A stretch of DNA of 64,000 bases from Terriglobia bacterium (GTDB lineage: Bacteria > Acidobacteriota > Terriglobia > 2-12-FULL-54-10): positions 32,001-96,000 of the forward strand of contig CAXVYR010000004.1 of the NCBI GenBank assembly GCA_963666975.2. Direction: 5' to 3'. The notes below the pieces were generated by a model. It did no database searches, had not been told where the DNA came from, and worked only from the letters and a program-made list of their open reading frames with translations. Below are positions 1-64,000 of this stretch, piece by piece. The position numbers and the translations under genes were made by a program. Position 1 is the first letter of the stretch, and the number at the start of each line of letters is the position of its first letter.

Positions 1-713
1 CTCACCGAAAAGCCCGCGTCCTTGATGCCTGCGTCCGCCTCCTCCGGGTCGCCTCCCAGCAGGTTGAAAGCTGCCAAGGGCCGGTCAATCCAGGGAAGTG
101 AATGGTTGTGCAGAGCATTCACCTTTCCAAAGCCTGCCCTCATCCTGCCGGCCTTGAGAAGAAAGCCTCCGGGCAGGGCCGGGAAAGTGATATAACCCTC
201 CTCCACCTCTACTCCTTCCTCGCCGAGCGCAACGAAGAAGTCGGCTCGGGCGTAGGGGTCGACGATAGCCTGGAGGCTGATCTCGCTCTCGGCCAGCGAC
301 AAGGCCGCCGACGGATCAACCCGGTTGTGTCCCGACGCTCCGGTAAAGTTGCCGATCACGCCGATGTCCGGGTTGAGTATCTTGGTTTGGGAAGCGGCTC
401 CTCCGTAGACCGGCAAGGGAGCGGACGGGGCCTGCAAATTTCCCGGCGATGCCGCCGGACTAGCCGGCTGGGCCGCAGAAGCAGTCGTCGCTGGAGCGGG
501 AACCTCTGGTGTGGAGACAGAAGTCGCAGACAAGACCGCGTGGAGCAACTCGACTTCCGCTTCGAGGGCATGGATACGCTCCTCCATGGCCCGGAAGCGG
601 GCTGCCAGATCATCTGCTGCGGCATCCACTCCTTGCGCCTCCACCTTCTGTACACAAAGAGCAGTAGAAACAAAACAAAGCAAGCAAACATACACAGCGA
701 GGGTCTTCAGCAT
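1..713 (-). CDS. Outer-membrane beta-barrel protein, putative metal (Zn-type) uptake porin/receptor; runs off the window edge
   Basis: Not in the ORF track (no stop in window). Hand translation from ATG 713 with GGAGG RBS: signal peptide MLKTLAVYVCLLCFVSTALC, coiled coil, Pro/Ala linker, then LNPDIGVIGNF...ESEISLQAIVDPYARADFF...VEEGY...GRMRAGFGKVNALHNH...WIDRP, a motif string I recognise from zinc-regulated OM receptor-like proteins. Confidence 0.7.
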   Translation of the reverse strand, partial: MLKTLAVYVCLLCFVSTALCVQKVEAQGVDAAADDLAARFRAMEERIHALEAEVELLHAVLSATSVSTPEVPAPATTASAAQPASPAASPGNLQAPSAPLPVYGGAASQTKILNPDIGVIGNFTGASGHNRVDPSAALSLAESEISLQAIVDPYARADFFVALGEEGVEVEEGYITFPALPGGFLLKAGRMRAGFGKVNALHNHSLPWIDRPLAAFNLLGGDPEEADAGIKDAGFSV

Positions 714-756
714 GTTTCCCCCTCCATAATGAAATTCAATGGCTGCGCACTGTGCC

Positions 757-855
757 GCGACAACAACTTTTTCAACAACTTTGTCGCGATCACAACTTTG
801 TCGCGCAACTTTGTCGCGATCACAACTTTGTCGCGATCACAACTTTGTCATGACA
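757..855. repeat. Imperfect tandem repeat, unit CAACTTTGTCGCGATCA (about 17 bp, 4-5 copies)
   Basis: Directly visible, intergenic. Confidence 0.9.
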
Positions 856-933
856 ACAGCAGGCAGCCGGACTGCCTCGCAAAGTGCGGAACAGGATTTC
901 ACCAGTAACGAGTCAATTGGAAAACGGATTCGT

Positions 934-1311
934 TTAGACGGAAGGAGGCGCGCGGATAAGACGGGCGGCCAGTGCAGTCTGCACAGTGGCCGTAGCGGGA
1001 ACTCGCTCAGTCATTTTGAGTGAGCCCCGTGGAGCCGTAAAAAGGGCACTGCTCAGGAAAGCGGGAAAATGGTGGTGATGGGATGAGGCGCAGCCATGGC
1101 CCGGTATTTTGCAATCGGAATGGCTGTCTGGCGCGCCGGTGCCGCCCTCCTCAGAGAGAGCGCCGATCGAGATGCTGGAATCGTGGACCGGATGAGGAGT
1201 CGCCACCAAGTGCAACCCCATATCCCAGACAAACAACAGCAGCAGCAGCGTAGCCAGACGCTGCCGGAAGAGCTTCGACCTGTTGGCCAACTGAAGGAAA
1301 CTTTGCATCAT
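934..1311 (-). CDS. Small exported Cys/His-rich protein with C-terminal RAPP motif (DUF2946/CruR/CutF-like leader)
   Basis: Hydrophobic segment LATLLLLLFVWDMGL, metal-binding-like HSDCKIPGHGCASSHHHH, ends IRAPPSV; co-oriented upstream of the OM protein. Confidence 0.75.
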   Translation of the reverse strand: MMQSFLQLANRSKLFRQRLATLLLLLFVWDMGLHLVATPHPVHDSSISIGALSEEGGTGAPDSHSDCKIPGHGCASSHHHHFPAFLSSALFTAPRGSLKMTERVPATATVQTALAARLIRAPPSV

Positions 1312-1312
1312 T

Positions 1313-1381
1313 GTTCAGTATCAGCGGTTCAGTATCACAGGTTCCGTATCAGCAGTTCAGTATCAGCGGTTCAGTTTCAGG
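1313..1381. repeat. Imperfect tandem repeat GTTCAGTATCAGCG (about 14 bp, 5 copies)
   Basis: Directly visible; abuts the start codon of the RAPP ORF. Confidence 0.9.
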
Positions 1382-1436
1382 AACCAGCTTCAATGACTAG
1401 TTTGAATGTAACAAGCCTCCTGGTTCCGGTCAAGGC

Positions 1437-3419
1437 TTACAACGCCCGCACAATCTCCTCCACGGCCAGAGGGTTTTCGAGAGCGGAGAGGTCGCCCGTT
1501 TCCTCTCCCAGGTAGGCGGCGCGGACGACGCGGCGCATGAGCTTGGCGTTGCGCGTCTTGGGCAGGTCGCCGACAAACTTCACCGTGCGGGGCTTCAGCG
1601 GCTTGCCTAGAGCTTGCGCCACGCACTCCCGCAGTTCTTCCCGCAGTTCATCTCGCCTCAGTTCGTCCCGCAGCGCTTCATCGCCCGCGCGGCCCGGCCT
1701 CAACACACAGAAACACGCCAGCTCCTGCCCCTTGACCGGGTCGGGAACTCCCACGCATGCCGCCTCGGCCACCGCTTCATGCCCCACCAGGACCGATTCC
1801 ACCTCGGCCGGGCCCAGGCGCTTGCCCGCCACCTTGATGGTGTCATCCGAGCGCCCCAGGATGTACCACATCCCGTCGCCGTCCACCGCCGCCCAGTCGC
1901 CATGCGTCCACAGACCAGGGAATCGCTCCCAATAGGTTTCCCGGTACCGCTCCGTGTCCTTCCAGAAGCCGCGCGTCATCCCGATCCAGGGACGGCGGAT
2001 CACCAGCTCGCCCACATGCCCTCGAACGGGCCGCCCGTTTTCGTCCACCACGTCGGCGGCCATGCCAGGCACAGGTCCGGAGAATGCCGTGGGCTTGAGC
2101 GGCAGCAGCAGGTTTCCTCCCAGGATGCCTCCTGAGATTTCCGTCCCGCCTGAGTAGTTGATGATGGGAAGCCGCCCGCCGCCGACCGTCTGAAAGAACC
2201 AGTTCCAGGGGTCTGGATTCCATGGCTCGCCCGTGGAGCCGAGAATCCGTAGCGAAGACAACTCGTGCTGCCTGACCGGCTCTTCGCCGTGCTGCATCAA
2301 GGAGCGCACCAAGGTGGGAGAGATTCCCAAAACCGAAACGCGGTGCCGCGCGACGAGGCTCCACAAACGGTCCGGGGCCGGGTAGTCCGGAGCGCCATCG
2401 TAGAGCAACAAGGTAGCCCCCAGCAACGTGCCGCCATAAACCAGCCATGGGCCCATCATCCAGCCCATATCGGTCAGCCAGTAAACCGTGTCTTCCCCGT
2501 GAACGTCCATGCAGTGGGCCATGTCTTGCGCCGCCTTGATGGGAAACCCGCAGTGAGTGTGCACCGCGCCTTTGGGCTCACCCGTGGTGCCTGAGGTGTA
2601 GATGAGCATCAGGGGATCTTCCGCGTCGGTAGTTTCGGTTGCACTCGGAGAGGACTCCGAAGAGATCAGATCGTGCCACCAATGGTCCCGTCCGTTTGTC
2701 CATGCTATTTTCATTCCGGTGCGACGGAGGACGATCAGGTGTTCGAGCGAGGGGGTAAGCGCGGCTGCCTGGTCGGCCACTTCCTTCATTGCAACCGTGT
2801 GGCCGCGCCGGTAGAAACCATCGGCGGTGAATAACGCCCTGGCCCCGGCGGAGGTCAGGCGCGAAGCAACCGCCTTGGCGCCGTAGCCGGAAAACAACGG
2901 CAAAAAGATAGCCCCGATCTTAGCGATGGCGAACAGAGCGATCACGATCTCCGGCGTCATGGGCATGAAGACGCCGATCACATCGCCCTTTTTCAACCCC
3001 AGTTGCCGCAGCGCCCCGGCCATTCGGCTGACTTCCCCGCAGAGCGCCCCGTAGGTCAGCGTGCGCTCGCCGCCCTCTTCACCCTCCCAGCGGATCGCAA
3101 TGCGGTCCTCGACTGGCGTGCCCATCCACTTGTCCAGGCAGTTGTCCACAATGTTCATGCGGCCGCCTATGCACCATCGCGCCCAGGGCTCGCCCTGCGA
3201 TGTGTCCAGGATTTTTCGGTAAGGCGTGGAGAAACGGATGCCGAGGTCCTGAATCACCGCCTCCCAGAACCATTCGATGTCTTCCGTTGACCGCCGCATG
3301 AGTTCTTCAAACGAGGCGATGTTGTGCGCCTTCATGAAGGCGGCCAGCCGGCTGCGCCCCGCCTGCTCCGGCGTAGGCCGCCAGACAATTTCTCCTCCGA
3401 AGTCCACTTGTGGCTCCAT
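1437..3419 (-). CDS. AMP-forming acyl-CoA synthetase (acetate--CoA ligase-like)
   Basis: YTSGTTGEPKG AMP-binding motif, GRSDDTIKVAGKRLG, LPKTRNAK. Confidence 0.92.
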   Translation of the reverse strand: MEPQVDFGGEIVWRPTPEQAGRSRLAAFMKAHNIASFEELMRRSTEDIEWFWEAVIQDLGIRFSTPYRKILDTSQGEPWARWCIGGRMNIVDNCLDKWMGTPVEDRIAIRWEGEEGGERTLTYGALCGEVSRMAGALRQLGLKKGDVIGVFMPMTPEIVIALFAIAKIGAIFLPLFSGYGAKAVASRLTSAGARALFTADGFYRRGHTVAMKEVADQAAALTPSLEHLIVLRRTGMKIAWTNGRDHWWHDLISSESSPSATETTDAEDPLMLIYTSGTTGEPKGAVHTHCGFPIKAAQDMAHCMDVHGEDTVYWLTDMGWMMGPWLVYGGTLLGATLLLYDGAPDYPAPDRLWSLVARHRVSVLGISPTLVRSLMQHGEEPVRQHELSSLRILGSTGEPWNPDPWNWFFQTVGGGRLPIINYSGGTEISGGILGGNLLLPLKPTAFSGPVPGMAADVVDENGRPVRGHVGELVIRRPWIGMTRGFWKDTERYRETYWERFPGLWTHGDWAAVDGDGMWYILGRSDDTIKVAGKRLGPAEVESVLVGHEAVAEAACVGVPDPVKGQELACFCVLRPGRAGDEALRDELRRDELREELRECVAQALGKPLKPRTVKFVGDLPKTRNAKLMRRVVRAAYLGEETGDLSALENPLAVEEIVRAL

Positions 3420-3683
3420 CTTGACACACTCCCCGCCTCTATCTTACTCGTAACTGGTCTTTAGCTTACTGGAAATACTGGTTGCGAATCGGCTTCCGCT
3501 GAATATGATTACTTTATAGATCATAACCTGTATCGCAAACATGAAATTCTGTTACGACCAAGAACTAGGTTTCTCCGAATGTAGCGCAAGAACTTACATC
3601 GGCTCGGAAGACACCGTTTTCGGCACATTGAGTTCCTAAGCCTCTACCAGTACAATTTCATCCATAACTACGTTGCTTAGCAG

Positions 3684-4688
3684 TTGATGAAATGCCACCG
3701 AAGGAACCTAGATATGCCGATCCCGAATGATGTTATCTTCGCCTGCCTCGCGCTGGATGGGCCATTTTTGGTCCACGGCGCGGGTGACGTGATTGTGTCC
3801 AATCCCGTATCTGTCCACCGGGCTGTACCCGTCCAACTCGACAACACTTGGCTTGATTGGCTTGGAAGTGTCCTAGTTGGGCAGTTGCAGCAGTGCCAAT
3901 TTGCTGTGCTTTCAACACAGCCATACACTGCCAGAAACCAAGGCAGGGCTGAGGAGGAACGCCGGGATATCCTGTATAAATTTCACTATGGGCTCCTCCT
4001 GCAAGGCATGGCGTACAGCCACGGCGGATTAGTGATAACTGGAGCCACGCCAAACGGTCAACTTGCTGTAGAGTCTGTATCTATCCCTCCGCCGCACCCG
4101 TTCCTAGACTACAGGCGAGCAGGGCAAATTTCTCGTGCGATCATAGATCGAGCGTCGGCACTCGTACCTATAATCAGAGGGATGTACGGTCGCCCACACC
4201 GATACATACGATTGAGGCGCGGACTCGTAGCGTGGTTACAAGGAATTCACTCTCTCAGCGCAGACGATAGACTTCATAATTTCATCCGGGCTATCGAAGC
4301 AATTACGAAGCCCGACAGGTACCGAATAACACGTACCTTTGTTGACCGTGCACAACTCTTTATTGGCCCAGGAGCCCGTAAAGAGTCCCTTCTGTTTCAG
4401 CTTTATAACCTTCGCAGTTGTATTGAGCACGTCAAGACATGGCGCAAGGAATTGCGTGTACCCCGCCCCCTTCTCCGAAACCAAGCCTTTGGACTACGCG
4501 CCTTTCAGGCAGAGGTTATTGCAAGCTCTATTTATATACGGATTTTTGAAAGACCAGACTTAATGCTCGCGCTGGCAACAGAGGCACAGTTCAATCGCTT
4601 TTGGAAAAGACCGTCATCTGAACGGGAGCTTTTATGGGGACCGCCCATTGACTTACGACGGGAACAAGCGCAGTGCTTTATTCCTTGA
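3684..4688 (+). CDS. Hypothetical protein with probable ApeA-like HEPN domain
   Basis: 334-aa ORF, visibly lower GC than flanks; DRLHNFIRAIEAI helix and LYNLRSCIEH (R-x4-H); start uncertain (3684-3714). Confidence 0.6.
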   Translation: MMKCHRRNLDMPIPNDVIFACLALDGPFLVHGAGDVIVSNPVSVHRAVPVQLDNTWLDWLGSVLVGQLQQCQFAVLSTQPYTARNQGRAEEERRDILYKFHYGLLLQGMAYSHGGLVITGATPNGQLAVESVSIPPPHPFLDYRRAGQISRAIIDRASALVPIIRGMYGRPHRYIRLRRGLVAWLQGIHSLSADDRLHNFIRAIEAITKPDRYRITRTFVDRAQLFIGPGARKESLLFQLYNLRSCIEHVKTWRKELRVPRPLLRNQAFGLRAFQAEVIASSIYIRIFERPDLMLALATEAQFNRFWKRPSSERELLWGPPIDLRREQAQCFIP

Positions 4689-4815
4689 ACACACGGGCCA
4701 TATAGTATGTCCCGCCGTTAAGAGACGAGAGCCCGAACGACGTAAACTGAATGGCACCGCCAGCTTTTGGTATGATTTCTGCGCCTGTGTGAAAACTACG
4801 GTGAAGGCAAAGCAA

Positions 4816-4902
4816 TCTGAGCCGAGCGCGTTAGCAAGCGGTCAGACATAGCCCGGAATTTACCGTGAGGTTTTGACCGCTCCATTACTGTCGCGGCTCG
4901 GA
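4816..4902. repeat. REP-like inverted pair (family A)
   Basis: TCTGAGCCGAGCGCGTTAGCAAGCGGTCA...TGACCGCTCCATTACTGTCGCGGCTCGGA; reverse-orientation relative of 29469-29555; between convergent genes. Confidence 0.85.
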
Positions 4903-4923
4903 ATCGGGTTGGTAGGACCTGCT

Positions 4924-6096
4924 TTACCGGCTGCGCCCTTCGTTCCGGCGGCGCAAAAAGGCGGGCACGTCGAGGTCTTGTTTCTCAAAGGAACCGGTTA
5001 AAACGCCGGGCGCGTTGGGAGACGAAGAAGCATTCCAGCCTCGGGAAGGCCCGTCCGAAGCCGCGCCAGCGGCCGCCGCACTGGCTTTCCGGCTGGCCCC
5101 TACCGTCTCGGGCTTGAAGCCGGTGGCGATCACGGTGATCTTGACTTGGTCCTTCATATTTTCATCCATCACCGCGCCAAACAGGATGTTGGCATCTTCG
5201 TGCGCCGCCTGCTGGATCAGCATGGAGGCCCCTTGCACCTCTTGCAGACGCAGGTTGCTGGAGCCGGTGATGTTGATCAGCACTCCGCGCGCGCCGTCAA
5301 TAGAAGCGTCCTCCAGCAAGGGGCTGGCGATGGCTTTGCTGGCGGCCTCCTGAGCGCGGTTGGTGCCGCTGCCTACGGCCGTCCCCATCACCGCGTAACC
5401 CATCCCTTGCATGACGGTTTTCACATCGGCGAAGTCGCGGTTGATGATTCCCGGAATGGTGATGATGTCGCTGATGCCCTGGACCGCCTGGCGCAAGATG
5501 TCATCGGCCAGGCGAAACGATTCGAAAAAGCCCGTGTCCTCGCCCATTTGCAGGAGGCGGTCATTGGGGATTGTGATCACGGTGTCCACGCTCTCGGCCA
5601 AGTCCGTCAGGCCTTGCTCGGCCTGCCGCGTCCGCCGCTTCCCCTCGAAGCTGAACGGCGTTGTGACCACGGCAACCGTCAGGGCGCCCAATTCATTGGC
5701 GAGGCTGGCGACAATGGGCGCGGCCCCGGTGCCGGTGCCTCCGCCCAGGCCCGCCGTCACGAAAACCATGTCGGCCCCTTCCAGCATTTCGATCAGCTTG
5801 TCGGTGTCCTCCAGGGCGGCTTTGCGCCCCAGTTCCGGATCGGCTCCCGCGCCGAGTCCCTTGGTGAGCTTGGCGCCGATTTGGATTTTGACGGGAGCTT
5901 GGGAAAGCTTCAAAGCTTGGAGGTCGGTGTTGGCCACCAGGAACTCGACGCCTTCCAGCCGCGCGTCGATCATGCGGTTGACGGCGTTGCTGCCGCCCCC
6001 GCCCACGCCAAGCACTTTGATCTTGGCCCCATTTTGCAGGCCTTCTTGAAACGAAAAGCGGATGGAATCTTCCACGGTTGCTTTCTCCGATTGCAT
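4924..6096 (-). CDS. ftsZ: Cell division protein FtsZ
   Basis: [17 protein letters not shown] tubulin signature, C-terminal DVPAFLR. Confidence 0.99.
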
Positions 6097-6265
6097 GGCG
6101 CCTTCCTCCGTAGAGAAATCGTTCTTTTCAGGCTACGACACGCTCCATGCCACAATACGATAAAGATGCGGCCAGCGGCAGACTATTTCCGCCGCCGAAC
6201 CATTTTGTTTCTTATCGGACACTCTCCGGGTTTTCCGGCAGGCGCGAACCGGCAAAACGCCTTTC

Positions 6266-7576
6266 CTACTTTTTCCCCGCGAGCAGGCTTTTCAAACGGC
6301 CTCCCCAGCTTTGGTTCTGATCCGCGCGCAGCCTCCGGACCTTCTGCCCGGAGAGCAACAATCCGACGAGCGTGGTGTAGTCCAGTTGATCTAAAGACGC
6401 AGGCAGGTCCGCGATCTTCGGCGGCAATCCGAGACGCGCCGGGCAGTCGAAGACCTGCTCGGCCAGATCGCACATTCCATTCAGGCGCGCTCCGCCGCCG
6501 GAAAGAACCACGCCCGCCCCCAGTTGCTGATCCAGATCGTACCGGCGCAGCTCATCCAGCGCAAGGCCCAGCAGCTCCTGCGCCCGCGGTTCCAGAATTT
6601 CCGAAAGCCTGCGGTGAGCCATAAACCGGGAAGGGCGGCCGCCCAGGCTGGGCACCTCAATCGAGGTGCCTTCGTGACTCCAGTCCGCCAGGACCGACCC
6701 GAACATCTTCTTGATCTTCTCCGCCTCCGGCAAAGGGGTGTGCAGACCGACCGCCACGTCGCTGGTGAAGTGGTCGCCTCCGACCGCGACCCCCGCGGAC
6801 ATCCGCAGGCTTCCCTGATGGTAGGCAGCCAGCTCGCAACTGCCTCCGCCGAGATCAACCACCAGCACCCCCAACTCCCGCTCCTCCGGAGCCAGTAGCG
6901 CTTCACCGGCCGCCAGGACTTCCAGCACCACGGCCTCCACCAGAAGCCCGGCGCGATTCGCGGCCGTGACTACGTTGTGGTTCGCGGTCACCGAAGCGCT
7001 GACAATATGGGCCTGGACCTCCAGATGCAAGCCCTTCATTCCAACCGGGTCGTAAATCCCCGGCTCGGAATCCACGCTGAATTCCTGCGGAACCACATGC
7101 AGGATTTCCCGGTCTTCCGGAAGCCGCAGCGGCCGGACGGCTTCCATCACGCGCCACACGTCCTCCCGGGTGACCTCGCGCGCGCGGGAAGAAAACCTCA
7201 GGCTGCCCCGGCCGGACGCACCCTGTATGAAAGGCCCTCCAACCCCCACCACCGCCGACTCCACCGGCACGCCCGCCGCATTCTCGGCTTCCGTCACAGC
7301 CTGTTGAATTGAGCCCACCACTTGGTCCAGGCTTGCAATCGTTCCCCGGTTCCACCCCTGGGAGTCCGCTTCGCCGAAACCGAGAAAACGCAATTGGGAA
7401 GCCTCCCCGGCTATGCTGCTGCCGGGAATGGAAGGCGAGGCTCCCGCAGAGATCGCAGAGTGACTATCTCGCGTGGCGCTGGCATTCTCACCGGGCGGGA
7501 GCATCTCGGCCACCAGCACTCGCGTCTTGGTGCTGCCCAAATCCAGGGATGCCAAATACCGGCTCTTATCGCTCAT
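6266..7576 (-). CDS. ftsA: Cell division protein FtsA
   Basis: DLGSTK, VDLGGG, GGDHFTSD; dcw position; about 30-aa low-complexity insert near the N-terminus. Confidence 0.97.
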   Translation of the reverse strand: MSDKSRYLASLDLGSTKTRVLVAEMLPPGENASATRDSHSAISAGASPSIPGSSIAGEASQLRFLGFGEADSQGWNRGTIASLDQVVGSIQQAVTEAENAAGVPVESAVVGVGGPFIQGASGRGSLRFSSRAREVTREDVWRVMEAVRPLRLPEDREILHVVPQEFSVDSEPGIYDPVGMKGLHLEVQAHIVSASVTANHNVVTAANRAGLLVEAVVLEVLAAGEALLAPEERELGVLVVDLGGGSCELAAYHQGSLRMSAGVAVGGDHFTSDVAVGLHTPLPEAEKIKKMFGSVLADWSHEGTSIEVPSLGGRPSRFMAHRRLSEILEPRAQELLGLALDELRRYDLDQQLGAGVVLSGGGARLNGMCDLAEQVFDCPARLGLPPKIADLPASLDQLDYTTLVGLLLSGQKVRRLRADQNQSWGGRLKSLLAGKK

Positions 7577-8517
7577 AAAGATGCTTCGGATGGAGTTACA
7601 TTGGGACGGGATGCATTGGGGCGAGACTGTTCCGCTGAGGAACCGAAATCCGCCGGGGGCGCGGACCCTCTGGCTGGGTCTGCGTTAATGACGACTTGCC
7701 CTCCGTAGCGGAGGTCGATGGATTGGATGCTCGGGAACTTTTGTTTCCACTCCTGGATGTGGCCGAGGTAAATCCGGTAGCGGGCCAAGAAGTCCTCCTT
7801 ACCTAAATGAAGCAGAATGGCCCCGGCGGAATCAGCCACCACCACGCGGGCATCGCGCGGGTCGCGGAGGTCCACCTCGGAGATTTTTTCGCTGTATGGC
7901 GGATCACCGCTATTCAATTCCTCCATCACCGCCTGAAACAGTTGCATTCGGGAACGCCGCGTTTCGGGAGAATCGTCGCCAGAAATTCCCCGGACCACCG
8001 GAAACGTGAAGACGGCTTTCTGCGGGTAGTCCAGAATGACTCCCTCTTCATCCACCAACGCCATGCCGGCAGGGCTCCAGACAAACGCGACGGGGACCCT
8101 TTCCTGGACCTCAACCCAGAGCCGGTTGGGAAAGATGCGCCCCACTGCGGCGGACCGCACCCAGGGCAACTGCTCGATTTCCCTTCCTCGCTGGCGGAGA
8201 GGAGCCCGCAGAATGCTCTTTCCCCTATCCGCTAAAAACATCTCCTCCATCTGGCTTTGGGCGACAAACTCAGCGCCATGAATCTCAATAGAGGCCAGAT
8301 GAAAGCGGGGGTTATAAAGACCGAACTCCACCGCAGACCAGACCACCCAGACGGTGGCGCTCACCAGCAGGACCGCCAGGAAACCCCTCCAGACACGGCC
8401 AGCCAGGCCCCGGCGGAAGCGGTCCTTGCGGACTTTCACCGGGCGCTGGCGGCGGAGAGAGGCGGACTCTTCCGGCTTGCCGTAATACCGGGCGGTCTCA
8501 AAGCGTCTTTCACTCAT
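7573..8517 (-). CDS. ftsQ: Cell division protein FtsQ/DivIB
   Basis: TM helix, POTRA (LPWVRSAAVGRIFPNRL), IDLRY; upstream of ftsA. Confidence 0.93.
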   Translation of the reverse strand: MSERRFETARYYGKPEESASLRRQRPVKVRKDRFRRGLAGRVWRGFLAVLLVSATVWVVWSAVEFGLYNPRFHLASIEIHGAEFVAQSQMEEMFLADRGKSILRAPLRQRGREIEQLPWVRSAAVGRIFPNRLWVEVQERVPVAFVWSPAGMALVDEEGVILDYPQKAVFTFPVVRGISGDDSPETRRSRMQLFQAVMEELNSGDPPYSEKISEVDLRDPRDARVVVADSAGAILLHLGKEDFLARYRIYLGHIQEWKQKFPSIQSIDLRYGGQVVINADPARGSAPPADFGSSAEQSRPNASRPNVTPSEASL

Positions 8518-8613
8518 CTTTGATTACTCATCTTTGCTTACTCATCTTGCGTTTACTCTTCTTGCATTTCTCATTTTGCACTCAGCTTGGCGGCGGTCGA
8601 TTTCTCCAGACCC

Positions 8614-9522
8614 TCAATTTCTCCAAACAATGACTTCTTCTTCCAGCTCCACTCCGTAAGCTTCGAGAACGCGCTCTTGAATTTTTTCCATCAAACGAAA
8701 AATGTCGGCGGCGGCAGCCTGATGGCGGTTCACGATGAAGTTGGCATGGCGCTCGCTGATGACCGCCCCTCCCTGGCGCAATCCCTTCATTCCCAACTGG
8801 TCGATCATCTTTCCCGTCGAGAGGCCCGGCGGGTTCTTGAAGATGCATCCCGCGCTCTTTTCCTTGAGCGGCTGCGAGCCGAGTCGCCGCCGGTTCAGCG
8901 CTTTCACCTCCGAGAGAATCGCGGAGTAAGGCTTCTCGGGCAGCTCCAGCGTGACCGACAGCATGACGTCGTCCGGGGCGAAGCCGCTTTGCCGGTAGGC
9001 GAAGCCAGCCGCAGCTGCCGGCAAATCTTCCCGGACTCCCGCCGCCCCCCGGAAGACGGAGACGGACCGGACCAGCGGCCCGATCTCGGTTCCGTAGGCC
9101 CCGGCGTTCATCCGCAGCGCCCCGCCCACCGAACCGGGAACCCCCACCAACCCTTCCATGCCGCCGAGATTCCGTTTGGCGCACTCCATCACCGAGCGGC
9201 CCAAGGCGGACGCAGAAGCGATCCGGACAGTGTGGCCGTTAAATACCAGATCGTGCGGGCCGGGAACTAATTGCAGCACCACTTTCCGCAGCGGCTCGTC
9301 CGGAACCAGCACGTTGGTTCCGCCCCCTAGCAGGGACCAGGAGATTCCGCGCTGCCGGAGCCCTTCCACTAAAGGCTCCAGGGCGTCCACGCGGTGGAGG
9401 AAAAAGAAATCGGCCTCGCCTCCCACGCCGAGCGAGGTGTAGCGCCCCAATCGCTGACGGGGCAGAAAGCGAGCGCCCCAGTCCTCTGCCTGCTTCACGA
9501 ATTCCGCGTCATGAACCATCAT
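8614..9522 (-). CDS. murB: UDP-N-acetylenolpyruvoylglucosamine reductase
   Basis: GGGTNVL, PGSVGGALRMNAGAYG, SAGCIFKNP, HANFIVN; start set at ATG 9522. Confidence 0.96.
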   Translation of the reverse strand: MMVHDAEFVKQAEDWGARFLPRQRLGRYTSLGVGGEADFFFLHRVDALEPLVEGLRQRGISWSLLGGGTNVLVPDEPLRKVVLQLVPGPHDLVFNGHTVRIASASALGRSVMECAKRNLGGMEGLVGVPGSVGGALRMNAGAYGTEIGPLVRSVSVFRGAAGVREDLPAAAAGFAYRQSGFAPDDVMLSVTLELPEKPYSAILSEVKALNRRRLGSQPLKEKSAGCIFKNPPGLSTGKMIDQLGMKGLRQGGAVISERHANFIVNRHQAAAADIFRLMEKIQERVLEAYGVELEEEVIVWRN

Positions 9523-9738
9523 GCGAGAACCATCATGCGAGAACCATCGGCCTGCACCAACAGGCTCAAGGTGAGTATCCAGTGTCTGAACAAGCATTCG
9601 CCACAGAGTCACCAAGGCGCAGAGTAGCAACACCGTTGGACAAACCAACCGAAAAGCAGGTTATCCGTGCCAGCCAGGCTCAGCACCTTCTCCGGCGGCA
9701 TTTTCTATTTTCCTCTCCGTGTCTCCATGGCTCCGTGG

Positions 9739-11169
9739 CTAACGGCCCGTTCCGCGAACAACCGGAGCTTCCAGTGATTTACCGGCGCTCTGGCGCAGAT
9801 AATCCAGAAAATTTTCTCCTACTTTCCAGACGCTGCCCGCTCCGAGCGTCAGCAGCAGATCGCCGGGCTGGACGGTTTCAGAAAGCCGCTTCAGCAGATT
9901 ATCACCGGCAGGCAGATACTCCGCCTTGGAGTGGCCCGCTTGGCGCATCCGCTCAACCAACGCTTTGGCCGAGACGCCTTGAATCGGCGGTTCTCCCGCC
10001 GGGTAAATATCCAGAACAAACAGAGAATCACAGTGAGTAAAGCACGCGGCAAAATCATCGAGCAACAGCGCCGTCCGCGAGTACCGATGCGGCTCAAAAA
10101 CCACGATCACGCGGCGGTAATCGCAATCGCTAGCGGCATCGAGCGTGGCGCGAATCTCGGTGGGATGATGCCCATAGTCATCGACCACCGTAATGCCGTT
10201 CACCCTTCCCCTCACCTGGAAGCGGCGCTCCACGCCGCCAAAGGCGGCCAGCCCCTGGCGAATTTTTTCCGGCTCCAGCTTCAATTCAAGCCCCACGGCG
10301 ACGGCAGCCATGGCGTTCAGGACGTTGTGCCGTCCGGGCATTTGCAGGGTAAACAGGCCCATGTCCGCTCCCCGGAATTTCAAACGGAACTGGGAATGGA
10401 AATGTCCGCAGAGAATATCCTCAGCCAATAAATCCGGCGGCGCACCCTCGCGGGCGGCTGTCCCGTAGGTCACCACCCGGCGAGTCGTGTGCGGCAGAAT
10501 GGCGCGGATATTTTCCTCGTCCAGGCACGCGATGGAAGCCCCGTAGAAAGGAACCTGATTGGCAAACTGCGCATACGCCCGGCGAAGCTCCTCGAGCGAT
10601 CCGTAACAATCCAGATGCTCGCGGTCAATTGAGGTGATGACGGCGAGGATCGGAGCCAAGTGCAGAAACGAGCGGTCGCTTTCATCCGACTCCACCACCA
10701 TGAAATCCCCGTTGCCGAGCCTGGCGTTGCTGCCCATGCTGTTCACGCGGCCGCCCACCACCAGGGTGGGGTCCAGCTCCGCTGCCGCCAGCACGGCGGC
10801 CACCATGGAGGTGGTGGTGGTCTTGCCGTGGCTACCCGCTATAGCAATTCCGAATTTCAGGCGCATCAACTCCGCCAGCATTTCTCCCCGCGCAATGACG
10901 GGAATTTGCAGGCGGCGGGCTTCTGCTATTTCCGGGTTGCCGGCCCTGACGGCCGAACTGGTCACCACGGCCTCGGCTCCGTCGACGTGGCTGGAATGAT
11001 GGCCCTCATGGATGCGCGCGCCGAGTTGCTCCAGACGGTCGGTAACCGGAGAGAGCTTCCAATCGGAGCCGGAGACCTCGTAACCGAGATTCAGCAGCAC
11101 CTCGGCGATGCCGCTCATGCCGATGCCTCCAATGCCTATAAAGTGAACGCGCCGGGCCGTAAAGAACAT
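9739..11169 (-). CDS. murC: UDP-N-acetylmuramate--L-alanine ligase
   Basis: HFIGIGGIGMSGIA, GSHGKTTT, DDYGHHPTE. Confidence 0.98.
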   Translation of the reverse strand: MFFTARRVHFIGIGGIGMSGIAEVLLNLGYEVSGSDWKLSPVTDRLEQLGARIHEGHHSSHVDGAEAVVTSSAVRAGNPEIAEARRLQIPVIARGEMLAELMRLKFGIAIAGSHGKTTTTSMVAAVLAAAELDPTLVVGGRVNSMGSNARLGNGDFMVVESDESDRSFLHLAPILAVITSIDREHLDCYGSLEELRRAYAQFANQVPFYGASIACLDEENIRAILPHTTRRVVTYGTAAREGAPPDLLAEDILCGHFHSQFRLKFRGADMGLFTLQMPGRHNVLNAMAAVAVGLELKLEPEKIRQGLAAFGGVERRFQVRGRVNGITVVDDYGHHPTEIRATLDAASDCDYRRVIVVFEPHRYSRTALLLDDFAACFTHCDSLFVLDIYPAGEPPIQGVSAKALVERMRQAGHSKAEYLPAGDNLLKRLSETVQPGDLLLTLGAGSVWKVGENFLDYLRQSAGKSLEAPVVRGTGR

Positions 11170-11232
11170 CTCGTCTGCCTAAGCTAGCTCCTTTTTTGCT
11201 AAAAGCAGGTTCATAACCTGTTTTCAGAGATT

Positions 11233-11332
11233 GTCAGGGCACGGTTTCAACCGTGCCGGAAAACGCTCCAACCTCAGTGGCTTAAGCCGCTGAGGTGCTA
11301 TCCTGAAGGCACGACTAAAGTCGTGCCCTGAC
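11233..11332. repeat. REP/MITE-like palindromic element (family B) between murG and murC
   Basis: Perfect 11-bp terminal IR GTCAGGGCACG/CGTGCCCTGAC enclosing three palindromes (GGCACGGTTTCAACCGTGCC, CCTCAGTGGCTTAAGCCGCTGAGG, GGCACGACTAAAGTCGTGCC). Confidence 0.85.
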
Positions 11333-11379
11333 GGGACAAAGTTAGTGATGAAACAGTTTGTAAACAATCCCATCACCCC

Positions 11380-12465
11380 CTAGCCTCCGCTATGCAGCCG
11401 GGCCAGCCGTTCCAACTCATCCGCAATGCGCGAGGCCGTTTCCGGATGCGCCGTGGAGCGGATGCGCGACTCCATTTGCTCCAGCCGTTCGGGTTCTCCG
11501 AGCAATTCCTGGAGCACTGCGAAAAACCTCTCCCCGGTCAGTTCCCGGTCCGGAATCAGGCGCGCCGCGCCAATGTCGGCAAGAGCCCGTGCATTGCGCA
11601 ACTGATGCTGGTTGGCGGCGCTGGGAAAGGGCACCAGAACCGCAGCCCTGCCCGCCGCAGCCAACTCCGCCAGCGTATTGGCCCCAGCGCGGCAAACCAC
11701 CACATCCGCGCTGGCAAAAGCCTTCGGCATTTCCTCGATATAGGGGAGAACCTCGGCGCAGAGCGAATGTTTTTCATACTCTTGCTTCACTGCATTATAT
11801 TCACTTTGTCCGGTTTGATGCACGAGGAATAGATTCTCCTTGTTCCGGGCCAGCAGCGGCAAGGCTTCCACCGCCGCCCGGTTCAGCGACCGTGCGCCCT
11901 GGCTTCCTCCGAAGATGAGCACCGTAAAGGGCGGGTGATGGCGCTTCGGCTCCGCCGAAAAAAACTCCCGCCGCACAGGGACTCCCACCACCGAGGGCGC
12001 CGCCGAGGCAAAGCAGGAAGCCGTCTGGGGAAAAGCCAGGAAAGCGCTCGTTACATAAGGAGCAGCCCAGCGGTTTGCCAAGCCGGGAAACGCGTTGGGC
12101 TCAAGCGCCGCCAGGGGAATCCCGGCAATGCCCGCGGCCAGCATCACAGGCCCTGCCGCGTATCCTCCGATTCCCAACACCACGTCGGGCTGGAATTTTT
12201 CCTGGAGCCGGGAAGCTTGCCACAAGGCGCGCGGCAGACTGAGAAAATTGAGCAGACGGGTCACAGGCGGCTGCCCTTGCAGCGCGCCGACCTCCACCCA
12301 CTCCAGCGGGAAGCCGGCTGCGGGCACCAGTTTGTTTTCCACTCCCCGGGCCGTGCCGACAAAAAGCACCTGGTGCGACGGGTTGCGCTCGGAAAGTTCC
12401 TGGGCCACTACTAAGGCGGGGATGACATGGCCCCCCGTTCCGCCCGCAGCCAGCAGGAATCTCAT
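11380..12465 (-). CDS. murG: MurG glycosyltransferase
   Basis: GGTGGHV, GGSQGAR, HQLRNA. Confidence 0.98.
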   Translation of the reverse strand: MRFLLAAGGTGGHVIPALVVAQELSERNPSHQVLFVGTARGVENKLVPAAGFPLEWVEVGALQGQPPVTRLLNFLSLPRALWQASRLQEKFQPDVVLGIGGYAAGPVMLAAGIAGIPLAALEPNAFPGLANRWAAPYVTSAFLAFPQTASCFASAAPSVVGVPVRREFFSAEPKRHHPPFTVLIFGGSQGARSLNRAAVEALPLLARNKENLFLVHQTGQSEYNAVKQEYEKHSLCAEVLPYIEEMPKAFASADVVVCRAGANTLAELAAAGRAAVLVPFPSAANQHQLRNARALADIGAARLIPDRELTGERFFAVLQELLGEPERLEQMESRIRSTAHPETASRIADELERLARLHSGG

Positions 12466-12489
12466 AGTTCCGTTTCCATCCGCCTATCG

Positions 12490-13581
12490 TTATTCTGTGT
12501 GTTGGGTAACGTTCAGCAGGATTCCGGTAGCAACCATGCTGAAAAACAGGGAGCTCCCCCCGTAGCTGATAAAAGGCAGCGGGATGCCTTTCGGGGGAAT
12601 CAAACCCAGCACTACGCTTATATTCACAAGGGCCTGGCCCACCACCATGCAGGTTAACCCGGCGGCCAGGTAACGCCCGAAATCATCCGGCGCCAGCAGG
12701 CTCGCGCGCCATCCGCGCCAAAAATACAGGCCGAACAGGCCCAGCAGCAGCGCGGCTCCTCCCAGCCCCAGCTCTTCGGCCGTCACAGAGAAAATAAAAT
12801 CGGTATGCGGAGCCGGCAGAAAAAACAGTTTTTGCTTTCCGTTCATCAAGCCCAACCCGGTCAGCCCGCCGGTCCCCACGGCGATAAAAGATTGGATGAT
12901 TTGAAACCCGCTCCCTTGGGGATCGGCATAGGGATCGAGAAACGCCAGGATGCGGTTGCGGCGGTAGCCGACTTGAAAAATCAAAAGGTAGAGCGCGGGC
13001 AGACTGGCCAGCAACAGATACGCGAAATACCGCAGGTGCAGACCCGCCAGGAAAAACATCACCGCCGCGATCAGCACAATGACAATGGGCGTTCCCAGGT
13101 CCGACTCCCGCAGGATCAAGCCCACCACCAGGCCTACCAAGGCAAGGGCGGGCAATAAGGTGCGGGTAAAATCATTGATGTATTGGCGGCGTTTCTCCAG
13201 AAAGTATGCCAAAAACAAAACCAGCATCAGCTTGGCGAACTCCGACGGTTGCAGTGAAAAAGACCCCCACCGGAGCCACCGGTTGGTTTGTTGATGAGCG
13301 TCGGTCATCAGCACGACAGCCAGCAGCACAAAAGCGAGAAATATGCCGGGGAAAATGACGGACGGGTGCCGCAGGTGACGATAATCGAGACGCATCATCA
13401 GCAGCATCGCCGCCATCCCCAATCCAGCCCATGCCATTTGCCGCCAAAAAAAGGTGGGGGGGCTCCCGTACTGGTCGGTGGCCAGGAGCGCGGAACTGCT
13501 GAAGACCATCACCAACCCGAAGAAAACCAGCGAGAGGGTCACGGTAAACAAAATGCGGTCGGTTGAATAACGCTTGGCCAT
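12490..13581 (-). CDS. ftsW: SEDS peptidoglycan polymerase FtsW
   Basis: QPSEFAK, PAPHTDFIF, LPFISYGGSS; multi-TM. Confidence 0.97.
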   Translation of the reverse strand: MAKRYSTDRILFTVTLSLVFFGLVMVFSSSALLATDQYGSPPTFFWRQMAWAGLGMAAMLLMMRLDYRHLRHPSVIFPGIFLAFVLLAVVLMTDAHQQTNRWLRWGSFSLQPSEFAKLMLVLFLAYFLEKRRQYINDFTRTLLPALALVGLVVGLILRESDLGTPIVIVLIAAVMFFLAGLHLRYFAYLLLASLPALYLLIFQVGYRRNRILAFLDPYADPQGSGFQIIQSFIAVGTGGLTGLGLMNGKQKLFFLPAPHTDFIFSVTAEELGLGGAALLLGLFGLYFWRGWRASLLAPDDFGRYLAAGLTCMVVGQALVNISVVLGLIPPKGIPLPFISYGGSSLFFSMVATGILLNVTQHTE

Positions 13582-13713
13582 CCTTATTTCTTTTTCCTCA
13601 TCCTCTTTCCCCTTTTCTTTTTTCCTTTTCCGCCGTCCTGATGCAGAACCGGATTGCGCGGGCGGCCTGCTGACTAACGCAGCTTTTTATCGCAACTTCT
13701 TAACGTAACGTTT

Positions 13714-14847
13714 TCAACGCAGCTTCAGCGTGGAAAGCGAGAACAACGCCAGCACCAAAGCCGCAATCCAGAAGCGGATGATGACCTTGGACTCGCTCCA
13801 GCCCTTCATCTCAAAGTGGTGATGCAACGGAGCCATATGGAACAGCCGCCGTCCCCACAATTGAAAGGAAGCCACCTGCAAGATCACCGACACAGCTTCG
13901 GCCACAAAGACTCCCGCGATCAGCAGCAGCAAAATCTCCTGCTTGATGATGACGGCCACCGTGCCGATGGCGCCTCCCAGGGCGAGGGAACCCACGTCGC
14001 CCATGAAGATCTCCGCCGGGTGAGAGTTGTACCAGAGGAAACCCATGCAGGCTCCGACCATCGCGCCGCAAAAGACGGTCACCTCCGCCACCTGCGGAAT
14101 GTATTGCAGCTCCAGGTAGCGGGCAAAGACGGCGTGTCCGGTGACGTAGCACAGGACGGTCAGCGCTCCGGCGGCGACGATGCTGCAACCGGCCGCCAGC
14201 CCGTCCAGCCCATCGGTGAGGTTGACGGCGTTGCTGGCCCCGACGACGACCAGCACTACAAACAGGAGGAAGAAACTAAAGGCCAGCGGATAAGTGTACG
14301 GATTTCCCATCAGGCTGTGGATCAGCAGGTCCGGCGTGAAGCTTTTGAAGAACGGCACGCTCAGGTTCGTCAAGTAGTTCCCCCGTATGGTCAAAAAGAC
14401 CAGCCCCATCCCCACCAGAAAACTGATCAGGATTTGCAGATAGAGCTTGGTTCTGCCGGAGAGACCCTGGCTGCGCTGGCGGCGAACCTTGTAGTAGTCG
14501 TCCAGGAATCCTACCAACGCGAACCCCAGCGTGGCCAGGATCACCATCCACACCAGGACATTCGAGAGATTTGCCCACAGCAACGTCGGCACCAGGATAG
14601 CCACGTTGATCAGGACGCCCCCCATGGTCGGGGTCCCGGCCTTATCCTGGTGCGAACGGGGTCCCTCTTCCCGAATGTACTGCCCGATCTGAAATTCCTT
14701 CAGGCGCGCGATGAGCCAGGGACCTACCACCAGGCAAATCAGCAGAGCCGTCATGCTGGCGAAGGCAGTCCGGAAGGTCACGTACCGAAAGACACGGAAC
14801 GGCGTGAAATAAGGGAAAAGCTGCTCGAAAAAAAGATAGTAAAGCAC
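13714..14847 (-). CDS. mraY: Phospho-N-acetylmuramoyl-pentapeptide transferase
   Basis: TPTMGG, NAVNLTDGLDGL, FMGDVG, APLHHHFE; GTG start at 14847. Confidence 0.98.
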   Translation of the reverse strand: MLYYLFFEQLFPYFTPFRVFRYVTFRTAFASMTALLICLVVGPWLIARLKEFQIGQYIREEGPRSHQDKAGTPTMGGVLINVAILVPTLLWANLSNVLVWMVILATLGFALVGFLDDYYKVRRQRSQGLSGRTKLYLQILISFLVGMGLVFLTIRGNYLTNLSVPFFKSFTPDLLIHSLMGNPYTYPLAFSFFLLFVVLVVVGASNAVNLTDGLDGLAAGCSIVAAGALTVLCYVTGHAVFARYLELQYIPQVAEVTVFCGAMVGACMGFLWYNSHPAEIFMGDVGSLALGGAIGTVAVIIKQEILLLLIAGVFVAEAVSVILQVASFQLWGRRLFHMAPLHHHFEMKGWSESKVIIRFWIAALVLALFSLSTLKLR

Positions 14848-14864
14848 TGGATCGCACCTAATTG

Positions 14865-16340
14865 TTAACGCCGGGGCAAAGTGTTCCTTTGCCAGACCTC
14901 CCACACTCTTTCCAGATGCACCGCCCGCGAAGCCTTCAACAACACCGCATCTCCCTCCCGCCATCGGTCCTGTAACTCTTGCGCCGCTTCTTCGGCGGAA
15001 TCAAAATGAGCCAGAGCTTCCGGACGCAGCCCGGCCGCTCGCGCACCGTCGGCAAAAGGCCGCGCGCCGTCGCCGACCGTAAAGAGACCGTCAAAGGAAA
15101 GCTCGCCCAGCCGCTGGCCACAGCGATAATGCAGCGTCTCAGCAGACGGACCTAACTCCCGCATCTCCCCCAGAACCGCAAAGCGCCGCCGGGCGTCGAG
15201 CGAGGCGACGGAAACCAGCATCGCCTCGAGCGCTTCCGGGTTGGAGTTGTAGCAATCGTTCACCACTATCGCCCCGTTCGCCAGCCGAACTATCTCGCCG
15301 CGCATGGGAGAGGGCCGCAAGGATTGGACGGCTTCCCGCAAGGATGCCGGCGGCAGGCCGAAGCAATAACAGGCAGCCAGAGCGGCCAGCAGATTGAGCA
15401 CATTGTGCCGTCCGAGCAAAGGCAGGTGAAAGGGCTCAGCGGAAGACTCCTCCGGCGCCGTGGCTCGGGACGGCGTTTTTTCTTTCCAGGCCAAACCCGG
15501 AGGCACAGCCTGAAACGGCTTTGCCGGCACAGTGAACCGAAATCCTCCGCTGCCGTTTCGTTCCAGGTCCTGCGCCTGGAAATGGGCTGGCCCCGAAAAG
15601 CCGAAGTAAAGGACACGGCCTGGAAGCCGTTCGCCGAAAGAGCAAACCCGTGGGTCCTCCGCGTTGAGAACGGCCCATGCATGGAACCCGAGCGCCTCAA
15701 TCAACTCGAGCTTGGCGCGAGCAATGGCCTCGACATCCGGGAAAAACTCCAGGTGAACGGCGCTGACGTTGGTCACGACCCCCACGTCGGGAGCCGCCAG
15801 CCCTGCCAGCAACCGAATCTCGCCGGGGCCGGACATGCCCATCTCAAAAACGCCCACCTCGGTTTCCGGTTGCAGGCGCAGCAGCGAAAGCGGCAGACCA
15901 AAGTGGTTGTTGAGGTTCCCCTCGCTGGCCAGCACTCGAAAGCGCGTGCCGAGCAGCGAGGCGATCATCTGCTTGGTAATGGTCTTCCCGGCGCTGCCCG
16001 TCACGGCCACCAGCGGCCCTCCCCAACGGCGGCGCACTGCTGCTGCCAGCCTTTGCAGCGCTTCCAGAGGATTCTGCACCCCGAGTAGTTTCGCCTGGCT
16101 GCCGGCCGGGAAATCCTTGCGGCGGGAGAAGTCGACCACCGCGCCTGCGGCCCCGGCTGCCAGCGCTGCCGAAACAAAAGCATGGCCGTCCAACCTTTGT
16201 CCTGGAACGGCGAAAAACAGCTCCCCCGGCTGAATCGTCCGCGAGTCGATGGAATAACCCGTCGCCCGCAAATTTGGCTGTGAGGGCGGCGCTGTCTCCA
16301 TCATCATCATCCGGGCAATTTCACCGAAGCTGAGTTCCAT
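14865..16340 (-). CDS. murF: UDP-MurNAc-tripeptide--D-Ala-D-Ala ligase
   Basis: TGSAGKT, NDCYNSNP, LLKASR. Confidence 0.96.
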   Translation of the reverse strand: MELSFGEIARMMMMETAPPSQPNLRATGYSIDSRTIQPGELFFAVPGQRLDGHAFVSAALAAGAAGAVVDFSRRKDFPAGSQAKLLGVQNPLEALQRLAAAVRRRWGGPLVAVTGSAGKTITKQMIASLLGTRFRVLASEGNLNNHFGLPLSLLRLQPETEVGVFEMGMSGPGEIRLLAGLAAPDVGVVTNVSAVHLEFFPDVEAIARAKLELIEALGFHAWAVLNAEDPRVCSFGERLPGRVLYFGFSGPAHFQAQDLERNGSGGFRFTVPAKPFQAVPPGLAWKEKTPSRATAPEESSAEPFHLPLLGRHNVLNLLAALAACYCFGLPPASLREAVQSLRPSPMRGEIVRLANGAIVVNDCYNSNPEALEAMLVSVASLDARRRFAVLGEMRELGPSAETLHYRCGQRLGELSFDGLFTVGDGARPFADGARAAGLRPEALAHFDSAEEAAQELQDRWREGDAVLLKASRAVHLERVWEVWQRNTLPRR

Positions 16341-16348
16341 GGACGCTT

Positions 16349-17872
16349 CTACTTCCCCGCCGATTGTCCATTCGACTTTGCCTGCTCGATATTAAATCCA
16401 AGCCCGCGCAGGACTTTCCGGGCTACCTCCCGGTCGTCAAAGGGAAGCCTTTGATCTTGAATAATCTGACAAGTCTCGTGCCCTTTGCCTGCCAGCCACA
16501 CGGTGTCACCCGCGCGCGCCTCCCGCAGGGCCATCTCAATGGCCCGCGCACGATCCGGCTCCACCGTGTAGTTCGCCTTCACTTTTTGCAAGCCGACGAT
16601 CACGTCATTCAGAATCCGGATCGGGTCCTCCGAGCGTGGATTGTCGGAGGTGAGCACGACCCAATCGCACTCTCCGGCCGCCATGCCCATCAAAGGCCGC
16701 TTGGCGCGGTCTCTGTCTCCACCGCAGCCGAACACCAAAATAACCCGGCCCTGGTTTGTCAATTCCCGCGCAGAGGAAAGCAGGTTTCGCAGGGCGTCCT
16801 CGGTGTGGGCATAGTCGACAAAGACACGAAAAGGCTGCCCCTGATCGACGGCCTCCAAGCGGCCAGGGACACGCACCGGCAGGATTCCCTGCGCAATGGC
16901 CTCCGGGGAGACGTCGAAAGTAAGCGCCGCGGCGATGGCGGCGAGCAGATTATAAACATTGTGGCGGCCCAGCAATGGCGAGCGGACTTCCACGGGACCC
17001 GCAGGCGTCGCCGCCGTGAATTCCAGCCACTCCCGGCTCCCTGCCCATTTCCGGACGGTGACATCGGCCTTCGCTTCCACCGCATAGGTCATCACGCGGC
17101 TGCCCGGCTTGCTGCGCAGCGTGGAAGAGCGAGGGTCATCTACATTGAGAACCGCGAATGCCGGCGCTTCGCTTTCCGGGGAAGCGAGAAAAAGCTTCTC
17201 CTTGGCGGCAAAATATCTCTCCTGATCCCCGTGGAAATCCAGGTGGTCGCGGGAAAAATTGGTGAAGACGGCGGCATGGAACGAGCAGCCCGTGACGCGC
17301 TCCAGCTCCAGCGCGTGCGAGGAAACTTCCATCACCGTGGACCGTCCTCCCTCATCGGCAATCTCCCGCAACATTTTCTGAAGATCCAAAGACTCCGGGG
17401 TCGTGTTCGGAGCAGGCCGGCGCTTCTCCCCGGAACCCAAGCGGTAATCGATGGTCCCGAGCAGGCCGGGTTTCCAGCCGGCAACTTCCAGAATGGAGGC
17501 CAGCACAAAGGCCGCCGTGGTTTTGCCGTTCGTCCCGGTGATGCCAACCAGTTTGATCTGCCGGGACGGATACCCATAAAACCGGCTCGCCGCCAGGGCC
17601 AGCGTCCTACGGACATTGGCGACCTGAATCCATGCAGAGGGCCCCGCAACCAGTTTTTCAGTCGGCGGGGACTCGCTGACAACAGCAGCGGCGCCCCGGC
17701 TCAGCGCTTCCGGGATGAAGCGGCTTCCGTCTTGTTCAAAGCCGCGAATGGCAAAAAAAACCTGCCCCGGCGAAACGCGCCGGGAGTGATACTCCAAGCC
17801 GGTGACCGGCAACTCGCGGTTGCCGAAAATCCGGACTCCAGAGACCGGCTGAAAAAACTCCTGAAGGTTCAT
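16349..17872 (-). CDS. murE: UDP-MurNAc-L-Ala-D-Glu--meso-DAP ligase
   Basis: TGTNGKTT, MEVSSH, VDYAHT, DNPR (mDAP-specific); start ATG 17872. Confidence 0.97.
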   Translation of the reverse strand: MNLQEFFQPVSGVRIFGNRELPVTGLEYHSRRVSPGQVFFAIRGFEQDGSRFIPEALSRGAAAVVSESPPTEKLVAGPSAWIQVANVRRTLALAASRFYGYPSRQIKLVGITGTNGKTTAAFVLASILEVAGWKPGLLGTIDYRLGSGEKRRPAPNTTPESLDLQKMLREIADEGGRSTVMEVSSHALELERVTGCSFHAAVFTNFSRDHLDFHGDQERYFAAKEKLFLASPESEAPAFAVLNVDDPRSSTLRSKPGSRVMTYAVEAKADVTVRKWAGSREWLEFTAATPAGPVEVRSPLLGRHNVYNLLAAIAAALTFDVSPEAIAQGILPVRVPGRLEAVDQGQPFRVFVDYAHTEDALRNLLSSARELTNQGRVILVFGCGGDRDRAKRPLMGMAAGECDWVVLTSDNPRSEDPIRILNDVIVGLQKVKANYTVEPDRARAIEMALREARAGDTVWLAGKGHETCQIIQDQRLPFDDREVARKVLRGLGFNIEQAKSNGQSAGK

Positions 17873-18019
17873 TCTATTTGGACCGCTTGAACAGCATGAG
17901 CCGCTGTATCGGATATGCGGGGGGGCGCTGAAACCCCAGCTTCCCGCAACCGGCGCGCTCCTCGCTGGCTGGAAAGACAAAGCAACACGTTCGATTATAC
18001 CTCCTGACCCCATCCCCGG

Positions 18020-20215
18020 CTAACCGGCGGCTGGAACCGTTGCGTCCTGCTGCGCGGACCCTGCGGCTGGAAGGCGCATCGCAGGCCGCTTGTCTTTCTC
18101 TACCTCTGCCTCTGCCGGCTGTTGCTCCCGAGTCCTTCCACCGACTCGAAACCGAACCACGATCTTCCTTCCCTCCGGCAAGGGAAGGCTCGGCAAGGGA
18201 AACTGCTCATAGGCGATGCCGCTGCCTACCACCTGCAACTCCAAACCCTTTGCCAGGGATTGCTCCACGACAGCCCGGACTGTCTTCCCCAAAAAGTTGG
18301 GAACCATCCGGCTGGAATCAAGCGTCACGAGAGCGCCCGGTCGCATTCTATCCAGCGGGCCATTGTGCGTGCCCGCAGAGGGCTCCCGGGAAACGAGAGG
18401 CGTGGACGCCGCCACAGCTACAGACTCCGGCAAGCCATCTCCGGCTAGCCCCGTTCCCCGCCGCTGGGAAGGGAGAATGGATGGGGACCTCACAGGAAAA
18501 TCCGCATCCGCTGCGGCGAGGGACGGAGCTGGGACGGCCTCCCAAGGTTCGGTGGCCGGGACATTTTGGTAAGCCAGGGCTTGCTCGGCGATACGCTTGA
18601 AAATCGGCGCAGCCACATTACCCCCCCCATGCTTTTCTCCCTGGGGGGTATCGATCACGACCAGGATGGTGAATACGGGGGATTCAGCAGGGGCGAATCC
18701 GACAAAGGAAGCTACATAGTCGGTCAGGGAATAGGTGCCGGTGGCAGGATCAATTTTCTGCGCGGTGCCCGTCTTGCCGGCAGCCGAGTAACGCGCGAGC
18801 TGCGCCTCCTGTGCGGTGCCGTCGCTGACCACCTTCACCATCATGCGGCGCAAGGTGGCTGCCGTATCCTCACCGATGATCTGCCGGGAATCGCCGGCCT
18901 CGCCGTGCCGGAGGTCGCCTGCGGGAGCCTGCTCCTTTACGATGCGCGGCCGGAGCCACCGGCCTCCGTTTACGATGGCGGAGGCAGCCGACACAAGCTG
19001 GATGGGCGTGACACCGATCTCCTGCCCCATGCTGATGGAGCCGATGGATACTTTCGACCATCGCTCCGGGGGCTTGGTCAAACCACGGCTCTCGCCCGGA
19101 AGCTCGATCCCGGTAGGGCTGCCAAACCCGAAGTCCCTGAGATACCGGTGCAAGCCCTCGTCTCCCAGCCGCATCGCCAGCTTGATGATTCCTACATCGC
19201 TGGAGTATTGCAGAATCTCCCCGACATTGAGCAGCGAAAAGGGTTTGTGGTCCCGGATGGTGTGACCGGCCAGTGTGATCTGGCCCATTTGGCAATCGAT
19301 GTATTCTTCCGGATGAGCTAGTCCCTCTTCCAAAACCGCTGCCGCCGTAATGATCTTCAAGGTGGAGCCGGGTTCAAAGGCCGCGCTGACGGCCAGGTTC
19401 CGGAAAACCTCCGGGTCGGTCTCGCCATAGGTGTTGGGGTTGAAGGTGGGCCGGCTTGCCATTGCCAAAATCTCCCCTGTATGGGGGTCCTGCACGATGA
19501 CACTGCCGGAAAGGGCGCCCGTTTGCTCCATCGCCCGGTCCAGTTCGCGCTCGACAATATATTGGATATTTTCATCCAGGGTCAGAACCAGATCCTCCCC
19601 GGCTTCCGGCGGCCGGCCGGAACGGCTGAACCAGCGTTGTCGCGCATCCTTTTCAATAATCAACTTGCCGGGACGCCCCCGAATGGATTTCTCATAGCGA
19701 AGCTCGACGCCTGCCAGCCCGTTGTCGTCCATGCCGACATGGCCGAGCACATGAGCGGCCAGCTCCCGCTTGGGATAAAAACGCTTGCTCTCCTTCTGGA
19801 AATAAACGCCCTTCAAATTCAACTGACGGATGCGGTCAGCCTCCCGCGCGGAAATCTTGCGTTTGATCCAGCGGAAGAAATGCGTCCCTTGGAGTTTTCG
19901 CCCCACCTCGGCCGGGTCCAGGTCTAGAACCGGAGCCAGCAATTTTGCCGTGCTTTCCGGATTGGGAATTTCCGTGGGGACGGCGAAGACCGACTCCACC
20001 TCAATACTCATCGCCAGCGGGCGCAGGTTCCGGTCGTAAATCATGCCCCGCACGGGGCTCACTTCCACGGTGCGCTCTTGCTGCCGCCGGGCACGGCGAG
20101 TGAAAGAATCATGCTGGAGGACTTGCAAATCAACGAGACGGGCAAAAACCAGGGCAACCCACGCGAGCAGGATGGCAGGGACGATCAGAAGATGGCGTCG
20201 GGGAAGTGGCTTCAT
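18020..20215 (-). CDS. ftsI: Class B penicillin-binding protein FtsI with C-terminal PASTA-like domain
   Basis: EPGSTLK (SxxK), KTGTAQ, N-terminal TM; dcw position. Confidence 0.93.
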   Translation of the reverse strand: MKPLPRRHLLIVPAILLAWVALVFARLVDLQVLQHDSFTRRARRQQERTVEVSPVRGMIYDRNLRPLAMSIEVESVFAVPTEIPNPESTAKLLAPVLDLDPAEVGRKLQGTHFFRWIKRKISAREADRIRQLNLKGVYFQKESKRFYPKRELAAHVLGHVGMDDNGLAGVELRYEKSIRGRPGKLIIEKDARQRWFSRSGRPPEAGEDLVLTLDENIQYIVERELDRAMEQTGALSGSVIVQDPHTGEILAMASRPTFNPNTYGETDPEVFRNLAVSAAFEPGSTLKIITAAAVLEEGLAHPEEYIDCQMGQITLAGHTIRDHKPFSLLNVGEILQYSSDVGIIKLAMRLGDEGLHRYLRDFGFGSPTGIELPGESRGLTKPPERWSKVSIGSISMGQEIGVTPIQLVSAASAIVNGGRWLRPRIVKEQAPAGDLRHGEAGDSRQIIGEDTAATLRRMMVKVVSDGTAQEAQLARYSAAGKTGTAQKIDPATGTYSLTDYVASFVGFAPAESPVFTILVVIDTPQGEKHGGGNVAAPIFKRIAEQALAYQNVPATEPWEAVPAPSLAAADADFPVRSPSILPSQRRGTGLAGDGLPESVAVAASTPLVSREPSAGTHNGPLDRMRPGALVTLDSSRMVPNFLGKTVRAVVEQSLAKGLELQVVGSGIAYEQFPLPSLPLPEGRKIVVRFRVGGRTREQQPAEAEVEKDKRPAMRLPAAGSAQQDATVPAAG

Positions 20216-20343
20216 GTCCCCTGGCAGTCGAGCGTTCCAAAATAAAAGTTCGGCACGGCACTCGCCGGGAGTTTCACGCTGACTCGAATTCTTCGCGAGT
20301 TTTCTAAGCGACCCGTACGTAAAATCGCCCGTGGCAGCTATCG

Positions 20344-20775
20344 TTAAGGCACTACTACGGCAACGTTCTTTGCTTGCGGCGGAAGCGGAGCAGCCAGACG
20401 GCGGACCCTCGCCAGCACGGGAACTGCCGGCTCCAGAGAGGACGCTTCCCCGTTGACGATTTGAGCGGGAGAAAGAGCCGTCATCCCCAATTGATTACGG
20501 GCAATGGTGTCAATGCGGACAGGGTCGCCGAGGGAGGCTGCCTCCAACTGCAGTTTGCGGTTGGCTTCGAGCGTCTGCTGCTTCTCCCTCTGCAGCCTCT
20601 CGATGCGGTAGCCGTACTGCACGCATTCGAAACTTTGCCACGCGGAAAACAAAACGGTCCCAAAGCAAAAAACTGCCAGCAGGGCGATGGAAAGACATTT
20701 CCGGGCCGCATCCGGGTCCGCTACCGGCACCAGCCGGGAATTGTCAATCGGCATTACGAAATAAATTCCCCTCAT
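20344..20775 (-). CDS. ftsL: Cell division protein FtsL
   Basis: IDNSRLV, TM, coiled coil, RIDTIARNQLGM; ATGA overlap with rsmH stop. Confidence 0.85.
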   Translation of the reverse strand: MRGIYFVMPIDNSRLVPVADPDAARKCLSIALLAVFCFGTVLFSAWQSFECVQYGYRIERLQREKQQTLEANRKLQLEAASLGDPVRIDTIARNQLGMTALSPAQIVNGEASSLEPAVPVLARVRRLAAPLPPQAKNVAVVVP

Positions 20776-21716
20776 TCCACCATTCCCAAGAAACTTTTTA
20801 TTCCCTCTTCGGCTTCCGGCAGCCGTTCGGCGGCCCGCAAGCGCGCGCTGCGGGACCTTTGGTTTGCCCACACCTCGGACTGGGCCGGCCTGACGACATG
20901 GCGCGTCAGATTGCGCATTCGGCCTGCCCGGGCCCACTGCTGAAACTGCCGCTTTACAATGCGATCTTCCAATGAATGAAAACTGATGATGACTAACCTT
21001 CCTTGCGGAACCAAACACTCCGGGGCAGCTTGTAAAAATGCTTCCAGTAAGTCCAACTCCCGATTCACGGCAATCCGCAACGCTTGGAAGGTTCGCGTTG
21101 CAGGATGAATCCGTTTTCCGATTGCTCGGGACGCGGCCCGCCTGCCCCCCAGACAGGCTTCGATCAGGTCTGCCAAATGTACCGTACTCCGGATTGGCCG
21201 CGCCCGAACAATCGCTCTGGCGATTCTCTGCGACCTCCTTTCTTCTCCGAATTTGTAAATCAGGCCGGCGAGTGCGCGCTCGCCGAACCGATTTACGATT
21301 TCCCCGGCAGTGAGTCGCTCGTTCGGATTCATGCGCATATCCAGCGGTCCCTCTGCCTTCAGGCTGAAACCTCGCCCAGGAGTTTCGATCTGCATCTGTG
21401 AGTAGCCGAGGTCAGCCAATATTCCGTCCACCCCAGATAATTGGAGCCGTCGCAGGAGCTGGAGCAAGCCGGTAAAATCTTCGTTCACCAGCGTGATCTT
21501 GTGCCTGTACGGTAATAAATTCTCCCGAGCGATCTCGATTGCCATCGGGTCTTTGTCCAATGCGATCAACCGACCCGTGGTCAAATTCTTTAAAATGGCC
21601 CGGCTATGGCCTCCGGCGCCCGTCGTGGCATCCACATAGACGCCTTCGGGCCGGATGGCCAGCCATTCCACCGCTTCCCCCAACAAAACGGGGATATGAT
21701 GCATCGGCTGTGCCAT
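20772..21716 (-). CDS. rsmH: 16S rRNA m4C1402 methyltransferase
   Basis: HIPVLL, DATTGAGGHS, PLDMRM, FHSLEDR, RSRSARLR. Confidence 0.98.
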   Translation of the reverse strand: MAQPMHHIPVLLGEAVEWLAIRPEGVYVDATTGAGGHSRAILKNLTTGRLIALDKDPMAIEIARENLLPYRHKITLVNEDFTGLLQLLRRLQLSGVDGILADLGYSQMQIETPGRGFSLKAEGPLDMRMNPNERLTAGEIVNRFGERALAGLIYKFGEERRSQRIARAIVRARPIRSTVHLADLIEACLGGRRAASRAIGKRIHPATRTFQALRIAVNRELDLLEAFLQAAPECLVPQGRLVIISFHSLEDRIVKRQFQQWARAGRMRNLTRHVVRPAQSEVWANQRSRSARLRAAERLPEAEEGIKSFLGMVE

Positions 21717-21858
21717 GGGAGCATGCTCCCCACCGGAAGCGTCTCCGCTCCACCGGCTTCGTTTAATGCCTTACTTCATCCTCATCCACTTGAAAGCTTC
21801 GCAGCAAGCCCTGTCGCTCACAGGGCTCGTGCCAGGAGCTGCCAACGGAAGCTCCGGC

Positions 21859-22299
21859 TTAAATTCCCAGATCATCCAGAATGCGTTCGTCGTCCGGCGT
21901 GATCGGATTATTCTGAATCTCGGCCAGGAACCGCTCATTATTCCAAACCGTCAGATACGTCAGATTGCCCAGCACGGCCACGTCGCCTTTCATCTCTGCC
22001 GCTTCCCGCAGCACGGCCGGGATCAACAACCGGCCTTGTTTGTCCCACGTGACGACCTGCCCAAAATAATTCGCGCGGTCCAAAAATTTCCGCCTCGTCC
22101 GATTGAAGGTCGAATTCCGGGAGAGCTTCTCTTCGATCTGAGTCCATTCCTCGAGGGGATAGATCCGCACGTATTGGCCGTCCAGGCTGGTAACACAGAA
22201 CTGTTCCCCATAGGCGCTCTCCAGTTCCTCTTTGAAGGGCACTGGAATTTTCAAGCGCCCTTTCTCGTCTATTCGGGCTGGATAGTTTCCTCTCAGCAT
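21859..22299 (-). CDS. mraZ: Transcriptional regulator MraZ
   Basis: Two DxKGR/DxQGR AbrB-like repeats; head of the dcw cluster. Confidence 0.96.
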   Translation of the reverse strand: MLRGNYPARIDEKGRLKIPVPFKEELESAYGEQFCVTSLDGQYVRIYPLEEWTQIEEKLSRNSTFNRTRRKFLDRANYFGQVVTWDKQGRLLIPAVLREAAEMKGDVAVLGNLTYLTVWNNERFLAEIQNNPITPDDERILDDLGI

Positions 22300-22335
22300 A
22301 GGACAGCCGCCAGGGGGACGAAATCAAAGTTTTAT

Positions 22336-22399
22336 TCCAATTTTTTCTATTTAACTCCACTCGCACCCACTTGATACCCCATAGGCTGAATGTTGTCAA
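22336..22399 (-). promoter_or_regulatory. dcw promoter (TTGACA-17 bp-TATCAA) overlapped by roughly 10-bp-spaced GTGG-like MraZ boxes
   Basis: Minus strand TTGACA at 22399-22394, then ATGGG, GTGGG, GTGGA, ATAGA, TTGGA; resembles known MraZ autorepression repeats. Confidence 0.7.
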
Positions 22400-22563
22400 G
22401 GAAAATGTTGTTAAGAAATTCCCATGTAAGGGTGGAGTTCCCTCAGAGATGTTCCAGGTATTGTAGCTTGCCTGTCCTGGAGAGACTATATATTGGCAGT
22501 AACTGAAAGGGTACGAGGGTACAGGGTACGAGGACACGAGGCTGCGAGCGCCCTGCGCCGCCT

Positions 22564-23115
22564 TTATTTGCGGGAAGGGGTCAACATGCTTCCCAGGGGA
22601 AGCGTCGCCAAATCATTCCAACCGTTCTCCGGGGTCTGCTGCACAAGCGAGAGAGACTCCAGACGAAAGGCGCGCTCTCCGGCAAAACGGCCCCATTGGC
22701 GAGAAACATCTTCGAGCACCGCATGCATGCCGGCTTCGTCCAGTTCCTGCGCAATGGTGACGTGGGGAACATAAGGGTAAGGTTCCACGCATTCCAGCCC
22801 GCCGCAATTCAAAGCGTCGTGCAACTCAACCAGATGCTGGGACCCAAAAGAAATGGAAAGATACACAACCCCGTTGACCGGCCAGAAAGTAGCGACGCCG
22901 TCAATGCCCACCTGAAAGGGCTCCCACTGAGCACACCTTTTTTGGATTCCCTGCACGGCCTCGTTCTGCGCCGCCTGCAGCAGACGAGGCGGCAAGATCG
23001 ACACGTGCGCCAGCCAGTCAGCCAAGTTCGGATTCAGCCGCTTGCGAAAACCGTCTACGAAATCGCGCAACTCGCCAGAAAGATAGGAAACAACCGAGTA
23101 GTTCAGCTCCGACAT
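22564..23115 (-). CDS. 2H phosphoesterase (2'-5' RNA ligase/YjcG family)
   Basis: Two Hx(S/T) motifs: HVSI and YVPHVTIAQ. Confidence 0.88.
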   Translation of the reverse strand: MSELNYSVVSYLSGELRDFVDGFRKRLNPNLADWLAHVSILPPRLLQAAQNEAVQGIQKRCAQWEPFQVGIDGVATFWPVNGVVYLSISFGSQHLVELHDALNCGGLECVEPYPYVPHVTIAQELDEAGMHAVLEDVSRQWGRFAGERAFRLESLSLVQQTPENGWNDLATLPLGSMLTPSRK

Positions 23116-23440
23116 CCACCCTAGCTTATCGGATAAGGAATCCTTTCCTCAAGCAAATTTCTAAAGCAACGCCTCCGCGGGGTATGCTTTTTGCTACTCA
23201 AAATTCCCCCTCGAAAACCATTCCGCTGAACGCTTCCTAACCCACCAGGACCAGCCCGCCATAGGACTTCGCAACGAGAACAGCCCCAGGAACAATTCAG
23301 TCGACATCCACCTATAAATAATATTTATAATAACCATAATAATTATTAACTTAACAAATGACCCCATTCGGGCATTTAATTAACACGGAAGCTTTTGGCA
23401 GGTGAGGATAGCAGGAATATCTCATTGGTCCGCAACAACT

Positions 23441-23546
23441 AAAGCCGGTGTTTCGTAAACAGCGGGCAGATTATCCGGCAGCGGGTGAAGCCTGAGCCGA
23501 AAGTTCAAAAGCTGTCCGGCATCCGAAAAGCTTGCTGGCTTTTTTA
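23441..23546 (+). promoter_or_regulatory. Putative structured leader/attenuator upstream of ilvC
   Basis: Nested complementary arms ending in a T-tract about 27 nt before the ATG. Confidence 0.45.
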
Positions 23547-23572
23547 TTCTGAAAAAAAGAAGGGGCCTATAG

Positions 23573-24628
23573 ATGGAAATCTTTTATGAAAGCGATGCGC
23601 GGCCGGACCTGTTGCGCGACAAGGTAATCGCCATGCTGGGATATGGCAGCCAGGGTCACGCCCAGGCGCAGAATTTGCGGGACAGCGGATTTACCGTGGT
23701 GGTGGGGCTGGCTCCGGAAAGGCCCTCGGCCCGGCAAGCTGCTGCGGATGGCTTTGAGGTGCTGCCGGCGCCGGAGGCGGTGCGCAAGGCCGACCTGATC
23801 CAAATCCTGGCCCCGGATGAGCGCCACCGGGAGCTGTTTGAAAACGACGTGCGGCCCAACCTGAAACCCCAGGCGATCCTGATGACCTCCCACGGTTTCA
23901 GCATCCACTTCAAACAGATTGTTCCCCCGCCGACAGCCGACGTGGTGATGGTCGCGCCGAAGGGGCCGGGCCATCTGGTGCGCAGAGTGTACCAGGAGGG
24001 CCGCGGGGTGCCTTCCTTGATCGCAGTGGCGCAGGATGCCTCCGGGAAGGCGCAGGATTACGCTCTGGCCTATGCCTATGGCATCGGCAGCACGCGGGCG
24101 GGCGTGGTGAAAACCACCTTCCGGGAAGAGACGGAAACGGACCTGTTCGGCGAGCAGGCGGTGCTTTGCGGAGGGCTGACCTCTCTGATGAAGGCGGGCT
24201 TTGAAACGCTGGTTGAGGCCGGCTACCAACCGGAGATGGCTTACTTTGAATGCATCCATGAAGTGAAGCTGATCGTGGACCTCATCTACGAAGGCGGGCT
24301 GGCGCGCATGCGCGACTCCATCAGCAATACAGCCGAGTTTGGGGACCTGACGCGCGGACCGCGGCTGCTCGGCCCGGAAGTCCGGGAACGGATGAAGCAA
24401 ATCCTGATCGACATCCAGGAAGGCTCGTTCGCCAAAGAATGGATCCAGGAAAATCAGGATGGCTGCCCCAACTTCAACCGCCTGCGGGAGAAGGAAAAGA
24501 CTCATCAAGTGGAAAGCGTGGGGCAGGAACTGCGCGGCATGATGTCGTGGCTGCAAAAGAAAGAACCGGAAGCGCAGAAGGGAAAGAAGAAGGGGGAAAA
24601 GACCGAACGGACGGCGGCCCGCGCTTGA
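23573..24628 (+). CDS. ilvC: Ketol-acid reductoisomerase
   Basis: [33 protein letters not shown]. Confidence 0.98.
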
Positions 24629-24720
24629 TCCGATAGCGGGCAAGCGATGGCAGCCGCGCCGATGAACGACTCAACGGCCCAGCGGAAAGAAGAAAGAAAA
24701 CGAAGAAGGAGAAATTGGTT

Positions 24721-26403
24721 ATGCCGATTACCGGAGCTCAAATAGCGCTGGAATGTTTGATGCGAGAGGGAGTGGAGGTGATCTTCGGCTACCCCGGCGG
24801 GGCCAACATCCCCATCTACGACGCCCTCTATAACAGCCGCATCCGCCATATCCTCACCCGGCACGAGCAGGGAGCCGTTTTTGCGGCGGAAGGCTACGCC
24901 CGGGCGAGCGGCCAGCCCGGCGTTTGCCTGGCCACCTCCGGCCCCGGCGCAACCAACCTGGTCACCGGCATCGCCGACGCCAAGATGGACGGCGTGCCGC
25001 TGGTCTGCATCACCGGCCAGGTGCGCCGCCCGATGATCGGCACCGACGCCTTCCAGGAAACCGACGTCGTGGGCCTCACGCTGCCCATCACCAAGTTCAA
25101 TTGCATGGTGACCCGCACCGAAGAGCTGCCGCGCCTGATGGCCCAGGCCTTTCACGTGGCTCGCTCCGGACGTCCGGGTCCCGTGCTGATCGACATCCCG
25201 GTGGATGTATCCAAAGAACAGCTCGAGACGGTGGAGTATCCCGAAACGGGGGAGTTGCCGGGATATGATCCAGAGAAGAAGGCCGGGCTCCCTCTCGATC
25301 AGGTGATCGAGATGCTGGCCTCCAGCCGCCGGCCCGTGGCGATCGTAGGAGCCGGAGCCAAGTGGGGAGGCGCCACCGCGCAGGTGCGGGAGCTGCTGGA
25401 CCGGCTGAAGCTGCCCACCGTAACCACGGTCCAAGGCCTGGGAACGGTTCCCGAAGACCGGGACTACTTCCTGGGAATGGTGGGAATGCACGGCATGCGG
25501 CAGTCCAACATTGCCGTCAGCCACTCGGATCTGCTGTTGGTGCTGGGAGCGCGCCTGGATGATCGCGTGACCGGCGACCCTTCGCGCTTTGCCAAGCATG
25601 CCAAGATTGTTCACTTTGAGATTGATCCGGCGCAGTTGAGCCGCGTGCGGCCCTGCGACCTGCCGGTGGTGGGCGATTTAAGGGACACGGCGGGCCGGAT
25701 GCTTTCCGCGCTTCCCGCTTCCTTGCCGAACTGGAGCGCGTGGCTGGAAGAGACGCGCTCGGTCCCCAACCCCCCGCCGAAGGAGAAAGTCGGCCACGGG
25801 AAGCCCTCCCCCACGCTGCTGCTCGAGATGCTGTTTGAGATGATTCATCCCGACGCGCTGGTAACCGTGGACGTCGGCCAGCACCAGATGTGGGCCGCGC
25901 AGCGCGCCTCCGGCCTCGCCCATCCCCGGCAGTTCATCACCAGCGGCGGCCTGGGTGCGATGGGTTTTGCTCTTCCGGCGGCCATCGGCGCTCAACTGGC
26001 TTATCCGCACCGCCAGGTGGTCTGCATCACCGGGGACGGCGGCTTCCAGATGAACATCCAGGAGCTGGCCACCATTCAGCGGTATTCGCTGCCGATAAAA
26101 ATACTGGTGATCGACAACAAGTACCTGGGCATGGTCCGCCAGTGGCAGCAGTTGTTCCACGACCGCCGCTACTCGGAGGTGGACCTGTATGACAATCCCG
26201 ACTTTGTCCGGATCGCCGAGGCCTACGGGATACCGGCCACGCTCATGAATTGCGGCACGGACATGGAACGCCAGTTGACGGAGTTTCTGGCGTCTCCGGG
26301 CTCGGCCCAGTTGGTGGTGGAATGCCCTGCGGAAGCCAACGTCTACCCCATGGTTGCTTCCGGAGCGTCTCTGTCGGAAATGATCCTCGAGGACAAAATA
26401 TAA
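24721..26403 (+). CDS. ilvB: Acetolactate synthase large subunit
   Basis: FGYPGGA, RHEQGA, TSGPGATN, GDGGFQM. Confidence 0.97.
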   Translation: MPITGAQIALECLMREGVEVIFGYPGGANIPIYDALYNSRIRHILTRHEQGAVFAAEGYARASGQPGVCLATSGPGATNLVTGIADAKMDGVPLVCITGQVRRPMIGTDAFQETDVVGLTLPITKFNCMVTRTEELPRLMAQAFHVARSGRPGPVLIDIPVDVSKEQLETVEYPETGELPGYDPEKKAGLPLDQVIEMLASSRRPVAIVGAGAKWGGATAQVRELLDRLKLPTVTTVQGLGTVPEDRDYFLGMVGMHGMRQSNIAVSHSDLLLVLGARLDDRVTGDPSRFAKHAKIVHFEIDPAQLSRVRPCDLPVVGDLRDTAGRMLSALPASLPNWSAWLEETRSVPNPPPKEKVGHGKPSPTLLLEMLFEMIHPDALVTVDVGQHQMWAAQRASGLAHPRQFITSGGLGAMGFALPAAIGAQLAYPHRQVVCITGDGGFQMNIQELATIQRYSLPIKILVIDNKYLGMVRQWQQLFHDRRYSEVDLYDNPDFVRIAEAYGIPATLMNCGTDMERQLTEFLASPGSAQLVVECPAEANVYPMVASGASLSEMILEDKI

Positions 26404-26765
26404 TGACCGGACTCGCCGTTTACTTTCACAACATCCCCGGCGCAATGATGCGCGTGCTGAATTGCTTTACGCGCCGGGGACTGGTGCTCCAGGCCGTCTG
26501 GTGCGCGCCGGTGGGAGAGAGCTACCGGGCAACGGTTCTGGTGGAAGCCTCCACGGCCACCATCGATCAGACGGTGAGGGAACTGGAAAGCACGGTCGGG
26601 GTGGACTCGGTCGAGCGCCTGGAGAAACCCCAAGCGGACCAGTTAGCCCGGTTGCAATCGCCCGAGGTGGTCACCGGCGAAAACGGCTCGACAGTGATTC
26701 GAGTCGCCGGACCGCCGGAAGAGAACCGCTTTCTGCTGAAGTGGCTGGGGTCGCCTTCCTCGTAG
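26403..26765 (+). CDS. Acetolactate synthase small ACT subunit (IlvM/IlvN-like)
   Basis: TAATG overlap with ilvB; NIPGAMMRVLNCFTRRG ACT signature. Confidence 0.8.
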   Translation: MTGLAVYFHNIPGAMMRVLNCFTRRGLVLQAVWCAPVGESYRATVLVEASTATIDQTVRELESTVGVDSVERLEKPQADQLARLQSPEVVTGENGSTVIRVAGPPEENRFLLKWLGSPSS

Positions 26766-26849
26766 TTTTTACCGCTATTCTTGCCTTTTCCTCCCATAAA
26801 ATTTGCTATAATCCTGCCCCAGATTTGCCTTGTTCTTTCTTGGACAGGA

Positions 26850-27069
26850 GAAAATGTGGTGGGCAGGGGCAGTCCTGTCGCCGCAATGTTCCGTGCGCCC
26901 TTGCCCAACAATGGCCGGGCTCTCAGCCCGGCGGGAAGGAAACCTGCCGAGGCCGCCGAAGACAAACACCGCCGTATCTTGGACCAGAATTTTTGATCTG
27001 AAACTTTTCGCCAGTGGTTCGATCATACGCCAGCCGCGAAGCGTTGCAATCCAGCCGCGCGAGCGGCCT
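26850..27069 (+). pseudogene. Degenerate fragment resembling the middle of the adjacent Fe-S oxidoreductase
   Basis: Reads APLPN...HRRILDQNF*SETFRQWF...AARAAF versus APLVN...HRDRLLPDFHSETFAKWF...EKAALF in 27070-28341. Confidence 0.5.
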
Positions 27070-28341
27070 TTATTTTTCCACGTCCAAACCGTAAGCCCTT
27101 GCCATAACCACAATCGGGTGGACGGGTTTTTTGCCGGTTCCCTGCTGCACTTGAATCGCCGACAAGGGACAATCGGTCACCGTGCAGGCGTCCTCGACGT
27201 TCATGAACTTGAACAACGGCTTGCCGATTTTCATGGAGGCCTCGAAGTTCTCCTTCTTCACGCTCCAACTGCCGTCGTGCCCGCTGCAGCACTGCATGCG
27301 CGAGGTGGAGGCTCCGGGAATCAGCTTCAGCAACTCCTGGGCTTTGAAGCCAATGTTCTGCGCCTTCAGGTGGCAGGGCTGATGGTAGCGAAGCTTGCCG
27401 GGCTGTTGTGAGAAGTTCAGGTCGAGCTTGCCGTCCTTGTGGACCTGCATGAGGTATTCAGAGAGGTCATACGTATTTTCGGCAACCAGCCGGGAATCCT
27501 CCGTTGGCAAAAAGACCGGATAATCTTTTTTGAGCATGTAGCTGCAACTTGCGCTGGGCACCACGATTTTGTATCCCTGCCGCACGAGCTGGCTCAGGAC
27601 AGCCACGTTCGATTCGATTTTCTTCATGGCGCGGTCCACCAAGCCGCCATCCAGAAACGGAAGCCCGCAGCACTGCTGGCTGGGGACAACGTACTCGATC
27701 CCGTTCTTTTCCAAAACGCCGACGGTCGCTTGGCCGATCTGCGGCTCGTTGTAGTTCACCGTGCAGGTGTAAAACAAGGCTGCCTTTTCCCCTGCGTTGC
27801 TATTCGAGGCAGCCGGGCGGGGAGAGCGTTTTCGGAACCACTTGGCGAAGGTCTCGGAATGGAAGTCGGGCAGCAGGCGGTCGCGGTGGATGCCCAGGAA
27901 TTTTTCCATCCAGCCGCGCAGCGCAGGGTTCCGGTTGGCCCAGTTGACGAGCGGCGCCGCCATGCTGGAGAGGCTTCCCACACGGTCGGTGTCTCCGAAC
28001 ATCCTGTCGGCAAAGCTGACACCTTTTTGCTTCGCCTCCACGAGGTTGGCGCGCATCATCGTTCGGGGAAAGTCGATCTCCCACTCATGAGGAGGAACGT
28101 AAGGACAGATGGAGTAGCACAGCTTGCATTGGTAGCAGAGTTCGACGACTTTCTTTACTTGCGTGTCATCCAGCCGGTCTACCTCGCCGAAGTTTTCGTC
28201 CACCCATTGGAACAAATTCACGAAGGAGGGGCAGTAGGTCTCGCATACGCGGCATCCGTGGCAGACGTCGAATACGCGGAGCAGCTCCTTGCGGGTCGCT
28301 TGCGGGTCCCAAAACTCGGTTGATTTCAGATCAAAGTTCAT
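27070..28341 (-). CDS. GlpC/heterodisulfide-reductase-type Fe-S oxidoreductase
   Basis: Two CxxCxxCxxxCP motifs plus two CCG-type domains. Confidence 0.9.
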   Translation of the reverse strand: MNFDLKSTEFWDPQATRKELLRVFDVCHGCRVCETYCPSFVNLFQWVDENFGEVDRLDDTQVKKVVELCYQCKLCYSICPYVPPHEWEIDFPRTMMRANLVEAKQKGVSFADRMFGDTDRVGSLSSMAAPLVNWANRNPALRGWMEKFLGIHRDRLLPDFHSETFAKWFRKRSPRPAASNSNAGEKAALFYTCTVNYNEPQIGQATVGVLEKNGIEYVVPSQQCCGLPFLDGGLVDRAMKKIESNVAVLSQLVRQGYKIVVPSASCSYMLKKDYPVFLPTEDSRLVAENTYDLSEYLMQVHKDGKLDLNFSQQPGKLRYHQPCHLKAQNIGFKAQELLKLIPGASTSRMQCCSGHDGSWSVKKENFEASMKIGKPLFKFMNVEDACTVTDCPLSAIQVQQGTGKKPVHPIVVMARAYGLDVEK

Positions 28342-28680
28342 CCGGTTTCTTACCTTCCCATTCGGTGACTCCCCCTGGTGGTGTGTGTGTTGCCGCCGGC
28401 AGTTTCACGTTTTTCCGCCGCTCTCACCGGGTTGCGCCCTGGCGCGAAATTGGTCTGCGCAGCAGCCGGCGGCATGGAATGAACGAAGCTGGAATCTTAA
28501 CCTTCTCCTTGCGAAGAGTAAACTGCGAGTTGGGGAACAGCGCCCGCCCGCTTGCAGGGGACATCCGATGCGGGTAGAATTCCCTGGTCGATTTGCCAGT
28601 CCAGGTGTCCGGGCAGCTTTTCCCTGTTGCCTGTATGAGCTGGCCTGATACAGATTCCATTCCATACAGGAGAAAAAGTC

Positions 28681-29427
28681 GTGGACATTACTGCGGAAAG
28701 AATTACAACGGCGGAGGGCGTAGGAGGATACCTGGCCTATCCGAGCGGCCAGAAATCCCCGGCTGTTCTGGTGCACTTTGAAATCTTTGGGGTGAACAGT
28801 CACATCGAAGACGTATGCCGGCGGATCGCCGGGGCGGGCTACGCGGCGCTGGCTCCGGACTATTACCATCGCCTGGAGACCAAAACCGCGCCCTATTCGG
28901 ATTTGCAAGGTGCCTTTCAACTGGCGGGCACTCTGAAGGATGCGGAGATGATGGCCGACGCCGGCAGTTGCATCGGCTACCTGCGTTCCAAGGATTTTGT
29001 GAACGCCGACGCCATCGCCACACTGGGGTTCTGCATGGGAGGGCGCGTCTCAATCCTGACGGCGGCGACTCACGCGCAATTCATCTCGGCTGCGGTCTCC
29101 TTCTACGGCGGGGGGCTGGCGGGCGAGAACCGCATGGGCGGCCATACGCTCAATCCGATGGAAGAGGCCGCCAAGGTCCAGTCGCCCCTCCTTTTGGTTT
29201 ATGCGGAAAAGGACCAGTTCATCAAGCCCGAGCACGTGGAGGCCTTCACCGGCAAACTGAAAGAGCTGGGAAAAAACTTCCAGAGCAAGGTTTACTCCGG
29301 GGCGGGCCACGGCTTCTTCTGCAACGAACGGCCATCGCATCATGAGGAGGCATCCAAGGACGCCTGGCAGCGGACGCTGGATTTTCTGGAAGCGAACCTC
29401 AAGAAAGCCAAAGCTACGGCGGGGTAG
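28681..29427 (+). CDS. Dienelactone hydrolase family protein
   Basis: EIFG, GFCMGG nucleophile elbow, AGHGF. Confidence 0.93.
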   Translation: MDITAERITTAEGVGGYLAYPSGQKSPAVLVHFEIFGVNSHIEDVCRRIAGAGYAALAPDYYHRLETKTAPYSDLQGAFQLAGTLKDAEMMADAGSCIGYLRSKDFVNADAIATLGFCMGGRVSILTAATHAQFISAAVSFYGGGLAGENRMGGHTLNPMEEAAKVQSPLLLVYAEKDQFIKPEHVEAFTGKLKELGKNFQSKVYSGAGHGFFCNERPSHHEEASKDAWQRTLDFLEANLKKAKATAG

Positions 29428-29468
29428 CTGGGGCCTTTACAGCATTTCCCCAGTTGTTATAGACCGTG

Positions 29469-29555
29469 TCCGAGCCGCGACAGTGATGGAGCGGTTCCAA
29501 AAATGACTCAATCGACCAGCGTTTGGTGACCGCTTGCTTACGCGCGCGGCTCGGA
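29469..29555. repeat. REP-like inverted pair (family A)
   Basis: TCCGAGCCGCGACAGTGATGGAGCGGT...ACCGCTTGCTTACGCGCGCGGCTCGGA between convergent genes. Confidence 0.85.
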
Positions 29556-29601
29556 TGGGCTTGGCTTCCGGTGAACCGTGTACAACATCCCGAGAACCGC
29601 T

Positions 29602-30168
29602 CTATCCGAACCGCGCCAGCCCCACCAGCAGGATGGCGGCCACAACGCCTGCTCCCACATCGTCGGCCAAGACTCCCCATGCGCCCTTCATGTGTCCCAG
29701 CTTCCAAATCGGATAGGGTTTAATGGCGTCAAAAGCGCGGAAGAGCACGAACCCGGCCACGACCGCAACCCAGTAGGGAATAGCTCCCCAGACGACCCAG
29801 GAGAGTGGGAACAATGTAATCAATTGCCCGGCCACCTCATCCAGCACAATCTGGGCGGGGTCTTCCGTTGTAAAGCTTCGCAGAGCAACCGCAATAATCA
29901 ACAAAGAGGCTGCTGTAATTGCCAGGGTAACCAGTCCCAGAAATAAGCCAGGGTAAGGCAGTCTGGATGCCAGGGCCGCCAGGCCCAGATACAAGACCAC
30001 GCCCAAAGCCGATCCGTAGGTTCCCGGCATGACGGGGAGATATCCCAGGCCCCCTCCGGTGGCAAACCAGACGGCGACGTCGCGGCCCCTACCCGCCGTT
30101 TCTGCGGCGGCGGAGTGCGCCGTGGCTTCCGTATTGTGAGCCAGCCGAGGCGTGGATGTTTTTTTCAA
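29602..30168 (-). CDS. pgpA: Phosphatidylglycerophosphatase A
   Basis: PGTYGS, DPAQIVLDEVAG, FRAFDAIKPYPI, LADDVGAG. Confidence 0.94.
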   Translation of the reverse strand: MKKTSTPRLAHNTEATAHSAAAETAGRGRDVAVWFATGGGLGYLPVMPGTYGSALGVVLYLGLAALASRLPYPGLFLGLVTLAITAASLLIIAVALRSFTTEDPAQIVLDEVAGQLITLFPLSWVVWGAIPYWVAVVAGFVLFRAFDAIKPYPIWKLGHMKGAWGVLADDVGAGVVAAILLVGLARFG

Positions 30169-30172
30169 TTCG

Positions 30173-31477
30173 TTACTGGAGGACTTCGTAGATCAGAGAA
30201 CGGGTCTCCGGCGGCGCGGAAGAGATGTGGAAGGCGTCTTCTACCATCTGAGTGGCTTCTTCCAGATGGGTCTCCTCGTTGTAGTAGATCGAGCAAAGCC
30301 GTTCGCCAACCTGGATTCGGTCGCCGACTTTATGCTCCAGGACGATTCCGACGGCGAGGTCAATCTCCGAATCCATCTTCGCCCGGCCCGCCCCCATCAA
30401 CATGGCGGCCTGGCCGATGTCATCGGCGCAGATGCGGGAGATATACCCGGCCCGCGGCGAGGAGATGTCGAATTCCGCCGACGCGTTGGGCAGCAACTCA
30501 AATTTGTCCACCGCCGTGGGGTCGCCGCCCTGCACCTCGATCAGTTGGCGGAACTTCTTGAGTGCCGACCCGTCGCTTAGCAGTTTGAAGGCCTGGTCTT
30601 TGGCGCTTTCCACGGTGCGGCCCGGCTCGGCCAAGGCAATCATGCGCGCGGCCAACTCCAGGGAGAGTTCCACCAAGTCCGTGGGGCCTCCGCCCCTCAT
30701 CGCTTCGATTGCTTCCATCACCTCCAGCGCGTTGCCAACCGCGTTGCCGAGCGGCTGGTCCATGTCGGTGATGACGCTGACCGCCTTTTTGTTCATGCGC
30801 TTGGCGATGGTGACCAGCAACTGGGCAAGCCGCCGCGAGTCGGCCATCTTCTCCGTCAGCGCGCCGGCCCCGGTTTTCACATCCAGCACCATCCCTTCCA
30901 CTCCTTCCGCCAGCTTCTTGGAAAGAATGGAGGCGGCGATCAAGGGGATGCTCTCCCCGGTCCCGGAGGCATTCCGCAGGGAGTCCAGTTTTTTATCGGC
31001 GGGGACAAGCTCATCGGTTTGTCCAATCATCGCCAGGCCCGCGTTGCGCAGCACGGCCTTGAATTCTCTGGGATTCAGGCGGGCGTTGAAGCCGGGGATG
31101 GACTCCAGCTTGTCGAGCGTTCCGCCGGCGTGGGCCAGTCCGCGGCCAACGATCATCGGCACCGTAATGCCGGCGGCCGCGACCAGCGGCCCGACGATCA
31201 AGCTCGTCTTGTCGCCTACTCCGCCCGTGGAGTGTTTACCGACCTTTTTACCCTCCAGATCGCTCAGGTCCAACGGCGGGACCATCGCCGACATGCTTTC
31301 GGTCCAATCGACCAGCTCCGCGTCGGAAAGGCCGTTGAAAAAGACAGCCATCAGGAGCGAGGAGGCCTGGTAGTCGGGAATTCCCCCCCGAGTGTATCCC
31401 TGAAGGAAAAAGTCAATCTCTTCCCTGGAGAATTCATCTCTATCGCGTTTTCTTTGGATCAGATCAATGACTCGCAT
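30173..31477 (-). CDS. pdp: Thymidine/pyrimidine-nucleoside phosphorylase family protein
   Basis: KHSTGGVGDK, GGTLDKLESIPG, ASILSKK, GNALEV; start ATG 31477. Confidence 0.9.
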   Translation of the reverse strand: MRVIDLIQRKRDRDEFSREEIDFFLQGYTRGGIPDYQASSLLMAVFFNGLSDAELVDWTESMSAMVPPLDLSDLEGKKVGKHSTGGVGDKTSLIVGPLVAAAGITVPMIVGRGLAHAGGTLDKLESIPGFNARLNPREFKAVLRNAGLAMIGQTDELVPADKKLDSLRNASGTGESIPLIAASILSKKLAEGVEGMVLDVKTGAGALTEKMADSRRLAQLLVTIAKRMNKKAVSVITDMDQPLGNAVGNALEVMEAIEAMRGGGPTDLVELSLELAARMIALAEPGRTVESAKDQAFKLLSDGSALKKFRQLIEVQGGDPTAVDKFELLPNASAEFDISSPRAGYISRICADDIGQAAMLMGAGRAKMDSEIDLAVGIVLEHKVGDRIQVGERLCSIYYNEETHLEEATQMVEDAFHISSAPPETRSLIYEVLQ

Positions 31478-31887
31478 GAGAATCCATCGGGGTCTGGCTG
31501 GCCCCGTTGCTGAATAAAATTTCCTTCCAGTGCTGCAATCCAGGGCCATGAGGCGGGGCTGGCTCACAGATGAAACAGGGTTATTTCCGGTCTGCAGCCC
31601 ACTCGAACCGGCTGCCAGGCCCGGCGAAGGCGGCTCTATCTAAAAAAATACGGAATCGGAACGCGAACATCCCGTTCCGGCAAGATTTTCCAAAATCTGG
31701 AAACCCTGCTATTCCTCAAGAAACGTGGCACAGACTATCATTGCCCGCTCCGAAATGCAAAGGGATTCGTAAGGGCGGATGACTAAACCGCTAAAATTAG
31801 GAAAAATCGCTCCCGGCTCGCCCGTCGCCGGCGGCGCTACTGTTCGATTCCCTGCAAGAGCCGTCTGCGCAGCAGACGCCGGTAATT

Positions 31888-33282
31888 TTATTCTTGCGGC
31901 GGGTCCTGAGACTTGTTCGGATCAGCCTGTTCGCGCGAGCCAGCCTGCGGTCCGGCCTGCAAGGGTCCCGGATCGGGGGTCTCTGCCAGCAACTCGAAGT
32001 TGTGCGCTTTGGCTTCCGCTGCCAGCTCCTGCAGAAGCTCCTGTCCCTGGTGTTCCTCCTCGGTCTCAAAGAGAATTTCAATGTCAGCCAAATCAGAAAC
32101 CATAGCGCTGCTTCTCCAGGAGCGGCGCAGGTCCAGCACCGTAGCGCGCTTGCGCCGCAGGACATCCATAATATAGGCCAGTTGTCCCGGCTCGTCTTTG
32201 ACGCGCACCGACAGCGCCCGCGCGCGGCGCTTGTCAGCCAGGCTGCGCTCCAGCACGCGCTGCAAGGTGAGGCTGTCGATGTTCCCTCCGGTTACCAGCG
32301 CCACGACCCGCGCCCCCGGCTCTACGCCGGCCTCCCGCATCTGCCGCCGGACGGCAGGGTCGAGCAGCGCGGAGACCGCCAGGGCCCCGGCGCCTTCGGC
32401 CACCAGCTTGGCTTGCTCCACCAGAAAAAGAATGCCCTGGTAAATCTGGGCGTCAGAGATGCTGACCGAGGCGTCCACCAGGTCCCGCGTGATCTGCCAG
32501 CAGAGCAGCCCCGGCTGGCGGACGCGGACGCCGTCGGCCACGGTCTCCTGCGTGGGGACGTCCAAAGGCAACGGCTCGGAGGCTCCGTCCCGGAGGGCTT
32601 TCCAGCTTTGGACGTAGGCCGGCGCGCAGGCGCTCTGCACGGCGATGATCTTGATTTGCGGCAGGCGTTGTTTCAGCACGCTGGCAACCCCCGCCAGCAA
32701 GCCGCCTCCTCCCACCGGCACCAGAACCGCGTCCGGGGGGTGGTCGGTCATCTCCTCCAGCAGTTCCCAGGCGAGCGTGCCCTGGCCGGTGATGACCTCC
32801 ATGTCGTCAAAAGGCGAGATGAATTCGCGGCCCTGTTCCGGGGCGTACTGGAGGGCGAAGGCCAGGGCGTCGTCAAAGCAGCTTCCCTCCAGGATCAGCC
32901 GCGCGCCGTAGCGTTCCGTGGCGCGGCGCTTGGGCAGCGGAGCACGCTCCGGCATCACGATTACGCAGTCCATGCCCAGTTGCCGGGAGGCGTAAGCCAC
33001 GCCTTGGGAATGATTACCGGCGCTGGCGGCCACCACCCGGCGGGTCCGTCCTTCTTCCTGCAGGCAATGGAGCTTGTGGTAGGCTCCGCGGATTTTGTAA
33101 GCGCCCGTGCGTTGCAGGTTCTCCGGCTTCAGCCAAACACGGTAGCCGCTCAACTCTTCCAGCGCCGGTGAGCGTACCAGAGGCGTAGGCCACAGCGCGG
33201 GCCGGAGTATCTTCCATGCTTCGGCTACTTTCTCGAGCGGCACGCTCTGTTTGGACGACACGGTACTGGAAGGGCTTTCCAT
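31888..33282 (-). CDS. ilvA: Threonine ammonia-lyase with C-terminal ACT domain
   Basis: ENLQRTGAYKIRGA, ASAGNHSQG, VPVGGGGL, TGGNID. Confidence 0.93.
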   Translation of the reverse strand: MESPSSTVSSKQSVPLEKVAEAWKILRPALWPTPLVRSPALEELSGYRVWLKPENLQRTGAYKIRGAYHKLHCLQEEGRTRRVVAASAGNHSQGVAYASRQLGMDCVIVMPERAPLPKRRATERYGARLILEGSCFDDALAFALQYAPEQGREFISPFDDMEVITGQGTLAWELLEEMTDHPPDAVLVPVGGGGLLAGVASVLKQRLPQIKIIAVQSACAPAYVQSWKALRDGASEPLPLDVPTQETVADGVRVRQPGLLCWQITRDLVDASVSISDAQIYQGILFLVEQAKLVAEGAGALAVSALLDPAVRRQMREAGVEPGARVVALVTGGNIDSLTLQRVLERSLADKRRARALSVRVKDEPGQLAYIMDVLRRKRATVLDLRRSWRSSAMVSDLADIEILFETEEEHQGQELLQELAAEAKAHNFELLAETPDPGPLQAGPQAGSREQADPNKSQDPPQE

Positions 33283-33675
33283 TTCCCCATACGCTCACTC
33301 AAGTTCCCAGATGCAACCCAGATGTAACCTGGTCAGCCTCGGCCCGGTCCCCTGAAACCGGGCTAACTGTTGCAAACTGGCTTGTTAGAAGTGTCTCACG
33401 AGTGCCGCCCGGAAGGGTAGGGGTTTCTTGCCGGCATCGCTGCCGTGGGCCTTACGGCTCACTGTGCGGGAGCCTTTCCGCTTGCGAGGCTGCGAACTAC
33501 CGTATACAATTCGGCCTTCCATAATCCGCCATCTGTTATCCGGCGCTCGTCGCTCAGCTAACATGTTATCTCCAAGACTTAAAGAGGAAGTCCGGCGGTG
33601 CGAGTAGCTGCGCAAGACCGATTCCGCAAAGCTGATTCCGCATAACTGATTCTACGGTGCAGTGAACTGATTCCC

Positions 33676-34443
33676 ATGACTCGTGAGCAAATAGAAGACA
33701 CCATCGCGCGGCTCGGTTCCTGGTTCTATCCGTTTGACTTCGGCGACGGCCTGCGGACCACCTCCGCCATCCCGCAGGCGGTGACGGCGATCTTCGAGAC
33801 GCGCTTGCAGATGGTGAACGGGGTGATCGACAGCCATTTCGGATCGAGGTTGCCGGGAGTGTCCTGTATCGATATCGGCTGCCACGAGGGCTTCTACGCG
33901 ATAGCGATGGCCAAGAAGGGGATCGGGCGGGTAGTCGGACTCGACATGAGGGAGAACAATCTGCAGAAGGCGCGGTTCGTGGCCGAGACGCTCGGGTTCC
34001 CTCAAATCTCCTTCCGGCAAGGCAATTGCGAGCGGCTGCCGGTGGAAGAGACCGGCCAATATGACCTGACCCTTTTTCTGGGCGTGCTTTACCACCTGGA
34101 GAACCCGATGCTCTGCCTGCGGAACGTCAGCGCCATCACCAAGGAGCTTTGCATTGTCGAGACGCAGGTGATCGACGAGGTGGAGGGAGAGACCGAATGG
34201 GGAGCGAGGGAGTGGACGCGGCCCTACCAGGGAGCGCTCGCGGCGGTCGATGAGTCCGGCGAGTTCTACGCCGACAACGCCGAGACGGGCGGCACCCCGC
34301 TGGCCCTGTGTCCCTCGCCGAAGGCGCTCGAGTTTATGCTGAAGCAGGCGGGTTTCCGGAGGACCGAGATTGTGCCGCCTCCGCCCGGAGCCTACGAACA
34401 GCACCAGCGCGGCAAGCGCGTCGTCTGCGCCGCGTATAAGTGA
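33676..34443 (+). CDS. Class I SAM-dependent methyltransferase (CmoB/DUF1698-like)
   Basis: IDIGCHEG, FLGVLYHLENP. Confidence 0.85.
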   Translation: MTREQIEDTIARLGSWFYPFDFGDGLRTTSAIPQAVTAIFETRLQMVNGVIDSHFGSRLPGVSCIDIGCHEGFYAIAMAKKGIGRVVGLDMRENNLQKARFVAETLGFPQISFRQGNCERLPVEETGQYDLTLFLGVLYHLENPMLCLRNVSAITKELCIVETQVIDEVEGETEWGAREWTRPYQGALAAVDESGEFYADNAETGGTPLALCPSPKALEFMLKQAGFRRTEIVPPPPGAYEQHQRGKRVVCAAYK

Positions 34444-34510
34444 ACCGGCTCACTGGCAGCCACAAGGCGCTTGCAGGTAAGGGCAGAAAGTTTAGGCAAC
34501 CGCTAAATAC

Positions 34511-34537
34511 CCGCTTGCTTACGCGCGCGGGCTCGGA
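34511..34537. repeat. Single arm of REP family A
   Basis: CCGCTTGCTTACGCGCGCGGGCTCGGA between convergent genes. Confidence 0.75.
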
Positions 34538-34602
34538 TTGGCTGTGCGAACCCAAGGAAAATGGGAAGGGCCAGTTTGCAGCGGATCCGGCGAGAAAGAG
34601 TC

Positions 34603-34938
34603 CTAAAAAATCCCGGCGTCCAGCAACTGGTAGATCATTCCTTCCAGGTCCTTGTCCACCTTGCCGGTCAGCGGCGTGACGGTCTCCCCCTGTTTCAGGT
34701 GTTTCTCCACGATTTCGTCGGCGTCTTTTTCCTGGACGCCGCCGTACCACACCTTGTCCGGGTAGACCACCACATTGGGGCCTTCGTGGCAGCCGCCGAA
34801 GCACATGTAGGAGCGCAACTCCACGTCGCCGCAGCCGTCCTCTTGGAGGTGATGCTGGAGCCGGTCCATCACTTTTCCGGCCCCGCGAGCCCGGCAATCG
34901 ACGTTCATGCAGACGAAGACATATCTCTTGTCAGCCAA
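34603..34938 (-). CDS. Thioredoxin-like [2Fe-2S] ferredoxin
   Basis: C-x4-C and CFGGC, GPNVVVYPDKVWY. Confidence 0.9.
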   Translation of the reverse strand: MADKRYVFVCMNVDCRARGAGKVMDRLQHHLQEDGCGDVELRSYMCFGGCHEGPNVVVYPDKVWYGGVQEKDADEIVEKHLKQGETVTPLTGKVDKDLEGMIYQLLDAGIF

Positions 34939-34958
34939 AAACTACCTCTGCTGGAAAC

Positions 34959-36083
34959 CTACATTTTCTGTTTGGGGTCTATGATCCAGCCTTTTTCCTT
35001 CTCCATGCCGATCAAGAACTCGTCGTCGGCGTCGGTCGGAAGAATTTCAAGCAGGTGCTTATCATACTGTTCCTGCGAGAGCAACTCGCCGGTCACGCTG
35101 TAGGTCTTGCCGGCGTACTCCCCAATGCTTCTGTGAAACTTCTCGTCGGGCATCCGCAGCTTCGGCTGGCCTTCGGGGACGTTCTTGTTGAGCGAGTCCA
35201 CGATAGCGCCCACTTCTTTCAAGTACTGGGAGCGGGACAGCTCGTTCAGCTTGCCCATATCGGGCGCACCGTCAAACAGATGCTCGTCGTAGCGGCCTTT
35301 TAATCCCCACTCGTAGGCCCAGTGCGCCGAAGAGGAGCCGTCCTGGCCGAACAGGTCGGCGCCGGTCGAGAGCCACTTGTCGAAGTACTTCTGAATAAGG
35401 GACATGGGAATCTTTCCGGCTTTCACGATGCGCATCAGGCCCGTATTGCCGGTCAGCAGGTGGAAGGCTTCCTCCTGCAGCATGGGCCGCATGCTGCGCG
35501 CCAGCGGCGCAAAGGCGCTGCGGCTGAGCATGTTGAGCTGGTACTTGCCGTCGCGGTCAATAAAATCCGTGTAGGTGAAAAAATCCAGCCAGCAACGGAC
35601 CGGCTCATTGAAAGCGCCGAGCAGGCGCGAGTGGGTCGAAGCCCGCCGCTCCAGCAGCCTCTCGGCCTGCTTTTTGCCCGAGTCCCCAAAGTGGGTCACC
35701 AGCACGTAGGCCATCTGCCATCCGTGCCGCATCTCCTCCCGGTTGACCCGGATCACGCTTTCCAGGTCATACTGGGTCGGGGCCCTTTCGAGCAGGTTCT
35801 TTTGCTGCTCGACGGAGGCAAACTCGGTGTCTCCCTGAAACTCGATCAGGTGCGCCAGGGCGTCGCGAATCCGCTGGTCCGGGACGTCGAGCAACTTCTC
35901 CCATTTCGGCTTGCCGGCAAAGTGCCCGAACTCAATTTCGTCGCTCTCCAGCTCTCCCAGCTTCGTCTCAAATTTGTAATCCTCTCCAATCAGCTTGGTC
36001 GGATAACCGATGTCGTCGCGCCACTGGTGAAAAACATCCACCCAGTCATCAAAGTTGCGCAGCTTGGATCCCTTAACTGCCAT
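34959..36083 (-). CDS. boxB: Di-iron aromatic-CoA epoxidase, BoxB/PaaA family
   Basis: QGDTEFASVEQQ, EEMRHG, DRDGKYQL, EEAFH; RBS GAGGAG before ATG 36083. Confidence 0.8.
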   Translation of the reverse strand: MAVKGSKLRNFDDWVDVFHQWRDDIGYPTKLIGEDYKFETKLGELESDEIEFGHFAGKPKWEKLLDVPDQRIRDALAHLIEFQGDTEFASVEQQKNLLERAPTQYDLESVIRVNREEMRHGWQMAYVLVTHFGDSGKKQAERLLERRASTHSRLLGAFNEPVRCWLDFFTYTDFIDRDGKYQLNMLSRSAFAPLARSMRPMLQEEAFHLLTGNTGLMRIVKAGKIPMSLIQKYFDKWLSTGADLFGQDGSSSAHWAYEWGLKGRYDEHLFDGAPDMGKLNELSRSQYLKEVGAIVDSLNKNVPEGQPKLRMPDEKFHRSIGEYAGKTYSVTGELLSQEQYDKHLLEILPTDADDEFLIGMEKEKGWIIDPKQKM

Positions 36084-36207
36084 TGCCTTACTCCTCACCC
36101 GGGCTGTACCCGGCGTCTTTATTGGGATAGCCGATCTTTATCGCTCGCTTAAAATTCGCTTCTCTCCGGCTGGAACCCTCTTGTATTGCCTGCCAGCCGA
36201 CCGCCAT

Positions 36208-36256
36208 GTTGCATTTTATTGCTCTGTACTTTTTATTGCAACTGAAATATAATGCA
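36208..36256. promoter_or_regulatory. Putative BzdR/BoxR operator (TGCA repeats)
   Basis: TGCA-N6-TGCT, TGCA, TGAA-N6-TGCA in the AT-rich divergent spacer; BzdR-family operators carry TGCA repeats. Confidence 0.6.
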
Positions 36257-37149
36257 TGACAGGAGGCCTCGTGGACGAGCACGAAAAGGACGGGTTTCTG
36301 GAAGCCATGGGCCGGCGAATCCGCAGCTTGCGGATGATGACTGGCAGGAACATCCAGGAACTGGCTCAACTTTCCGCCATCTCGCCGAGGTTCTTGTCGG
36401 AGATTGAGGCCGGACGGGGCAACGTTTCCATTGCCCGGCTGGCGCAAATTGCCGGTGCGCTGGAACAACCCCTGGCAAACCTGATTCCGGCGGCAACCGA
36501 CGACACTTCCCTGCGCGGAAGGGTGGTGAAGCTGCTCGACAACTGCTCGCCGGAAAAGTTGGAGGAGTTGTCCGCATGGCTTTCCGAGCGCACCCGTGAG
36601 CCGGCACCTCGCAGCATTGCTCTGGTGGGAGTCCGGGGAGCGGGCAAGTCCACCATCGGCAAGCTGCTGGCTTCCCGGTTAGGCGTTCCCTTCATTGAAT
36701 TCGGCGCGATGATCGAGAAGACGGCCGGAATTTCCCTGGTGGAGCTTTTCGAGCTTCATGGCGAAAACTACTACCGGAAGCTGGAAAAAGAGGTCTTGTC
36801 AAAGTTCCTGGCTCACTCCTCCCGTGTGGTGCTGGCGACCGGCGGTTCTCTGGTGACGGACCGCGAGACCTGGGCGATGGTCAAACGGCAATGCCACACC
36901 ATATGGCTGAAGGCCAAGGCCAAGGATCACTGGAACCGCGTGGTGGCTCAGGGCGACATGCGTCCGATGGTGAACAACCCTTCGGCCATGGATGAGTTGC
37001 GGGCGTTGCTGCGGTCGCGAGAACCTCTGTATGCAGAAGCCGAACTGGTGATCGACACCTCCAGGCATTCTGTTAAAGATAGCGTAGCGCTGATTGCGAA
37101 GCAGCTCCGCAACGAGAAAAGCTCTGACGCCGGGAGCGCCGGCAATTAA
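36256..37149 (+). CDS. BzdR/BoxR-type regulator (XRE HTH plus shikimate-kinase-like benzoyl-CoA sensor)
   Basis: N-terminal HTH, GVRGAGKSTIG, HWNRVVAQGDMRPM; divergent from boxB. Confidence 0.9.
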   Translation: MTGGLVDEHEKDGFLEAMGRRIRSLRMMTGRNIQELAQLSAISPRFLSEIEAGRGNVSIARLAQIAGALEQPLANLIPAATDDTSLRGRVVKLLDNCSPEKLEELSAWLSERTREPAPRSIALVGVRGAGKSTIGKLLASRLGVPFIEFGAMIEKTAGISLVELFELHGENYYRKLEKEVLSKFLAHSSRVVLATGGSLVTDRETWAMVKRQCHTIWLKAKAKDHWNRVVAQGDMRPMVNNPSAMDELRALLRSREPLYAEAELVIDTSRHSVKDSVALIAKQLRNEKSSDAGSAGN

Positions 37150-37165
37150 CGCCGGCGTGGCCGGT

Positions 37166-38011
37166 TTATTGTTGCGGAAAGCGGGAGGCATCGGGAGAAT
37201 TTCCAGCTTCGAGCGCATATTTTCCCCGCCAATTGTTCCATCGAATCCTCAGGAGGTCCAGAAACATCCGCACGCTGTCCCGCAGCATGTGCACCGTGCT
37301 GCCCTCGCTATGCGCCCAGTGGACGGGAACCTCCAGAACGCGATACCCGTATTTCCGCGCCAGGTAGAGAACCTCTACGTCAAACCCGAAGCCGGAAATC
37401 CGCTGGCGGGCAAAGATGGTCTCGGCTGCCTGGCGGCGGAAGGCCTTGAAGCCGCACTGCGTATCCCGGAAATCGAGCCGGGCGATGCCGCGTGTCCAAA
37501 GGTTGAACAGCCTTCCGGCAGCTTCCCGAAAGCGGGACTGGCGCAGAGTGATCCACTCCGGCCGCAGCCCGCGAGAACCAAAGGCAACGTCATAACCATT
37601 CTTCAAGGGCTCCAGAAGCCGTTCCGCATCCGCGATGGGAGCAGAAAGGTCGGCATCGGTGAACAAAAGGTATTCCCCGCGCGCGTTCAGCATGCCGTTG
37701 CGCACGGCAGCTCCCTTCCCGCATTGGGCGGGATGGCGCAGCAGCCGCACCTCCGGCGCTTCCCGGCATATCCGCTGCACCATGTCGGCCGTATCGTCGG
37801 TGGAGCCATCATCCACCACCACCACCTCGAAAGGTTCCTCGCGCGACTGCAAAAGACTGAGCACTGCTTGCAGAGTGGAAGGAAGGCGGGCGGATTCGTT
37901 GTGAGCCGGGATCACCACGCTGAGAACAACCGCCGCAGAGCGTCCCGGCTCGCTGCCGGATCTGGCTGCCGCCGCTTCTGGCCGCGCCTCGTGATTTAAG
38001 CGTTCTCCCAT
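37166..38011 (-). CDS. GT2 glycosyltransferase (dolichyl-phosphate glucosyltransferase-like)
   Basis: VVIPAHNE, VDDGSTD, FTDAD, DTQCGFK. Confidence 0.92.
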   Translation of the reverse strand: MGERLNHEARPEAAAARSGSEPGRSAAVVLSVVIPAHNESARLPSTLQAVLSLLQSREEPFEVVVVDDGSTDDTADMVQRICREAPEVRLLRHPAQCGKGAAVRNGMLNARGEYLLFTDADLSAPIADAERLLEPLKNGYDVAFGSRGLRPEWITLRQSRFREAAGRLFNLWTRGIARLDFRDTQCGFKAFRRQAAETIFARQRISGFGFDVEVLYLARKYGYRVLEVPVHWAHSEGSTVHMLRDSVRMFLDLLRIRWNNWRGKYALEAGNSPDASRFPQQ

Positions 38012-38718
38012 CCGTGCCTTCCTGTTAATGGAACGAAGCGGCAGTGGCCCAAAACCCTGGACACCGGCTTCCCCTGGCATTTGCGGACCTGCCGGAACTC
38101 CTGTTGATCGAGGCCCCCCACGGGAATCACCAGGCGGCCGCCTTCGGCCAGTTGTTCCAGAAAGCAGTCGGGAACCTCCGGCGCAGCGGCGGCCACCAGG
38201 ATTCCATCGTAGGGCGCCGCCGGAGGATATCCCTCGCTGCCGTCGCCATGAAGTAAGACAACCTCATCCTTACCCATACCCAGGCGGGCAAGGCGCTCCA
38301 CGGCCGATTGGAACAGCGCCGGGTCGCGCTCAATGGTATAAACGCGGGCTGCCAAACGGGCGAGGATCGCTGCCTGATACCCGGAGCCGGTTCCGACCTC
38401 CAGCACCCGCTCGGCTCCGGTCAACTCCAGGGCCTCCGTCATGGCTGCCACCATGTAAGGCTGCGAGATGGTCTGCCCCTGGCCGATGGAGATGGGATGA
38501 TCCTCGTAGGCTTGCTGGCTGTGCTCGGGCGGCACGTACTCGTGCCGTGGAATCTCGCCCATCGCCTGCAACACCCGTTCATCGCGAATTTTCCGGCGGC
38601 GGAGTTGCTGGGCGACCATCGCCTGGCGTTGCTCCGCCGCCCACTCCAGCGTAGGAGCAAAGCTGGCCGCCTTGACTCCATTGCCCTTCGCTGGCCGGCT
38701 GGAGGAGAAAAACTTCAT
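37996..38718 (-). CDS. pcm: Protein-L-isoaspartate O-methyltransferase
   Basis: GQTISQPYMV, VLEVGTGSGYQAA, FVPL; start uncertain. Confidence 0.95.
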   Translation of the reverse strand: MKFFSSSRPAKGNGVKAASFAPTLEWAAEQRQAMVAQQLRRRKIRDERVLQAMGEIPRHEYVPPEHSQQAYEDHPISIGQGQTISQPYMVAAMTEALELTGAERVLEVGTGSGYQAAILARLAARVYTIERDPALFQSAVERLARLGMGKDEVVLLHGDGSEGYPPAAPYDGILVAAAAPEVPDCFLEQLAEGGRLVIPVGGLDQQEFRQVRKCQGKPVSRVLGHCRFVPLTGRHGWENA

Positions 38719-38890
38719 CGTTGAAAAGTTTACTCCAAACGGGGAAAGTTTACTCCAAACAGGCGGTCTGATCACGGAAGCACGGGAAGGGATCAGAAGA
38801 CGGAAGCCGGAGTTCCTCACTCACAGCATTCGGCAATTGCGGAAAACTGCCGCCTGATTCCGAGATGCCGAATTCCGTTATAATGGTTCT

Positions 38891-39928
38891 GTGGCATCAA
38901 AGAACATGGCATCAGAGAACCTAGAAAGATATTCCCGGCAGGTCTTGTATCGTGGCATTGGAGAGGCGGGTCAGCGGAAGCTGCTGGCCTCGCGGGTTGC
39001 GATCGTAGGATGCGGGGCGCTCGGCAGCCATCAGGCCGCCCTGCTGGTCCGCGCCGGCGTGGGCGAGATGATCCTCATCGACCGCGACTACGTGGAGGAG
39101 AACAACCTGCAACGGCAGACGCTTTTCGAAGAACGCGACGCTTCCGAATGTCTCCCCAAGGCGGTGGCCGCGGAAACTCACCTGAAACGAGCCAACTCCA
39201 GCGTCAAGGTGCAAGGCGTCGTGGCCGACCTGACGGCGGAGAACGCAGCCGAACTCTTGCAAGAGATCGACGTACTGCTCGACGGCACCGACAATTTTGA
39301 GACGCGCTATTTGCTGAACGACCTCAGCCTGCAAAACGGCGTGCCCTGGGTTTACGGCGCGGCGGTCGGCAGCTACGGCGTGACGCTGACCATCGTTCCG
39401 GGCAGCGGCCCGTGCCTCGCCTGCCTTTTTCCGGAGCCGCCCTCCGGCATGCATGCCACATGTGACACCGACGGTATCCTCGGCTCCGCCGCCTCGGCGG
39501 TGGCCTCCATACAGGTGGCCGAGGCGATCAAGCTCATGGTCGGCGACCGTGCCGCCCTGCACGGCAAGCTGATTTCGCTCGACGTGTGGGAAAACAGCTT
39601 CCATGCCGTTGACCCCGGCCCGCCCGCGGAGGGTTGCCGTGCATGCCAGCGGAAGGACTTCGCCTACCTCGCCGGGGGCGGCTCGCCCCACATCACGCTA
39701 TGCGGCCGCAACTCTGTGCAGATCCATGAACGCAAGCGGCCCGTGGACTTTGCGGAGCTTGAAAGGAAACTGAAGCCGCACGGCGCGGTCCGTTTCAATC
39801 CCTATGTGTTTCAATTTTCGCTGGCTCCTTATGAGATGACGATCTTCCCCGACGGCCGTGCGATAATCAAAGGGACCACCGACACGGGAATGGCGCGCAG
39901 CCTTTATGCCCGCTATATCGGCAGTTGA
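38891..39928 (+). CDS. ThiF/MoeB family adenylyltransferase
   Basis: RYSRQ, GCGALG, NLQRQ, CxxC pairs. Confidence 0.93.
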   Translation: MASKNMASENLERYSRQVLYRGIGEAGQRKLLASRVAIVGCGALGSHQAALLVRAGVGEMILIDRDYVEENNLQRQTLFEERDASECLPKAVAAETHLKRANSSVKVQGVVADLTAENAAELLQEIDVLLDGTDNFETRYLLNDLSLQNGVPWVYGAAVGSYGVTLTIVPGSGPCLACLFPEPPSGMHATCDTDGILGSAASAVASIQVAEAIKLMVGDRAALHGKLISLDVWENSFHAVDPGPPAEGCRACQRKDFAYLAGGGSPHITLCGRNSVQIHERKRPVDFAELERKLKPHGAVRFNPYVFQFSLAPYEMTIFPDGRAIIKGTTDTGMARSLYARYIGS

Positions 39929-40000
39929 GCAAGCTCTCTGGGGCGGGCGCGCTCGCGCTATACATGCCGGCGGCAGCCCTCGGTATATCGGTGCTTGAAC

Positions 40001-40885
40001 ATGTTAGTCACCTTGCACAAAAAACGGCCCGACTGGCTCCGGACCAAGTTTCCCGGCGGCCCCAACTATCACGAGTTAAAGGTTCTCAAGAACCGCCTGC
40101 GCCTCCACACGGTCTGCGAGAGCGCGCGTTGCCCCAACATCGGCGAATGCTGGGAGCAACGCACCGCCACGTTTATGATCCTGGGGGACGTCTGCACGCG
40201 GCGTTGCGGCTTCTGCGCGGTGCCGAAAGGCGCTCCGCTGCCGGTGGACGACCAAGAGCCGGAGCGTGTAGCGCAGGCGGTGGACCATCTCGGCTTGGAG
40301 TACGCCGTGGTGACCTCGGTCAACCGCGACGACCGCAAAGACGGCGGCGCCGAATTTTTTGCCCGAACCATCCTGGCGATTCGCCGCCTCCGGCCCGAGT
40401 GCAAAGTAGAGGTGCTGATCCCGGACTTCCAGGGCTCACGCCATGCGCTTGAGACGGTGCTTGCGGCCCGTCCCGATGTGCTCAGCCATAATATGGAGAC
40501 TGTTCCTCGACTCTACCGGCATGTGCGCCCGGGAGCGCGCTATGAGCAATCGCTCAACTTACTCCGCAGCGTGGGGGAGATCAACCCGCGCATCACCGCC
40601 AAGTCCGGAATGATGCTGGGCCTGGGAGAAGAGCCGCGCGAAGTTCTGGCCGCCATGCGCGACCTCCGCGACCACGACTGCCGCATACTCACCCTGGGCC
40701 AATACCTGCGGCCTACGGTCCATCACCTGCCCATCGCCCGCTACTATCCTCCCGAGGAGTTTGCGGAGTTGAAACGCGAAGGGGAACGGATGGGCTTCCG
40801 TCATGTGGAGGCAGGACCGCTGGTCCGCAGCTCCTATCACGCCCGCAACCAACTGGACGCCGCAGGCGGAACGCTGCCGGCCTAG
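40001..40885 (+). CDS. lipA: Lipoyl synthase
   Basis: C-x4-C-x5-C, CxxxCxxC, RSSY. Confidence 0.97.
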   Translation: MLVTLHKKRPDWLRTKFPGGPNYHELKVLKNRLRLHTVCESARCPNIGECWEQRTATFMILGDVCTRRCGFCAVPKGAPLPVDDQEPERVAQAVDHLGLEYAVVTSVNRDDRKDGGAEFFARTILAIRRLRPECKVEVLIPDFQGSRHALETVLAARPDVLSHNMETVPRLYRHVRPGARYEQSLNLLRSVGEINPRITAKSGMMLGLGEEPREVLAAMRDLRDHDCRILTLGQYLRPTVHHLPIARYYPPEEFAELKREGERMGFRHVEAGPLVRSSYHARNQLDAAGGTLPA

Positions 40886-41065
40886 AAGTGCAGGCCGGAA
40901 GTATAAACCGGATCACCACGCGGCCTTCCGACAGCCTTGCCGCGCCACAGGCGGGATGCTCATTTCCTCTTGGACTTCGCTCTGCTTTACAGTCATAAGG
41001 GCTTGCTGTACTATCGGGCGTTATCCTGCCAGCGCTGGCCCCCGTTGGAGTTGGCCACAGTAATC

Positions 41066-41746
41066 ATGTCCAGGACGGAAAGCCAGCATCGCCGCCAGAT
41101 CGCCGAGGTTGGCAGGTGGCTATACCAGAAGGGCTTCGTAGCCGCTACGGACGGCAACATCTCGGCGCGCTTGCAGGACGGGCGGGTCCTGGTAACCCCG
41201 GCGAACACCAGCAAGGGGATGCTCCGTCCCCAGGACATGCATCTGGTCGATATGCAAGGGAACATGCTTGCAGGCCGGGGGAAGGTTTCCTCCGAGCTGC
41301 CCATGCACCTGCTGATCTACCACCGGCGTCCCGATGTCGGCGGGATCGTCCACGCCCATCCGCCTGCGGCCACCGGCTACGCCGTGGCGGGAATCGCACT
41401 GGACAAGGCCGTTCTTCCAGAGGTGGTGGTCTCGCTGGGGCGCGTGCCCCTGGCACGGTACGCAACACCCGGCAGCCCGGCGCTCAACAAAGCGCTGCGG
41501 AATTTGATTTCCCAATACGACGCCATCCTCCTGGCCAACCACGGCGTGGTCACCTTCGGGGAGGACTTGCTCCGGGCGTTCTTCCACATGGAGACCGTGG
41601 AGCAGTTTGCCCGCATCTCGCTGGTTGCGAAATTGTTGGGAAGGCAGGCGCTGCTCTCCGAACAGGAGGCGGAAAAACTGCGGGCCCTCCGGCCTCTGCG
41701 CAAGGAAAGCCGGAAGCGTCCGCAAAGCCGGGATAAGAAGTCCTGA
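41066..41746 (+). CDS. Class II aldolase/adducin family (FucA-like)
   Basis: GNISAR, SSELPMH, HAHP, LANHG. Confidence 0.92.
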   Translation: MSRTESQHRRQIAEVGRWLYQKGFVAATDGNISARLQDGRVLVTPANTSKGMLRPQDMHLVDMQGNMLAGRGKVSSELPMHLLIYHRRPDVGGIVHAHPPAATGYAVAGIALDKAVLPEVVVSLGRVPLARYATPGSPALNKALRNLISQYDAILLANHGVVTFGEDLLRAFFHMETVEQFARISLVAKLLGRQALLSEQEAEKLRALRPLRKESRKRPQSRDKKS

Positions 41747-41834
41747 AAAGCAAAGTTCTGAAAAGCAATGAGGAGAAACTCCACTGCGTTCGAGCGGCGG
41801 AATCAGAATTCAGAGAGGATGTTATAACTAAGAT

Positions 41835-42815
41835 ATGTCAACAGGATTAAAGAAGATTTTCGGAGAATCGGAGCGCATCGTAGTTCTTGCCGCCGACCAC
41901 AGATATTTCGGCGTCGTTGCCGGCCTGGAAAAACCCGGCGAGGTTCTTTCCCCGCTCCTCGATTATGTGGACGTGCTGATGACCGATCCCGGCGTTCTAC
42001 GCCATGCGTTCAAAGGCAGAGTGAGCCTGCCGGTGATGCTGCGCGCCTCCGGATGCTCCACCACCATGAACGTCCCCGTGCCCGGCTACCTCCAGGAGCC
42101 GGCCAAGCTCGCCTACCAGCAACGAACCGGCAAGGATTTCGACAAGGCTCTCAAAGAATATCAAGCCAAAATAGATTCCGGAACCGCCACGGGCGAAGAT
42201 TTTGACGAGTTCCAGCTTCTCGACAGTGTCGTGAACGTCCCCGACACCATTGCCAGTGAAAGGCTGATCCTGCATGCGGAAGATGTCCAAAAGGAAGGGG
42301 CCGTCGGAGCCGCCGTTTCGGTTTACTTGAAGACGGAACACCAGTCGCAGACGCTCGACAATCTGGCCAGCATGTCGCGCGAGGCCCGGAAGATTGATCT
42401 TCCCCTCCTCGGGGTAGTGGCCGTGGGAACCGCGCTGGGATATCTGGAGAAAGACTCCGACTTCCTGACGCGCGCCGGAGCCATCCTGGTGGCGCACGGC
42501 GCCGACATCATCAAGACCTACAATTGCGGAAAGGGGTTTGAGCGGGTGGTCGGGGCCTGCGGCGTTCCCGTTATCGTGGCCGGCGGTAAGATGCCCAAGG
42601 GCGTGGATGAAACCAAAGACAGCCTGGAGCTGGCCTACGACTCCATCCAAAAAGGCGCCAAGGGTATCGACTTCGGACGGCGCGTCTGGAGACACCAGCA
42701 GCCGGTAGCCATGGTGCGGGCGTTGCGGGCGGTGATCCATGACGGCATGCAACCCAAGGAAGCCTATAAGTTGTTTCAGGAGTTGAAGGGGAGTAAAAAG
42801 GGGAGCAAAGGATGA
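41835..42815 (+). CDS. Class I aldolase, DhnA/LsrF family
   Basis: LAADH, GADIIKTY, VIVAGG, FGRRVW. Confidence 0.85.
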   Translation: MSTGLKKIFGESERIVVLAADHRYFGVVAGLEKPGEVLSPLLDYVDVLMTDPGVLRHAFKGRVSLPVMLRASGCSTTMNVPVPGYLQEPAKLAYQQRTGKDFDKALKEYQAKIDSGTATGEDFDEFQLLDSVVNVPDTIASERLILHAEDVQKEGAVGAAVSVYLKTEHQSQTLDNLASMSREARKIDLPLLGVVAVGTALGYLEKDSDFLTRAGAILVAHGADIIKTYNCGKGFERVVGACGVPVIVAGGKMPKGVDETKDSLELAYDSIQKGAKGIDFGRRVWRHQQPVAMVRALRAVIHDGMQPKEAYKLFQELKGSKKGSKG

Positions 42816-43843
42816 CCGTTCCTGAGACGATGAAGCTCGGCCTGTACTTCAGCAACGAAGACGTGAGGGTGGATCAAAGGCCGGTGCCCGAAATCGGCGA
42901 GAACGAGGTCCTGGTGGAAGTCGCCGCATGCGGCATCTGCGGCAGCGACACCATGAAGTGGTATCGCGAGCCGGGCACGCGGGAGAAGGGCGGCATCAAT
43001 ACGGGGCATGAAATCGCAGGCCGCATCGTTCTGGCAGGCGAGTCGGTCCGCAATTTCAAAACAGGCGACCGGGTCGTCGTCTCCCACCATTTCCCCTGCC
43101 TGCAATGCGTCCCGTGCCAGGACGGAAACGAGACGGCATGCGAGCAAATGCACCGGAAGCACATCGAGCCGGGCGGCTTTTCGCAATATGTCCGGCTCTT
43201 TAATCCATGCATCGAGAAAGGATTGTTTGCTCTGCCCGACAGCATGACCTTCGAGCAGGGCTCATTTGTCGAGCCGCTCGCCTGCGTTGTGCGCAGCGTG
43301 AGGAAGACTGCTCCGGTCAATTCCCGCACCGTGCTGGTGATGGGAAGCGGCCTGGCGGGATTGCTCCACATCAAGCTGGTTCGCGCGCTCGGTGCCGGCA
43401 GAATTTACGCCGTCGATACCAATCAAAAACGGCTGGAGGCTGCCTCGCAGCACGGCGCGGATGAAATGATTTACGCTACGGATAAACTGCCGCGCGCCGA
43501 CCGCGTGTTTGTCTGCACCGGATCGCAAAAAGCCGCAGAAAGCGCGCTCGGTTGCGTGGACCGGGGCGGGCACATCCTGTTTTTTGCCGCTGACGGCCCC
43601 GACAAGAAACTTTCGATCCCGCTGACGAAATTCTGGACTACGCAGCCTTCCTTCAGCTTCAGCTATGGAGCCGCGCCGCGCGATATGAAGGAAGCGATAG
43701 AGCTGATTCGCAGCGGGAAGGTCGCCGTCGATAGCTTGGTCACGCACCGGTTTGGAATCGATCAAATCGCCCAGGCGTTCGACCTGGTGGCAAATCCGAA
43801 AGACAATTCTCTGAAGGTGATTATCGAACCGAACCGCCGGTGA
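42812..43843 (+). CDS. Zn-dependent alcohol/polyol dehydrogenase
   Basis: CGICGSD, GHE, CxxCxxC-x7-C, VEPLAC. Confidence 0.93.
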   Translation: MTVPETMKLGLYFSNEDVRVDQRPVPEIGENEVLVEVAACGICGSDTMKWYREPGTREKGGINTGHEIAGRIVLAGESVRNFKTGDRVVVSHHFPCLQCVPCQDGNETACEQMHRKHIEPGGFSQYVRLFNPCIEKGLFALPDSMTFEQGSFVEPLACVVRSVRKTAPVNSRTVLVMGSGLAGLLHIKLVRALGAGRIYAVDTNQKRLEAASQHGADEMIYATDKLPRADRVFVCTGSQKAAESALGCVDRGGHILFFAADGPDKKLSIPLTKFWTTQPSFSFSYGAAPRDMKEAIELIRSGKVAVDSLVTHRFGIDQIAQAFDLVANPKDNSLKVIIEPNRR

Positions 43844-43870
43844 GCCTCACACCACAACCTGCCGGGATGC

Positions 43871-45451
43871 TTACAGCCTTCGTTCAACGGCGGGAAAATT
43901 TTCCCAGACCTTAACGCCGCAGAAATGGCTGCCTTCGGTGCAGACCGGGTAGGCGTTGCCTTTCCGCACCACGCAGGGAGGTCCGATGTAGCGGGCCAGG
44001 CGGGGATGCACGCGGCGCACCTGCTCCAGCTCTTCCATCGAAGCCCGGTAGATCTCCTCCTGAGCATTGAAGCAGGTCCGCATGGTCCATTTGTGGATCA
44101 GGTGAAGCAGGCTGCCGCTTTCCACCATCCGGACGCTGGTGGCGTTGGGAAGAACATAGATCGCCACCGACGGCGGCACGCCCAACTCCAGCAGCCGGTT
44201 CTTGGCGCTCCACGCTTCCTCCATTGCCTGCTGATAAATTCCCTCCACTTCCGAGTTCCCTCGCACCAGGCCGGGAGTGATGTAGTCCGGCTCCGGGCAG
44301 TCGGTGGCCGAGAGCAGCGGGCGCGAGGCGGGCACCAGCCGGTGCCGCTGGTCCTGGGAGTCGGCCGTGTGGCTTAGTTTCTTGAGGAAGGTATAGGAGA
44401 CGTGATGCAGGGCACGCATCATGGGCGAGTGAACGGCCAGGTCCAGCGTCTCCAGGCGGTAGCGGTTGTGAGCAGGATTCAACAACTGTTCGAGCGCCTG
44501 ATCGTCGTCCATCTGCGCCTCACTCAACCCCAGCAGGTAGCGGAAGGAGCGGGCGACAATTGATTCTGCGCCGGACTCCGCATCGGGCGAAGCCGAGAGC
44601 ATCCGCGAGGTCATGCCGCCCAGCTCGCGGTCGAACTCCCGGCGTGCCTGGGCGGCCCCCGAAGGTCCGCCTTCGGCAACGAGCCGGGCCTCGGGAATTT
44701 GCTCCTCCTCCAGGGGGCCGTCTCCGATGCGCTCAAAAAACTGCGGATCAATTTCTTTTACCCGTTCCACCATCTGGTCGATGACCATGCCGGTCTCATA
44801 AGGGGTGTCCCCGGAGTTGCGCATGCGGTAGAGCCTGTGCAGAACCACGCCTGAAAGGGTGTGAACCATCGAAGTAAAAGCGGCAACCGGTAAAACGTAA
44901 CGGGCCACCTCGATGGCTTTCTTCTCCACCTGCCGGTCGATGCGCTGGCGGCGCTTCTCCGCGCTCCGCGGGCCGATCTTCCACACGTCGTAGAGCGCCT
45001 CCCGCGTGCGTCCGGAAAGTTCTTGGGAGAGCAACCGGTAAAACTCCCAGGCCCGTTCCACGGCGCGCATGTAGACGCCCTGCGCCTCCCCGGCCAGGGG
45101 CGGAATAAAAGCCTGCGCCTGGTCCAGGCGCACGTAGCGCTGGCTGGACTGCTCCGAGTTATAAAACGGATGGCTGTGCAGAAAGTTCCACACAAACTGG
45201 CGGGAGACGTTCTCCAGGCCGAACTCGAAGTGGGCGTGCTGAAAGACGGTGTGATGGCCGCCGTTGAAGGTGGTGGAGCCGATGGTGAGGCGCTGTTTCT
45301 CGGTGATCTCATCCGGCGAGATCACACGGGATGAATAGCAACTCCGCGCCGCCGCGATGGCGGAATCAAAAGGCCGGTCCAAGTAGTTTCGCAGCGTGAC
45401 CCGGGGCTGTGTCGCCACCACAAATTGCCGCGCCGTGTTCGCAACACCCAT
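43871..45451 (-). CDS. thyX: FAD-dependent thymidylate synthase, tandem-domain type
   Basis: HHTVFQH, SEQSSQRY, ARYVLP; second copy QDQRHR, AIYVLPNA, RTCFNAQEEI. Confidence 0.85.
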   Translation of the reverse strand: MGVANTARQFVVATQPRVTLRNYLDRPFDSAIAAARSCYSSRVISPDEITEKQRLTIGSTTFNGGHHTVFQHAHFEFGLENVSRQFVWNFLHSHPFYNSEQSSQRYVRLDQAQAFIPPLAGEAQGVYMRAVERAWEFYRLLSQELSGRTREALYDVWKIGPRSAEKRRQRIDRQVEKKAIEVARYVLPVAAFTSMVHTLSGVVLHRLYRMRNSGDTPYETGMVIDQMVERVKEIDPQFFERIGDGPLEEEQIPEARLVAEGGPSGAAQARREFDRELGGMTSRMLSASPDAESGAESIVARSFRYLLGLSEAQMDDDQALEQLLNPAHNRYRLETLDLAVHSPMMRALHHVSYTFLKKLSHTADSQDQRHRLVPASRPLLSATDCPEPDYITPGLVRGNSEVEGIYQQAMEEAWSAKNRLLELGVPPSVAIYVLPNATSVRMVESGSLLHLIHKWTMRTCFNAQEEIYRASMEELEQVRRVHPRLARYIGPPCVVRKGNAYPVCTEGSHFCGVKVWENFPAVERRL

Positions 45452-45521
45452 GGCGTGATTCTACCCGATGCGCAGATACAAAAAAAGAGGACGATGCGTG
45501 AGAGGGGAATTTTGAAAGCGT

Positions 45522-45776
45522 CTAGGAAGCCGTTTCCGCCGCGACAGTGGTCTCTTTCCCGGAGCCCGTGCTCCGCTTGCTGCCATACTTCCTGTTGAAA
45601 CGCTCCACCCGGCCGGCGGTGTCCACCAGCCTCTGCTTGCCGGTAAAGAACGGATGACAGTTGGAACAAATCTCCAGGCGGAGGTCCCCCTGGCGCGTGG
45701 AACGGGTCTTGAAGGTGTGCCCGCAGGCGCAAGAGACTGCCACTTCATGGTATTCCGGATGAATGTCGGTTTTCAT
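45522..45776 (-). CDS. rpmE: 50S ribosomal protein L31 (Zn-binding type)
   Basis: [29 protein letters not shown]. Confidence 0.98.
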
Positions 45777-45985
45777 TGTCTTCCTTTATGCACTAACGTG
45801 ACGGATAGTATACAGCATTTGATCCCACGCCCGCAATTGTGAAACGCGGAATTTGGGCGACTCCTTCCCCGCAAGGCTGACCAAGAAAAAACCGCCCGAA
45901 GAGACTAAAGTCACTGCGCCCGGGCATAGAAGAAGTTAGTTTTGGGATGAAAGAAGTTTTACTACCTTTAAGGAGGCCAAGCAAA

Positions 45986-46708
45986 ATGCCCACCACCCGT
46001 GAAACCATTGGAAGCGAAACCCTCGTCAGCGAGATCGTGCGGTCGTATCCCGCCTCGGTCCGCGTCTTTCAGGAATATGGCATTGATTTCTGCTGCGGAG
46101 GAAGCAAACCGCTTTCGGAAGCTTGCCGGGAGAAGGGTGTTTCCATCGACCGGCTGATCTTTTCGATGGCGAAGGAAGCGCATCAGGGACCCTAAAGGTA
46201 TCATCAACGGTCGCGTTCGTCGTACAAGGATACACATCACGCCTATCTCAGGACGGAGTTGCCCCGCCTGGCGCAGATGCTGGCCAAGGTGATCGAGAAG
46301 CATGGCGAAAAGCATCCGGAATCTCTTCCCGCCCTGGACGAAACCTATACAGGCCTGAGGAAGGAGCTGACCGACCACATGTGGAAGGAAGAAAACGTGC
46401 TTTTTCCTCTTGTCAAGGAGCTCGAACGGGCCCAAAGCTCCGGCTCGGGCGCGGGACCGCAGCGGATGCCGGTGAGCGCCCCCATTATGGTCATGGAACA
46501 GGAGCACGAGGCAGCGGCTGCCGCCCTGCGCGAGATGCGCCGCCTGACCGGGGACTATACACCGCAGGAAGACGCCTGCAACACGTACCGTGCGCTTCTC
46601 GACGGTCTCCAGAAGTTCGAGGCAGATACTCACCAACACATACACCTGGAAAACAACATCCTGTTCCCGAAGGCCATCGAGCTGCAAGAGTCTCTCTCCG
46701 GCCCGTAG
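45986..46708 (+). pseudogene. ric: Iron-sulfur cluster repair di-iron protein Ric/YtfE with an internal TAA
   Basis: GIDFCCGG N-domain and hemerythrin domain (HHAYL, HMWKEE, MEQEH, HIHLENN) lie in one frame split by TAA 46193-46195. Confidence 0.85.
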
Positions 46709-46806
46709 GCATCCTGTCCGACAAGAGGGGGGCCAAAAGGAGGGCCAAAAAGGGGAAAAGAGACAAGAGGCACGGTGAAGATGTGCGGTGACGGGAAACC
46801 CGGAAG

Positions 46807-46836
46807 TTGACGCCTTCACCGGGCGGCCACTATAAT
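46807..46836 (+). promoter_or_regulatory. sigma70-type promoter upstream of lysS
   Basis: TTGACG-18 bp-TATAAT. Confidence 0.6.
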
Positions 46837-46994
46837 CTGGGTTTCGCAAACCAATCCGCTGTTTCCACCGGGCCTCCGTTGCAAAGACACAAGCTGCAAG
46901 GGTAGGCCAGCACAGAGGGCGCCGCTTCCGTGGCTCCTCCCTTGGCAGGGTAATACCGGCATGAAAATACCGGTATGGGAATAAATGGTGTAGC

Positions 46995-48533
46995 TTGTCC
47001 TTTGACCTTGAGCTTCTGGAACAACGCCGCCAGAAGCTGCAACAGATTGAAGCTCTGGGCTACCCGGCCTATCCTCACCGTTTTGCCTATACCCATACTC
47101 TGGAGCAGATCACCGCTGCCTATTCGGAAAAGACCGCCGAAGAGCTGACGAGCGAGAAAACAACGGTGCGCATCTGCGGCCGTCTGCAATCCATCCGCGG
47201 ACACGGCAAGGCCGGCTTCGCCGACCTGGTCCAGGGCGGCCAGCGGCTGCAAATCTACGTCCGCAAGGATGCGCTGGGCGACAACGGCTTTGCGCTCTAT
47301 CGGCTGCTGGACCTGGGTGATTTGGCCGGCGCAGAGGGTTATTTGTTTCGCACCAAAACCGGGGAACTCTCTCTCCACGCCACCACCGTGTCGCTGCTGG
47401 CCAAGGCGATGCTGCCTCTGCCGGAGAAGTGGCACGGGCTGCAGGACGTAGAGGCACGTTACCGCCAGCGCTATCTGGACCTGATTGCCAATCCGGAGGT
47501 GCGGCGCGTCTTTGCCGCACGGAGCCGTCTGGTCCAGGCGTTGCGGAGAGCCCTGGAACAACGAGGTTACATGGAGGTGGAGACCCCCATGATGCAGCCG
47601 ATGGCCGGCGGAGCCACGGCGCATCCCTTCCGCACCCATCATAACGCCTTAAACCTGGACCTCTACCTGCGCATCGCGCCGGAGCTTTATTTGAAGCGCT
47701 TGGTGGTGGGAGGTTTCGACCGCGTCTATGAAATCAACCGAAACTTCCGCAATGAAGGAATCTCCACGCAACACAACCCGGAGTTCACCATGCTGGAGTT
47801 CTATCAGGCATACAGCGACTACAACGACCTGATGGAGCTGACCGAGAAACTGCTGCCGGAGGTGGCCGAGGCAACCTGCGGGACGACCACCCTCAGCTAC
47901 GGCGAGCACACCATCGACCTGTCGCGATTCTCGCGGTTCACCCTGCGGGAGGCCATCCGGGAGTACTGGCCGGAAGACGCTTCCCGGCCAACGCTGGAAG
48001 ACTTCTCCGACCCGCAGCGGACCGGGGCGGCCATCGAGGCCTGGAACCGTCTGCAAGGAGAGCAAGACCGCCTCGTCATTCCGGCAGGCACATCGCACGG
48101 GGCCACGCTGGCGCATCTGTTTGAAACCGTCTGCGAGCGAAAGCTGATCCAGCCGACGCTGATCCATGAATTCCCCGTGGAGGTATCCCCGCTAGCAAAA
48201 AGCAAGAAGGACGAGCCGGGATGGGTGGAGCGCTTTGAACTCTACGTGGCGGGGATGGAGATCGCCAACGCCTACAGCGAGCTGAACGATCCGGAAGAAC
48301 AGCGGCGGCGCTTTGAATTGCAGGCCGCGCTGAAGGAGAAGGGCGACCGGGAAGCCCATGCCATGGATGAGGACTACATCCGCTGCCTCAACTACGGCAT
48401 GCCGCCCACCGCCGGCGAAGGAATCGGGATCGACCGTCTGGTGATGATCCTGACCGGCTCCCGCTCCATCCGCGACGTGATCCTGTTCCCGTTATTGCGA
48501 CCGGAGAGTTCACCGTCTCCGGAGGCAGAGTGA
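46995..48533 (+). CDS. lysS: Lysine--tRNA ligase (class II)
   Basis: [30 protein letters not shown]. Confidence 0.99.
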
Positions 48534-48784
48534 AGCGGGCGGCGGAAGCAGGATCAGTCCTGGCTTAGGACACCGACGTATTTAGAATAGAAATATAGCG
48601 ACGCGAGAACAGGCACCACCACAGCCGCCCCGCTCTGCCTCGGAAGCAAAACTCCTCAGCTAACCCCCTCGCATAGTTCACCTAAATGACTCCCGGCAAA
48701 ACAGAAGGCTCATCATTCAGCTTTTGCCCTAAAATGGGATTGGAGAAAGAATCCTTTCGATCCGATGAATGAAGAGAGGAAAGC

Positions 48785-50020
48785 TTGGGTTTTGAACTTT
48801 TTATGGCCCTGCGTTACCTCCGCGCCAGACGGAAGATTGCGGTCATTTCCGTAATCACCGCGGTCTCCATGCTGGGCATCGCCGCCGGGGTCATGTCCCT
48901 GGTGGTCGCGCTGGCCGTCACCAACGGGCTGCGGCAAGAATGGCAGGGACGGCTGCTGGGCGCTACAGCCCATGTGAGCCTGCAAAGGATCGAGGGCAAC
49001 GGCATCCGCCAGTGGCGGCCGCTGCTCCAGAAGCTCTCCGGCACGCCGGGGGTAGTGGCTTCTGCTCCGGCGTTGTACGGAACGGTGCTGGCTTCGCGTG
49101 CCAACCGCTCCAGCCAGATGATCTTGAAAGGGGTGGACCCGAAAGTGGAATCGCAAGTCGGCACTCTGCTAGGCAGTGTCCGGGAAGGATCGGCGGAGGC
49201 GTTGAACGATCCGGTGGAGCCCGGCAGCCAGCCGCCTGTGGTGATTGGAAAACGCATGGCGGACTCGCTCGGCGCTTCCCCCGGGGACAGCATCTTGCTG
49301 ACCAGCCCGCAAGGGCACCTGACGCCTTTCGGCATGGTTCCCCGGTACCGTTACTTTGAAGTTGTGGGAGTGTTCGATTCCGGCTTCTATGAATTTGATT
49401 CCAGTTGGGCCTTCACGAACCTAAAGGAGGCCCAGCAAGTGCTGGGGCTGGACGATGTAATCTCGGTCATGGAGTTCAAAATCGCGGATATCTACCAAGC
49501 TCCGGCGGTGGCGGAAACGGTTCGGCGACTGGCCGGCAACGGGTTTTTCGGCAGCCATTGGATGGAGCAAAACCGGGCCCTGTTCAGCGCCCTGCGGCTG
49601 GAGAAAACGGTGGCGGTAATCATTATCGGATTGATTGTCTTCGTGGCGGCTTTGAACATCCTGATCTCTTTGGTGATGATGGTTATAGAAAAATACCGGG
49701 ACATCGCCATCCTGGTTTCGATGGGCGCGCATCGGAAGCAGATTCGCAACATTTTTCTGCTCCAAGGCATGATGATCGGCACGGTCGGAACCGCGCTGGG
49801 TTTGACCGGGGGGTATCTGCTCTCCTGGCTGGGCAGCCGCTATCATCTGATCCCGCTCGACCCGAATATCTATGACATCAGTTACCTGCCTTTCGATGCT
49901 AGAATCGTGGACGGAGTTTGGGTGGCAGGGGTGGCCTTGTTGATCAGCTTTCTGGCCACGCTCTACCCGGCGCACAACGCCACTTCCATCGCTCCGGCGG
50001 AGGCTCTGCGGTATGAATAA
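48785..50020 (+). CDS. lolC: Lipoprotein-releasing ABC permease LolC/E
   Basis: MacB/FtsX-type permease, IAILVSMGA, PAEALRYE; next to lolD. Confidence 0.9.
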   Translation: MGFELFMALRYLRARRKIAVISVITAVSMLGIAAGVMSLVVALAVTNGLRQEWQGRLLGATAHVSLQRIEGNGIRQWRPLLQKLSGTPGVVASAPALYGTVLASRANRSSQMILKGVDPKVESQVGTLLGSVREGSAEALNDPVEPGSQPPVVIGKRMADSLGASPGDSILLTSPQGHLTPFGMVPRYRYFEVVGVFDSGFYEFDSSWAFTNLKEAQQVLGLDDVISVMEFKIADIYQAPAVAETVRRLAGNGFFGSHWMEQNRALFSALRLEKTVAVIIIGLIVFVAALNILISLVMMVIEKYRDIAILVSMGAHRKQIRNIFLLQGMMIGTVGTALGLTGGYLLSWLGSRYHLIPLDPNIYDISYLPFDARIVDGVWVAGVALLISFLATLYPAHNATSIAPAEALRYE

Positions 50021-50139
50021 TTTGATCCCTGCCCTCGCGGATGGAAGATCGGAGCGCAAGGAGGAAACGTCTCCACAGGAACCGGCATCTAAGAAGTTGC
50101 GCAAACTGCAGAATGGTACAAGCTGCGAAATTGAGCAAA

Positions 50140-50826
50140 ATGTTACGAGCCGAAAATTTGACGAAGGCGTTCCGCTCCGGAAAGTCGCGTTTGGCGGTTT
50201 TGGAGAACCTGCAGTTGGACGTAGAGGCCGGCGAGATGGTGGCCATCGTCGGAGAGTCCGGCAGCGGGAAAAGCACGCTGCTGCACATCCTAGGCGCGCT
50301 GGACAAGCCGTCTGCCGGTGAGGTATACTTCGAGGGGAAGCAGTACTCGGAGCTTTCCGAGAACGAATTGGGGAGCTTGCGAAACCGCAATTTTGGTTTC
50401 GTGTGGCAGTTGCGCTCCTTGCTGCTGGAGTTCACGGCGCGTGAAAACATCGCTATGCCGCTGCGGATCCGGGGCGTGGAAAGCAAAGAGGCTGCGGAAC
50501 GGGCTGAAGGGTGGCTGGAACGCGTGGGTTTGAAAGACCGGGCAGCCCACCTGGCCGGAGAGCTTTCCGGAGGCGAGCAGCAACGCGCCGTTTTGGCCCG
50601 GGCGCTGGTGGGCGAGCCGAAAGTGCTGATGGCCGACGAACCGACCGGCAATCTGGATGCAAGAACCGGTGAAATGACTATGCAATTACTGGGAAGCTTG
50701 CATCAGGAATGCCGCATGACGACGGTGCTGGTCACGCACAACATAGGCTTTGCCCGGCGTTGTGACCGGGTGTTGAGGCTGGAAAACGGCAGACTGGAAG
50801 CCGTTTCCTTTTCCGAAACGATCTGA
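50140..50826 (+). CDS. lolD: Lipoprotein-releasing ABC ATPase
   Basis: GESGSGKST, LSGGEQQR, ADEPTGNLD; start uncertain. Confidence 0.9.
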   Translation: MLRAENLTKAFRSGKSRLAVLENLQLDVEAGEMVAIVGESGSGKSTLLHILGALDKPSAGEVYFEGKQYSELSENELGSLRNRNFGFVWQLRSLLLEFTARENIAMPLRIRGVESKEAAERAEGWLERVGLKDRAAHLAGELSGGEQQRAVLARALVGEPKVLMADEPTGNLDARTGEMTMQLLGSLHQECRMTTVLVTHNIGFARRCDRVLRLENGRLEAVSFSETI

Positions 50827-50871
50827 TCCTCCAGCCGGCCTGGGATCGGCTGGCGCGTCAGGGAAGGGCAT

Positions 50872-53316
50872 ATGTTCGAACGGTACACGGAAAAAGCCAG
50901 ACGCGTAATATTCTTTGCCCGCTACGAGGCGAGTCAGTTCGGCAGCCCGTACATCGAGTCCGAGCACCTGCTGCTGGGCCTGTTGCGCGAGGATAAGTCG
51001 CTGACCAACCGGTTCCTGCGCTCTCACGCTTCCATCGAGTCCATCCGCAAACAGATCGAGGGACACACCACCATCCGGGAAAAGGTTTCCACCTCCGTGG
51101 ATCTTCCCCTGAGCCACGAGAGCAAGCGGGTCTTGGCCTATGCAGCGGAAGAAGCCGAGCGGTTGTCGCACCGGCACATCGGCACCGAGCATCTACTGCT
51201 CGGTCTGCTGCGCGAAGAGAAATGTTTCGCAGCCGAAATACTGCGCGAGCGCGGCTTGCGCCTTTCCACCATCCGGGAGGAATTGGTCCGCTCGCAGTCG
51301 GAGAAAGTCTCCACATCGCGCCCCAAAGAGAGTTCCTTGCTGGGCGAGTTCAGCCGTGACCTGACGCAGGCCGCCATGGACAACTCCCTGGATCCGCTCG
51401 TCGGCCGGGAAAATGAGTTGGAGCGGATGATTCAAATTTTGTGCCGCCGCACCAAGAACAACCCCGTGCTGATCGGCGAGCCCGGAGTGGGAAAGACGGC
51501 CATTGTGGAAGGGCTGGCGCAGCGGATTGCCGACAGCGAGGTGCCTTCGTTCCTCGCCGAAAAGCGCATCCTGGCGCTCGACCTCTCCTTGATTGTGGCC
51601 GGCACAAAATACCGGGGGCAGTTCGAAGAGCGGTTGAAGACCATTATGAAGGAGTTGATGGAGAGCGCCAACGCCATCATCTTCATCGACGAATTGCACA
51701 CGCTGGTGGGCGCAGGCTCCGCCGAGGGATCTCTGGACGCCGCCAATATTCTGAAGCCTGCCCTCTCGCGAGGCGAAATTCAGTGCATCGGCGCCACCAC
51801 TCCGGCCGAGTTCCGCAAATCCATCGAAAAAGACCGCTCTCTCGAGCGGCGATTTCAGTCGATTAAAGTTCCGCCGCCGAGCGAAGCGGAAGCCGTCACC
51901 ATCCTGTTTGGCATCAAGGACCGCTACGAAAAATTCCACGCGGTCACTTATACCGACGAGGCTCTGCAAGCCTCCGTCTACAACTCCAACCGGTACATCC
52001 CGGACCGCTTCCTGCCGGATAAGGCCATCGACCTGATTGACGAGGCCGGAGCGCGGGTGAAGCTGCGCCAAACCACTCTGCCGGAAGAGCTGGTCGACAT
52101 TCAGAAGCGCATCAAGTTCATTGTCCACCGGATGGAGAACGCCATCGCCGGCCACGAATTTGAGAAGGCCCGTTTTTACAGCGATGAAGAGCGCAAGGAA
52201 CGGGAAAACCTGCGGGCCCTGCGCGAGAAATACCAACTGGATGAATCCTCCAGCGGCACCGTGGGCAAAGAGGACATTGAGGACGTGGTAGCCCGGTGGA
52301 CGGGAGTCCCGGTCACCTCTCTCAAGGAAGAGGAGATGGCCAAGCTGCTGCGCATCGAGGAGGAACTCCACAAGCGCATCATCAGCCAGGAAAAGGCAAT
52401 CTCGGCGCTGGCCCGCGCGGTCCGGCGTTCCCGCGCCGGTTTGAAGAATCCGGCGCGCCCGGTCGGCTCGTTCCTGTTTCTGGGTCCGACCGGCGTGGGG
52501 AAAACGGAGGTCGCGCGGTCTCTGGCGAAATTCCTCTTCGGCACCGAAAAGGCTTTGATCCGCTTCGACATGTCCGAGTACATGGAGAAGCACGCCGTCT
52601 CCAAGCTGATCGGGTCTCCACCGGGATACATCGGCTACGAGGAAGGCGGCCAGTTAACGGAACGGGTGAAGCGCACCCCGTATTCCATCATCCTGCTGGA
52701 TGAAATCGAGAAGGCTCATCCGGATATTTACAGCATCCTGTTGCAGGTTTACGAGGACGGCCAGCTGACCGACGGGCTGGGCAACACGGTGGACTTCAAG
52801 AACACGATTATCATCATGACCTCCAACATCGGCGCACGCTTCCTGGAGAAACGGAGTCAGATGGGCTTTCAGCCGCCGTCCGCCGAAGACCTGGCGGCCA
52901 AGACGGAGGAGATGGTGCGGGCCGAAGTCAAACGGGTCTTCAATCCGGAATTCCTCAACCGCCTGGACGAGATCATTCTGTTCAGTTCCTTGACGGACGA
53001 GGACCTGATCCAGGTGATTCAGCTGATGGTGAGCCAGATCAATGAAAGCCTGGCTCACAAAGAGATCAGCATCGCTCTTTCCCCTCAGGCGGAACGGTGG
53101 ATTTTGGAAAAGACCTGCCGGGACCGCTCCTACGGGGCAAGACCTCTGCGGCGCGCCCTGCAAAGGTACATTGAAGATCCACTGTCGGAAGCGTTGATTC
53201 AGGGTGTCCTCACGCGCCCCGCTTTCCTGGAAGTCTTTCTGGAAGGCGAGGGGCTGTACTACCGTCCTGTGGACAGCGCCGCGGAGCCTATACCCCTGTT
53301 CGTGACACAGGTTTGA
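50872..53316 (+). CDS. clpC: ATP-dependent Clp protease ATPase subunit
   Basis: Clp-N repeats, two Walker A motifs, UVR middle domain, MGF loop. Confidence 0.95.
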
Positions 53317-53549
53317 GGCGGCAAAACCGGACCGGCGGCCTGGACCGGTAGCATGGCATGGTGTCGCGATCTTTTTTTTCCTTCCAAGTTTTGCTATAAA
53401 AGCTAAGGCTAAGGAAGATGTGTGTGATCCCCAGCAACTAAAATGGTGGCGAGGGGTTTATTTATAAGGGTCCATTACGCCTATGGCAGTCGTTGTTTTT
53501 TTGCGCTGACGAGTTCCCTGCGGCGGGCTACTGGCATCTCATTGTTATT

Positions 53550-56378
53550 ATGAACCGGTTCCTCCCCCATCGGCATTCGCTGCTTTCCCAGGCTATCCTG
53601 TTATTTATCCTGCTGCTGGGCTTGCAGTCCGGCGCTGCCCTGGCGCAAACGGACTCCGCAGGAGTGATTGAAGACATTGTCTTCCGGGGCAACCGGCGCG
53701 TGCCCACCGCTACGATGCGCGTCCGCATTTTCTCCAAGCCCGGCGACCCCTACAATGTAAACGCCCTCCGCCGGGACTTTATGGCCCTGTATAACACCGG
53801 TTTTTTTGATGACATCGTGCTCCGAGTCGAGGACGGAGCCGAGGGCAAGATCGTCATCTTCGAGGTCACGGAGAAACCTGTCATCCGCAGCATCGAATAC
53901 AAGGGCAACAGTTCCGTGACGCACTCGGACATCCTGGACCGTTTCAAGGAACGGCGGGTCGGGCTGACCGTAGAGAGCCGTTTTGATCCCACCCGCATCA
54001 AGCGCGCCGAAATGGTATTGAAGCAACTGCTGGCGGAACGAGGCCGCCAATATGCGGACATTACAGTCGATACGAAAACCATTCCGCCTTCTTCCGTGGC
54101 CCTGACCTTCACAATCGACGAAGGACCCAAGGTGAAAATCGGCAGGATCGATTTCGAAGGCAACACGGTGCTTCCCCGCCGGAAGCTGGTCCGCTCCATG
54201 AGGAACTCCCGGCCCATTGGAATTCCCCACAGCTTCATCTTGGAAAACCTGTTCAGCAAAACATACGACCGGAACAAGCTGGACGAGGATATGGAAGGTC
54301 TGCGGGCGGCCTATCAAGACGAAGGCTACTTCCGGGTTCTGGTCAACGCGCCGGTGGTGGTAACCCGTGAATCGCCCGCGAAACGGGGCGTGCCCATCCC
54401 CGTTCTCAACAAGTTGCCGATTCCGGGCATCAGGCGAAGCGGACCCGGAAGAAAGGTGGATATCACCGTTCCGCTGGTCGAAGGAGAGAAGTACACGCTG
54501 GGAGAGATGACCTTCGAGGGCGTGAAACTGTTTACCGAACCGGAGATGGTCCTGCGCCCGATGTTCGTGATGGAGCCGGGGGATCTGTTTGACGTTTCCA
54601 AGATCCGCGAAGGCCTGGAAAGCATGCGCAAGGTGTACGGGGAGTTTGGTTACATCAATTTTGTGGCCAGTCCCGAAACCTTGATCGATGACGTGAACCG
54701 CGAGATTGACATGGTGTTCAACGTCGAGGAGGACAAGCAATTCCTGGTGCGGCGGATCGACTTTACGGGAAACACCACCACCCGCGACAAGGTCATCCGG
54801 CGGGAATTGCTGCTGACCGAAGGGTCCATGTTCAACAGCCGCCTGTGGGAGCTAAGCCTTTTGCGGCTGAATCAGCTGGACTACTTTGAAAAGCTGGAGC
54901 CGGCCGATTCGGACGTGCAGCCCGACAACCGCACCGGAACCGTCGATCTTCATTTGGCTGTCAAGGAGAAGGGGAAGAACGCCATCGGTTTCACCGGAGG
55001 CGTGAGCGGGCTGTCGGGAAGCTTTGTGGGTTTCAGCTACCAGACCAACAACTTTATGGGATTGGGAGAGACCCTTTCTTTTAACGCTCAGTTGGGCAGC
55101 CTGGAGCGCAATTTGCTGCTGGGGCTGACCCATCCGTATGCATTCGACCGGCCTCTTCAGGTCGGATTCACGGTGTTCTCCCGCCGTTTTAACTTCGACG
55201 AAGGCCAGCAGGCATCCATCTTCTCCGGCCAGGACGTCCGGCCCATCTTTGACGCTCTGGGGACCGATAACATCCAGAGGTATCGCCAAACCAGCATCGG
55301 CTTCACCTCCTTCGCCAGTTATCCGCTGCGCAACAATTTTTCCCGCGTGGGACTGACCTACAGTTATGACTCCAGCAGCATCACCACCTTCAGCGAGGCT
55401 TCCCGGCGGCTGTTTGAAGACATCAACTTCAACGGATTAGGGGGTGGCAACTCGTTGGAGGGCATTCGCACCAGCAAAATCATTCCCACCTTTACATACA
55501 ACACGGTCGATCACCCTGTGACCCCTTCGCGCGGCAAGAGCTTCTTTGGCAGTCTGGAGCTGGCGGGACTCGGCGGCAACGTCCGCACCTACCGGCCTAC
55601 CGTCGACTTCAAATGGTTTCGTCCCATGTCGGAAGGTTTCCAGCCCCGGGTCTTCGCCATGCACCTGCTCGGTTCCACTATGAGCGGTTATGGAGGGCGC
55701 GTGCTTCCGCCCTTTACGCGATTCTATGTCGGCGGGGAAACCGACATTCGCGGCTTTGACTTTTTCACAATCAGCCCGGTCGCCTTCATTCCGGACATCG
55801 CCGCAGTGCCTGTCCTCAATACCGACGGCGCGCCACGTACCACCACCGCCTTGGATCAACTGGGCCTGGAGAACCAAGCGGTGCAGACCATGCTGGTCCC
55901 CGTGAACCGTACGACCTTCCCCGGCGGCGACACCAAAATCATTGCGAACTTCGAGTATCGGATTCCTTTGTTTGGCCCGGTCTCGCTGGCTCCCTTTCTG
56001 GACGCCGGCTATAACATCGCCTGGAGGCGGTCGCAATTGGCGCTGACCGACCGGCGACTGGCAGAACTGCAAAGCCAGTTCCCCAGCACAAATTTCAAAC
56101 GACAACTGGACCTGGCGGCGGACACCAACAATCGGTTGAGAGCCTCGACGGGTATCGAGCTGCAGGTGATCCTGCCGGTTGTGAACGCCCCCTTCCGAAT
56201 CTACTGGGCCCGCAATATATCCCGCCTCACAACGAATATATTTCCCACACCCCTGGTGGAGCGCGCCTTCTTCCCCAATGAAGCCAGCTTCAACAACGCG
56301 GTGAACGCTTTCGGCACGCCGATTCCCTTTGACGAACCCAAAAGCACCTTCCGCTTTACCATCGGCCGTACCTTCTAG
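53550..56378 (+). CDS. bamA: Outer membrane protein assembly factor BamA
   Basis: Signal peptide, POTRA repeats, IRGF motif, terminal Phe. Confidence 0.96.
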   Translation: MNRFLPHRHSLLSQAILLFILLLGLQSGAALAQTDSAGVIEDIVFRGNRRVPTATMRVRIFSKPGDPYNVNALRRDFMALYNTGFFDDIVLRVEDGAEGKIVIFEVTEKPVIRSIEYKGNSSVTHSDILDRFKERRVGLTVESRFDPTRIKRAEMVLKQLLAERGRQYADITVDTKTIPPSSVALTFTIDEGPKVKIGRIDFEGNTVLPRRKLVRSMRNSRPIGIPHSFILENLFSKTYDRNKLDEDMEGLRAAYQDEGYFRVLVNAPVVVTRESPAKRGVPIPVLNKLPIPGIRRSGPGRKVDITVPLVEGEKYTLGEMTFEGVKLFTEPEMVLRPMFVMEPGDLFDVSKIREGLESMRKVYGEFGYINFVASPETLIDDVNREIDMVFNVEEDKQFLVRRIDFTGNTTTRDKVIRRELLLTEGSMFNSRLWELSLLRLNQLDYFEKLEPADSDVQPDNRTGTVDLHLAVKEKGKNAIGFTGGVSGLSGSFVGFSYQTNNFMGLGETLSFNAQLGSLERNLLLGLTHPYAFDRPLQVGFTVFSRRFNFDEGQQASIFSGQDVRPIFDALGTDNIQRYRQTSIGFTSFASYPLRNNFSRVGLTYSYDSSSITTFSEASRRLFEDINFNGLGGGNSLEGIRTSKIIPTFTYNTVDHPVTPSRGKSFFGSLELAGLGGNVRTYRPTVDFKWFRPMSEGFQPRVFAMHLLGSTMSGYGGRVLPPFTRFYVGGETDIRGFDFFTISPVAFIPDIAAVPVLNTDGAPRTTTALDQLGLENQAVQTMLVPVNRTTFPGGDTKIIANFEYRIPLFGPVSLAPFLDAGYNIAWRRSQLALTDRRLAELQSQFPSTNFKRQLDLAADTNNRLRASTGIELQVILPVVNAPFRIYWARNISRLTTNIFPTPLVERAFFPNEASFNNAVNAFGTPIPFDEPKSTFRFTIGRTF

Positions 56379-56423
56379 GCCATTTTCATAGTTGCTGCAT
56401 TTTCATGGTTGCTGCAAACCGTA

Positions 56424-56544
56424 TCCGAGCCGCGAGAGCCTGCCCCGCCTGTCCTGAGCATAGCCGAAGGGAGCAGAGTCGAGGGGTGAGGGAGCGGTCA
56501 ACCAAGCTTTGCCTGCTCACCTGGCGTTCGGTGCCCGCTTGCTA
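56424..56544. repeat. REP family A copy with a nested 2x24-bp insert; right arm cut by the IS
   Basis: TCCGAGCCGCGAGA[48 bp]GTGAGGGAGCGGT...CCGCTTGCTA then IS. Confidence 0.8.
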
Positions 56545-58056
56545 TGTACGTCGTCAGATAATGTTGGACACAGAGCATAAAAAGATAAGGTGGCGTTCAG
56601 GCTCCTCTGGGTTGATGTTAGGCTGCCCTTCTTTTGAAGTGCAACCGTTTTCTTAAGATCATAGTTTTCTCTTTGATGCGATCCCGTTTTTGCAGGATGG
56701 CACTGCCTTGGCCTGTAAAAACGTCATACGGTGTCAGGTTGTTCAGGCTTTCATGGTATCGGTTGGTGTTGTAGTGGTTGACGAAGGCATCGATCTGCCG
56801 CTCCAGCTCTTCTGGCAGGTAATAGTTGTTGAGCAGGATGCGGTCTTTCAGAGTTCGGTGCCAGCGTTCGATCTTGCCCTGCGTCATGGGGTGATAGGGC
56901 TTGCCGCGAGTATGCGGCACGCTGTTTTCTGCCAGCCATGATTGCAGTTCGGAAGAGACGTAGCACGGCCCGTTGTCGCTCAGGAGGCGAGGTCTGTGCC
57001 GGGCGCCCACGCGGTCGAGGCCGGTGGCTTGCAAAGCATCCCGCAACGTGGCCGAGACGTCACTTGCGCTCATGGTTTTGCACAGCCGCCAGGCGATGAT
57101 ATAGCGCGAGAAGTCGTCCAGCACCGTGGACAGGTAGAACCAGCCCCAACCGATGACTTTCAGGTAGGTGAAGTCGGTCTGCCAGAGCTGGTTGACCGCC
57201 GTGGTCGGGTTGGCGAACCGTTCCGCCGCTTTCAGGACAATAAAGGCTGGCGCGGTAATCAGGTCATGGCTTTTCAGGACGCGGTAAACCGTCGATTCAG
57301 AAAGGTAATACCGCCTTTCCTCGGTAAAACGCACCGCCAGCTCGCGTGACGACAGATCGGGCTCGGCCAGGGCTAACGTCACCAACTGCTGAGTTATCTC
57401 CTCCGGCACCTTGTTCCAGACAGGGCCAGGATCGGGTTTTTTGTCTTCCAGCCCATCAAAGCCTTCCGACACATAGCGGTCGTACCAGTTGTAAAACGTC
57501 GATCTGGGAATGCCAACCTGCTGCAGCGTCCGGCGCACCCCCAGGGCAGATTGCTCCACCGTGCAGATGATCTCCAGCTTCTCCGAGGCAGGGTATCTCA
57601 TGTATGTTCCTCCCCATCCCCGATCACGCTTTTTTTTAGCAGGCGATTTTCCAGCATAGCCTCGGCCAGGGCCTCTTTCAGCTGTACGGCCTGCTCCCGC
57701 AGAGTCTTGACTTCGCCACTGGTTGCCTCACGGTCTATGTCGCCCGCCAGCCGCTTGCGGCCAGCCTCCAGAAACTCCTTGCTCCAGCGGTAATACTGGT
57801 TCTGGTGCAGCCCCTCGCGGCGGCACAGCTCCGCGATGCTGTCCTCGCCGCGAAGTCCCTGCAATACAATGCGGATTTTGTCTTCCGGGCTGAACCTGCG
57901 CCGCGTCCTGCGTTTGATCTCCCGGACGGCCTTCTCGACCGCCCCCCTGTCGTCTTGTTTTTGTCTCATCTTCGTTCCTTTCAGTCTCTACGATGAGCCA
58001 AAAACATCACCTTAACTATTACCCTCTACCTGTCCAACAAGCCCTGACGGGGCACA
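56545..58056 (-). mobile_element. IS3-family insertion sequence, copy 1 (1512 bp)
   Basis: TGT...ACA ends with imperfect IRs; orfA/orfB; appears identical to copy 2. Confidence 0.95.
56618..57969 (-). CDS. IS3-family transposase OrfAB (orfA 57598-57969, orfB 56618-57601), probable -1 frameshift
   Basis: HTH orfA; DDE orfB (WQTDFT, SDNG, GKIERW); A8G slippery run 57629-57637. Confidence 0.93.
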
Positions 58057-58762
58057 CAGGGCAACATCCCCACGTTTCTCCGCGTCACGGCCGGTGCCGT
58101 GCACGATGTCAACATCCTCGACGAGATCGTTCCGGAAGCGGGCGCGTTCTACGTGATGGATCGCGGCTACATCGACTTCGAGCGACTCTTTGTCTTCACA
58201 CTCTGCTCCGCATTTTTCGTCGTGCGGACGAAAGAGAACGTCTTGCTCCAACGCCGCTATTCTCATCCAGCAGACAGAACCAGCGGCTTGCGATCCGATC
58301 ATACCGTGATCCTGACCGGGAACGCCTCGGCCAGGGCATACCCCGATCCGCTACGGCGCGTTACGTACTTCGATGCAGAAACAAACAAGCGCCTGAAGTT
58401 TCTTACCAACAATTTCGTGCTACCCGCACTCACTATCGCTCAAATCTACAAGTGCCGCTGGCAGGTGGAACTGTTCTTCAAATGGATCAAGCAGCACCTG
58501 CGAATCAAGGCATTCTATGGCACCAGCCAAAACGCAGTGAAGACTCAAATCTGGATCGCCGTTTCGATCTATGTACTCGTGGCCATTGTCCGGAAGCGTC
58601 TCGCTTTGGAAGCCAGCCTTTACCAAATTTTACAGATTCTCAGTGTTACTCTTTTCGAGAAAGTGCCCATTTTACAGGCCCTGGAAGCATCGGGCTCCCA
58701 AGACGATTTAGTCAGAAATCCCAACCAGTTGATTCTGTTCGAGTTTTAACCGGACAGCAATG
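58057..58762 (+). pseudogene. 5'-truncated IS4-family transposase with its right end
   Basis: VHDVNILD, MDRGY, YKCRWQVELFFKWIKQHL (YREK-type); terminal CCGGACAGCAATG; begins mid-gene at the IS3 end. Confidence 0.88.
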
Positions 58763-58964
58763 GTAGTGGGTATATAGGAAGGGTTATGAGGAGGACTCGG
58801 GCCAACTCCTCTCCGCCTTTTCCTCACATACCCCCTCACAAGTCACTACACCCACTACAGGGTCTGCGGAGACGAGGCTTTCAAATTGCTGATCGCTTGC
58901 CTAAGCGGATGCCCATTTGTCAGATGGCCTACCCCACGACGGAAGCCGAAACTCGGCACAGCTT

Positions 58965-60857
58965 CTACCATTGAGCCGCCGGACCGCCGAGTTCCACCTG
59001 GGACCCGGTCGGTTGCATCCCGATTTCGCGGGCCAGCGATGGGACCAAGTGCACTACCTTGCCTCCTAGCATCGTCATCAAAACTCGGACGTTTGGAATG
59101 TCATCCACCGGAATGGTCAGATAATCCCTATCCAAGACAGCCAGGTCAGCAAGCTTTCCTGGTTCCAGTGAGCCCAACTTCTCTTCCCGCAGCATGTAAT
59201 AGGCTCCATTCAGGGTGGCCGATTTTAGCATGACCTCACGACTGACAGCCTGCTGAGGAGCATTCACTCTTCCCTCCTGATCCTTTCGGGTAATGCCCGC
59301 ATAGAGAACAGTGAAAAAGGTCAAGTCTGTGTATCCAAAAGGCCGATCGATTTCAACGCTTTGTCTCACGCCAGCCTCGAGCAAATTCTTCCGCGGAACC
59401 ACCCATTGAGCTGCCTCTTCGCCGAAATCTAGCAGTACCTGGTGCGCTCCTCCTTCCCATACATACATGTCCCAGCCACCTAACATGAACCCGAGATTCT
59501 TAATTTGCGGAATCTGGTCCGGACGTGGGTTATACGCCAGATGGTCCCACGTATGCCGTTTGGCCCGAATCTGATCCAGCGTCATCCCGGCATCTTTACT
59601 TGCCCGCTCAACGATTTCCAACAAGTAATCCATGTTTTTGTCGCCATCTGTGTGAGCACCAGTCAATCTTCCCCCGGCCCTTATATAGTTGTACAATGCC
59701 TGCCTGTTCCGCGTTCCCGTGACCGGATCCAGCTCACAAGGAGTTTCCTTAGCAAACTGTTGCGCTTCTGGCGTAACTCCGGGCACTGAAATACATCTGC
59801 TTCCCACTCCAGGCGGCCAACCCCCTGCGAGCCACAGGTAATCAGACCCTTTGCCGACCATCGCGTTCACAAGAAGGAGATTGTAGGTATTCGACGTCAT
59901 AGGTTGCCCGGGCAGGCTTCCCTCCGTAACTCTCCACGTCCAGGGGATTCGGATCTTTAATTGTCCCCTTTGGTCAAGTTCGTTATACGCAGTCAGCGCA
60001 CCCCCTGTATACATGGCCGTGGAATTCAGCGTGATTCCGTAACCTGCCCACCAGGATCCGCCCAGACGGAGAATCTCCTTCAATACGTCCGGGGAATATA
60101 GTATATTCCGCTCGATTTTGCGGTAATTCGTAATGCCGACTCCTGTTTGCGGGTCTCCTCCAAATAGACTTGCCAAGTGGCTCTCTTCTGTTATCCCCCA
60201 TTCTCTCCAGTAGTCGTAGATCACCTCGATGGCCTTTTGATTCACCAGTGTCCCCACGAAACCGGCGCGAATCAGTACTGGGTTATTCGGAGCGATTCTG
60301 TCCAGCATCTGCTTGTTGATCTGTCTTCCAAAGGACCCTTGAATTACCTCTTGTCCCTTGTATTCTCTTCCATACAGCATGCTGATCCGAATCCATTGCC
60401 CGGGCTTAGCTGCCCGGACTGATTCCTCCAACAATCGCGGTAGCATTAGCACCTGCTGCTCCGGCGGTTCTTCCCACAAGAACCGCTCAATATGTATATC
60501 GTCATTCACCACCTTCCGGACGATGTACGGATTTAGCGGGTCCCAATCTTGCGGATGATCATGGGTGATCGCCAGGCCTGGGGTTACCATCCGGCCCCTC
60601 AAGTCAATACTCTTCGTGTTCGAACCGGCCAGGGCGCGAATCTGCGCATTGCTACCAACCGCCAGAATCGAATCCCCTCGAATCGCAATGGCTTCGGCTA
60701 TTGTGCCCAAGTTCCCATTGATCCCGTGGTCATTCACCGTTACCAGCTTTCCGTTGTAGAGAATGGTATCTGGGGCTTGTTGAGCCCACAGGAGGCCCTG
60801 TCCAGCCCAGCTTACCCACATCAATATCGCCATTCCCAAAACCCATTGCCTTTTCAT
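58965..60857 (-). CDS. Secreted amidohydrolase family protein (Amidohydro_3/YtcJ-like)
   Basis: Signal peptide, DLRGRMVTPGLAITHDH, GSLEPGKLADLAVLDRD. Confidence 0.85.
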   Translation of the reverse strand: MKRQWVLGMAILMWVSWAGQGLLWAQQAPDTILYNGKLVTVNDHGINGNLGTIAEAIAIRGDSILAVGSNAQIRALAGSNTKSIDLRGRMVTPGLAITHDHPQDWDPLNPYIVRKVVNDDIHIERFLWEEPPEQQVLMLPRLLEESVRAAKPGQWIRISMLYGREYKGQEVIQGSFGRQINKQMLDRIAPNNPVLIRAGFVGTLVNQKAIEVIYDYWREWGITEESHLASLFGGDPQTGVGITNYRKIERNILYSPDVLKEILRLGGSWWAGYGITLNSTAMYTGGALTAYNELDQRGQLKIRIPWTWRVTEGSLPGQPMTSNTYNLLLVNAMVGKGSDYLWLAGGWPPGVGSRCISVPGVTPEAQQFAKETPCELDPVTGTRNRQALYNYIRAGGRLTGAHTDGDKNMDYLLEIVERASKDAGMTLDQIRAKRHTWDHLAYNPRPDQIPQIKNLGFMLGGWDMYVWEGGAHQVLLDFGEEAAQWVVPRKNLLEAGVRQSVEIDRPFGYTDLTFFTVLYAGITRKDQEGRVNAPQQAVSREVMLKSATLNGAYYMLREEKLGSLEPGKLADLAVLDRDYLTIPVDDIPNVRVLMTMLGGKVVHLVPSLAREIGMQPTGSQVELGGPAAQW

Positions 60858-61047
60858 GATTTACCCCCTCAGCTTATGTTCGCAGGTTAATCCCGAAGCT
60901 CCGAGCACAAAGTATACGCTCCCTCGTTATCGGTTCCATCTCTTTTCGCCTCTGTTTTCTCAACGGTCTTGCTCCGGACACCAATTGCTTTCCCCTTTCC
61001 CGTCGTGTAATCTCTTCCCATCATTTTTAATCAGGCGGGAGTAATCC

Positions 61048-61214
61048 GTGCCCATACCCATACGTGCCCGGCTTGGCTCATACGAGGTTCTCAGCCCGCT
61101 AGGTGCGGTGGTATGGGTGAGGTGTACAAAGCCAGAGATACTCGCCTGGACCGAACGGTTGCCATCGAAGACTTGCCCGAAGCGTTCTCCCGCGACTCGG
61201 ACCGCTTTGCGCGG
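61048..61214 (+). pseudogene. N-terminal remnant of a Hanks-type Ser/Thr kinase
   Basis: [32 protein letters not shown] with a 1-nt deletion in the Gly loop, truncated. Confidence 0.85.
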
Positions 61215-61269
61215 GTCCCTGTAGCAGCAATTGTAAGTCCATTCACGTAAATGGTCCTATAAAGTACTA

Positions 61270-61535
61270 AAGCTGGTCTCAAAAATACCTCAGCATGATT
61301 TTCATGCACCCGAGTCGGACCATCCCAAGAAATTGTCGATATGGTATTCGTAGCGCGTGACCAGTCGGCGAAACACTTGCAGCCAAGCGAAGAGCCGCTC
61401 GACGGTCCAGCGTCCATGCATGGCTTTGGTTTCGCCTCCAATCGCCAGACTTCCTTCAGTTTGCCTCGTCTCCCCCATCCTGCAACCCACTTTCCTTTCT
61501 TCCGGTTGCCAAAGAACCATTTTTGAGACCAGTTG
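61270..61535 (-). mobile_element. Internally deleted IS5-family element (MITE-like, 266 bp)
   Basis: Terminal IRs with perfect core CTGGTCTCAAAAAT, TA on both flanks, residual RWTVERLFAWLQVFRRLVTRYE. Confidence 0.85.
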
Positions 61536-61537
61536 TA

Positions 61538-61914
61538 GACCAGCAACCACGACCTCTGCTTGGGTCTTCCCTAGCAGGACTGGAAAGCCTTACGTGGTGA
61601 CTCTCGCTGGACCACATGCACGTCGGCGTCAGGGCACGGCTTCGCTTGCCCAAAGGCTTCGTGATACACTTCATTCTGCCACACCTTCGGTACTCGCATG
61701 GGCGAGGCTGGGGCTGATGCTTTTGATATTAAGCGACTGATGGGACATTCCAGCGTGACCGTTTCGCAACGTTATGTGCACCCGACCCCTGAGTCCAGGG
61801 AGAGGGCATTTTGAGCGACTACAGGTCCTTAATGAAACGACCACTGCAAGATTACTTGAAGGGGAAAAACGACAGTTACCCGCTACAGTTTCCGCTACAC
61901 CAACGGGCAGCTAG
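61538..61914 (+). pseudogene. C-terminal remnant of a tyrosine integrase
   Basis: Frameshifted WVFPSRTG...HTFGTRMGEAGADAFDIKRLMGHSSVTVSQRYVHP; ends just before the tRNA. Confidence 0.85.
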
Positions 61915-61929
61915 CATATAAGTCCTTCC

Positions 61930-62008
61930 GGGCCCATAGCTCAGCGGTTAGAGCAGCGGACTCATAATCCGTCGGTCCCAGGTTCGAATCCTGGTGGGCC
62001 GGGCACCA
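61930..62008 (+). tRNA. tRNA-Ile2 (CAT) with an aberrant 3' acceptor end, possibly a pseudo-tRNA
   Basis: Cloverleaf: GGGCCCA, GCTC/GAGC, GCGGA-CTCATAA-TCCGT, CCAGG-TTCGAAT-CCTGG; 3' end TGGGCC-GGG-CACCA. Confidence 0.8.
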
Positions 62009-62011
62009 ACC

Positions 62012-63523
62012 TGTACGTCGTCAGATAATGTTGGACACAGAGCATAAAAAGATAAGGTGGCGTTCAGGCTCCTCTGGGTTGATGTTAGGCTGCCCTTCTT
62101 TTGAAGTGCAACCGTTTTCTTAAGATCATAGTTTTCTCTTTGATGCGATCCCGTTTTTGCAGGATGGCACTGCCTTGGCCTGTAAAAACGTCATACGGTG
62201 TCAGGTTGTTCAGGCTTTCATGGTATCGGTTGGTGTTGTAGTGGTTGACGAAGGCATCGATCTGCCGCTCCAGCTCTTCTGGCAGGTAATAGTTGTTGAG
62301 CAGGATGCGGTCTTTCAGAGTTCGGTGCCAGCGTTCGATCTTGCCCTGCGTCATGGGGTGATAGGGCTTGCCGCGAGTATGCGGCACGCTGTTTTCTGCC
62401 AGCCATGATTGCAGTTCGGAAGAGACGTAGCACGGCCCGTTGTCGCTCAGGAGGCGAGGTCTGTGCCGGGCGCCCACGCGGTCGAGGCCGGTGGCTTGCA
62501 AAGCATCCCGCAACGTGGCCGAGACGTCACTTGCGCTCATGGTTTTGCACAGCCGCCAGGCGATGATATAGCGCGAGAAGTCGTCCAGCACCGTGGACAG
62601 GTAGAACCAGCCCCAACCGATGACTTTCAGGTAGGTGAAGTCGGTCTGCCAGAGCTGGTTGACCGCCGTGGTCGGGTTGGCGAACCGTTCCGCCGCTTTC
62701 AGGACAATAAAGGCTGGCGCGGTAATCAGGTCATGGCTTTTCAGGACGCGGTAAACCGTCGATTCAGAAAGGTAATACCGCCTTTCCTCGGTAAAACGCA
62801 CCGCCAGCTCGCGTGACGACAGATCGGGCTCGGCCAGGGCTAACGTCACCAACTGCTGAGTTATCTCCTCCGGCACCTTGTTCCAGACAGGGCCAGGATC
62901 GGGTTTTTTGTCTTCCAGCCCATCAAAGCCTTCCGACACATAGCGGTCGTACCAGTTGTAAAACGTCGATCTGGGAATGCCAACCTGCTGCAGCGTCCGG
63001 CGCACCCCCAGGGCAGATTGCTCCACCGTGCAGATGATCTCCAGCTTCTCCGAGGCAGGGTATCTCATGTATGTTCCTCCCCATCCCCGATCACGCTTTT
63101 TTTTAGCAGGCGATTTTCCAGCATAGCCTCGGCCAGGGCCTCTTTCAGCTGTACGGCCTGCTCCCGCAGAGTCTTGACTTCGCCACTGGTTGCCTCACGG
63201 TCTATGTCGCCCGCCAGCCGCTTGCGGCCAGCCTCCAGAAACTCCTTGCTCCAGCGGTAATACTGGTTCTGGTGCAGCCCCTCGCGGCGGCACAGCTCCG
63301 CGATGCTGTCCTCGCCGCGAAGTCCCTGCAATACAATGCGGATTTTGTCTTCCGGGCTGAACCTGCGCCGCGTCCTGCGTTTGATCTCCCGGACGGCCTT
63401 CTCGACCGCCCCCCTGTCGTCTTGTTTTTGTCTCATCTTCGTTCCTTTCAGTCTCTACGATGAGCCAAAAACATCACCTTAACTATTACCCTCTACCTGT
63501 CCAACAAGCCCTGACGGGGCACA
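62012..63523 (-). mobile_element. IS3-family insertion sequence, copy 2 (1512 bp)
   Basis: Same ends and identical translated ORFs as copy 1. Confidence 0.95.
62085..63436 (-). CDS. IS3-family transposase OrfAB (orfA 63065-63436, orfB 62085-63068)
   Basis: Proteins identical to copy 1. Confidence 0.93.
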
Positions 63524-63939
63524 ATGCCGCCGCCCCCATCAAAAATTCCTGTTACATGGATTGTCCCAGCATTGGGGAAACCTCCCGCAAGGGCTGCCGC
63601 ATCGTCCAAAAACGCCTTCGTTCCCCAAAAAGAATTGAGCAAAAAAGGAGAACCGCTTGTCGCGAACATCGTAATCGGCGAGGCGAGACTTCCGGCCTCT
63701 TCCGAAATGTAAACGGTGCTCCCGTCCATATTAGGTACGCACCCACCAAAGGCGCATAGGCCCGGGGTGTCAACGGTGTGAAAATGTCCCGAAGAAAAGG
63801 TGAAGCCCTCCGTCGTCAAGCTGGAAATTTCAGGGTTACCGAAACTAGCTACTGAATCGAATGTAATCGGATCGGCAATGGCAGGCACTGCCATCAGCAC
63901 TGCCACCATCCAGAGTAACAATCTGTACATGGCTACCAT
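63524..63939 (-). pseudogene. Secreted protein (PEP-CTERM-like N-terminus) truncated by the IS
   Basis: Signal peptide ending AVPAIA-DPITFD, Ser/Thr/Gly/Phe-rich; frame runs into the IS end. Confidence 0.6.
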
Positions 63940-64000
63940 CCCTATTGTGTAAAGACGAAATAATCCCTACTGGTCCATAGGCAATTAGCAGACCACTGCT

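Follow-up and report, generated by a model that had tools for sequence, protein, structure and literature searches.

A His-tract leader family of Acidobacteriota: predicted RAPP arrest peptides upstream of outer-membrane, probably zinc-linked, uptake genes

The closest described counterpart of the leader reported here is CruR (Bp2923) of Bordetella pertussis, in which a CXXC motif is followed after 45 residues by RAPP, three residues from the end. A 162-bp intergenic region precedes the gene for a TonB-dependent transporter, and the protein was reported to be disordered (PMC9426467). Arrest by CruR was shown in vitro, and upstream open reading frames (uORFs) with RAPP or RGPP are described across phyla ahead of TonB-dependent receptors and metal-homeostasis genes (PMC12992588). 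Stalling on CutF of Rhodobacter capsulatus, a DUF2946 protein, is described as opening a stem-loop that shields the ribosome-binding site (RBS) of the next gene (10.1101/2025.02.05.636593). An engineered precedent for zinc is the fusion of the ADR1a zinc finger to SecM, in which folding of the nascent finger with Zn releases the SecM arrest, and only with Zn (PMC4571824).

We examined a candidate leader of this type in the window (the whole stretch of DNA that was analysed, 64,000 nucleotides). An earlier note on this DNA had described a 125-aa ORF with a signal or transmembrane segment, HSDCKIPGHGCASSHHHH (residues 64-81) and a terminal RAPPSV, followed 220 nt downstream by an outer-membrane β-barrel gene in the same orientation. 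We confirmed this arrangement, with the leader at 934-1311 on the minus strand and positions 714-933 between the two ORFs. The protein starts with MMQSF and ends with LIRAPPSV, followed by a TAA stop codon. Its main features and the gene downstream are:

934..1311, minus strand: leader ORF, 125 aa, stop codon within the coordinates; proposed metal-responsive RAPP arrest peptide
1201..1257, minus strand: hydrophobic membrane or signal-anchor helix, codons for residues 19-37, from the AlphaFold2 model and column conservation
1060..1113, minus strand: conserved Cys/His patch CKIPGHGCASSHHHHFPA, codons for residues 67-84, from family column conservation
943..954, minus strand: RAPP codons CGC GCG CCT CCT (R120-A121-P122-P123), followed by TCC GTC TAA
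3..713, minus strand: porin-like outer-membrane gene, first 237 codons, with its ATG at 713-711 and cut by the window edge

For DNA comparisons we used five loci, the window and the four loci (L001-L004) returned by a related-locus search with a 12-sequence leader alignment; three of the five are close relatives. One reading of the leader is that of a chance ORF which happens to end in RAPP within a long non-coding leader. Its start codon has no obvious Shine-Dalgarno (SD) sequence before it, and Pfam and NCBIfam scans of the protein matched no family. Against this, we found 19 close homologues, an exhaustive profile search gave 31 clusters of the leader family at 50% identity, and the differences from the L001 copy fall 13/7/23 on codon positions 1/2/3, a third-position bias. 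These three observations indicate that the leader is no chance frame. The window and the four other loci contain 1426 stop-to-stop frames of 50 aa or longer; R[AG]PP occurs within the last 16 residues of only seven of these, five of which are the leaders, leaving a background of 2/1421 in the other frames. The 68 homologues, which reach down to about 25% identity with the motifs conserved, refute the chance reading, and we regard it as extremely improbable.

The family comprises 68 proteins of Acidobacteriota and is sharply bounded. The profile search gave nothing between E = 1e-22 and E = 10, and none of its matches carried a Pfam domain, PF11162 (DUF2946) included. A search against the DUF2946 profile, which the earlier note had proposed, did not place the leaders in that family: 0/51 members scanned (P0001, P0017 and 49 others) scored at the PF11162 gathering threshold. 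Among 32 members scanned at E<=10, four gave sub-threshold matches with a best E of 0.037, and P0140 and P0142 reached 15.2 bits against a cut-off of 23.7, aligned up to the C-terminal end of the profile. Since no member attains the gathering score, homology to CruR is unproven. Four members gave nearly full-length, sub-threshold matches to DUF6153 (PF19650; best E 1.4e-4, 23.1 bits against 27.7), a family for which our literature search found no paper. In a protein atlas, the nearest neighbours of the leader were unnamed clusters and the nearest named ones were of DUF2946 type, at 0.94-0.95 and with low shared-feature counts; we treat this as a lead and not as evidence.

The AlphaFold2 model of the leader consists of one helix (residues 3-36), with pLDDT values of 92-97 over residues 11-30, and the remainder of the protein is predicted to be disordered. 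The hydrophobic stretch is preceded by the basic residues R11, K13, R16 and R18, and contains the polar residues D30 (50/50 in the family alignment) and H34 (46/50). Beyond the helix, conservation concentrates in the patch, at C67 (47/50), P70 (47/50), H72 (47/50), H78-H81 (48-50/50) and P83 (43/50). The L002 leader departs from the family at three near-invariant residues (G32E, H34R and P70Q). The conserved ligand set is therefore C-x4-H-x5-HHHH, formed by C67, H72 and H78-H81, and CXXC is absent from the family. The earlier note had taken C-x6-C as the metal motif, a choice that the family does not bear out because its second Cys (C74) is missing from most of the distant members. The distance from the first His to the Arg of the tail motif is exactly 42 residues in 63/63 scorable members, even though sequence conservation is poor over the 38 residues that separate HHHH from RAPP. 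The note had also named loss of RAPP and of the Cys/His residues in homologues as grounds against its reading; both are conserved family-wide, with invariant spacing.

The tail itself is strongly conserved at R120 (48/50), P122 (47/50) and P123 (46/50). Among the 68 members the motif reads RAPP in 55, RGPP in six, RSPP in two and RAPS in one; the remaining four have no motif, and two of these sequences stop within it. One of the first three forms is thus found in 63/68 members, and in 58/64 the motif is followed by two or three residues. The variation appears, in silico, to be confined to arrest-competent forms. RAPP and RGPP are described as the strongest arrest forms and RSPP as partially permissive in ApdA/ApdP mutants (PMC12992588). 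The same paper describes arrest tetrapeptides as strongly depleted in proteomes, with source-data values for Acidobacteriota of 0.117 for RAPP and 0.076 for RGPP (PMC12992588). Codon choice is also conserved, with CCT encoding the first proline of the motif in 5/5 loci and the second in 4/5, while ten genes nearby use CCT for only 25 of their 303 prolines (8%). From its sequence, we predict that the leader is a ribosome-arrest peptide which would stall at this motif.

The gene downstream of the leader points to a function in outer-membrane uptake. The full-length porin-like protein (P0020, 436 aa) has a predicted signal peptide, a coiled coil and a 16-strand β-barrel, and its last residue is Phe. 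Its AlphaFold2 model contains 16 strands (mean pLDDT 70.5). Foldseek placed OprO, MOMP and OprP at ranks 1-5 (E about 4e-10 to 2e-9, TM about 0.46-0.49) and DcaP at rank 15 (E 1.7e-8, TMq 0.45). No Pfam or NCBIfam model matches the protein, so the porin-like assignment is one of fold-level similarity only. The earlier note had suggested examining synteny across Acidobacteriota, and this proved consistent: with the catalogued member MBI3894939.1 added to the five loci, an outer-membrane gene lies downstream on the same strand in 6/6 loci with a visible neighbour, after a gap of 53-220 nt. It encodes a porin-like barrel in three (the window, L001 and L004) and a TonB-dependent receptor in the other three, including the locus of MBI3894939.1. 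A 433-aa ORF further downstream in L002 was considered as a relative of the porin and rejected as unrelated.

The neighbours also bear on the identity of the metal. In L001 and L004 the porin-like gene is followed by a ZnuA-family gene (PF01297, best NCBIfam match AztC) and an ABC-3 (ZnuB-like) permease, and the best NCBIfam match of the TonB-dependent receptors in L002 and L003 is ZnuD, with E values of 9e-66 and 5.5e-71, below its cut-off. Zn, Ni or Co had been suggested as the ligand; since the downstream genes encode outer-membrane proteins of zinc-type uptake loci, they favour Zn over the other metals named. The ZnuA family carries Mn and Fe too, and the AztC and ZnuD matches fall far short of the curated cut-offs; these genes therefore make zinc probable, not certain. 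No Fur/Zur-family gene was found among the 50 larger ORFs of the window.

We propose that the leader is a regulatory uORF of the CruR kind, in which a metal-dependent stall at RAPP sets the expression of the downstream outer-membrane uptake gene, and give this reading a probability of roughly 0.6. We observed the motifs at their constant distance, the rare codons for proline and, downstream, genes for outer-membrane proteins and zinc-type uptake; from these we infer the stall, its metal and polarity, the compartment of sensing and the coupling to the next gene. At the stall, 41-44 residues would separate the HHHH tract, and 55 residues C67, from the proline in the P site, on the geometry described for arrest peptides of this type (PMC10951233, PMC12992588). 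At these distances of 41-55 residues, the Cys/His patch would have just emerged from the ribosomal tunnel. In the absence of the metal, most likely Zn, the arrest would persist, the ribosome would cover the last 15 nt of the leader ORF and the downstream gene would stay expressed. With metal, binding to the emerging patch may compact or pull the chain and so release the arrest. The ribosome would then terminate two codons further on, and downstream expression would fall. The stalled ribosome could act by holding the CCUCCUUCC stretch off the downstream SD or by blocking Rho in the intergenic region, alone or in combination.

The DNA on both sides of the leader carries these features:

1405..1433, minus strand: promoter-like site TTGACC-17 nt-TACATT, its -10 preceded by TG, in the gap from the acs stop codon to the leader
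1313..1380, minus strand: five copies of a 12-nt core, CTGATACTGAAC, with a 14-nt period, in the presumed 5' UTR and ending 1 nt before the leader ATG
714..933, minus strand: intergenic region, 220 nt, with a GC hairpin at 862-876 and tandem repeats
775..849, minus strand: tandem array of a 17-nt repeat in 4.6 copies, self-complementary if G-U pairs are counted; this expansion is specific to the genome of the window
718..725, minus strand: Shine-Dalgarno GGAGGGGG in front of the porin-like gene, with complementarity to the codons for Pro-Pro-Ser

The promoter-like site was found once against 0.3 expected in shuffles, and both of its hexamers are present in L001 and, with one change, in L002. 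The 12-nt core has five matches against 0.10 expected, and related repeats in another copy number occur in L001 and L002. The 17-nt repeat has three exact copies, all inside 775-849, against 0 expected, and about 1.5 copies in L001. No intrinsic terminator was predicted on the leader strand of the intergenic region, and a rut-like signal there is weak, with C/G counts in the first 60 nt of 16/13, 16/13, 15/11, 20/11 and 10/13 in the five loci. An Rfam scan of positions 1-4000 at E<=1 revealed no known RNA element; the matches to mir-34 and IRES_Bip were rejected as chance-level, both far below their gathering scores.

The earlier note had proposed that the Pro-Pro-Ser codons pair with the downstream RBS and that a stalled ribosome would free it. 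The Pro-codon stretch CCUCCUUCC is complementary to the SD and the pairing is present in the minimum free energy fold. Across minimum free energy and ensemble folds, the pairing has a predicted probability of 0.71 in the window, 0.96 in L001 and 0.58 in L002, but is absent from L003 and L004 (P = 0.00). In the three loci that have it, 11-23 of 100 interior shuffles reach the observed pairing. A simulated footprint of the stalled ribosome lowered the paired probability of the SD from 0.99 to 0.25 in L001, the only locus with a clear effect, and from 0.73 to 0.54 in the window. As a conserved switch, the pairing is not supported outside these three close relatives, nor is it clearly above interior shuffles.

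Comparison with CruR and DUF2946 shows a shared architecture: a protein of roughly 125-145 aa, poorly structured over most of its length, whose metal motif keeps a set distance to a RAPP located 2-3 residues before the stop, and a long intergenic region leading to an outer-membrane uptake gene. The N-terminal export or membrane signal of CruR has a putative counterpart in the helix of our leaders. In the window leader, C74 and R120 are separated by 45 residues, as are CXXC and RAPP in CruR. The differences lie in the ligands (C-x4-H-x5-HHHH in place of CXXC), in the metal, which is copper for CruR whereas the downstream genes of the present family point to zinc, in the neighbour, which is a porin-like barrel at half of our loci rather than a TonB-dependent transporter, and in lineage, DUF2946 being mostly proteobacterial. 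CutF, too, is a leader with a C-terminal proline motif and is exported, as ours may be, and a comparable pairing over the RBS is predicted in three loci of our family; as described, though, it combines CXXXC with PPP, responds to Cu and turns on a detoxifying oxidase with metal, whereas our leaders carry RAPP and mainly His and precede uptake genes (10.1101/2025.02.05.636593). Like our leaders, the uORFs described in PMC12992588 carry RAPP or RGPP near the C terminus and lie upstream of the gene they regulate; they also have a localisation signal, which in our leaders is putative. MBI3894939.1 is listed there, uncommented, in the RAPP uORF source data. The earlier note, which knew of no description in this lineage, was accordingly too strong on this point. 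Zinc, ZnuA and porins have no occurrence in the main text of PMC12992588, and the paper gives no separate treatment to the HHHH family or to its constant spacing. We conclude that the leaders probably belong to the already described class of CruR-type RAPP arrest leaders, as a variant with a His tract and a probable link to zinc.

A further parallel is offered by the ADR1a-SecM fusion, where a Zn-binding Cys/His element at a defined distance from an arrest motif embodies the principle that we propose. That construct is artificial, with a folded 29-residue finger acting 24-26 residues back, inside the tunnel (PMC4571824), whereas in the leader the patch is natural, no fold is predicted for it, and the P site is 41-55 residues away. 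We suggest, tentatively and at somewhat under even odds, that the family is a natural nascent-chain zinc sensor, in which a Cys and His5 patch 42 residues before RAPP undergoes Zn-dependent compaction at the ribosome exit, which ends the stall and turns off the uptake of zinc across the outer membrane. Alongside DUF2946, with its CXXC and copper, and perhaps DUF6153, such a sensor might point to a modular design in which exchanging the ligand motif, at a constant distance from a common arrest module, changes the metal specificity.

Other readings accept the leader as a real protein and differ over what it does. The same arrest leader could work with reverse polarity, metal on the exported patch inducing or prolonging the stall and so turning the downstream gene on. 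CutF, with its similar architecture, is described as stalling when periplasmic Cu is bound, which opens the stem-loop over the next RBS (10.1101/2025.02.05.636593), and the conserved membrane helix means that the patch could be sensed during export. The neighbours look like uptake genes (a porin, a ZnuA/AztC-like binding protein, a ZnuB-like permease, ZnuD-like receptors) and not like detoxification, so induction by excess metal would be counter-productive, and in CruR, also at the head of an uptake operon, the polarity is the opposite one; we consider reversal unlikely. About equally doubtful is a stable, membrane-anchored periplasmic accessory, a metal-binding chaperone or relay from the outer-membrane channel to ZnuA, whose RAPP tail has no regulatory role. 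Such a protein would fit a conserved family that always adjoins uptake genes, a Cys/His patch typical of Zn sites and the polar D30 and H34 in the helix, and both roles could coexist. It would leave unexplained why a poorly conserved stretch between HHHH and RAPP keeps a fixed length, why everything beyond the helix is predicted to be disordered, why the tail is confined to arrest-competent tetrapeptides that proteomes avoid, and why a rare codon encodes RAPP prolines in all loci. Less likely still is a monitor of secretion or membrane insertion, like ApdA, ApdP or SecM, whose stall is freed by the pulling force of export and not by metal. A RAPP tail combined with an N-terminal localisation signal is described as the hallmark of monitoring substrates (PMC12992588, PMC10951233). 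ApdA and ApdP are described as regulating Sec or YidC components (PMC10951233, PMC7897499), whereas the genes here encode porin-like barrels or TonB-dependent receptors. In addition, some 85 residues separate the end of the membrane helix from the stall site, far past the distance for an insertion pull, and the conserved, precisely spaced Cys/His patch would have no role.

We found nothing specific in the literature on a zinc-linked arrest peptide, and post-transcriptional metal sensing by a nascent peptide has so far been shown for copper only, in CruR and CutF. If the proposed metal-dependent arrest holds, a His-tract leader linked to genes for zinc-type uptake would show the principle at work with a second metal, as the first non-copper case, and in another phylum, and would add a layer of control beside Zur-type repression. 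The invariant 42-residue ruler would then make the leader a clean natural model for how the binding of a ligand outside the tunnel is relayed to the peptidyl-transferase centre.

The leader is a 125-residue protein with basic residues followed by a hydrophobic stretch at its N terminus, HSDCKIPGHGCASSHHHH at residues 64–81 and LIRAPPSV at its C terminus, where the RAPP codons CGC GCG CCT CCT (954–943) precede TCC GTC TAA. The next gene is co-oriented, starts 220 nt further on and is cut by the window edge. The earlier note described the element accurately. The elements of the locus are:

1437–3419: acetyl-CoA-synthetase-like gene (acs)
1433–1405, minus strand: TTGACC-17-TACATT, sigma-70-like site directly past the acs stop codon, the sole such site in 600–1600
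934–1311, minus strand: leader ORF
725–718, minus strand: GGAGGGGG, Shine-Dalgarno sequence (SD) of the downstream gene
713–711, minus strand: ATG of the downstream gene

On the leader strand, no intrinsic terminator is predicted in the 220-nt interval. In four of five loci the leader is preceded by the acs-like gene. Farther upstream, a few kb from the acs-leader locus and separated from acs by an unassigned plus-strand ORF (3684–4688), is a dcw (cell division/cell wall) cluster (4924–21716, minus strand) comprising mraW, a PBP transpeptidase, murE/murF-like ligases, mraY, ftsW, murG, murC-like, murB, ftsQ and ftsZ. Two IS3-type copies (56618–57969 and 62085–63436, minus strand), each with a transposase HTH ORF and an rve integrase ORF of identical Pfam scores, enclose an amidohydrolase gene (58965–60857) and two unassigned ORFs, and together these may be a composite transposon.

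The leader ORF is a genuine gene and is conserved. Word-indexed searching returned 19 proteins of 76–100% identity, and an exhaustive profile search across 1.84 billion representatives returned 31 clusters at E ≤ 1e-3. Further members were gained in a second profile search (44 hits, all E ≤ 1e-22), which gave no match between E 1e-22 and 10; the boundary of the family is thus sharp. Members with a source name come from Acidobacteria, Terriglobia or Acidiferrales MAGs. Nucleotide differences between the window leader and that of the related locus L001 number 13, 7 and 23 at codon positions 1, 2 and 3. Counted over 50 proteins (the window leader, P0001, and 49 distant members), the conserved residues are D30 (50/50), H34 (46/50), C67, P70 and H72 (47/50 each), H78–H81 (48–50/50), R120 (48/50), P122 (47/50) and P123 (46/50). 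The RAPP motif and His tract singled out by the earlier note are thus kept in homologues. Its C-x6-C feature is not: without a conserved C74, the ligand pattern of the family becomes C-x4-H-x5-HHHH. In all 63 scorable sequences the motif Arg follows the first His of the tract at a distance of exactly 42 residues, despite poor sequence conservation of the intervening stretch. AlphaFold2, run on the family alignment, predicts a single confident helix (residues 3–36) and a remainder without fold.

Comparison of 68 leader tails gives RAPP in 55, RGPP in six, RSPP in two and RAPS in one; four lack a motif, two of them ending within it, and 58 of 64 proteins have 2–3 residues beyond the motif. RAPP and RGPP are reported as the most arrest-prone forms, tetrapeptides of this type rank with those most depleted across bacterial proteomes, and RSPP is both partially permissive in ApdA/ApdP mutants and a reported arrest sequence itself (PMC12992588); the source data of that paper give Acidobacteriota frequency biases of 0.117 for RAPP and 0.076 for RGPP. 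Natural tail variation is confined to this arrest-competent set. CCT encodes the first RAPP proline in 5/5 loci and the second in 4/5, against a share of only 8% (25 of 303) among the Pro codons of ten neighbouring genes; with three of these loci closely related, the codon result counts as about three independent observations.

DNA was compared for the window and four loci from one genome scan (L001–L004), three of the five being closely related.

Leaders and the genes that follow them
Window: reference leader; porin-like barrel, cut by the edge
L001: leader 88% identical to window; porin-like barrel, then ZnuA-family (PF01297) binding protein, ABC-3 permease
L004: leader 36% identical; porin-like barrel, then ZnuA-family (PF01297) binding protein, ABC-3 permease
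L002: leader 82% identical; TonB-dependent receptor, then transposase, AbiE genes
L003: leader 44% identical; TonB-dependent receptor, then 194-aa ORF without family

The supplement of PMC12992588 provides a sixth locus, in which 113 nt separate MBI3894939.1 from a TonB-dependent receptor downstream of it; the printed sequence of MBI3894939.1 has the same TM, Cys/His and RAPP motifs and, by count, the 42-residue spacing. An outer-membrane gene therefore comes next in 6/6 visible loci, at intergenic lengths of 220, 161, 137, 132, 53 and 113 nt. In NCBIfam, the L002 and L003 receptors both score best against ZnuD, a zinc receptor (E 9e-66 and 5.5e-71, below cut-off). The L004 binding protein matches AztC best there, and the L004 permease an anchored-repeat-type ABC permease with AztB second, all below curated cut-offs; the L001 pair was assigned from a Pfam scan. 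Every informative neighbour annotation across the six loci points to zinc-type uptake. An ABC ATPase (ZnuC) gene is absent beside the ZnuA-like/ZnuB-like genes (stretches L001 5649–7721 and L004 9751–11558). In L001 (9189–10521), L003 (12031–12879) and L004 (13098–14517) the leader operon is followed, at a distance of a few kb, by a Mu-like Gam gene, accompanied by GemA in L001 and L004. The L002 leader (8001–8378) carries G32E, H34R and P70Q at near-invariant positions, differs from the L001 leader by 3 synonymous and 15 non-synonymous codons, and is flanked by transposase genes with AbiE toxin-antitoxin genes downstream; from these features this copy may be decaying or relaxed.

The window's downstream protein, in its full-length form (P0020, 436 aa), falls in no Pfam or NCBIfam family and counts at least 1580 relatives, each about 420–440 aa long. 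Its model (mean pLDDT 70.5) shows a signal helix, a coiled coil, a Pro/Ala-rich segment (pLDDT below 50) and 16 strands. Among solved structures, the closest folds are those of OprO, MOMP and OprP (ranks 1–5; E about 4e-10 to 2e-9; TM about 0.46–0.49), with DcaP at rank 15 (E 1.7e-8, TMq 0.45). The outer-membrane beta-barrel of the earlier note is upheld by this model, and the metal uptake it ascribed to the protein is suggested solely by the position before ZnuA/ZnuB-like genes.

The presumed 5′ UTR is occupied up to the leader ATG by five CTGATACTGAAC units that repeat every 14 nt (1313–1380, minus strand) and could form a protein-binding array or a translation element; no obvious SD is found at the leader ATG in the window. 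Akin repeats in other copy numbers lie at about 3985–4024 in L001 and 7962–8000 in L002. An 8-nt inverted repeat, GGAACCAG...CTGGTTCC (1420–1427 and 1380–1387, minus strand), flanks the −10 hexamer and presumed transcription start, and in L002 an A-T to G-C double change keeps its pairing. L003 (7913–7936) and L004 (7934–7958) share a CATCCAAYTGTGATARYCTTTGGA-like box of about 25 nt directly 5′ of the leader start, whose TGTGATA core recurs in the window 5′ UTR repeats, with TGTGATC in the window intergenic repeats. This box may serve as an operator, of a Zur-type repressor for instance; the window holds no Fur/Zur gene.

The earlier note had the Pro-Pro-Ser codons pair with the downstream RBS, which a stalled ribosome could free. 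In the fold of 700–954 (MFE −88 kcal/mol, z = −2.7), CUCCUUCCGU pairs with the SD region, and the ensemble probability of this pairing is 0.71 in the window, 0.96 in L001 and 0.58 in L002. Interior shuffles reach the observed SD pairing in 11, 21 and 23 of 100, respectively, and any SD offers a partner to a CCUCCU stretch. The probability is 0.00 for both L003 and L004: the L003 MFE pairs the SD with Ser-Leu-Pro-Leu codons right behind RGPP, and that of L004 joins the region of the leader stop codon to the opening codons of the downstream gene. The claimed pairing is thus predicted in three loci, not clearly above shuffled controls, and absent from two; given such varied pairings, a shared theme is possible in which the leader 3′ end pairs with the next gene's initiation region. 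A simulated stalled-ribosome footprint strongly lowers SD pairing only in L001 (0.99 to 0.25); values are 0.73 to 0.54 in the window, 0.81 to 0.51 in L002, 0.81 to 0.73 in L003 and 0.70 to 0.71 in L004. A Rho-dependent route like that of CruR is an equal possibility, and the C/G bias downstream of the leader stop codon is weak. The leader-porin intergenic region holds 4.6 copies of a 17-nt tandem repeat (775–849, minus strand) forming long hairpins with G-U pairs; the unit occurs in the window only in this array, and since L001 has only about 1.5 copies the array has expanded recently and locally. Directly behind the leader stop, the U-rich GTTTTTCCGATT is identical in L001 (4407–4425) and L004 (8366–8390), in contrast to leaders only about 36% identical, and the window and L002 have nearly identical versions; the stretch could act as a pause or binding site.

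By analogy, we propose that the leader works like the copper leader CruR and its DUF2946 relatives. In sequence the family differs from DUF2946 on both criteria: none of 51 scanned members reaches the PF11162 threshold, and CXXC, the DUF2946 metal motif, is not in the family. The comparison that the earlier note had recommended yielded only weak, in-register, sub-threshold matches (4/32 members at E ≤ 10). Four members likewise match DUF6153 weakly and in register below threshold, and in the protein atlas DUF2946-type clusters are the closest named ones; distant kinship and convergence are both possible. The earlier note's statement that no description was known in this lineage was too strong. 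RAPP/RGPP uORFs are already published as a class: they carry localisation signals and, across many phyla, precede metal genes and TonB-dependent receptors (PMC12992588), and the source data hold at least one family member, MBI3894939.1. The main text of that paper has no occurrence of zinc, ZnuA or porin, and no paper on a RAPP leader with a His tract or a link to zinc turned up in the literature searched.

We infer all function of the leader and its neighbours. A ribosome would stall at P122/P123, with the HHHH tract 41–44 and C67 55 residues behind the P-site proline. As about 30 extended residues span the tunnel (PMC4571824), the Cys/His patch would then lie just outside the exit. CruR shares this geometry, its 45 residues from CXXC to RAPP being conserved within 1–2 residues and functionally important (PMC9426467), and Zn-dependent folding of a nascent Cys2His2 finger releases a SecM stall (PMC4571824). 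From these precedents, we propose that metal binding to the emerging patch would release the arrest. CutF, of similar architecture, shows that opposite polarity and periplasmic sensing are possible (10.1101/2025.02.05.636593). Zn is the favoured metal, given the ZnuD-, AztC- and ZnuB-like neighbours and the His-rich ligand set, and Mn, Ni or Co could also serve. With the polarity suggested by the uptake function of the neighbours and by CruR, metal would switch the system off; at low metal the stall would persist and the uptake genes would stay on.
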